Source of the DNA: Amphiscolops sp. MND2022
Taxonomy: Eukaryota
NCBI GenBank assembly: GCA_964187785.1
Contig: OZ076409.1
Span: forward strand, 15,996,001-16,060,000
Direction: 5' to 3'
Length of the DNA stretch: 64,000 nt
Positions 1 through 64,000 of this stretch are shown here, piece by piece; position 1 is the first letter of the stretch; every line of letters begins with the position of its first letter. The notes under the pieces were generated by a model. The model made no database searches. It had not been told where the DNA came from and was given only the letters and a program-made list of their open reading frames with translations. A program made the translations under genes and the position numbers.

Positions 1-346
1 GCATTCAGGGCACTAGGGGTATGTGAACATAGCTGACTACGTTATAATAATAATTCCGACAAAATCAGACACGCGTTTTCAGCTCAGTGAAGTCAATTCG
101 ATTTCAAATTTCAGCCAATCAGATTGCAACATAAAGAAATATTCTTGTTTGAGACCAATTTTTCATTTTCTGCAGTTTGGTACTTCGTCTGTTTGGGAAT
201 TCCCCGATGATTTCAGTTCACGTAGTTTTCTACTCTCTTCATCAAATAGTTTAGTCCACTAAACGGATAGTTTCAGACTTCTTCGTCCTTGTTAAGCGTC
301 TTGGTTTCCAATATGAAATTTTCCATTTCGCCGCACTCGTCTTTAC

Positions 347-863
347 GGATACGGAACAATTTGCCGAAAATTGACTCAGGGACAATTTGCCGAAAGACAA
401 TTTGCCGAAAATTGACTCAGGGACAATTTGCCGAAAATTTTTCGGCAAATTGTCCTTCACGTTAGGCAAATTGGGTGTCGGCAAGTCTTTCGGCAAACTG
501 TCCCGTATCCGGTTTTTGCTCCTGAGAAGCGTTTAAAATAGATTAGGTACTTCATCTCACCTAATATGGGGTCATATACGGTGTATGCACGCTCGCCCTC
601 ACCGTCGCAAAGACCAGCTCCCACTACGATCGCTTCGCGATCTCCGTTCCCGCTAGGTCTTTGCTCCTGTTGGACCTCGCTTAGCAAGATGGGAACATAA
701 GCGGCACCAGGGGGCCACGGAGCACTAGATGAAATGGGGGCATATCCGACGGCCAGAAACAATGTTATTTGAAAACGCTAGGTATTCGGCAAATTGTCCC
801 TAAAAAATTCGGCAAATTGTCCTTCGCGTTGGTAAAATGTTTTTTGGCAAAGTGTCCCTAACC
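347..863. mobile_element. Foldback MITE (TTTGCCGAA subterminal-repeat family) with 9-bp TSD, MULE/Merlin-like, carrying cassette A
   Basis: CGTCTTTAC at 338-346 and 864-872. Left end GGATACGGAACAATTTGCCGAA; right end reverse-complements to GGTTAGGGACACTTTGCCAAA. ACAATTTGCCGAA motifs are tandem on the left and inverted on the right. An additional internal right end lies at 490-510. Confidence 0.85.
583..749 (+). repeat. Cassette A core (also ~2534-2700, ~3240-3397, ~29430-29598, ~43603-43768, ~57776-57940; reverse partial copies ~3890-3965, 30146-30280, 44317-44450, 58489-58618)
   Basis: Conserved GTATGCACGCTCGCCCTCACCGTCGCAA ... GATCGC-TTC-GCGATC hairpin (628-642) ... GC-rich hairpin (GCGGCCCC-AA-GGGGCCGC in the 43.7 and 57.9 kb copies) ... 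GCACTAG(A)NGAAATGGGG(G/A)CATATCCGA. Confidence 0.85.
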
Positions 864-1619
864 CGTCTTTACACAGTAGGTTCAATTCATCAACTTTTTG
901 AGGTCTGAATTCGTTGTAAACTTTGCAATTTAGGAAAGTGTACAACCGTTCCTTCTGAAACTCCACAATCAAACAAGGGTGATGATTTTTTCTCATTTTC
1001 AAGGCGTAATCAATCAGCTAAAAAGAAAGAATTTCCCAAAACAACTTCACAGATCTTGTAAGCTTCGTATTTTGAAAGGCCTAAAAATGGGGTGAATAGA
1101 TTGTAGGTCGGTGTCGTCTCAGGGTGGGGTATATTGGGATCGAATTTTTGTGTGAGCGAAAAGCGAGATCGAAAATGGATCGAAAGTTTTGAGATCTAAT
1201 TGGTCCGTTTTTGCAAGGTTTTTGCTCCTGCAAAGCGTGTAAAATATTTTCTATTTTCTATATTCACTATCAGATATCACGGATCTTCGTCATCAATCAA
1301 ATGCCATGTGTGTCATCATAATGGGAGAAGACACACACCCGTGTTCTGCAACGAAAGGAGGAAACCCCATACCAGCCACTATCCCAATCAAAAACAAACA
1401 ACCAAACTACTCATACCAGCCACAATCCCAGGCGGTAGAAAAAGTTTCAAAAAACCTACAATAATATACAGGTTTGCAAAAAAACGACTATATGTAATAT
1501 ATATCCCCTATTTGCGGGATGATGATTTGGTGCTTATTCATACAGCCGAAAATGAAAATTTGGTCCCATACAGCCGAATTTAAATTACTAGCTTTTAGTG
1601 CTGTTACAGCCAATATGTT

Positions 1620-1850
1620 GGAACTTGATTTATTCACAGGTTCTTTTCTGATCTGTCGGCCACAGCCTCTGTCGATCAGCTCTTTCATGTGAGTCCATTT
1701 CTCACAAGGAACTCGGTGTTGAACATTTTGTGTTCCCAGTGTCTGTCTAAACTTTTTAAAAGCGTTTACGTTGTCACAGCGCACAACTGTTTCTGGCATT
1801 GAATTCCAATCCGCTACTGCAGCGACAGCAAAAAAGTTATATATAAAAGG
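1620..1850 (-). mobile_element. 3'-terminal fragment of a CR1/L2-like LINE ORF2
   Basis: The minus frame reads YNFFAVAAVADWNSMPETVVRCDNVNAFKKF, resembling the NFFS.RVV..WN.LP..VV....VN.FK C-terminus of CR1/L2 ORF2. Confidence 0.6.
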
Positions 1851-1855
1851 TTTGC

Positions 1856-1997
1856 ATATTTGTTGTATGGCTCGGTCGCTTCGCTCCTTTCGCCAAGTAG
1901 CAACATTGAGGCATGGCCACATGACACGTCGCTCCGCTTCTCTTCGCTCCTGCATTCAGGGCACTAGGGGTATGTGAACATAGCTGACTACGTTATA
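1856..1997 (+). repeat. Cassette B (also 1-46, ~10552-10705, ~12970-13083 and ~18965-19081 with an internal deletion; reverse ~29895-30035, ~44066-44206, ~58238-58378)
   Basis: Conserved ATATTTGTTGTATGGCTCGGTCGCTTCGCTCC ... CGCTTCGCTCCTGCATTCAGGGCACTAGGGGTATGTGAACATAGCTGACTACGTTATAA. Confidence 0.85.
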
Positions 1998-2297
1998 ATA
2001 ATAATTCCGACAAAATCAGACACGCGTTTTCAGCTCAGTGAAGTCAATTCGATTTCAAATTTCAGCCAATCAGATTGCAACATAAAGAAATATTCTTGTT
2101 TGAGACCAATTTTTCATTTTCTGCAGTTTGGTACTTCGTCTGTTTGGGAATTCCCCGATGATTTCAGTTCACGTAGTTTTCTACTCTCTTCATCAAATAG
2201 TTTAGTCCACTAAACGGATAGTTTCAGAATTCTTCGTCCTTGTTAAGCGTCTTGGTTTCCAATATGAAATTTTCCATTTCGCCGCACTCGTCTTTAC

Positions 2298-2814
2298 GGA
2301 TACGGAACAATTTGCCGAAAATTGACTCAGGGACAATTTGCCGAAAGACAATTTGCCGAAAATTGACTCAGGGACAATTTGCCGAAAATTTTTCGGCAAA
2401 TTGTCCTTCACGTTAGGCAAATTGGGTGTCGGCAAGTCTTTCGGCAAACTGTCCCGTATCCGGTTTTTGCTCCTGCGAAGCGTTTAAAATAGATTAGGTA
2501 CTTCATCTCACCTAATATGGGGTCATATACGGTGTATGCACGCTCGCCCTCACCGTCGCAAAGACCAGCTCCCACTACGATCGCTTCGCGATCTCCGTTC
2601 CCGCTAGGTCTTTGCTCCTGTTGGACCTCGCTTAGCAAGATGGGAACATAAGCGGCACCAGGGGGCCACGGAGCACTAGATGAAATGGGGGCATATCCGA
2701 CGGCCAGAAACAATGTTATTTGAAAACGCTAGGTATTCGGCAAATTGTCCCTAAAAAATTCGGCAAATTGTCCTTCGCGTTGGTAAAATGTTTTTTGGCA
2801 AAGTGTCCCTAACC
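2298..2814. mobile_element. Second copy of the 347-863 MITE (from the 1,951-bp duplication)
   Basis: Same sequence and TSD, offset by 1951. Confidence 0.85.
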
Positions 2815-3073
2815 CGTCTTTACACAGTAGGTTCAATTCATCAACTTTTTGAGGTCTGAATTCGTTGTAAACTTTGCAATTTAGGAAAGTGTACAACCGT
2901 TCCTTCTGAAACTCCACAATCAAACAAGGGTGATGATTTTTTCTCATTTTCAAGGCGTAATCAATCAGCTAAAAAGAAAGAATTTCCCAAAACAACTTCA
3001 CAGATCTTGTAAGCTTCGTATTTTGAAAGGCCTAAAAATGGGGTGAATAGATTGTAGGTCGGTGTCGTCTCAG

Positions 3074-3536
3074 GGTGGGGTATATTGGGATCGAATTTTT
3101 GTGTGAGCGAAAAGCGAGATCGAAAATGGATCGAAAGTTTTGAGATCTAATTGGTCCGTTTTTGCAAGGTTTTTGCTCCTGCAAAGCGTGTAAAATATTT
3201 TAGGTACTTTTCCCCACCTAATACGGGGTCATATAAGGTATATGCACGCTCGCCCTCACCGTCGCAAGGACCAGCTTCCACTACGCGATCTCCGTTGTGG
3301 CTGGGTCTTTGCTCCTGTTCGACCTCGCTTCGCAAGATGAGAGCATAAGCGGCCCAATGGGGCCGCAGGGCACTAGAAGAAATGGGGACAAATCCGACGG
3401 CCAAAAACATTGTTATTTGAAAACGCTAAGTGTTTGAAAACTTTGATTCCATCTCATTATCGTTGACCTTTTTACTTCGATCTCAGTGACAGTATGCATA
3501 TTCGCGCAAATTCATTCGATCCAAACGCCCACCGCC
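3074..3536. mobile_element. MITE (GGATCGAA family) with 9-bp TSD carrying cassette A; left part also present at 1123-1250
   Basis: TCGTCTCAG at 3065-3073 and 3537-3545. Ends GGTGGGGTATATTGGGATCGAA and (reverse complement) GGCGGTGGGCGTTTGGATCGAA. Repeated GATCGAA/TTCGATC subterminal motifs. Confidence 0.8.
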
Positions 3537-3545
3537 TCGTCTCAG

Positions 3546-6500
3546 TATAACAATTGAGGAAGGAGTTGTCCGAAACTGTCCATCTACGTCTCCACATGAG
3601 TTCGATAAAACGATGAGTTCGTTGATGTTAGCCACCGTGTAAATTGTGCTGTCATCGTTCAAAAGTTTGACGAATCCTCTAAGATGACTCTCTAGGAGAT
3701 TAGCAACACTTTTTTGTCGTAATACCGGAAAATCATGGACAGCTGTGAGAGGATCAGTTTCTAATGGGGCACGGTAATATGTTCTAACGCATAAGTTCGA
3801 ATTTTAATTTCGAATGGACTAAGTTCGATTTTTCCAAAAACCGGAACAAGTTCGAATCACTGTGTGTTCGAAAACGTGCTTCTGATATTTCCCCATTTCA
3901 TCTAGTGCCCCGCGGCCCATTGGGAGCGCTTATGTTCCCATCTTCCGGATATGTTCCCATCTTCCGCATAAACCGGATATGCCTCACATTTCAGTTTTTA
4001 GATTCCTTTAGATCCTAGGCGGCGGAGCTCTCAGGATCTTGTGTGAAGGATGTCCAGTTTACACCGGATATGCCCGATTAGAAAAATCGAACTTGGTGTC
4101 TCGAAACTTATTGCACTAGTTCAAATTCGAACTTAGTAAATCGAACTTAATGCCCGAACTTTTTAATCATTTGACTTTTAAGAGGAACTTGACATTGATA
4201 CTCGAACTCGAAATTTCAACAGGTGGTACGCCCAGTAACTCTTGACAACTTTCAGTATTCGGGGAATAGCTATGGTTGAAAACCGTTCTGATAAACTCAT
4301 TTTGTACTCTTTGAATGCACTTTTTTCAAACCAGTTAGGGGAAGCATATAGAAGGAGGGGAAGAATTGTTACCTTGTAGAGCAGTGTTAAAGTAGGAATG
4401 GTGAGGTTCCATTTGTTGTTACAAAATCAAGATATAGTGTTCCATTTTCGCTTTGTTTTCTCAGCTATTGCTTCTGCATATTGTCGGTATGTTAACTGGT
4501 TGTCAATAGCATTACAAGTGATCTCGTGGGCTTTTGATTTGCCAGGATCACCATTATTCAAAGGGGTTTAATGTCACTTGCTTCACTTTTCGAAAGAATA
4601 AATTCTGTCTTCCTGCCGTTAACCACCATTCTCTAGGTTGAACACTATCTTTCCACTCCAGCACAAGACTGACCAAATTCTCGCGTCAGATCGTCTGTGG
4701 TTTCGAAGTTGACTACAATTGAGCTGACGTCCGCGAAATTGAATGAGCAGTCTTCTTTGAACAGGAAGTCATTGATAAATATGATAAAAAGTAGCGAGAA
4801 ATAGGATAAAAAGTAGCACGCCCCCGTGCGGTACTCCCATGTTAATGGGAAATGTGTGAGATTTATATTCCCCTAAATCAACAAAGACTTGTCGGTTTCT
4901 CAAGAAAGCCACCAAAGTTCGAGTCATTCTGCGAGCTATGTTTTAGTTCCGTAGTTTGTAGAAGTTCGCTTATCCAGACGCTGTCGAAAGCTTTTTCTAA
5001 GTCTTTATTAAGCATGGTTGTGGGAAAGTTTGATGCTTTTGCTCGTTCCAGCGTGAGATGAAGCCTGCACAGTGATCGAACAATTTTTTTCGGTTCTGAA
5101 GTCTTCTTGTTCTTCACCAAGGATGTTGTGCATGTCGAGGTATTTGTTAATTCTATTGGCGAAAATCGTTCAAGAAGTTAACCAAAGTGACTGGAAATGA
5201 ACAAGGGTCGGTAAAATGAACAGTCGTCGTATATGTCTTTGATGGGCTAGCGGATGAAAATAACTCGCGATTCTTTCGAAGGCCATGACGCAGTCTCACA
5301 GCAGTTGTTGATAAAATGGAGAAGCATTTCTCGAGCTTTGTATCACATCGCTTTGATCAATGCCAAGTGTATGCCATCAGTATCGAAGGACATTGGATTT
5401 GATCTCTTTGCGAATGCTGCAATTAGATTTCCATATTAGGTGGGTCGACAAAGAGAAGTTTTTTGTGTTTATCGCTGCTGTCAGGCACTCTGACCTCCTG
5501 TTCGACATACAGAGAACCCCTCGTCGTAAAACTGTTTGAAGAGATGTTGTCCGGAGAAAAAAATTGTTTCAACTTGTGTACAAACAACCCTTTTCGTGTA
5601 AAGAAGTTCACCTGTCTTGTTTCCTGTTAGCCCAACCTCTCCTTTTTTCTTGTTGAGTATTTTTTATACAATTCCCTAAAGTCTCAGCTTCTTTTAGAAC
5701 CAAGATTGCTGAGGAAGCAACTCATCTATATTGAATCACTAGTGGATAGTTGTTCCTTGGAATTCTCTTCAGCTCTTGCCAATTTTTCACCATTTTTGTA
5801 GTTTGAACCGTATTGGAATGTTCTTCTCAATTGTTTAAGGTGTTAACTAGGCTTCGTTAATTCGGAATTCCAAAAAGGTTTGTTGTGTCTAGATATAGTT
5901 CTAAAGGGTATAGACATAGTTCAATCATACTTGAACTGTTTGTTAAAACGAAAGTTGGTTCATCCTTGTTGGTTCACCATAAAATAAGCTTTCATGTTCT
6001 AACAAGATCAATTTTAAAATATTTGACACTATTGTTAACTAAATGTTGTCTACTGAGTTCTACTTTTTTTCTGGCGTAGGTAATTCCTTCTTCGAGTAGC
6101 ATTGCCACTCCACCCAAGCCGTGTTTTTGTTCACGAGTAGCGTTGTAATTGTTCAACCAATTCCGTGGTATATTGGTTCTTGTTTCGTTCAAGGATACCA
6201 CACTGGGATCTTTCTATTGTACAAAATTTAATGAAAGTGTAGAGTGTTGACTTAGTCCGCAGATGTTAATTTGCATGAAGATCAGTTTTCGTTCTTCCAT
6301 TGGTTGGCTTTCGTTGTTTTGTTGAAGTTAAGGGCATTCCCCCAGCTTCCTGGACGGTTTGTATTTGCATGATGTATGCCGGACCATGGACATCACCAGC
6401 CGTGTGGTCACCTTTGCAGTTGTTACACAAAGCAGGTTAGTCTTTGTTGGTACATTTGCCGATTGGCGATGCTACGTTCATCACCGCAATGTTTGCAAGG

Positions 6501-6680
6501 TTCCTTTGAATGACAGTTACTGCTCATGTGGCCAAACGTTTGGCATCTGTAGCATCGAATGATTTCTATGCCTCGTTGTACGAACTCCACGGATTAATGA
6601 AAAAGTGTTAGAAATATCGAGGGAGATTCTGTCAAGTGTTTGAAAGAAAATGCATACAATGAAAATGTGGACTAACTTGA
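3546..6680 (-). mobile_element. LINE Z: degenerate APE-RT non-LTR retrotransposon with triple-CCHC ORF1 end
   Basis: Minus strand: IIRCYRCQTFGHMSSNCHSKEPCKHC (knuckles, ~6400-6560); VSLNET..GGVAMLL (APE, 5992-6201); SFYRP..SSHFG (~5200); KDLEKAFDSVW (~4985); GVPHGG..FIIFIND..FAD (~4730-4840). Many stops and frameshifts. Confidence 0.9.
3766..4210. mobile_element. Foldback element (AAGTTCGAA / TCGAACTT arrays) with a reverse partial cassette A, inserted in LINE Z
   Basis: AAGTTCGA repeats at 3793-3860 and TCGAACTT repeats at 4088-4160. The LINE reading frame stops at ELLGVPPVEI (~4215) and LINE-like sequence resumes below ~3765. No clear TSD. Confidence 0.55.
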
Positions 6681-7029
6681 TTCAAGCAGCGTAACAGAGT
6701 AAATGAATCTAAAACATTGGTGAAAGTGAACATTCACAATTGATTGACGTGAACTCAAAGCGGAATGCGCCTTTTCGGTCATTTCGCAGATTTGCCGTCA
6801 TTTTCACAGAAAAATGCTACGTTTCGTAGAATGACGTTACGTCATCACCACATATGGTACGACTCACGTTGTTGAAATCTTGGAATTTATATGCTTTTCA
6901 AGGAATCTGGCGCTACTAGTATTTCGTATGTAAATCAACCTGTTTATAGCCTTGATATACGGGGTGCTCAATCTATTATGCATCACATCAAATCAAATAA
7001 TAATCAATACAATATTGACTTCTCAAACC

Positions 7030-8330
7030 GTTCCCAATCGTAATCCTGCTCATAGTCCTATAAAAAAAGCAACCAGGAATATGCTGTCAGATGTGGCCCT
7101 GTCATAGAGCAATTTTGAAGGAAACGAGAGTTTCCTTGTTTGTAATGCTTTTGTGTCCGCTTTGATGAATCGTCTCGCTTTCACACTGGGAAAGTTGCTG
7201 TCAAGATGCTGCTCGATTTCAATGTTATCAAGATGTAGGGGTACCACTTTAGTGAGAACGCTATGTTCATTCGTCTTATCATTCGCTTTCCGTACAATTG
7301 AATCTCATCCAAAGACTTCAAGGTTCCAGGATTTCAAGACTATGTCGACCTCTTCCTTTGTGAGGAATCCCAAGTGTGTTTTACCTCGAGCAGCTGTGAA
7401 AGCATAGACTGACTTCTTAGCGGAAAACGTTTTGCGAACATCCTCTTGACTTCAACACTGTCTCTAAACCGCTGTTTTATAGTTATTGTCAAAATCTTGT
7501 CTGGATACCGCGGTGAGCGCTGTTTGTTCTCATTACGAACTTCTTCTTTCAGATCGATTACTTTCGGAATGTGCTGTTTCAGCTACGGTTGCCTAGTGTG
7601 TAGCTGGTTGTGGAACATCCAGTTTCAATTTGATGTTGTGCAAATCCTTTTTTGTCAATTCGGTTAGTTGCGTATCTTATTTTTGTGTTTCAGTGTCTTT
7701 TTTCTGTCCTTGATTTATTTGGTTTAGTGCTTTCCAAACGTTTTATGATTTTCCTTGCAAACTTTTTCTCCACATTTGGTGCAGTACCATTGTACAGATG
7801 CATATTTTGAAAGTAAAGGTATATCGTTCACTTCTATCTCTCCACATGCCACCATATTTGCATCCATTGCAACAATAGGAGTCTTCTTCAGTATCCACAA
7901 TTTTTTCTGGCATTGTGGACATCAGCTATCCGAAGTAGACTGGTTTCAAGACTTAGGCCCCATGAGATTGGATAACTGTCCCAATTAGGCCTCCTAAGTA
8001 ACAAAGGTTTTTGAAGTCCCAACAGAAACAATTTACCAACCTGTTAACTTTGATTTCTTTTCTATTTGATTTTCCTCCGTTTCTTTTCCGATGGCTTTTA
8101 TCTCTTCTTTTTCTCGGGCTTGAAGTTGGACAAACAATTTCTGTTTCTCCAAATTTTTAACAATAGTTTGTATTCTAGGTCTACTTTCAGGTGAATTCTT
8201 CTCAGTCCGAATGAAAGCGCCCTTCTGTTTCCGATGTGAAGTCAAATTTGTCGTCACATCAGTTATAATGATGCGATTTCTGTCCCAGAGCGCTAATAAT
8301 AAACTATGTCGTTTATTGTAGTTTGCCACT
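7030..8330 (-). mobile_element. LINE W: 5'/ORF1 fragment of the same PHD-CCHC clade
   Basis: PHD-like CPQCQKKIVDTEEDSYCCNGC..WWHV..WHCTKC (~7780-7915, frameshifted). SVLTKVVP..KARRFIK..KLSFPSK aligns with LINE X ORF1 SVLIKYV..KAQRFIK..KIDFPSK. Confidence 0.75.
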
Positions 8331-8869
8331 GTAAAAGGATTTCAATCAGTTGGCTAGTCGTACAAGGTTGGTTGTTGTTGCTTTTATGTGCCGAGATCGA
8401 GATATTGATTATGTCGTGCAAATTTTCGAATTTCTGCATTTGCTGATAATTCTACGATTCAGAAGGTTCTGTAATAATTTAAGCTACTTCTGGATTTGCT
8501 ATTGAAACTCAGTCCAGGCAGAGAATAACAGTAACGTCTGGAGAGTTGTTGTTGCCGTTAGGGGACGGAACAAAGTGTACGGTCATGTGAGCTGGCAACG
8601 ATTTTAAATACCATAAAAGAATGTATGAGATGATAAGTATGGATGATCTCGGAAGGTCAGTAGAAATAGAATGGACTAATCTGATTCGCGTATTGTTGAT
8701 AAAGACCAACAGAATCGCCCAGACACCCGAGAGTGTTGACAGTCCTGCCCCAATTGTCAGAGTAATTTCCAGGCCCCACAGTGATTTCTAGTGTAATCGG
8801 ACAAATCAAATCAATCAGTACTTCTCTGAAAATATTTTAAAAATAAATTACAGCAATTAGGCTTGCTCA

Positions 8870-9330
8870 TATGTAAAAAATTTCTTCAAAAGCGTCTCTG
8901 TCGATCACAGTTCCCAGAACACAGGCGGCATTGCCGATCTGAAGAGCCATTGAAATAAAAAGTACCAGCTCGTTGATCGGCTCGCAAACGACAGAGCGTT
9001 TCAGAGACGCGTGATGAAAATTTCACAGCTGTTGCCTAAAGAATCCTGTACTTTCATTGCCACTGGTTGAAAAAGTGTCCACTATCAATTAATTTGCGAT
9101 ACCTGAAATTTACGCGCTTCAGCCTCGGTGGCTGTGGTTCCCCGTTTGCATAAGGAGAATGGGTGCAAGAGCATTCACAAGCGTGACATCCCACACCAGC
9201 TGTTTACCGATTTCACAAGGAATCATGGTAACACCGTTTGGGCGTTTGACCTCAGTCCAAGATGCTCGAGCATTGAAAGCGAGTCATCATTATGAGCGCA
9301 GAAGTTGAACTCAAACAGTCTATGCAAGTA
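8870..9330 (-). mobile_element. 3' fragment of an RLE-type (CRE/R2-like) non-LTR retrotransposon
   Basis: The minus strand reads SMLEHLGL..KRPNGVTMIPCEIGKQLVWDVTLVNALAP..ATEAEARKF.YRKL..FFQPVAMK..SLG....ISMALQIGNAACVLGT..FEEIFYI*. This resembles the KRPDG..WDVT..PVA.ET.G..QRGNAACVLGT restriction-like endonuclease region of CRE-type elements. Confidence 0.75.
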
Positions 9331-10355
9331 AACGCTTTCGCTTCAATGTGTCACGATAAGCGCTGAGCGTATAGCCGGAAGAAGAGGTGGAGAAACCAAA
9401 AGCCTGGATATAGATTAGTGACGAATCACCAAAGCGTTATCCCACTTTGCCTCCAAAGGGTTGCCGGTCCCGAGGAGGGGAACCGTCTTACATGACGTTC
9501 TCTGGGCCTGAGTCCAGTATGTAACTGCTACTAGTTACGGGCATTATGCTGAGCTTCATAACCACCGCAGATGTAGCTTGGAAAAACTGGGTTGTGGGAA
9601 TACTGAATTTACCTCAGACCGGGAATCCACAAACCAAGTAAATTACGCCATGTAATGAAAACAATTGCTTCCAAGCATATCAGTCTAAATACACCACACC
9701 ACATAGCACACAAAATTACAATAATTTAGTCAGTTTCAGTGGAAATCCAGATCGTCAGCACGCGAGCGCTCGAGCTGGGCATAACTCCGGGCACGGTTGG
9801 ATACCACAAGCAGTCATCATGGGTACGGGTTCCGCTACTAAAAATGACATTATTTTTGGGGTTGGGGTATTTGGACAAACACCGTTTTTTGGCACATTAT
9901 AGCTGTTATTTTTCAATTTTTTCTCGTTGGTGGTCTCACGGGGCAGCTCTGTCTCTTTTTGCATTGATCGCAGCGGGAAGTACTTTGTCCAAACATGCTC
10001 AAGGTGCCACGACAATTTCGTTGATTGGCGTTTGCCGTTACAATAGGTCGTTTCAATTGTTCTGGAGTAGAGACCGGTCTTTTGGGGATTCCTTGCAAAC
10101 AGGTTTTCAGAAACCGGCGTGAAACCCTTATCTAACCGATCAGCTATATCAATGTCGCAGCCTAGTGCTCGTGTTGGCGCCGGAGAGTAGCAATAGATGA
10201 TAAAACTTTCCAGCCATCTTCGAAAAAGTAACTGTTCTAAAAATTGTCATACTATAGAACAGTCATGTAAACATATACATGATGTCTTACTAACAGCATT
10301 GCTGAGCTATGTTTACTTTTTACATCATAGAGCACTTACGTAGAAAATCACGTCA

Positions 10356-10845
10356 CGGTCAAAAATCACTTGGCCGTAAGTCATTTAATTGTCTTTCGTT
10401 TAGCATTTTCAAGCCAAATAACATCAAAGTTTGGCCAAGTCCATTCTAACTTAAGAAATTGCTTAAAACAATTTTTTTAAGAGCAAAATTGAATTGAAAT
10501 TTTAACGAAGTGTTTGAGCATCAACAACAAACAAAAGTTACGAAATGTTTAGCATATTTGATATATGGCTCGGTCGCTGCGCTCCCTTTGCCAAGTAGCA
10601 ACAATGAGGCATGCTCATACGGAACATCGCTTCGTTTTGCTTCGCTTTGCTTCGCTCCTGCCTTCCGGGCACTAGGCGTATGTGAACATAGCTGACTAGG
10701 TTATAATGATAACTTCGATAAATAATGGGTAACGACCCGAGACATTTGGCTTGAAAAAAGTAAGCCAAGTGACTATATGTATCAAAGCCAAATGACTCTA
10801 AGCCAAGTGAATTTATTGCGAGTGACCAATTACCAATTTAAGATA
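10356..10845. mobile_element. Foldback MITE (TCA(C/T)TTGGC / GCCAA(A/G)TGA family) carrying cassette B; paralogues ~12780-13250 and ~18778-19246
   Basis: Left TCACTTGGC..TCATTT motifs, right tandem AGCCAAATGA/AGCCAAGTGA motifs ending GACC, with cassette B in the middle. No TSD recognised. Confidence 0.6.
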
Positions 10846-25199: not shown

Positions 25200-28100
25200 G
25201 TATGTACTTTCGTTGAATAGCCAACAAATGAGTGACAGTAACAAAAAAAGTCAACAAAATAAGGATATGGATGAGTTGCCCTAACACTATTGGAAACGGG
25301 CCGGCAATTTGTTGCGACTCCTGTGAAAAATGGTTCCATGGCAACTGCGTAGGACTCACTCAACTACAGATTGATATGATAAACGAAACTGAAGGAGTAA
25401 TGTGGTTGTTGAGACAGTTCAGACCGACAGTGAAAACGACAATCCAATCAGGGTTGGCAAACTTGAATCTTGATTGTGAAAAAAAACGTCATGACGATCA
25501 AAGACATGGTCGCAGATGGGATTGCACGAAGCAAATTTTTGAAAAAATAGAAGGCATTCAGGAGGATCGTACTGCATGCGAATCAATAGTTACTGGCCTG
25601 AAACCTAATTTGGTGGCGGTGAAGAGAAAAAACCAACAGCACAGCAATACACTAACGCAACACAAAATGACTTACGCAGCCAAATGCGCACCCACGCTAT
25701 CCGATCCTACGGAAAAGAAAGCCTCGTGGTCCGAAGAAATATCGAGCAGATATTTCTTGTGGAAAACTCATACAGCGGCCTTGCCAACTGTATTGATATC
25801 AAAAAGGCGTACGCCAAACATTTCCCAGATAAAAAACTGATCCACGCGTTCAGGAACAGTAGAGGAAAGATCCATGTAAAATTCGATTCCGCAGCCACAG
25901 CAGCGGATATAATGCAAAATTTGAATAAAAGTGTCATAGGTACAGATACCTGTGTTACAAACCCCAGAGGAAAACGCCGGCAAAATGCTATAAATGTAAG
26001 AGGAGTCCACACAGGAATCATCAAAGACGCTTTCGGAACAAATCTCAGCGCAACTCCACACATACATTGAAAAGGACACAATCGGACGTTTCATCAAAAA
26101 ACCTGATAATGCCAGAATGACTACAGTGAAAGTTGACTTACAAGAACGAACTATGCTAGAAACAGCGTTAGCAAACGGACTTTTTGTCAACCAGCTATTT
26201 TTCAGACCTACCGAATACATCGAGGAAACAGATATTCACGTGACCAGATGCTTCAAATGCCAGAAATTCGGCGAAAGAGCATCATCTTGCAAATTGGGTC
26301 AAAAATGTGGTAAATGCGCGGAAAAGCATAATACCGATAGCTGTCACCAACTGGAACAAAATTACAAATGTGTCAAGTGTCTGGAACAACTCTCTTCAGC
26401 ATCAAAAAAATGCCCTGTCTACCTGAAAACTATGGAGAGGTTGTATCAGAGCCGATCGGTACCCCTACTAAAACAATTACAAGGCAAAATTGACATACTC
26501 ATCACCGAATACCAATGGTCTGCATAAGGCAAGTAAATATGCCAGGGTTAAGCACTCATAGCTCAACCTCGTTATCCCTTTATATGAACCAAGGAAAGCC
26601 CCGTGCTGTGATATTAACGGAGACTCACCGAGAACTAGCAGCACATGAATTCAATAATTTTTCTGCCATTAGATATTGTGGGACGATCGGTCGTGGAAGA
26701 GTTACTATTTTGATCAGGAAGGATATCACACACGTACCGGAAATCTTCAAAGCCCTAATTTACTCTGCCCAGATCAACGAATGAGCACGGCAGAACTCTA
26801 GTAAACGCACTACACCACTCCTCCAGGATGCTTAAATGTCATCAACGACGGACAACCCGCGTTTATGTCAACAACGGGAGCAGTGTTATCGACCTCTTTA
26901 TCACGTCAGAGAGAATAAGTGAAACTACAAACTTCACAATGGTTGACCACGAAACAGAATTACCCACTGGTGCTCCGACGAGGGTACGCCTTCCCGTATG
27001 CTGAACAAGAAATAAGAAGACGCAAAAACAGTCAAACTTAAAAAAGACAGGAAGAACGCCAATTGGGAAGGATTCTACGAGTGTGTAGAAAACCTTCAAA
27101 CAGATGGGAAAGATTTCAAGACAACTGACGCTGATTCTTCATGGTTGCTACTGAAAGAAGCGGGCAGAACAACATATTTCGGTGAAGAACGTCTGTTGCT
27201 TTTCGAAACTGTATTGGTGCGAAGAATTCAGTTCGAAAAACTGAGAGCTCTGTAAGGCACGGAGAAACTACCGATACTGTGGCTCGGTGCAAAACCTCAA
27301 GCTTTTGAGTGAGCTTCAACAATCTTTTCAAAATATGGTAAATGATAAAGCAACTGTATACTTCAAAAGCTCCATCTAAGATGTTAACGACATCCACTCA
27401 AAGGAGTTTTGGAAGCGTGTGAATAAACTTCTGAAAGATAAGGTAGGTGCTGGAGTTTCCAAGTTGTTGAAAGAACAAATTTCACTTTGCTGCAAAAGAC
27501 CAAGCCGATTTATTCCGTTATAATTGTTCACTCGAAAACATTTGGAGAAACTCAGCTTCAACGAAGATTTCAAGCTACACGTAGAAAATACGTTCCAACA
27601 ATCTCTACATTCTCAAAGACTCGAAATAGAAAGTGACAGGTAGTTTAACTGCGACTTCACCTTCGAAGAACTGGAATACGTTCTGCGTTTGTTGAAAACA
27701 TTGGAAAATCTCTCGATAACGACAAAATCCATCCCAAAATGAGTAAGTACACAGGACCCCGATATAAAGATGTCCTTTTTCACATTGCAAACAGAACACA
27801 AAACGGAATCATTCAAAAGTGATGTTTCTGATGAAGCAAGGTAAAACAGACTACATGACACCATCAGTGTATCGGCCGATAACAATCTCCAGCTATACCG
27901 GAAAAATTGTGGAAAGATTATTGAATGCCAGGCTGAGAAGCTCTTTCAAAAATTTCAACCTGATAGACGAAGAGAAGGAAGGCTTCCAGTATCACAAAAC
28001 ATAGTAAGGTTGTTGTATAGGTTGAAAATGGAATGTCAAGAAGTGTGAGAATCAGCAGGGAAAGTGGTGCCTTGAAATCCATCGACTTCGAGAAGGCCTT

Positions 28101-29258
28101 CAATTCCGTATGGATCAATGGACTGCTCCAAAAACTCTATCAATCGGGAGTTAGAGGTGAATTCATTAAACTGATTGAAATTATTTTGAAAAACTGTAAA
28201 CTCAGCATAGAAATCGGTAATCTGAGAAGCCAATACTTTGGAGCCAAAGATGGACTCCCACAGGGTAGTGTGTTATCACCAATTCTGTTCATTTTTTCGT
28301 TTCTTACATGTTCAAAAACATCAGCTGTAAGAAGTTCAAAATCGCTGACGATGGAAACCTCCTAGTGACAGGAGACACTGAAACTCAAGTCTATCTGAAC
28401 TGTCAAATCATTCTCAAACAACAGGAACCGTGGTGCAAAAATTGGAGGATCGCAGTCAATGGTGACAAGACGTCCATAATCAACCTCGACACTGAGAACA
28501 CGCACGCCCGGAAGTTTTTCGGCGAGGCCAGCATGGTCACCAGAAACACAAAAATCCTGGGTTTGATTGTGGACAACAAACTGAATTTCCACGAACATCC
28601 ACAGCAGGTAGAAGGAAAAGTTGCTAAACAGCTGAACTTATTCAAAATGTTTTGCGGGGTCTAAAGCAAGCAACGCTCATAAAGCTTTACAAAACTGTAG
28701 TTCCCCTCCCCCTCCCCCGATTTCTGTACGCGGCCCCTGTGTGGGCCAGGAAACACGTTCAAGCTTCAAGCACTTAGCCGATTCCAAAACACCGCGCTCA
28801 AACTTATCATAGATACGAGTACGAAATCCGACAATTGGTAGCCGAAAAACTGTGCGGTCTCCCGCCTATGCAAATACAAATGGACATTATCACTATTAAA
28901 TTTGGAATCAATCTTTCTCAACAGCAAGAAATTTTGTGGAAACTGTATCGGAAATGCCAATTGCAAGAAATTAAAAAAATAAAAACCTCATTGACGATTT
29001 TTATAAAGTGACAGGTGCAACAAATTGTTACACGGTGTCAACTTGCCACGAGTACCTGAGAAGTAGATGGAACAGTATATTCAAAAACGCGCTCACGACT
29101 ACCCCCTCTGGGTTGACCAATCACTCAAATTGAATGGAAAGGGGTTGCCTATCCAAAAACGACAAGCAGACACCTAGAAAGAACCACCAACAAGCTCCTT
29201 TTGAATTGCAACGTCGAACTGGCACAAGATGCGTACAAACTTTGGTGTACAAAATATT
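25200..29258 (+). mobile_element. LINE Y copy 1: degenerate element of the same clade, head-to-head with X
   Basis: CCDSCEKWFHGNCVG (PHD); RCFKCQKFG..CGKCAEKH..C..CVKC (knuckles); QVNM.GL..ILTET (APE); KTDYMTPSVYRPI, IDFEKAFNSVW, GLPQGSVLSP, ADD (RT). Confidence 0.92.
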
Positions 29259-29768
29259 GGGTGGCTGTAAATAGGTCGAATTTTTCTGGTCGAAAGGATT
29301 GAGGTCGAACCTTTTGATCGAATTGCAGGGATCGAATGGAATGCGCTCGAAAATGATCGAACCCTTCGGGTCGAAAACGTTCTTTGTTTGCCTCATGTCG
29401 ATTGACTATCATAATGTGGGGCATATGCTGTGTATGCACGCTCGCCCTCACCGTCGCAAAGACCAGCTCCCAATACGATTGTTTCGCGATCTCCGTCCCC
29501 GCTAGGTCTTTGCTCCTGTTCGACCTCGCTTAGCAAGATGGGAACATAAGCGGCCCCAAGGGGCCGCGGAGCACTAGAGGAAATAGGGACATATCCGAGA
29601 CACGTTTTATACTTTTCTAGGAAATTCTATCTGCGGCAATTCGATTTGTTTCCCAAAAATCAAAATTTGAATCCGAGTTGTTTCGATCCCATTCAAATAA
29701 TTGGTATGTCGACCCGAGGACTAACTCTGATTTTCGAACCCGTTTCTTCGACCTATATCCGCCCACCC
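29259..29768. mobile_element. MITE 1 (AGGTCGAA family) carrying cassette A; copies at 43431-43940 and 57603-58112
   Basis: Left end GGGTGGCTGTAAATAGGTCGAA; right end TTCGACCTATATCCGCCCACCC. Flanks CAAAATATT / CAGTATATT (7/9 match). Confidence 0.8.
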
Positions 29769-29786
29769 CAGTATATTATATAAAGC

Positions 29787-30136
29787 GGGTGGGCGGAAAT
29801 AGGTTGAAAGAACGTGATCGAAAATCAGAGTTAGTCCTCAGGTCGACATGCCAAATTTTTTGAATGGGATCGAAACAACTCGGATCGAAATTTTTATAAC
29901 GTAGTCAGATATGTTCACATACCCCTAGTGCCCTGAATGCAGGAGCGAAGCGAAGCGGAGCGACGTGCCATATTGCCATGCCTCAATGTTGCTACTTGGC
30001 GAAGGGAGCGAAGCAACCGAGTCATACGACAAATACGATAAAATTCGACCGCATTCCATTCGATCCCTGCAATTCGATCAAAAGGTTCGACCTCTGTCCT
30101 TTCGACCAGAAAAATTCGACCTATTTACAGCCACCC
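29787..30136. mobile_element. MITE 2 (same family, opposite orientation) carrying cassette B, exact 9-bp TSD; copies at 43959-44307 and 58131-58479
   Basis: ATATAAAGC at 29778-29786 and 30137-30145. Ends GGGTGGGCGGAAATAGG.. and ..CCTATTTACAGCCACCC. Confidence 0.88.
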
Positions 30137-30527
30137 ATATAAAGCTTGGGGCCGCTTATGTTCCCATGTTGCTAAGCGAGGTCGAACAGGAGCAAAGACA
30201 TAGCGGGACCGGAGATCGCGAAGCGATCGTTATGGAAGCTGGACTTTGCGACGGTGAGAGCGAGCGTGCGCACATCGTATTTGACCGAGTTACATGGTTC
30301 ATATAGACGGACCCATAGAACTTGCCACAGGAAATATCTATTCACTCACTTGGACCACGAACCTAATAAAGTTCATCTTAGATTCTGGACGTTTTGAAAG
30401 TAGAACAGAAAGGAAACGGCACTTTCGAAAGAGAGTACTCAACTACTGAAGACTCATAATTTCTGAGGCTATGACTAACAGACCTTCAACTTTTACTTTA
30501 TTTACACAGAACCGATACCATGTGCCT

Positions 30528-30583
30528 AAAACGTTATAAACGCTCGTCGTTATAAAGCACTCCGTTATAAACATCCCCTACTG
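30528..30583. mobile_element. Probable solo end of a TA-targeting (pogo/Tigger-like) MITE; repeated in units 2 and 3
   Basis: Three CGTTATAAA motifs followed by CATCCCCTACTG|TA (reverse complement TA|CAGTAGGGG..). No partner end found. Confidence 0.35.
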
Positions 30584-30827
30584 TACTTGAATTATTTGAT
30601 GAAAATTATGGAATTGTAAACGGTAACTTCTCTTACCCCTACATTTTTAGTTGCTTAATGAGAACAAAGGTACAAATAAAGTTTTTTTACCCAACAGTTT
30701 CGTTGGACCTCTTTATCAACTATCTCCTGGTCTCGAACTGACTCAGTGAATTCAGTCGTTGGTATACGATAGTTTAAGTAGACCAGAAGTAGGAAAGCTC
30801 CCAGACTATTTCAGAACCCGAAAGGCA

Positions 30828-31156
30828 ATGGGTCAAACATTATTCGAGCCCGTGACCACCAAGAGTTCTTCCAAATATGAAAATTCGAAAGTCAAGTGCG
30901 GATGTTCTTCAATGCAAGGATGGCGAATTTGTTAGTATTTGATGATTTCCTTTTCTGTCGTGGCTGATATTGTCTTTGCCAATCAATAATAATCATTCAA
31001 TTTCAGCGATGGAAGATGCACATACTGTGGACCTGAAGCTAGGCAATGAAGAGAATGTTCATTACTTCGCAGTGTTCGATGGCCACGGAGGCAGGAGAAT
31101 CGCTGACTATGCTAGTCGCAATCTGCACATCAGGATACATAATAATCCTGCATATC
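30828..31156 (+). pseudogene. PP2C/PPM-family phosphatase, exons 1-2 only (copy 1; exon 1 30828-30930, intron 30931-31006, exon 2 31007-31156)
   Basis: Spliced: MGQTLFEPVTTKSSSKYENSKVKCGCSSMQGWRISMEDAHTVDLKLGNEENVHYFAVFDGHGGRRIADYASRNLHIRIHNNPAY. GTTAGT..TTTCAG intron, GTACGT donor after exon 2. No further PP2C exons before the unit breakpoint. F at position 6. Confidence 0.8.
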
Positions 31157-33162
31157 GTACGTGTGCGCGCCATGAATGATTTGCTCCAAAAGTTTCTTTA
31201 CCTCACAAGTAGTGTTGGACAGACACTAGTATCGAAAAAACTGATATTAGTATCTACCAGTATATAGTAGTATAGTTACCAGTATCCTAATTTCTTTTTC
31301 TGTCTGGGTAACAAAAAAATTCCATTCAAAAACTCAATTGAAATTGATTAGAAAAAGGAATATTAGTCTATTCATCGAAATGAAAAGCAATCTTATTTTT
31401 AGCACGGGAACTTCAGTTCATATCAACATAAAGAAGCATATAAATACGACAGTTCTGAAGCCGATTACGTTTTTTAGAGTGAATTGATTAAAAACACTCC
31501 CAGCTGAAGAAGTGGGACCAGTATGAACATGGAGAGCTACCGTCGATAGCAAGGGATATTCTTTTTTCTCGTAGACGGACCAAAATACCTTCTGCGAAAA
31601 GTCAGCAATCGATGTTGGAATGTTTTTAGAGCATCTTCAAAATCATTGTTTTCCTAGAAAAACACTCAAAGAAGTTTTTAAATTGCTCGATATTTTCCAG
31701 TCTATCGGTATGAACGATATTTTTACCACCTTTTGTCTCTGGGGACAGCAGATAGGAAAATCCCACACACACTGTATGCAAAATAATCGGACGTTTCATA
31801 ATTTCTTTGATAGCTGCTTCGTCTCGATATCGGTCGAGCAATTGATTGAAGTTAGAATAGGAAAAAGAAGATTGATATCGAAAAGTTGACTTAAACGTTT
31901 TCGGTCTTGTAGACCATCATCAGAATCTAAAAAATATACTGAAGTTAGAATATTTTGACTGAAGATCGGACTCATTGCTTTCCAGATTTCTATCAAAATT
32001 GATGGTATCTCCAACATCTCAACTTTTCTCAATCTTTCCAAAACCATTCTAACATCTCTCGACAGTTTCGATATTTTTCGTTAGAGCCCGTCAAATGGCT
32101 TGTTTACATTCAAAAAGGGTGTCCAAACAGTTGAATTGTGATTTTTTTTGTATTTGACCTACTTTTTCTCAAAAAGGCAATCTTCTATTTTAATTTGTTC
32201 CATTTTATTCAGACTGTTTTGAGTGGTGCAATGCAAAAGTGTGAAATTTTACGTCAGCATTTTCTGAAGTGCTGATTTTCATTGTTTCCCATACTTTTGT
32301 ACTTCTGACAATCTCAGATGTATAAATACAACCGATGAAATTTCACATGACAGCTAATGCGATTTTTCTGAGAAATCTTTACGCTCGAAGTTGATGATAC
32401 TAGTTACCAAAAGTTTGGTTACTAGTACGTAGATGTTAGTATTGATACTAGTATAATTATTCGGCGCTTTCGTAGAAAGAGCAGACAATAGTATTGACTT
32501 TCAAGACCGACGAACTGACAGATTTAAAAATTTCTATAAGCTCATAGTAACTTGTATCTTCAAACTGCCACCTAGCATACAGGTTAACTCGTGTTTTCTG
32601 AGGTCAGAGAAACAGGAGTACGTGCAGTGATGTCCCTTTTTAAATTTTTAAAGGATTTTTTATGTTGAAGAATCGGCCTCAAAATCAGAGATTCCAAAAT
32701 AATTATCGAATATCTATCGTAATCATGCAATAAATTATCTTATCTTGATCTTCATATAAAATAGATAATCTTATTTTATGATTCAAAAAATGATAATCTC
32801 AGATACTTTTGTAGAGTCAAAAAATAATCTGATCAAAGTTTTATTTCGATTCAACAATACTATTCACAGTATGAACGTCCCATAGTTCCTTATTCAAGAG
32901 TAAATAGCAGTTTTCTTCCAACATTGGGGTTGTTGTGTTTCTCTCATTCGTAAAATAAGCACGAGAAAATGCATGTTCGGCGAGTCAATCATTTTATTTT
33001 TCTTCAAGAAATTAATAGCCAATGTTTGCTCATCCGTAGAAATTTCAAATTCCATTAATCTCAAACTCATCAATCCTCTTCAAATGTTTTTAGTCGGCGC
33101 ATTTTAACAAGTTTTTTCCTTTTTTCGTCAAATAACAATGTATGCATAGTGGACACTTTTTT

Positions 33163-36100
33163 AGGCGAGAAGCCATCTTGTTTGTGGTCAATTAAGGGGT
33201 TATTCATTAGCAAGATTTCCAATCTGCTGTTTAGTTTCCACTCAAACACGTTACCAACATGACTGCTCATGCAGATAGGTCTATATGCAGAGGGATCAGT
33301 ATAGTCTGGTTTAAAAGGTTTCCCTATGAAAAGAACACGAGATTCAGTCCACGGCCATACCTTATTTGTTAGGCAGGAGTTGAAAAGATTCATTAGACCT
33401 GTACGGAATTTTGGGCCAGATTTGAAAATCATGTTAGGGTGGAAGTTGTTTTCGTCAAATGAACACGCTGTGTTGTGAAATTTGTTGATGACGTTATCAA
33501 GTTCATGCATCTGGAAACTTTCAATATATCATGCAATATCCCGTTCTTGTTTTTGCGCGAGCTGGTTAATGAGTTCAATTTGTTGATTCGTTGTTTGCTC
33601 AAAATTTTGGTCAAAATCCTTTTCATTCAAATGCTTTCCGCTAAAAAAGTGTCCATGAGTACATGGGCGTGTTCTGTGGCTGCGAAGCAAAGTTCTTATT
33701 TACATTTTGGAGGAGCAATCATCGTGTCTCTTTCATTAGAAAAAACCTTTTCGACGTTTTTTCTAAAATCATTTCCGTGATGGGTATTGTTCAAACCTTG
33801 CCGTTTCTTTTTATTCCAGATAGTTGCTGCTGTCTCAATTTCTTTTTTGAATTTTTCGCGAGCGTCATTCAGAGTTGCACGATTTCCTGGAGTCGAAGGA
33901 GGTTTGAAACGTTTTCGAAGCTATCTTAAGGTGTTGCTTAAGTTTGTAAGATGCGTGTTCCAAAAGGGCTTACTATATACTGAGCAGATTTTGGTTGGGA
34001 TGCATAGCTGATTTACTTCTTCCAGTAACTTGCTAATTGTCAGTCATGTTTCATCAGGGTTATTGTATATCGGGTTTGCAGGGTCCGGTAACTTACTGCC
34101 TTCTTCTTCCAAAGCTTTACGCCATCTGTCCCAGTCAGCGTTTTCCAGGACAAATTTAGTTTCTCTTATGTTGCTTCTGATTAGTAAGTCCAAATTTACA
34201 TGTACCGGTAAATGTCCTCTATTTGGATGGCCAGTGAACAGCTCGATTTCAGTATCCGTGTAACGAGAGAAATTCCAGCTGGTTATACTGCCCGATATGT
34301 TGAATAAATCAATAATGGAGGCTCCGTTAGCTGCGTAAAATGTATATTCGCCATCATTTAGAATGTTCACCTCAGGCTTTCGACGAATAGTTCCAGCATT
34401 TCGCCACTCTTATTGCAACGTATATCGCCCCACAAAAGACTTCTAGCAATTAAATCTCCCACGAAGACAACTCCCGTCAAGTTGCTTCTATGGGCACAAG
34501 CTCTTGCATTTTCCAGTGAAATAAAGAGGTCTTTAATAGAAGCTTCGGCGTTTGGAGGAATGTATGCAGTTTCTGAATGAAGGATTTATGACCAAGGTAC
34601 ACTGCGCACAAGATTGAGTCAAATAGTTTTCCCGGAAAGTCAGAATTTCACAGCAGCTTCCGTCTTTAGGTAAAAGAAGGGCAACCCCGCCATGATGGGG
34701 AAGCTGATGATGGGAAATCGTTCGATAATTTTTGAAAATGTCATGCGAAATCCATTGTTTGGTTTTGTTTAGTGATATGAAGTCGAGTTTCATGTCAGCT
34801 ATGTATTTTTCGAGTGCATTTCGTTTTGCGTTTGACAGTTCGGAGGTGTTTAGCTGCATGAATGAAAGTTTCTTCACTTCAGCAATTTCACGTTTTTCAG
34901 TCAATCTTCGCATGTAGGCAACTTGAAATGGTAAATTACGTTTTTGTAAATTTTGGACGCATGATTAAGATCAGTTTCACAGAATGGGTTGTTAGCACTG
35001 TGGTTCAAATGACTATTCGCGCATTTAGCTGCATTTTCGCATTTACCGATTTGATGCTGGTTAGCGCATTTGCCACATTCAGGAAGGCTTTTGCAGGTTT
35101 TATTTACATGCCCAAAAGCTTGGCAGTTATAACACCGAATTATTGAGATCTTTTGTTCTTCGCTATTTTCATATGCTCGAAAGTGTTGATCAATCAGGAA
35201 GAGTCCTTCAGACAATGTTTTTTCTGGTCTTTTTTGCTTGGAAAGTCAATTTTCACAGTGTTCAAAACACTGTTATCATTTTTGATGAATCTTTGGGCTT
35301 TGGCTCTAGAAAATTTTTCTTCGAGAAGTGTAGTTAACACATCCGTGAATTCTTCTGCTTTAAGCACGTATTTTATCAGAACCGAGTGATTTTTTCGACT
35401 TGTGCGAGGTCGTCTGCAAATTATTTGATGTCCAAGAAAACTCGGTTGACACTCCATTACGATTTTTTTAACTCTTCCCTTGATTCGAATTCGAGGTGTA
35501 AGTGTTCTCTAGTTGTTCTGAAAGCACGCCGCAATTTTTTCTAGGGGAAACATTTAGAGAAGCTTCGCTTAATATCGGCGCTAATTTTGTAGGAGGGATC
35601 AGCACTTTCAAATATAAGTATCGAAGATATGTCACGTGGTATGGAGGTTTTGATTATATTACCTAGTTTTGTACTCCCGGTTGCAGCTGCGGTTGCGTAC
35701 GTAGAAAACATTTTCTCTACCACATCTTTGACCGAATTTATCTTTGGTAAAAATCCCTGTGCTATTTCGTTGATCAACGGCACCATTGCAGTGAAATTGT
35801 CATTTAGTTTCATGATACTTTGTGTAGCAACAGTTGTAGTATTGGCGGTGGAGTCTAATTTGGTTGAGTTGCACTGTAGAAGTGTTCGATGATCTTGATT
35901 CATATCTATTAGTACGTCGAGTTTCTTGTCTATTGTCTCTAAACCTTTGGGTTTGACGTCTTTTTTTCATGACTGGGAGGTTTTCTTTGCAAAACCAAAG
36001 GATAGATTCAATCCTATCCATTGCCTCGATTGTTGTTTCTGCTATTTCGGTGAATTTTTGATGAAACCAGCGTTCGCATGCTGTATATTCGATTGCACTC

Positions 36101-36410
36101 GTTCCAGATACAACAGGGTTGTTGCATGAACCGCTAGAATCAATGTGTTCAGTAGTTGAGATGGTACGGTCCTTTTTGTTTTTGGAGGGCTTTTTCCTAC
36201 CCACACAAAGGCTGCTTCAAGATAATTAAATCTCAAAAGCTGCCCCTGTTCACTTCGGAAACATGGATGGAACAGGTCACCTCAGTTAACCTTCGATATC
36301 TTCTTGTTGCACTTTATTTTCCGTTTTCTCGATAGTTTTTTCAAGACGAGGCTATAGACTGCTGATTAATTTCGTAAGATCGTTGAGATAAAATTGCACT
36401 CCAGTACAGG
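33163..36410 (-). mobile_element. LINE X copy 2 (3'-truncated in RT); extra 5' fragment at 38279-38930
   Basis: Paralogue of 21546-24790. Confidence 0.9.
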
Positions 36411-39400
36411 CCAGGGGTGGAGTTTTTTATTTCCAGAGCAAATTCAGGTCCTCTCTTCTTTCGCTTAGATTGAAGTTTCGTTTTTGCGTTATTAAAGCTG
36501 ATATCAAGTTGCCGGAGATATTCGTAAATGCTTGGGGTACCAAATCGTTGGCAGTAAACAATTGCAATGAAATTCTTTGTGTGCTGCGTCAGTATTTCCA
36601 CAAGCTCTACTGTAGAGCGTGCGGTATGATTGTTGCTTTTATGTCTTGTGATGCATGCTGTTGTTGATGGCGTCGTGTCAGCAGACAAGGTTTTTCCTGT
36701 TTTTGGAACCAACCATCTCAGAGAAGACGGAAGAAAGCCCAAAAAACAGTCGCCTGTTGAATGTAAGTAATTAAACACTATTCAGCTTAGGCGCCTTAGG
36801 GACTTCAGTGTCTCAGTATGTACCTTCGTTGAATAGCCAACAAATGAGTGACCGTAACAAAAAAAGTCAACAAAATAAGGATATGGATGAGTTGCCCTAA
36901 CACTATTGGAAACGGGCCGGCAATTTGTTGCGACTCCTGTGAAAAATGGTTCCATGGCAACTGCGTAGGACTCACTCAACAACAGATTGATATGATAAAC
37001 GAAACTGAAGGAGTAATGTGGTTGTTGAGACAGTTCAGACCGACAGTGAAAACGACAATCCAATCAGGGTTGGCAAACTTGAATCTTGATTGTGAAAAAA
37101 AACGTCATGACGATCAAAGACATGGTCGCAGATGGGATTGCACGAAGCAAATTTTTGAAAAAATAGAAGGCATTCAGGAGGATCGTACTGCATGCGAATC
37201 AATAGTTACTGGCCTGAAACCTAATTTGGTGGCGGTGAAGAGAAAAATCCAACAGCACAGCAATACACTAACGCAACACAAAATGACTTACGCAGCCAAA
37301 TGCGCACCCACGCTATCCGATCCTACGGAAAAGAAAGCCTCGTGGTCCGAAGAAACATCGAGCAGATATTTCTTGTGGAAAACTCATACAGCGGCCTTGC
37401 CAACTGTATTGATATCAAAAAGGCGTACGCCAAACATTTCCCAATAAAAAACTGATCCACGCGTTCAGGAACAGTAGAGGAAAGATCCATCTAAAATTCG
37501 ATTCCGCAGCCACAGCAGCGGATATAATGCAAAATTTGAATAAAAGTGTCATGGGTACAGATACCTGTGTTACAAACCCCAGAGGAAAACGCCGGCAAAA
37601 TGCTATAAATGTAAGAGGAGTCCACACAGGAATCATCAAAGACGCTTTCGGAACAAATCTCAGCGCAACTCCACACATACATTGAAAAGGACACAATCGG
37701 ACGTTTCATCAAAAAACCTGATAATGCCAGAATGACTACAGTGAAAGTTGACTTACAAGAACGAACTATGTTAGAAACAGCGTTAGCAAACGGACTTTTT
37801 GTCAACCAGCTATTTTTCAGACCTACCGAATACATCGAGGAAACAGATATTCACGTGACCAGATGCTTCAAATGCCAGAAATTCGGCGAAAGAGCATCAT
37901 CTTGCAAATTGGGTCAAAAATGTGGTAAATGCGCGGAAAAGCATAATACCGATAGCTGTCACCAACTGGAACAAAATTACAAATGTGTCAATTGTCTTGA
38001 ACAACTCTCTTCAGCATCAAAAAAATGACCTGTCTACCTGAAAACTATGGAGAGGTTATATCAGAGCCGATCGGTACCCCTACCAAAACAATTACAAGGC
38101 AAAACTGACATACTCATCACCGAATACCAATGGTCTGCATAAGGCAAGTAAATATGGCAGGGTTGAGCACTCATAGCTCAACCTCGTTATCCCTTTATAT
38201 GAACCAAGGAAAGCCCCATGCTGTGATATTAACGGAGACTCACCGAGAACTAGCAGCACATGAATTCAATAATTTTTCCCTGTGCTATTTCGTTGATCAA
38301 CGGCACCATTGCAGTGAAATTGTCATTTAGTTTCATGATACTTCGTGTAGCAACAGTTGTAGTATTGGCGGTGGAGTCTAATTTGGTTGAGTTGCACTGT
38401 AGAAGTGTTCGATGATCTTGATTCATATCTATTAGTACGTCAAGTTTCTTGTCTATTGTCTCTAAACCTTTGGGTTTGACGTCTTTTTTCATGACTGGGA
38501 GGTTTTCTTTGCAAAACCAAAGGATAGATTCAATTCTATCCATTGCCTCGATTGTTGTTTCTGCTATTTCGGTGAATTTTTGATGAAACCAGCGTTCGCA
38601 TGCTGTATATTCGATTGCACTCGTTCCAGATACAACAGGGTTGTTGCATGAACCGCTAGAATCAATGTGTTCCGTAGTTGAGATGGTACGGTCCTTTTTG
38701 TTTTTGGAGGGCATTTTCCTACCCACACAAAGGCTGCTTCACGATAATTAAATCTCAAAAGCTGCCCCTGTTCACTTCGGAAACATGGATGGAACAGGTC
38801 ACCTCAGTTAACCTTCGATATCTTCTTGTTGCACTTTATTTTCCGTTTTCTCGATAGTTTTTTCAAGACGAGGCTATAGACTGCTGATTTATTTCGTAAG
38901 ATCGTTGAGATAAAATTGCACTCCAGTACAGGCCAGGGGTGGAGTTTTTTATTTCCAGAGCAAATTCAGGTCATCTCTTCTTTCGCTTAGATAGAAGTTT
39001 CGTTTTTGCGTTAATAAAGCTGATATCAAGTTGCCGGAGATCTTCGTAAATGCTTGGGGTACCAAATCGTTGGCAGTAAACAATTGCAATGAAATTTTTT
39101 GTGTGCTGCGTCAGTATTTCCACAAGCTCTACTGTAGAGCGTGCGGTATGATTGTTGCTTTCATGTCTTGTGATGCTGTTGTTGATGGCGTCGTGCCAGC
39201 AGACAAGGTTTTTCCTGTTTTTGGAACCAACCATCTCAGAGAAGACGGAAGAAAGCCCAAAAAACAGTCGCCTGTTGAATGTAAGTAATTAAACACTGTC
39301 TATTCAGCTTAGGCGCCTTAGGGACTTCAGTGTCTCAGTATGTACCTTCGTTGAATAGCCAACAAATGAGTGACCGTAACAAAAAAAAGTCAACAAAATA

Positions 39401-40801
39401 AGGATATGCATGAGTTGCCCTAACACTATTGGAAACGGGCCGGCAATTTGTTGCGACTCCTGTGAAAAATGGTTCCATGGCAACTGCGTAGGACTCACTC
39501 AACAACAGATTGATATGATAAACGAAACTGAAGGAGTATTGTGGTTGTTGAGACAGTTCAGAGCGACAGTGAAAACGACAATCCAATCAGGGTTGGCAAA
39601 CTTGAATCTTGAACGTGAAAAAAACGTCATGACGATCAAAGACATGGTCGCAGATGGGATTGCACGAAGCAAATTTTTGAAAAAATAGAAGGCATTCAGG
39701 AGGATCGTGCTGCTTGCGAATCAATAGTTACTGGCCTGAAACCTAATTTGGTGGCGGTGAAGAGAAAAATCCAACAGCACAGCAATACACTAACGCAACA
39801 CAAAATGACTTACGCAGCCAAATGCGCACCCACGCTATCCGATCCTACGGAAAAGAAAGCCTCGTGGTCCGAAGAAACATCGAGCAGATATTTCTTGTGG
39901 AAAACTCATACAGCGGCCTTGCCAACTGTATTGATATCAAAAAGGCGTACGCCAAACATTTCCCAAATAAAAAACTGATCCACGCGTTCACGAACAGTAG
40001 AGGAAAGATCCATCTATAATTCGATTCCGCAGCCACAGCAGCGGATATAATGCAAAATTTGAATAAAAGTGTCATGGGTACAGATACCTGTGTTACAAAC
40101 CCCAGAGGAAAACGCCGGCAAAATGCTATAAATGTAAGAGGAGTCCACACAGGAATCATCAAAGACGCTTTCGGAACAAATCTCAGCGCAACTCCACACA
40201 TACATTGAAAAGGACACAATCGGACGTTTCATCAAAAAACCTGATAATGCCAGAATGACTACAGTGAAAGTTGACTTACAAGAACGAACTATGCTAGAAA
40301 CAGCATTAGCAAACGGACTTTTTGTCAACCAGCTATTTTTCAGACCTACCGAATACATCGAGGAAACAGATATTCACGTGACCAGATGCTTCAAATGCCA
40401 GAAAGTCGGCGAAAGAGCATCATCTTGCAAACTGGGTCAAAAATGTGGTAAATGCGCGGAAAAGCATAATACTGATAGCTGTCACCAACTGGAACAAAAT
40501 TACAAATGTGTCAATTGTCTGGAACAACTCTCTTCAGCATCAAAAAAATGCCCTGTCTACCTGAAAACTATGGAGAGGTTGTATCAGAGCCGATCGGTAC
40601 CCCTACCAAAACAATTACAAGGCAAAATTGACATACTTATCACCGAATACCAATGGTCTGCATAAGGCAAGTAAATATGGCAGGGTTAAGCACTCATAGC
40701 TCAACCTCGTTATCCCTTTATATGAACCAAGGAAAGCCCCATGCTGTGATATTAACGGAGACTCACCGAGAACTAGCAGCACATGAATTCAATAATTTTT
40801 C
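35756..40801. repeat. Inner tandem duplication, 2 x 2,523 bp, of the X-5'/Y-5' junction in unit 2
   Basis: Junction AATAATTTTTC|CCTGTGCTATT at 38278/38279. ORF offsets 36204/38726 and 37732/40255. Confidence 0.93.
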
Positions 40802-43430
40802 TGCCATTAGATATTGTGGGACGATCGGTCGTGGAAGAGTTACTATTTTAGTCAGGAAGGATATCACACACGTACCGGAAATCTTCAAAGCCCTGATTTA
40901 CTCTGCCCAGAGCAACGAATGAGCACGGCAGAACTCTAGTAAACGCACTACACCACTCCTCCAGGATGCTAAATGTCATCAACGACGGACAACCCGCGTT
41001 TATGTCAACAACGGGAGCAGTGTTATCGACCTCTTTATCACGTCAGAGAGAATAAGTGAAACTACAAACTTCACAATGGTTGACCACGAAACAGAATTAC
41101 TCACTGGTGCTCCGACGAGGGTACGCCTTCCCGTATGCTGAACAAGAAATAAGAAGACGCAAAAACAGTCAAACTTAAAAAAGACAGGAAGAACGCCAAT
41201 TGGGAAGGATTCTACGAGTGTGTAGAAAACCTTCAAACAGATGGGATAGATTTCAAGACAACTGACGCTGATTCTTCATGGTTGCTACTGAAAGAAGTGG
41301 GTAAAACTGCTTCAGAACAACATATTTCGGTGAAGAACGTCTGTTGCTTTTCGAAACTGTATTGGTGCGAAGAATTCAGTTCGAAAAACTGAGAGCTCTG
41401 TAAGGCACGGAGAAACTACCGATACTGTGGCTCGGTGCAAAACCTCAAGCTTTTGAGTGAGCTTCAACAATCTTTTCAAAATATGGTAAATGATAAAGCA
41501 ACTGAATACTTCAAAAGCTCCATCTAAGATGTTAACGACATCCACTCAAAGGAGTTTTGGAAGCGTGTCAAAAAACTTCTGAAAGACATGGTAGGTGCTG
41601 GAGTTTCCAAGTTGTTGAAAGAACAAATTTCACTTTGCTGCAGAAGACCAAGCCGATTTATTCCGTTATAATTGTTCACTCGAAAACATTTGGAGAAACT
41701 CAGCTTCAACGAAGATTTCAAGCTACACGTAGAAAATACGTTCCAACAATCTCTACATTCCGAAAGACTCGAAATAGAAAGTGACAGGTGGTTCAACTGA
41801 GACTTCACCTTCGAAGAACTAGAATACGTTCTGCGTTTGTTGAAAACATTGGAAAATCTCTCGATAACGACAAAATCCATCCCAAAATGAGTAAGTACAC
41901 AGGACCCCGATATAAAGAAGTCCTTTTTCACATTGCAAACAAAACACTGAATAAAAATCACTGGCCGTGGAATCATTCAAAAGTGATGTTTCTGATGAAG
42001 CAAGGTAAAACAGACTACATGACACCATCAGTGTATCGGCCGATAACAATCTCCAGCTATACCGGAAAAATTGTGGAAAGATTATTGAATGCCAGGCTGA
42101 GAAGCTCTTTCAAAAATTTCAACCTGATAGACGAAGAGAAGGAAGGCTTCCAGTATCACAAAACATAGTAAGGTCGTTGTATAGGTTGAAAATGGAATGT
42201 CAAGAAGTGTGAGAATCAGCAGGAAAAATGGTGCCTTGAAATCCATCGACTTCGAGAAGGCCTTCAATTCCGTATGGATCAATGGACTGCTCCAAAAACT
42301 CTATCAATCGGGAGTTAGAGGTAAATTCATTAAACTGATTGAAATTATTTTGAAAAACTGTAAACTCAGCATAGAAATCGGTAATCTGAGAAGCCAATAC
42401 TTTGAAGCCAAAGATGGACTCCCACAGGGTAGTGTGTTATCACCAATTCTGTTCATTTTTCCGTTTCTTACATGTTCAAAAACATCAGCTGTAAGAAGTT
42501 CAAACTCGCTGACGATGGAAACCTCCTAGTAACAGGAGACACTGAAACTCAAGTCTATCTGAACTGTCAAATTATTCTCAAACAACAGGAACCGTGGTGC
42601 AAAAATTGGAGGATCGCAGTCAATGGTGACAAGACGTCCATAATCAACCTCGACACTGAGAACACGCACGCCCGGAAGTTTTTCGGCGAGGCCAGCATGG
42701 TCACCAGAAACACAAAAATCCTGGGTTTGATTGTGGACAACAAACTGAATTTCCACGAACATCCACAGCAGGTAGAAGGAAAAGTTGCTAAACAGCTGAA
42801 CTTATTCAAAAAGTTTTGCGGCTCTAATTGGGGTCTAAAGCAAGCAACGCTCATAAAACTTTACAAAACTGTAGTTCCCCTCCCCCCTCCCCCGATTTCT
42901 GTACGCGGCCCCTGTGTGGGCCAGGAAACACGTTCAAGCTTCAAGCACTTAGCCGATTCCAAAACACCGCGCTCAAACTTATCATAGATACGAGTACGAA
43001 ATCCGACAGTTGGTAGCCGAAATACTGTGCGGTCTCCCGCCTATGCAAATACAAATGGACATTATCACTATTAAATTTGGAATCAATCTTTCTCAACAGC
43101 AAGAATTTTTGTGGAAACTGTATCGGAACTGCCAATTGCAAGAAATAAAAAAAATAAAAACATTGACGATTTTTATAATGTGACAGGTGCAACAAATTGT
43201 TACACGGTGTCAACTTGCCACGAGTACCTGAGAAGTAGATGGAACAGTATATTCAAAAACGCGCTCACGACTACCCCCTCTGGATTGGCCAATCACTCAA
43301 TTTGAATGGAAAGGGGTTGCCTATCCAAAAACGACAAGCAGACACCTAGAAAGAAACACCAACAAGCTCCTTTTGAATTGCAACGACGAACTGGCACAAG
43401 ATGCGTACAAACTTTGGTGTACAAAATATT
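39338..43430 (+). mobile_element. LINE Y copy 2; extra 5' fragment at ~36816-38278
   Basis: Paralogue of 25200-29258. Confidence 0.9.
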
Positions 43431-44997
43431 GGGTGGTTGTAAATAGGTCGAATTTTTCTGGTCGAAAGGATTGAGGTCGAACCTTTTGATCGAATTGCAG
43501 GGATCGAATGGAATGCGCTCGAAAATGATTGAACCCTTCGGGTCGAAAACGTTCTTTGTTTGCCTCAAGTCGATTGACTATCATAATGTGGGGCATATGC
43601 TGTGTATGCACGCTCGCCCTCACTGTCGCAAAGACCAGGTCCCAATACGATCGTTTCGCGATCTCCGTCCCCGCTAGGTCTTTGCTCCTGTTCGACCTCG
43701 CTTAGCAAGATGGGAACATAGGCGGCCCCAAGGGGCCGCGGAGCACTAGAGGAAATGGGGACATATCCGAGACACGTTTTATACTTTTCTAGGAAATTCT
43801 ATCTGCGGCAATTCGATTTGTTTCCCAAAAATCAAAACTTAGATCCGAATTGTTTCGATCCCATTCAAATAATTGGTATGTCGACCCGAGGACTAACTCT
43901 GATTTTCGAACCCGTTTCTTCGACCTATATCCGCCCACCCCAGTATATTATAAAAAGCGGGTGGGCAGAAATAGGTTGAAAGAACGTGATCGAAAATCAG
44001 AGTTAGTCCTCAGGTCGACATGCCAAATTTTTGAATGGGATCGAAACAACTCGGATCGAAACTTTTATAACGTAGTCAGATATGTTCACATACCTCTAGT
44101 GCCCTGAATGCAGGAGCGAAGCAAAGCGGAGCGACGTGCCATATTGCCATGCCTCAATGTTGCTACTTGGCGAAGGGAGCGAAGCGACCGAGTCATACGA
44201 CAAATACGATACAATTCGACCGCATTCCATTCGATCCCTGCAATTCGATCAAAAGGTTCGACCTCTGTCCTTTCGACCAGAAAAATTCGACCTATTTACA
44301 GCCACCCATATAAAGCTTGGGGCCGCTTATGTTCCCATGTTGCTAAGCGAGGTCGAACAGGAGCAAAGACATAGCGGGACCGGAGATCGCGAAGCGATCG
44401 TTATGGAAGCTGGACTTTGCGACGGTGAGAGCGAGCGTGCGCGCATCGTATTTGACCGAGTTACATGGTTCATATAGACGGACCCATAGAACTTGCCACA
44501 GGAAATATCTATTCACTCACTTGGACCACGAACCTAATAAAGTTCATCTTAGATTCTGGACGTTTCGAAAGTAGAACAGAAAGGAAACGGCACTTTCAAG
44601 AGAGTACTCAACTACTGAAGACTCATAATTTCTGAGGCTATGACTAACAGACCTTCAACTTTTACTTTATTTACACAGAACCGATACCATGTGCCTAAAA
44701 CGTTATAAACGCTCGTCGTTATAAAGCACTCCGTTATAAACATCCCCTACTGTACTTGAATTATTTGATGAAAATTATGGAATTGTAAACGGTAACTTCT
44801 CTTACCCCTACATTTTTCAGTTGCCTAATGAGAACAAAGGTACAAATAAAGTGTTTTTACCCAACAGTTTCGTTGGACCTCTTTATCAACTATCTCTTGG
44901 TCTCGAATTGACTCAGTGAATTCAGTCGTTGGTATACGATAGTTTAAGTAGACCAGAAGTAGGAAAGCTCCCAGACTATTTCAGAACCCGGAAGGCA

Positions 44998-45326
44998 ATG
45001 GGTCAAACATTATCCGAGCCCGTGACCACCAAGAGTTCTTCCAAATATGAAAATTCGAAAGTCAAGTGCGGATGTTCTTCAATGCAAGGATGGCGAAATT
45101 GTTAGTATTTGATGATTTCCTTTTCTGTCGTGGCTGATATTGTCTTTGCCAATCAATAATAATCATTCAATTTCAGCGATGGAAGATGCACATACTGTGG
45201 ACCTGAAGCTAGGCAATGAAGAGAATGTTCATTACTTCGCAGTGTTCGATGGCCACGGAGGCAGGAGAATCGCTGACTATGCTAGTCGCAATCTGCACAT
45301 CAGGATACATAATAATCCTGCATATC
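44998..45326 (+). pseudogene. PP2C exons 1-2, copy 2 (exon 1 44998-45100, exon 2 45177-45326)
   Basis: Same structure; MGQTLSEP..MQGWRN(S)MEDAH..FDGHGG. Confidence 0.8.
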
Positions 45327-47330
45327 GTACGTGTGCGCGCCATGAATGATTTGCTCCAAAAGTTTCTTTACCTCACAAGTAGTGTTGGACAGACACTAGT
45401 ATCGAAAAAACTGATGTTAGTATCTACCAGTATATAGTAGTATAGTTACCAGTATCCTAATTTCTTTTTCTGTCTCGGTAACAAAAAAATTCCATTCAAA
45501 AACTCAATTTTAAATTGATTAGAAAAAAGAATATTAGTCTATTCATCGAAATGAAAAGCAATCTTATTTCCAGCACGGGAACTTCAGTTCATATCAACAT
45601 AAAGAAGCATATAAATACGACAGTTCTGAAGCCGATTACGTTTTTTAGAGTGAATTGATTAAAAACACTCCCAGCTGACGAAGTGGGACCAGTATGAACA
45701 TGGAGAGCTACCGTCGATAGCAAGGGATATTCTTTTTTCTCGTAGACGGACCGAAATACCTTCTGCGAAAAGTCAGCAATCGATGTTGGAATGTTTTTAG
45801 AGCATCTTCAATATCATTGTTTTCCTGGAAAAACACTCGAAGAAGTTTTTATATTGCTTGATATTGTCCAGTCTATCGGTATGAACGATACTTTCACCAC
45901 CTTTTGTCTCTGGGGACAGCAGATAGGAAAATCCCACACACACTGTATGCAAAATAATCAGTTTCATAATTTCTTTGATAGCTGCTTCGTCTCGATATCG
46001 GTAGAGCAATTGATTGAAGTTAGAATAGGAAAATGAAGATTGATATCGAAAAGTTGACTTAAACGTTTTCGGTCTTGTAGACCATCATCAGAATTTAAAA
46101 AATATACTGAAGTTAGAATAATTTGACTGAAGATCGGACTCATTGCTTTCCAGATTTCTATCAAAATTGATGGTATCTCCAACATCTCAACTTTTCTCAA
46201 TCTTTCCAAAACCGTTCTAACATCTCTCGACAGTTTCGATATTTTTTCGTTAGAGCCCGTAATATGGCTTGTTTACATTCAAAAAGGGTGTCCAAACAGT
46301 TGAATTGTGATTTTTTTGTATTTGACCTACTTTTTCTCAAAAAGGCAATCTTCTATTTTAATTTGTTCCATTTTATTCAGACTGTTTTGAGTGGTGCAAT
46401 GCAAAAGTGTGAAATTTTACGTCAGCATTTTCTGAAGTGCTGATTTTCGTTGTTTCCCATACTTTTGTACTTCTGACAATCTCAGATGTATAAATACAAC
46501 CGATGAAATTTCACATGACAGCTAATGCGATATTTCTGAAAAATCTTCACGCTCGAAGTTGATGATACTAGTTACCAAAAGTTTGGTTACTAGTACGTAG
46601 ATATTATTATTGATACTAGTATAACTATTCGGCGCTTTCGTAGAAAGAGCAGACAATAGTATTGACTTTTAAGACCGACGAACTGACAGATTTATAAATT
46701 TCTATAAGCTCATAGTAACTTGTATCTTCAAACTGCCACCTAGCATACAGGTTAACTCGTATTTTCTGAGGTCAGAGAAGCAGGAGTACGTGCAATGATG
46801 TCCCTTTTTAAATTTTTAAAGGATTTTTTATGTTGAAGAATCGGCCTCAAAATCAGAGATTCCAAAATAATTATCGAATATCTATCGTAATCATGCAATA
46901 AATTATCTTATCTTGATCTTCATATAAAATAGATAATCTTATTTTATGATTCAAAAAATGATAATCTCAGATACTTTTGTAGAGTCAAAAAATAATCTGA
47001 TCAAAGTTTTATTTCGATTCAACAATACTATTCACAGTATGAACGTCCCATAGTTCCTTATTCAAGGGTAAAAAGCAGTTTTCTTCCAACATTGGGGTTG
47101 TTGTGTTTCTCTCATTCGTAAAATAAGCACGAGAAAATGCATGTTCGGCGAGTCAATCGTTTTATTTTTCTTCAAGAAATTAATAGCCAATGTTTGTTCA
47201 TCCGTAGAAATTTCAAATTCCATTAATCTCAAATTCATCAATCCCCTTCAAATGTTTTTAGTCGGCGCATTTTAACAAGTTTTTTCCTTTTTTCGTCAGA
47301 TAACAATGTATGCGTAGTGGACACTTTTTT

Positions 47331-50300
47331 AGGCGAGAAGCCATCTTGTTTGTGGTCAATTAAGGGGTTATTCATGAGCAAGATTTCCAATCTGCTGTTT
47401 AGTTTCCACTCAAACACGTTACCAACATGACTGCTCATGCAGATAGGTCTATATGCAGAGGGATCAGTATAGTCTGGTTTAGAAGGTTTCCCTATGAAAA
47501 GAACACGAGATTCAGTCCACGGCCATACCTTATTTGTTAGGCAGGAGTTGAAAAGATTCATCGGACCTGTACGGAATTTTGGGCCAGATTTGAAAATCAT
47601 GTTAGGGTGGAAGTTGTTTTCGTCAAATGAACACGCTGTGTTGTGAAATTTGTTGATGACGTTATCAAGTTCATGCATCTGGAAACCTTCAATATATCAT
47701 GCAATATCCCGTTCTTGTTTTTGCGCGAGCTGGTTAATGAGTTCAATTTGTTGATTCGTTGTTTGCTCAAAATTTTGGTCAAAATCCTTTTCATTCAAAT
47801 GTTTTCCGCTAAAAAAGTGTCCATGAGTACATGGGCGTTTTCTGTGGCTGCGAAGCAAAGTTCTTATTTACATTTTAGAGGAGCAATCATCGTGTCTCTT
47901 TCATTAGAAAAAACCTTTTTGACGTTTTTTCTGAAATCATTTCCGTGATGGGTATTGTTAAAACCTTGCCGTTTCTTTTTATTCCAGATAGTTGCTGCTG
48001 TCTCAATTTCTTTTTTGAATTTTTCGCGAGCGTCATTCAGAGTTGCACGATTTCCTGGAGTCGAAGGAGGTTTGAAACGTTTTCGAAGCTATCTTAAGGT
48101 GTTGCTTAAGTTTGTAAGATGCGTGTTCCAAAAGGGCTTACTATATACTGAGCAGATTTTGGTTGGGATGCATAGCTGATTTACTTCTTCCAGTAACTTG
48201 CTAATTGTCAGTCATGTTTCATCAGGGTTATTGTATATCGGGTTTGCAGGGTCCGGTAACTTACTGGCTTCTTCTTCCAAAGCTTTACGCCATCTGTCCC
48301 AGTCACCGTTTTCCAGGACAAATATAGTTTCTCTTATGTTGCTTCTGGTTAGTAAGTCCAAATTTACATGTACCGGTGAATGTCCTCTATTTGGATGGCC
48401 AGTGAACAGCTCGATTTCAGTATCCGTGTAACGAGAGAAATTCCAGCTGGTTATACTGCCCGATATGTTGAGTAAATCAATAATGGAGGCTCCGTTAGCT
48501 GCGTAAAATGTATATTCGCCATCATTTAGAATGTTCACCTCAGGCTTTCGACGAATAGTTCCAGCATTTCGCCACTCTTATTGCAACGTATATCGCCCCA
48601 CAAAAGACTTCTAGCAATTAAATCTCCCACGAAGACAACTCCCGTCAAGTTGCTTCTATGGGCACAAGCTCTTGCATTTTCCAGTGAAATAAAGAGGTCT
48701 TTAATAGAAGCTTCGGCGTTTGGAGGAATGTATGCAGTTTCTGAATGAAGGATTTATGACCAAGGTACACTGCGCACAAGATTGAGTCAAATAGTTTTCC
48801 CGGAAAGTCAGAATTTCACAGCAGCTTCCGTCTTTAGGTAAAAGAAAGGCAACCCCGCCATGATGGGGAAGCTGATGATTGGAAATCGTTCGATAATTTT
48901 TGAAAATGTCATGCGAAATCCATTGTTTGGTTTTGTTTAGGGATATGGAGTCAAGTTTCATGTCAGCTATGTATTTTTCGAGTGCATTTCGTTTTGCGTT
49001 TGACAGTTCGGAGGTGTTTAGCTGCATGAATGAAAGTTTCTTCACTTCAGCAATTTCACGTTATTGAGTCAATCTTCGCATGTAGGCAACTTGAAATGGT
49101 AAATTACGTTTTTGTAAATTTTGGACGCATGATTAAGATCAGTTTCACAGAATGGGTTGTTAGCACTATGGTTCAAATGACATTTCGCGCATTTAGCTGC
49201 ATTTTCGCATTCACCGATTTGATGCTGGTTAGCGCATTTGCCACATTCAGGAGGGCTTTTGCAGGTTTTATTTACATGCCCAAAAGCTTGGCAGTTATAA
49301 CACCGAATTATTGAGATCTTTTGTTCTTCGCTGTTTTCATATGCTCGAAAGTGTTGATCAATCAGGAAGAGTCCTTCAGACAATGTTTTTTCTGGTCTTC
49401 TTTGCTTGGAAAGTCAATTTTCACAGTGTTCAAAACACTGTTATCATTTTTGATGAATCTTTGGGCTTTGGCTCCAGAAAATTTTTCTTCGAGAAGTGTA
49501 GTTAACAAATCCGTTAATTCTTCTGCTTTAAGCACGTTATTTATCAGAACCGAGTGATTTTTTTGACTTGTGCGAGGTCGTCTGCAAATTATTTGATGTC
49601 CAAGAAAACTCGGTTGACACTCCATTTCGATTTTTTTTTAACTCTTCCCTTGATTCGAATTCGAGGTGTAAGTGTTCTCTAGTTGTTCTGAAAGCACGCC
49701 GCAATTTTTTCTAGGGGAAACATTTAGAGAAGCTTCGCTTAATATCGGCGCTAATTTTGTAGGAGGGATCACCACTTTCAAATATAAGTATCGAAGATAT
49801 GTCACGTGGTATGGAGGTTTTGATTATATTACCTAGTTTTGTACTCCCGGTTGCAGCTGCGGTTGCGTACGTAGAAAACATTTTCTCTACCACATCTTTG
49901 ACCGAATTTATCTTTGGTAAAAATCCCTGTGCTATTTCGTTGATCAACGGCACCATTGCAGTGAAATTGTCATTTAGTTTCATGATACTTTGTGTGGCAA
50001 CAGTTGTAGTATTGGCGGTGGAGTCTAATTTGGTTGAGTTGCACTGTAGAAGTGTTCGATGATCTTGATTCATATCTATTAGTACGTCAAGTTTCTTGTC
50101 TATTGTCTCTAAACCTTTGGGTTTGACGTCTTTTTTCATGACTGGGAGGTTTTCTTTGCAAAACCAAAGGATAGATTCAATTCTATCCATTGCCTCGATT
50201 GTTGTTTCTGCTATTTCGGTGAATTTTTGATGAAACCAGCGTTCGCATGCTGTATATTCGATTGCACTCGTTCCAGATACAACAGGTTTGTTGCATGAAC

Positions 50301-50580
50301 CGCTAGAATCAATGTGTTCCGTAGTTGAGATGGTACGGTCCTTTTTGTTTTTGGAGGGCATTTTCCTACCCACACAAAGGCTGCTTCAAGATAATTAAAT
50401 CTCAAAAGCTGCCCCTGTTCACTTCGGAAACATGGATGGAACAGGTCACCTCAGTTAACCTTCGATATCTTCTTATTGCACTTTATTTTCCGTTTTCTCG
50501 ATAGTTTTATCAAGACGAGGCTATAGACTGCTGATTTATTTCGTAAGATCGTTGAGATAAAATTGCACTCCAGTACAGGC
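47331..50580 (-). mobile_element. LINE X copy 3 (3'-truncated); extra 5' fragment at 52450-53100
   Basis: Paralogue. ORF 49711-50373 encodes the PHD-coil part of ORF1 uninterrupted. Confidence 0.9.
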
Positions 50581-53500
50581 CAGGGGTGGAGTTTTTTATT
50601 TCCAGAGCAAATTCAGGTCCTCTCTTCTTTCGCTTAGATAGAAGTTTTGTTTTTGCGTTATTAAAGCTGATATCAAGTTGTCGGAGATCTTCGTAAATGC
50701 TTGGGGTACCAAATCGTTGGCAGTGAACAATTGCAATGAAATTCTTTGTGTGCTGCGTCAGTATTTCCACAAGCTCTACTGTAGAGCGTGCGGTATGATT
50801 GTTGCTTTTATGTCTTGTGATGCTGTTGTTGATGGCGTCGTGCCAGCAGACAAGGTTTTTCCTGTTTTTGGAACCAGCCATCTCAGAGAAGACGGAAGAA
50901 AGCCCAAAAAACAGTCGCCTGTTGAATGTAAGTAATTAAACACTGTCTATTCAGCTTAGGCGCCTTAGGGACTTCAGTGTCTCAGTATGTACCTTCGTTG
51001 AATAGCCAACAAATGAGTGACCGTAACAAAAAAAGTCAACAAAATAAGGATATGGATGAGTTGCCCTAACACTATTGGAAACGGGCCGGCAATTTGTTGC
51101 GACTCCTGTGAAAAATGGTTCCATGGCAACTGCGTAGGACTCACTCAACAACAGATTGATATGATAAACGAAACTGAAGGAGTAATGTGGTTGTTGAGAC
51201 AGTTCAGACCGACAGTGAAAACGACAATCCAATCAGGGTTGGCAAACTTGAATCTTGATTGTGAAAAAAAAACGTCATGACGATCAAAGACATGGTCGCA
51301 GATGGGATTGCACGAAGCAAATTTTTGAAAAAATTGAAGGCATTCAGGAGGATCGTACTGCATGCGAATCAATAGTTACTGGCCTGAAACCTAATTTGGT
51401 GGCGGTGAAGAGAAAAATCCAACAGCACAGCAATACACTAACGCAACACAAAATGACTTACGCAGCCAAATGCGCACCCACGCTATCCGATCCTACGGAA
51501 AAGAAAGCCTCGTGGTCCGAAGAAATATCGAGCAGATATTTCTTGTGGAAAACTCATACAGCGGCCTGGCCAACTGTATTGATATCAAAAAGGCGTACGC
51601 CAAACATTTCCCAAATAAAAAACTGATCCACGCGTTCAGGAACAGTAGAGGAAAGATCCATCTAAAATTCGATTCCGCAGCCACAGCAGCGGATATATTG
51701 CAAAATTTGAATAAAAGTGTCATGGGTACAGATACCTGTGTTACAAACCCCAGAGGAAAACGCCGGCAAAATGCTATAAATGCAAGAGGAGTCCACACAG
51801 GAATCCTCAAAGACGCTTTTGGAACAAATCTCAGCGCAACTCCACACATACATTGAAAAGGACACAATCGGACGTTTCATCAAAAAACCTGATAATGCCA
51901 GAATGACTACAGTGAAAGTTGACTTACAAGAACGAACTATGCTAGAAACAGCATTAGCAAACGGACTTTTTGTCAACCAGCTATTTTTCAGACCTACCGA
52001 ATACATCGAGGAAACAGATATTCACGTGACCAGATGCTTCAAATGCCAGAAATTCGGCGAAAGAGCATCATCTTGCAAATTGGGTCAAAAATGTGGTAAA
52101 TGCGCGGAAAAGCATAATACCGATAGCTGTCACCAACTGGAACAAAATTACAAATGTGTCAATTGTCTTGAACAACTCTCTTCAGCATCAAAAAAATGCC
52201 CTGTCTACCTGAAAACTATGGAGAGGTTATATCAGAGCCGATCGGTACCCCTACCAAAACAATTACAAGGCAAAACTGACATACTCATCACCGAATACCA
52301 ATGGTCTGCATAAGGCAAGTAAATATGGCAGGGTTAAGCACTCATAGCTCAACCTCGTTATCCTTTTATATGAACCAAGGAAAGCCCCATGCTGTGATAT
52401 TAACGGAGACTCACCGAGAACTAGCAGCACATGAATTCAATAATTTTTCCCTGTGCTATTTTGTTGATCAACGGCACCATTGCAGTGAAATTGTCATTTA
52501 GTTTCATGATACTTCGTGTGGCAACAGTTGTAGTATTGGCGGTGGAGTCTAATTTGGTTGAGTTGCACTGTAGAAGTGTTCGATGATCTTGATTCATATC
52601 TATTAGTACGTCGAGTTTCTTGTCTATTGTCTCTAAACCTTTGGGTTTGACGTCTTTTTTCATGACTGGGAGGTTTTCTTTGCGAAACCAAAGGATAGAT
52701 TCAATTCTATCCATTGCCTCGATTGTTGTTTCTGCTATTTCGATGAATTTTTGATGAAACCAGCGTTCGCATGCTGTATATTCGATTGCACTCGTTCCAG
52801 ATACAACAGGTTTGTTGCATGAACCGCTAGAATCAATGTGTTCCGTAGTTGAGATGGTACGGTCCTTTTTGTTTTTGGAGGGCATTTTCCTACCCACGCA
52901 AAGGCTGCTTCAAGATAAAAAAAATCTCAAAAGCTGCCCCTGTTCGCTTCGGAAACATGGATGGGACAGGTCACCTCAGTTAACCTTCGATATCTTCTTG
53001 TTGCACTTTATTTTCCGTTTTCTCGATAGTTTTTTCAAGACGAGGCTATAGACTGCTGATTTATTTCGTAAGGTCGTTGAGATAAAATTGCACTCCAGTA
53101 CAGGCCAGGGGTGGAGTTTTTTATTTCCAGAGCAAATTCAGGTCATCTCTTCTTTCGCTTAGATAGAAGTTTCGTTTTTGCGTTAATAAAGCTGATATCA
53201 AGTTGCCGGAGATCTTCGTAAATGCTTGGGGTACCAAATCGTAGGCAGTAAACAATTGCAATGAAATTCTTTGTGTGCTGCGTCAGTATTTCCACAAGCT
53301 CTACTGTAGAGCGTGCGGTATTATTGTTGCTTTTATGTCTTGTGATGCTGTTGTTGATGGCGTCGTGCCAGCAGACAAGGTTTTTCCTGTTTTTGGAACC
53401 AACCATCTCAGAGAAGACGGAAGAAAGCCCAAAAAACAGTCGCCTGTTGAATGTAAGTAATTAAACACTGTCTATTCAGCTTAGGCGCCTTAGGGACTTC

Positions 53501-54972
53501 ATTGTCTCAGTTTGTACCTTCGTTGAATAGCCAACAAATGAGTGACCGTAACAAAAAAAGTCAACAAAATAAGGATATGCATGAGTTGCCCTAACACTAT
53601 TGGAAACGGGCCGGCAATTTGTTGCGACTCCTGTGAAAAATGGTTCCATGGCAACTGCGTAGGACTCACTCAACAACAGATTGATATGATAAACGAAACT
53701 GAAGGAGTAATGTGGTTGTTGAGACTGTTCAGACCGACAGTGAAAACGACAATCCCATCAGGGTTGGCAAACTTGAATCTTGAACGTGAAAAAAACGTCA
53801 TGACGATCAAAGACATGGTCGCAGATGGGATTGGACGAAGCAAATTTTTGAAAAAATAGAAGGCATTCAGGAGGATCGTACTGCATGCGAATCAATAGTT
53901 ACTGGCCTGAAACCTAATTTGGTGGCGGTGAAGAGAAAAATCCAACAGCACAGCAATACACTAACGCAACACAAAATGACTTACGCAGCCAAATGCGCAC
54001 CCACGCTATCCGATCCTACGGAAAAGAAAGCCTCGTGGTCTGAAGAAATATCGAGCAGATATTTCTTGTGGAAAACTCATACAGCGGCCTTGCCAACTGT
54101 ATTGATATCAAAAAGGCGTACGCCAAACATTTCCCAAATAAAAAACTGATCCACGCGTTCAGGAACAGTAGAGGAAAGATCCATCTAAAATTCGATTCCG
54201 CAGCCACAGCAGCGGATATATTGCAAAATTTGAATAAAAGTGTCATGGGTACAGATACCTGTGTTACAAACCCCAGAGGAAAACGCCGGCAAAATGCTAT
54301 AAATGTAAGAGGAGTCCACACAGGAATCATCAAAGACGCTTTCGGAACAAATCTCAGCGCAACTCCACACATACATTGAAAAGGACACAATCGGACGTTT
54401 CATCAAAAAACCTGATAATGCCAGAATGACTACAGTGAAAGTTGATTTACAAGAACGAACTATGCTAGAAACAGCATTAGCAAGCGGACTTTTTGTCAAC
54501 CAGCTATTTTTCAGACCTACCGAATACATCGAGGAAACAGATATTCACGTGACCAGATGCTTCAAATGCCAGAAAGTCGGCGAAAGAGCATCATCTTGCA
54601 AATTGGGTCAAAAATGTGGTAAATGCGCGGAAAAGCATAATACTGATAGCTGTCACCAACTGGAACAAAATTACAAATGTGTCAATTGTCTGGAACAACT
54701 CTCTTCAGCATCAAAAAAATGCCCTGTCTACCTGAAAACTATGGAGAGGTTGTATCAGAGCCGATCGATACCCCTACCAAAACAATTACAAGGCAAAATT
54801 GACATACTCATCACCGAATACCAATGGTCTGCATAAGGCAAGTAAATATGGCAGGGTTAAGCACTCATAGCTCAACCTCGTTATCCCTTTCTATGAACCA
54901 AGGAAAGCCCCATGCTGTGATATTAACGGAGACTCACCGAGAACTAGCAGCACATGAATTCAATAATTTTTC
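49926..54972. repeat. Same inner tandem duplication in unit 3
   Basis: Identical junction at 52449/52450. ORF offset 50373/52897. Confidence 0.93.
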
Positions 54973-57602
54973 TGCCATTAGATATTGTGGGACGATCGGT
55001 CGTGGAAGAGTTACTATTTTAGTCAGGAAGGATATCACACACGTACCGGGAATCTTCAAAGCCCTGATTTACTCTGCCCAGATCAACGAATGAGCACGGC
55101 AGAACTCTAGTAAATGCACTACACCACTCCTCCAGGATGCTAAATGTCATCAACGACGGACAACCCGCGTTTATGTCAACAACGGGAGCAGTGTTATCGA
55201 CCTCTTTATCACGTCAGAGAGAATAAGTGAAACTACAAACTTCACAATGGTTGACCACGAAACAGAATTACTCACTGGTGCTCCGACGAGGGTACGCCTT
55301 CCCGTATGCTGAACAAGAAATAGGAAGACGCAAAAACAGTCAAACTTGAAAAAGACAGGAAGAACGCCAATTGGGAAGGATTCTACGAGTGTGTAGAAAA
55401 CCTTCAAACAGATGGGATAGATTTCAAGACAACTGACGCTGATTCTTCATGGTTGCTACTGAAAGAAGTGGGTAAAACTGCTTCAGAACAACATATTTCG
55501 GTGAAGAACGTCTGTTGCTTTTCGAAACTGTATTGGTGCGAAGAATTCAGTTCGAAAAACTGAGAGCTCTGTAAGGCACGGAGAAACTACCGATACTGTG
55601 GCTCGGTGCAAAACCTCAAGCTTTTGAGTGAGCTTCAACAATCTTTTCAAAATATGGTAAATGATAAAGCAACTGAATACTTCAAAAGCTCCATCTAAGA
55701 TGTTAACGACATCCACTCAAAGGAGTTTTGGAAGCGTGTCAATAAACTTCTGAAAGACATGGTAGGTGCTGGAGTTTCCAAGTTGTTGAAAGAACAAATT
55801 TCACTTTGCTGCAGAAGACCAAGCCGATTTATTCCGTTATAATTGTTCACTCGAAAACATTTGGAGAAACTCAGCTTCAACGAAGATTTCAAGCTACACG
55901 TAGAAAATACGTTCCAACAATCTCTACATTCCGAAAGACTCGAAATAGAAAGTCACAGGTGGTTTAACTGCGACTTCACCTTCGAAGAACTGGAATACGT
56001 TCTGCGTTTGTTGAAAACATTGGAAAATCTCTCGATAACGACAAAATCCATCCCAAAATGAGTAAGTACACAGGACCCCGATATAAAGAAGTCCTTTTTC
56101 ACATTGCAAACAAAACACTGAATGAATATCACTGGCCGTGGAATCATTCAAAAGTGATGTTTCTGATGAAGCAAGGTAAAACAGACTACATGACACCATC
56201 AGTGTATCGGCCGATAAGAATCTCCAGCTATACCGGAAAAATTGTGGAAAGATTATTGAATGTCAGGCTGAGAAGCTCTTTCAAAAATTTCAACCTGATA
56301 GACGAAGAGAAGGAAGGCTTCCAGTATCACAAAACATAGTAAGGTCGTTGTATAGGTTGAAAATGGAATGTCAAGAAGTGTGAGAATCAGCAGGAATAGT
56401 GGTGCCTTGAAATCCATCGACTTCGAGAAGGCCTTCAATTCCGTATGGATCAATGGACTGCTCCAAAAACTCTATCAATCGGGAGTTAGAGGTAAATTCA
56501 TTAAACTGATTGAAATTATTTTGAAAAACTGTAAACTCAGCATAGAAATCGGTAATCTGAGAAGCCAATACTTTGGAGCCAAAGATGGACTCCCACAGGG
56601 TAGTGTGTTATCACCAATTCTGTTCATTTTTCCGTTTCTTACATGTTCAAAAACATCAGCTGTAGGAAGTTCAAACTCGCTGACGATGGAAACCTCCTAG
56701 TGACAGGAGACACTGAAACTCAAGTCTATCTGAACTGTCAAATTATTCTCAAACAACAGGAACCGTGGTGCAAAAATTGGAGGATCGCAGTCAATGGTGA
56801 CAAGACGTCCATAATCAACCTCGACACTGAGAACACGCACGCCCGGAAGTTTTTCGGCGAGGCCAGCATGGTCACCAGAAACACAAAAATCCTGGGTTTG
56901 ATTGTGGACAACAAACTGAATTTCCACGATCATCCACAGCAGGTAGAAGGAAAAGTTGCTAAACAGCTGAACTTATTCAAAAAGTTTTGCGGCTCTAATT
57001 GGGGTCTAAAGCAAGCAACGCTCATAAAGCTTTACAAAACTGTAGTTCCCCTCCCCCTCCCCCGATTTCTGTACGCGGCCCCTGTGTGGGCCAGGAAACA
57101 CGTTCAAGCTTCAAGCACTTAGCCGATTCCAAAACACCGCGCTCAAACTTATCATAGATACGAGTACGAAATCCGACAGTTGGTAGCCGAAATACTGTGC
57201 GGTCTCCCGCCTATGCAAATACAAATGGACATTATCACTATTAAATTTGGAATCAATCTTTCTCAACAGCAAGAAATTTTGTGGAAACTGTATCGGAAAT
57301 GCCAATTGCAAGAAATAAAAAAATAAAAACCTCATTGACGATTTTTATAAAGTGACAGGTGCAACAAATTGTTACACGGTGTCAACTTGCCACGAGTACC
57401 TGAGAAGTAGATGGAACAGTATATTCAAAAACGCGCTCACGACTACCCCCTCTGGATTGGCCAATCACTCAAATTGAATGGAAAGGGGTTGCCTATCCAA
57501 AAACGACAAGCAGACACCTAGAAAGAACCACCAACAAGCTCCTTTTGAATTGCAACGTCGAACTGGCACAAGATGCGTACAAACTTTGGTGTACAAAGTA
57601 TT
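53510..57602 (+). mobile_element. LINE Y copy 3; extra 5' fragment at ~50985-52449
   Basis: Paralogue of 25200-29258. Confidence 0.9.
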
Positions 57603-59167
57603 GGGTGGCTGTAAATAGGTCGAATTTTTCTGGTCGAAAGGATTGAGGTCGAACCTTTTGATCGAATTGCAGGGATCGAATGGAATGCGCTCGAAAATGA
57701 TCGAACCCTTCGGGTCGAAAACGTTCTTTGTTTGCCTCAAGTCGATTGACTATCATAATGTGGGGCATATGCTGTGTATGCACGCTCGCCCTCACCGTCG
57801 CAAAGACCAGCTCCCAATACGATCGTTTCGCGATCTCCGTCCCCGCTAGGTCTTTGCTCCTGTTCGACCTCGCTTAGCAAGACGGGAACATAAGCGGCCC
57901 CAAGGGGCCGCGGAGCACTAGAGGAAATGGGGACATATCCGAGACACGTTTTATACTTTTCTAGGAAATTCTATCTGCGGCAATTCGATTTGTTTCCCAA
58001 AAATCAAAATTTAGATCCGAGTTGTTTCGATCCCATTCAAATAATTGGTATGTCGACTCGAGGACTAACTCTGATTTTCGAACCCGTTTCTTCGACCTAT
58101 ATCCGCCCACCCCAGTATATTATATAAAGCGGGTGGGCGGAAATAGGTTGAAAGAACGTGATCGAAAATCAGAGTTAGTCCTCAGGTCGACATGCCAAAT
58201 TTTTGAATGGGATCGAAACAACTCGGATCGAAATTTTTATAACGTAGTCAGATATGTTCACATACCTCTAGTGCCCTGAATGCAGGAGCGAAGCGAAGCG
58301 GAGCGACGTGCCATATTGCCATGCCTCAATGTTGCTACTTGGCGAAGGGAGCGAAGCGACCGAGTCATACGACAAATACGATAAAATTCGACCGCATTCC
58401 ATTCGATCCCTGCAATTCGATCAAAAGGTTCGACCTCTGTCCTTTCGACCAGAAAAATTCGACCTATTTACAGCCACCCATATAAAGCTTGGGGCCGCTT
58501 ATGTTCCCATGTTGCTAAGCGAGGTCGAACAGGAGCAAAGACAGCGGGACCGGAGATCGCGAAGCGATCGTTATGGAAGCTGGACTTTGCGACGGTGAGA
58601 GCGAGCGTGCGCACATCGTATTTGACCGAGTTACATGGTTCATATAGACGGACCCATAGAACTTGCCACAGGAAATATCTATTCACTCACTTGGACCACG
58701 AACCTAATAAAGTTCATCTTAGATTCTGGACGTTTCGAAAGTAGAACAGAAAGGAAACGGCACTTTCAAGAGAGTACTCAACTACTGAAGACTCATAATT
58801 TCTGAGGCTATGACTAACAGACCTTCAACTTTTACTTTATTTACACAGAACCGATACCATGTGCCTAAAACGTTATAAACGCTCGTCGTTATAAAGCACT
58901 CTGTTATAAACATCCCCTACTGTACTTGAATTATTTGATGAAAATTATGGAATTGTAAACGGTAACTTCTCTTACCCCTACATTTTTCAGTTGCTTAATG
59001 AGAACAAAGGTACAAATAAAGTGTTTTTACCCAACAGTTTCGTTGGACCTCTTTATCAACTATCTCCTGGTCTCGAACTGACTCAGTGAATTCAGTCGTT
59101 GGTATACGATAGTTTAAGTAGACCAGAAGTAGGAAAGCTCCCAGACTATTTCAGAACCCGAAAGGCA

Positions 59168-59496
59168 ATGGGTCAAACATTATCCGAGCCCGTGACCACC
59201 AAGAGTTCTTCCAAATATGAAAATTCGAAAGTCAAGTGCGGATGTTCTTCAATGCAAGGATGGCGAATTTGTTAGTATTTGATGATTTCCTTTTCTGTCG
59301 TGGCTGATATTGTCTTTGCCCATCAATAATAATCATTCAATTTCAGCGATGGAAGATGCACATACTGTGGACCTGAAGCTAGGCAATGAAGAGAATGTTC
59401 ATTACTTCGCAGTGTTCGATGGCCACGGAGGCAGGAGAATCGCTGACTATGCTAGTCGCAATCTGCACATCAGGATACATAATAATCCTGCATATC
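59168..59496 (+). CDS. PP2C/PPM-family Ser/Thr phosphatase (Ptc2/Ptc3/PPM-2-like), exons 1-2 (59168-59270, 59347-59496); rest of the gene probably beyond the window
   Basis: MGQTLSEPVTTK..SSMQGWRISMEDAH..FAVFDGHGG are the N-terminal PPM motifs, with canonical GT-AG splice sites. This is the downstream-most copy, so intron 2 can run into unique flank. Later motifs (GDSR, DHKP, SRA.GD) were not seen in the window. Confidence 0.85.
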
Positions 59497-61489
59497 GTAC
59501 GTGTGCGCGCCATGAATGATTTGCTCCAAAAGTTTCTTTACCTCACAAGTAGTGTTGGACAGACACTAGTATCGAAAAAACTGATATTAGTATCTACCAG
59601 TATATAGTAGTATAGTTACCAGTATCCTAATTTCTTTTTCTGTCTGGGTAACAAAAAAATTCCATTCAAAAACTCAATTGAAATTGATTAGAAAAAGGAA
59701 TATTAGTCTATTCATCGAAATGAAAAGCAATCTTATTTCCAGCACGGGAACTTCAGTTCATATCAACATAAAGAAGCATATAAATACGACAGTTCTGAAG
59801 CCGATTACGTTTTTTAGAGTGAATTGATTAAAAACACTCCCAGCTGAAGAAGTGGGACCAGTATGAACATGGAGAGCTACCGTCGATAGCAAGGGATATT
59901 CTTTTTTCTCGTAGACGGACCAAAATATCTTCTGCGAAAAGTCAGCAATCGATGTTGGAATGTTTTTAGAGCATCTTCAAAATCATTGTTTTCCTAAAAA
60001 AACACTCGAAGAAGTTTTTAAATTGCTCGATATTGTCCAGTCTATCGGTATGAACGATACTTTCACCACCTTTTGTCTCTGGGGACAGCAGATAGGAAAA
60101 TCCCACACACACTGTATGCAAAATAATCCGACGTTTCATAATTTCTTTGATAGCTGCTTCGTCTCGATATCGGTCGAGCAATTGATTGAAGTTAGAATAG
60201 GAAAAAGAAGATTGATATCGAAAAGTTGACTTAAACGTTTTCGGTCTTGTAGACCATCATCAGAATCTAAAAAATATACTGAAGTTAGAATAATTTGACT
60301 GAAGATCGGACTCATTGCTTTCCAGATTTCTATCAAAATTGATGGTATCTCCAACATCTCAACTTTTCTCAATCTTTCCAAAACCGTTCTAACATCTCTC
60401 GACAGTTTCGATATTTTTTCGTTAGAGCCCGTAATATGGCTTGTTTACATTCAAAAAGGGTGTCCAAACAGTTGAATTGTGATTTTTTTTGTATTTGACC
60501 TACTTTTTCTCAAAAAGGCAATCTTCTATTTTAATTTGTTCCATTTTATTCAGACTGTTTTGAGTGGTGCAATGCAAAAGTGTGAAATTTTACGTCAGCA
60601 TTTTCTGAAGTGCTGATTTTCGTTGTTTCCCATACTTTTGTACTTCTGACAATCTCAGATGTATAAATACAACCGATGAAATTTCACATGACAGCTAATG
60701 CGATATTTCTGAGAAATCTTTACGCTCGAAGTTGATGATACTAGTTACCAAAAGTTTGGTTACTAGTACGTAGATATTAGTATTGATTCTAGTATAATTA
60801 TTCGGCGCTTTCGTAGAAAGAGCAGACAATAGTTTCTGAGGTCAGAGAAGCAGGAGTACGTGCAGTGATGTCCCTTTTTAAAGGATTTTAAATTTAAATT
60901 AAATCCCCCTTTTAAATTTTTAAAGGATTTTTTATGTTGAAGAATCGGCCTCAAAATCAGAGATTCCAAAATAATTATCGAATATCTATCGTAATCATGC
61001 AATAAATTATCTTATCTTGATCTTCATATAAAATAGATAATCTTATTTTATGATTCAAAAAATGATAATCTCAGATACTTTTGTAGAGTCAAAAAATAAT
61101 CTGATCAAAGTTTTATTTCGATTCAACAATACTATTCACAGTATGAACGTCCCATAGTTCCTTATTCAAGAGTAAAAAGCAGTTTTCTTCCAACATTGGT
61201 GTTGTTGTGTTTCTCTCATTCGTAAAATAAGCACGAGAAAATGCATGTTCGGCGAGTCAATCATTTTATTTTTCTTCAAGAAATTAATAGCCAATGTTTG
61301 CTCATCCGTAGAAATTTCAAATTCCATTAATCTCAAATTCATCAATCCTCTTCAAATGTTTTTAGTCGGCGCATTTTAACAAGTCTTTTCCTTTTTTCGT
61401 CAGATAACAATGTATGCGTAGTGGACACTTTTTACAGAACTACTAAACTACTGGACCGGCAAACGGAAACGCATTTAAGTTAGTGTAAA

Positions 61490-61860
61490 GGGTCTCCCCT
61501 TTTATTTACTCCTTATGTAAGATACATTTTAACGTGAGATACAAAACCGGACGAGACTATAGGGTCCCCCTTTGAGTTTTTTCGGCGACTTTTTTTGTCT
61601 CCCTTTCAAATTTTTTGATATTTTGCAGCAAACTGAAGTTCCAAAAAGCCTAAAGGGTCTCCCCTTTCAAGTTTTTCGGCACTATTAGACTGTTTCAAAA
61701 TTCGCATTTTTCGTTTTTTCGAAATTTTTCGATTTTTTAAAAATGTCTCCGAAGGGTCCTCCTATTTTTTTGATATTTTGCAACAAACTTGATTATCAAA
61801 AAGCCGAAAGGGTCCCCCTTTTACAATTTTAAAAACTGCGGTTTTTGAGCCTTAGAGATA
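61490..61860. repeat. Interspersed repeat built from AAAGGGTC(T)CCCCTTT / TTTTGATATTTTGCA.CAAACT subunits; related segment at ~62270-62560
   Basis: AGGGTC(T)CCCCT-type motif at ~61489, 61561, 61654, 61753, 61809 and 62339; TTTTTGATATTTTGCA twice. Confidence 0.6.
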
Positions 61861-63299
61861 ACGCCGACTTTAGATGTTCCCGTCTTGTTGAAGAGTAAGA
61901 ACGTCTTCGGTAGAATTCGCCTGCGTTGACCTAATTTCCTCTATTGGATCGTCTATCGACCTTTGTTCGGAAATATTCTTAGTAATGTCTTGAATTTCAA
62001 GACTTAATCGTTCAATTTTTCTGTGATTACTTCTAAAAAACTGTCTACCAGCTTCTTTTTCAGTATTGGTTAAAATATTCCGAGATATCTTGCTTGGATT
62101 ACTAAGTGTCGCACCAAAAAACTCCTCAGCAAAAAACATCGTATTTATAATTGCTGTCAAATTTCCCTTTCATTTTAAAGGACAAAGCATCCTTTAAAAG
62201 GAAATCTTTTTAAATGATCGTTGTTTAAAGCAAGGATTTTTTAAAAGGATCCTTTATAGGGTGATCCCTGATTACGTGGATTCGAGTCTCGCACTAAACC
62301 AATTTTTATGCTTGCAAAAAAAGTAGAGGGGAGACCAAAGGGTCCCCCTTTGGTTTTTCTGCACTCTGCTACTTTTCTCCCCGAAGTTTTTTCAATCAAA
62401 GTGCTACTTTGATTTTTAGCGGAAACAAAGCATTTTCCGAGCATATGGGATCGTTTTAGGTTTTTTGGCACAATTCGATTTACCGAACAATTTTGCAAAC
62501 GTCTGAAAAAAGTTTTGTGTGAGGAAAACATATTTTTGAGTCCTAAGGGTGAACTTTGATTGTTTTGGTTCTGTGGAGCTGATGACAGTTTTCTAAATAA
62601 TTTTGGAAAAGATCAATGGTTTTCTTTCGACACTGAGCGACTTTTTCTCGGAAAATATTTTATTATTTCTGCGATAGCAGGCATATTATTGAAACCTCAA
62701 AATGTCTACTTTTTTGTTCAGTAAAATTTTTCGCATGATACTGAATAATTCAGATATTTTGTTCGGCAGTGACTATAAGCGTGAGATTTAAATTTCTGAA
62801 GCTGCCGACGACATTTCAATTCTCGTGCGATGGAACGAGCGAGTGGTAATTATGCAGTCGTACGCTGATGTCATTGAGATGAAGCGAGCGAAATTTCGTA
62901 ATTATGCTTTCGTAATTATGGTTTTAAAACTTCGTCTACGCTTAGTAGTTATATTTGCTTTAGTCTGAGATTTAAAGGCTGTATAAACTAGTACAGTGAT
63001 TAATTGTGCACTAAATAATGATTAAACAGGAGTGTATTGGTATTCCAGAAATGATTCTATTATTAATGAAAGATTAAAGCAGAAATGATAGTCTGCGTGA
63101 GAGGGTACCCCTGCACTTTCATGTTTTCGGCCTGAAAAAAAGCGTTTGCCGAACTTTAAGCACTTTATAGCCACTGTGAAACTTTTGCCTGAAGAAAAAA
63201 GTTCGGGAGTTTTTTCAAATCATTTTTTGATGGTTCAAGTTAGGGAGAAGCGTTTCCGTGTTTTTGTTGATGTTCAGCTTTCGCTGATAGAATGTCTCT

Positions 63300-64000
63300 C
63301 TTTCTAACATCTGTGTGCCATGATCCTACATTGTCCTTAGTCGCACACCCTTACCCATGTACAATAGTTGTTTTCGTCGAATTGTTTATTGAAGTGCCTT
63401 CACATATCACAGAGAAGTTGTCTTTGAGACCCGTTCCGTTGCCAATCTCGAAGCACTTATTGACCTTGTTCACTATCTGTCATTTTCTCTAGTAAGCGAT
63501 GAAAAAAGTAGGTTGTTCGTCGCCACAAACATTGGCAGCAGCAAAATGTTCAGTAGCCTCAAACTGTTTGCATTGTGGCTTTCGAATGTTTGGCACAAAA
63601 AAGTGCTTAGGTGACAATAGGATGTACTAGCGACTTGTACAGGCCCAGCATAATGTTTTAACAATGTACGCGATGTTCCGCCTGAGGGTGAGCAAAATAT
63701 GAAAAGGCTTTTTTCAACCTTTTGTTAACATGATTGGACAAGTTGAAATTTTTTTTACAAAGATACCTAGGTCTTTGATATCTTCTGTGTCCTACCGACT
63801 TGATTTTGAGAGTTTGAACCTGTGAACGCGAGTTTCTGGAATTTGTCTGGAGCCAAAGTCTTTCCATCGGTGTCAGCCTCGTTCGAGATAGCTTTCAAGT
63901 CGAATTTTATCTGCTCGTGTCTTCGCAACAAATAGTTCTAGATCATCCGCGAATATCTAGGGATCACTAAATTTCAGTGACTCGGAGAGGTCGTTTCTGA
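63300..64000 (-). mobile_element. CR1/L2-like LINE RT/thumb fragment, running off the window
   Basis: The minus strand reads NDLSESLKFSDP*IFADDLEL..IKDLGIFV..NLSNHVNKRLKKA..LYKSLVHPI. Confidence 0.8.

Follow-up and report, generated by a model that had tools for sequence, protein, structure and literature searches.

Two recurrent cores shared among MITEs with different arms in a 64-kb stretch of an Amphiscolops sp. genome

Analysis of a 64-kb window (the whole stretch of DNA studied here) revealed small, non-coding elements of 350-630 bp with GG-starting TIRs, in which a middle piece of ~150-190 nt, either A (~180 nt) or B (~150 nt), is placed mid-element between the TIR arms. Whole elements are enclosed by 9-bp TSDs, A and B are swapped within one arm family, the same cores occur in unrelated arms, remnants of old arms persist beside a core, and one composite carries two right ends. 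With moderate confidence we interpret the elements as a Mutator/Foldback-like MITE clan whose abundant cores serve as recombination and re-arming modules and are not separate cassettes. Recombined middles and ends are a real, rather unusual transposon habit, and a parallel has been published in corals.

Elements carrying the A and B cores

The A copies were located at 562-753, 3219-3401, 29412-29601 and 30145-30294 (minus strand), with a partial copy at 3879-3947 (minus strand), and the B copies at 1848-2002, 10546-10710, 12965-13090, 18962-19087 and 29890-30042 (minus strand). Similarity within the 64-kb window recovered every copy named in an earlier note on this DNA where that note had placed it; only about eight of the A and B copies within the window are independent.

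Element A1 (347-863, plus strand) has TTTGCCGAA arms and is flanked by the TSD CGTCTTTAC at 338-346 and 864-872, matching at nine of nine positions. It is a composite of a left arm L, an internal right arm R', an extended A core at 511-795 (A proper at 562-753) and a second right arm R''. Positions 347-511 form by themselves a complete L+R' foldback of the TTTGCCGAA family that lacks a core, and a single perfect TSD encloses this foldback, the core and the second right arm. A duplicate of A1 at 2298-2814 (plus strand) derives from a 1951-bp tandem duplication, in which positions 1-1250 equal 1952-3201 at 99.8% identity, and is not an independent insertion. Element A2 (3074-3536, plus strand) has GGATCGAA arms, the TSD TCGTCTCAG at 3065-3073 and 3537-3545 (9/9) and an extended A core at 3168-3443 with A proper at 3219-3401; positions 1123-1250 hold a truncated duplicate of the left part of A2.

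Element A3 (3766-4210, minus strand) has AAGTTCGAA arms and unconfirmed borders, and no TSD was found for it. Its interior is a variant core, A-like in its 5' motif but different in the middle, with a 19-bp repeat in 2.3 copies and the final ~70 nt of A (3879-3947, minus strand); of the A core placed here in the earlier note, only this last stretch is present. Element A4 (29259-29768, plus strand) has AGGTCGAA/GATCGAA arms, the terminus GGGTGG, an A core at 29412-29601 and the TSD CAAAATATT/CAGTATATT, which agrees at seven of nine positions. A5 (30145-30294, minus strand) is an older truncated A comprising the first ~150 nt and broken midway through the GGCCCCAAGGGGCC hairpin. Possibly it is part of an element ending near 30580, with three copies of CGTTATAAA and the terminus GGGGATG.

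Among the B copies, B1 (1529-2155, plus strand) is a probable element with ACAGCCGAA arms around the core at 1848-2002 and an 8/9 TSD, TGATGATTT at 1520-1528 and CGATGATTT at 2156-2164. Contig depth drops beyond ~2160, and the right part of B1 is duplicated at 1-204. B1 also includes an ORF-like stretch of uncertain meaning. Element B2 (10340-10830, plus strand) has GCCAARTGA arms around the core at 10546-10710; no TSD was found for it, and its inner flanks retain GTTACGAAATGTTTA and TTCGAT, remnants of CGAA-type arms. The B3 core (12965-13090, plus strand) has a 28-nt internal deletion and arms and flanks as in B2, and is located within a repeat unit of at least 1.5 kb. The B4 core (18962-19087, plus strand) belongs to a 90.7% segmental copy of the B3 region across the assembly gap at 17444-17766, which falls between repeat units, clear of every A or B element; no claim made here relies on continuity across it. 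The three TCACTTGGC-arm B copies (10.5, 12.9 and 19.0 kb) described earlier as separate elements are all present, but since they occupy a repeat unit of at least 1.5 kb and share more than 1 kb of flank, they represent one insertion copied along with its flanks.

Element B5 (29787-30136, minus strand) carries the arm family of A4, inverted, around a B core at 29890-30042 (minus strand), with the TSD ATATAAAGC (9/9). The 29-30 kb cluster is repeated in tandem units of about 14.1 kb at 43-44 and 57-58 kb, which place segmental copies of A4 at about 43431-43940 and 57603-58112 and of B5 at about 43959-44308 and 58131-58480.

The 9-bp TSDs enclose the whole element, core included, in five cases: three perfect, one at 8/9 (1529-2155) and one at 7/9 (29259-29768). 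The borders given in the earlier note for 347-863, 3074-3536, 29259-29768 and 29787-30136 proved exact, with TSDs of 9/9, 9/9, 7/9 and 9/9, respectively. Contigs of paralogous or allelic DNA break exactly at the left border 3073 and resume beyond A2 (3074-3536); the joint from 3073 to 3565 occurs in 2-3 contigs per run and skips 491 nt, 19 nt more than the 472 expected. None of the contig joints listed corresponds to an allelic empty site bearing one TSD copy. The sequencing-run search gave four runs, all of contig type and from one organism and none recorded as RNA. Per run, 15,000-27,000 contigs map to 2.7 kb holding four elements, and the summed contig depth of the cores, which is not copy number, is 10-100 times that of the arms here.

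The elements probably belong to a Mutator/Foldback-like superfamily, a call made from TSD length and termini: 9-bp TSDs are combined with GG(G)-starting ends bearing short subterminal repeats. A 9-bp TSD falls within the Mutator/MULE range of 8-11 (including Foldback/Phantom), and it fits Merlin too, the TSD of which is 8-9 bp.

The arms are about 100-200 nt long and pair weakly, with dispersed 7-9-nt repeats and one 41-bp duplication (x2). Their complementarity is modest: the arms of 3074-3536 pair no better than shuffles, and folding of the whole element 29259-29768 gave a z of -2.5, which leaves the foldback label given earlier a weak one. The description of the arms as five unrelated families was overstated, as three of the five, those with GGATCGAA, AAGTTCGAA and AGGTCGAA, align significantly (z 8-9) and have GGTGG termini and nTCGAA repeats in common. 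An nCGAA repeat and GG-starting termini are common to four to five arm types.

Exchange of cores and arms between elements

Cores and arms have been exchanged between elements. The arms of A4 and B5 are alike, with 95.8% identity over 95 nt on the left and 87.5% over 112 nt on the right, while the interiors are A and B, respectively; one arm family holds A in one element and B in the other, as the earlier note had observed. Both junctions of the swapped B lie within CGAA / TTCGA(T) motifs, common to the arm repeats and to the conserved inner flanks of B, and the piece that was swapped brings along, on either side, the inner arm repeat belonging to the core. The junction microhomologies are only 4-6 nt and the motif is frequent in the arms, so the placement of the junctions could be coincidental. 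B2 and B3, which have GCCAARTGA outer arms, retain the inner flank GTTACGAAATGTTTA, identical to the majority B flank genome-wide that is visible as loose ends at 1854.

The same core in unrelated arms shows 88-92% identity and sharp edges. Across arm families A cores are 84-92% and B cores 82-93% identical, while the arms align weakly or not at all. The A1 and A4 cores are 92% identical and gap-free in arms that do not align, while A2 and A4 have related arms and cores only 86.5% identical; arm and core groupings therefore disagree. Of the two readings in the earlier note, that of a modular, re-armed MITE system fits the presence of A or B on one arm family, the cores in unrelated arms and the remnants of old arms beside B.

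The two cores may themselves be related. The block CTTYGCTCCTG-N19-ATGNGAACATA is common to A and B (12 occurrences against 0 expected), and when A and B were aligned pairwise the z values were 2.5-5.2, for the forward orientation alone. Neither core's profile HMM recovered the other core, even against a tiny database with filters switched off, so the case for homology consists of pairwise statistics and collinear motifs and suggests, rather faintly, the kinship that the earlier note had stated. Core A has three direct copies of the motif ATGGGnnCATAnnCG, and B is bounded by a motif related to it.

Origin of the shared cores

In the model that we favour, every element is built as arm, core and arm, A and B are far commoner in the genome than any one arm family, and the cores would be passengers turned common currency of the clan. 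Elements would recombine via ectopic recombination, gene conversion or template switching during gap repair, and joins falling inside the shared cores or in the adjoining short CGAA/TTCGA repeats would bring different cores into the same arms. In re-arming, a core with the inner remains of its old arms would become enclosed by ends of another family and then move with them, possibly following nested or adjacent insertions and the use of alternative ends. We infer this repair or recombination mechanism from the structures described above.

The core might also aid transposition. It would then be a module acting in cis, such as an enhancer of transposition or of repair templating based on the repeated ATGGGnnCATAnnCG motif; an arm family acquiring it would gain an amplification advantage, and the core, hopping from one transposase system to another, would be what selection truly acts on. 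We hold this version only tentatively. The stronger conservation of cores than of arms could also reflect a cis function in transposition, which the passenger model does not need.

Vertical descent from one ancestral MITE, with the core kept as an aid to transposition or amplification (e.g. an enhancer or binding site) and the arms diverging after diversifying transposases, is possible but rather unlikely. It would accommodate the better conservation of the cores, the nCGAA repeats and GG-starting termini of four to five arm types, and the ATGGGnnCATAnnCG motif with its three direct copies in A and a related form bounding B; alteration of MITE mobility by internal sequences is published (PMC9921582; discussed in PMC2872659). 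However, the occurrence of A and B on one arm family requires exchange, so descent alone is insufficient; the TTTGCCGAA family includes an L+R' foldback without a core; and the cores fold no better than shuffles as DNA (z -1.3 and +0.4), which leaves the idea of a structured core unsupported in the window.

That A and B are small mobile cassettes homing into MITE interiors by an insertion mechanism of their own, a parasite of MITEs as the earlier note had offered, we regard as improbable. The cores are much commoner than any arm family here, are near-central in four elements and have end motifs common to A and B. However, no duplication or constant end flanking the cores was found among the window copies, in which a direct repeat varying with the host is lacking, and perfect TSDs surround the whole element. 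Core edges are not fixed and fall into several classes, extended A being 285 nt in two families and A about 180-190 nt in another, with several classes of loose ends for B, and what was exchanged in B5 takes in inner arm repeats and is joined at CGAA microhomology. The only core-less foldback seen (347-511) is not an empty target of the arm-only kind.

Slightly less probable still is that each core is one unit of a tandem repeat of ~130-170 bp taken up by MITEs, as in tandem-repeat-bearing MITE-like elements. Direct GGGGnCATATnCG copies bound A about 168 nt apart, extended A has an internal partial duplication, GGTYTTTGCTCCTG...ATGGGnnCATA (x2), and A3 carries the 19-bp x2.3 repeat, but no tandem array of A or B occurs within the 64 kb and no joint going back ~168 was present among the best-supported contig joints listed.

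A small RNA gene or SINE-like retroposon inside the MITEs, to which the short GGCCCCAAGGGGCC and GCGAAGC-type hairpins and the loose resemblance, by our own reading, of GTTCGACC in A to a pol III B box might point, is very improbable, as Rfam (gathering thresholds over the whole window; E up to 5 over 1-4500) and ARAGORN gave nothing at the cores, tRNA included, the core fold z-scores are those given above, and the cores show neither an A-rich or LINE-like tail nor a target duplication on their flanks. No tool supports the B-box reading of GTTCGACC. Helitrons and Helentrons have no TIR or TSD and end in a hairpin, N(~10) and CTAG; a Helitron 3' end in A (GGCCCCAAGGGGCC, 8 nt, CTAG) was rejected, since the conserved core extends for over 20 nt beyond this point and both TIRs and 9-bp TSDs are present in the elements.

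Comparison with known systems and significance

The shared block of A and B had 0 matches in a metagenome scan, and two scans of viral contigs gave 0 matches and one chance-level match (L001). Our literature search found no paper describing this core. Pfam analysis of ten window ORFs identified only RT fragments and a PHD finger.

The closest precedent is the CMITE families of Acropora corals (Wang, Zhang, Meyer, Matz 2010, PMC2872659), in which several families with different TIRs have a common internal region more conserved than the ends, and in one copy the interior is that of a different family; where that core came from is unknown, and a role in transposition only suspected (PMC2872659). 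The window elements likewise have interiors more conserved between families (84-93%) than their ends. CMITEs are, however, ~100 bp long and of piggyBac type, with TTAA TSDs and CCYT termini, while the present elements are 350-630 bp with 9-bp TSDs, GG termini and subterminal repeats; and CMITEs have one 75-nt core at about 1,600 copies, while here two core types of 150-190 nt reach far higher abundance. The 60-mer CMITE core consensus had no match in the window.

Short-repeat arms around a non-repeated middle domain are also found in elements of the Foldback type (Drosophila FB, Tetris, Galileo, sea-urchin TU). The sea-urchin TU elements were reportedly described by Hoffman-Liebermann et al. 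in 1985 as modular, one class having a common middle segment. In Foldback-type elements the TIRs are long, from hundreds of bp to kb, copy numbers are low to moderate and the middles usually variable, whereas the arms here are about 100-200 nt and pair weakly, and the middle is the conserved part. The TSDs of FB and Tetris are 8-10 bp (PMC4079207). Chimeric copies of Galileo have TIRs of the same subfamily and a foreign centre, for which ectopic recombination or conversion has been invoked (PMC3573991). Ectopic gap repair and macrotransposition have been modelled for the birth of MITEs in the P-MITEs of Anopheles (PMC1562414). As in capture of the P-MITE or Pack-MULE type, the interior is foreign to the ends, through an ectopic repair template or two ends enclosing what lies between; each family there has its own unrelated interior, whereas here two interiors recur across many families.

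CORE-SINEs, in which Gilbert and Labuda are said to have recognised in 1999 a conserved central module with interchangeable heads and tails recruiting different mobilising machineries, resemble the present elements in the shared central module and interchangeable ends, as do other SINE superfamilies with a common central domain. SINEs are, however, retroposons with pol III heads and LINE-derived tails, while the present elements are DNA transposons with TIRs and TSDs and no pol III features. If the core is a cis-acting module, these elements would be a DNA-transposon counterpart of the CORE-SINE principle.

MITE interiors are usually taken as family-specific junk, whereas in these elements it is the interior that is conserved and most abundant, and it is traded between families with different ends. 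If the core helps amplification, the clan would offer a testable example of a non-coding module under selection across transposase systems, which would also account for cores reaching tens of thousands of copies. Even with a passive core, the clan would be a clean natural record of the assembly of new MITE families, including exchange at short repeats, new ends closing around old elements and composites that carry spare ends. Annotation of this genome calls for repeat libraries in which arms and cores are built separately.

Core copies and element borders

BLAST and profile searches of the window recovered the copies of the two core types named by the earlier note. A cores were found at 562-753 (with a duplicate at 2513-2704), 3219-3401 and 29412-29601, together with a truncated A core at 30145-30294 on the minus strand and the last ~70 nt only of A at 3879-3947, also on the minus strand. 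B cores were located at 1848-2002 (tail duplicated at 1-51), 10546-10710, 12965-13090, 18962-19087 and, on the minus strand, 29890-30042. The A/B cluster at 29-30 kb is repeated at 43-44 and 57-58 kb, within 14-kb units. The borders previously assigned were exact for elements 347-863, 3074-3536 and 29787-30136, whose 9-bp duplications of the target site (TSDs), CGTCTTTAC, TCGTCTCAG and ATATAAAGC respectively, matched at 9/9 positions, and for element 29259-29768 (CAAAATATT / CAGTATATT, 7/9). The termini of the window's MITEs included GGGTGG... and GGATACGG....

The B copy at 1848-2002 is probably enclosed by a fifth shell, 1529-2155, additional to the elements already described, with the TSD TGATGATTT/CGATGATTT (8/9) and arms bearing ACAGCCGAA repeats; contig depth falls just beyond 2160, in keeping with its right border. 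A 155-codon ORF at 1488-1955 (minus strand) passes across the B core and extends into this probable element's left half. The ORF had no Pfam match and no second copy in the window; its stretch ADWNSMPETVV...NAFKKF looks like the C terminus of a LINE ORF2.

Four contig-type sequencing runs of one organism yielded 15,000-27,000 contigs per run that were at least 80% alike to window positions 1800-4500. Summed contig depth, which is not equivalent to copy number, stood at ~2.1 million for the B core, ~1.4 million for the A core, 20,000-120,000 at the arms in 1800-4500, and a few hundred to a thousand at unique flanks; the cores are therefore far more widespread than any arm family here. Low-agreement loose ends of contigs occurred at common core edges, for B at 1848/1854 and 1996-2016 and for A at 2520 (569 in the first copy), indicating that the core edges fall into several classes and not one. 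A contig joint from 3073 to 3565, seen in 2-3 contigs per run, starts at the exact left border of element 3074-3536 and skips 19 nt beyond a clean empty site; it may come from paralogous or allelic copies that lack this element.

Relationships among arms and between cores

The feature reported in the earlier note is real and correctly located, but the copies' independence and unrelatedness had been overstated. The three TCACTTGGC/GCCAARTGA-arm B copies, taken then as separate elements, have more than 1 kb of flank in common (10275-11792, 12678-14018, 18675-20038) and thus represent one insertion copied with its surroundings. The repeat unit at these positions is at least 1.5 kb long, has the GCCAARTGA-arm MITE as its left-hand end and is broken by the assembly gap; its first copy shows ~63% identity, with gaps, to the other two, while the last two are 90% identical.

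The arm families had been described as unrelated, which holds for the TTTGCCGAA and GCCAARTGA arms, both distinct, but not for the GGATCGAA, AAGTTCGAA and AGGTCGAA left arms, which align with one another at z 8-9 against shuffles and have a GGTGG-type terminus and spaced nTCGAA repeats in common. The AAGTTCGAA-arm element (putatively 3766-4210, minus strand) proved to be an A carrier only in part, since its interior comprises an A-like 5' motif (GGGCATATCCGGTGTA), an unrelated middle, a 19-bp repeat of short extent and the 3' end of A; a TSD search confirmed neither its borders nor a TSD. In 2 contigs per run 3610 is joined to 4169, with 558 nt skipped, and a separate repeat family begins at ~4169-4172 and extends to at least 4455. 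The term foldback was generous: arm complementarity is short, the arms of 3074-3536 pair no better than shuffles and the whole of 29259-29768 folds at z -2.5. Single-strand folding of the cores revealed nothing unusual against shuffles (A, z -1.3; B, z +0.4).

The 5' and 3' motifs noted earlier are indeed present in both cores, and a collinear block, CTTYGCTCCTG-N19-ATGNGAACATA, common to A and B, has 12 occurrences in the window where 0 would be expected. Only in the forward orientation did pairwise local alignments of A and B exceed dinucleotide shuffles (z 2.5 to 5.2; 0-11 of 500 shuffles reached the observed score; reverse orientation, z -0.8). The profile HMM of A does not match B, nor that of B A. 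A and B are likely, though not established, to be kin. The motif ATGGGnnCATAnnCG is present in A as three direct copies, which explains why the 3' end of B aligns to either the middle or the end of A.

Exchange of arms and cores

The key evidence for exchange is the pair of back-to-back elements at 29.3-30.1 kb. With 29259-29768 and 29787-30136 turned to match, identity is 95.8% for the left arms (95 nt) and 87.5% for the right arms (112 nt); between its arms the former holds about 290 nt of extra inner arm plus A, the latter about 165 nt of B. For the A cores of 347-863 and 29259-29768, an ungapped alignment of 180 nt shows 92.2% identity, while the arms of the two do not align; in the arm-related pair 3074-3536 and 29259-29768 core identity is only 86.5%. 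Arm and core groupings thus conflict, and simple descent of a single family is ruled out. An extended A of 285 nt with sharp edges is common to 347-863 and 3074-3536, whose arms are unrelated.

In 29787-30136, the element of the pair that holds B, arm homology ends on the left at ...GGTCGAA and restarts on the right at TTCGATCC.... At equal distances from the core, all other B copies are flanked by (T)ACGA(A/T) to the left and TTCGA(T/C) to the right; given this match at the swap junctions, the moved piece would be B plus the repeat lying innermost in its former arms. The GCCAARTGA-arm copies retain GTTACGAAATGTTTA immediately left of B, and these letters are the majority sequence left of B genome-wide (contigs of the four runs; loose ends at 1854), so that pieces of an older CGAA-type shell lie within the newer one. 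A single perfect TSD encloses element 347-863, a composite of a left arm, a complete right arm matching it, the 285-nt core and a second, more diverged right arm; within it, the stretch 347-511 alone makes up a core-less foldback with termini 92% complementary. Alternative ends can therefore enclose and move extra material. We infer that the exchange would have taken place with its joins in a short CGAA motif, which is common to most arm families in the window. Published models include ectopic gap repair and macrotransposition (PMC1562414), and in Galileo ectopic recombination or conversion yields copies with the same TIRs and a foreign centre (PMC3573991). The junction, remnant and composite features fit these models.

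Of the two readings offered by the earlier note, a modular system in which a core is re-armed with different ends is supported by the occurrence of A and B on one arm family, the disagreement of arm and core groupings and the arm remnants within newer shells. The other, that A and B are cassettes parasitising MITEs, is not supported: no host-specific duplication lies beside the cores, core edges vary between families, perfect TSDs enclose whole elements, the exchanged unit includes arm remnants, and the truncated A at 30145-30294 predates the two MITEs that inserted beside it.

These two MITEs belong to the same family and lie in opposite orientation, their 9-bp TSDs abutting at 29769-29786 and adjoining the older truncated A core. 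They form a long imperfect palindrome, with arms 29258-29359 and 30036-30137 94% complementary. The truncated A may belong to a further shell ending near 30580. At 30530-30580 there are three CGTTATAAA repeats and, after them, a terminus ...CATCCCC (opposite strand, GGGGATG), possibly a further arm type belonging to that core; the word CGTTATAA of this region also occurs within the conserved right flank of B.

Comparison with known systems and duplications of the window

CMITE of Acropora, with six piggyBac-type MITE families, a 75-nt interior better conserved than the TIRs and one copy holding another family's interior (PMC2872659), is the closest published case. The only feature in which the window's elements agree with it is an interior better conserved than the ends; CMITE has TTAA TSDs and CCYT termini, whereas the window's elements have 9-bp TSDs and GG termini, and the CMITE consensus gave no match to the window. 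In their arm repeats and the length of their TSDs the elements are like those of Foldback type (PMC4079207), and their swapped centres recall Galileo (PMC3573991). To judge only by termini and TSD length, the superfamily would be Mutator/Foldback-like, or possibly Merlin. In principle, the elements are also similar to CORE-SINEs.

The window is eukaryotic and transposon-rich, with a G+C content of about 40%, and self-comparison revealed that much of it is duplicated. Positions 1-1250 equal 1952-3201 at 99.8%, a tandem duplication of 1951 bp; its junction (1250/1251) cuts the GGATCGAA-arm element 34 nt inside the extended A core, so that 1123-1250 is a truncated copy of this element. Regions 12256-14189 and 18251-20162 are 90.7% alike. 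The single assembly gap, 17444-17766, sits between repeat units and touches no A/B element; the sequence just right of it has matches at 11622-12188 and 14157-14707, while that on the left is unique. No claim on the A/B elements depends on continuity across it. From about 21.5 kb to 64000 the window consists of tandem units of ~14.1 kb (~98% identity, at least 3 copies). These units contain an extra 2.5-kb duplication (35754-38278 equals 38277-40801; 49924-52449 equals 52448-54972), RT fragments at 21387-21893 and 42472-42987, and a PHD-finger ORF at 25232-25840. A 26-bp tandem repeat of 2.3-2.6 copies is present at 14032-14098.
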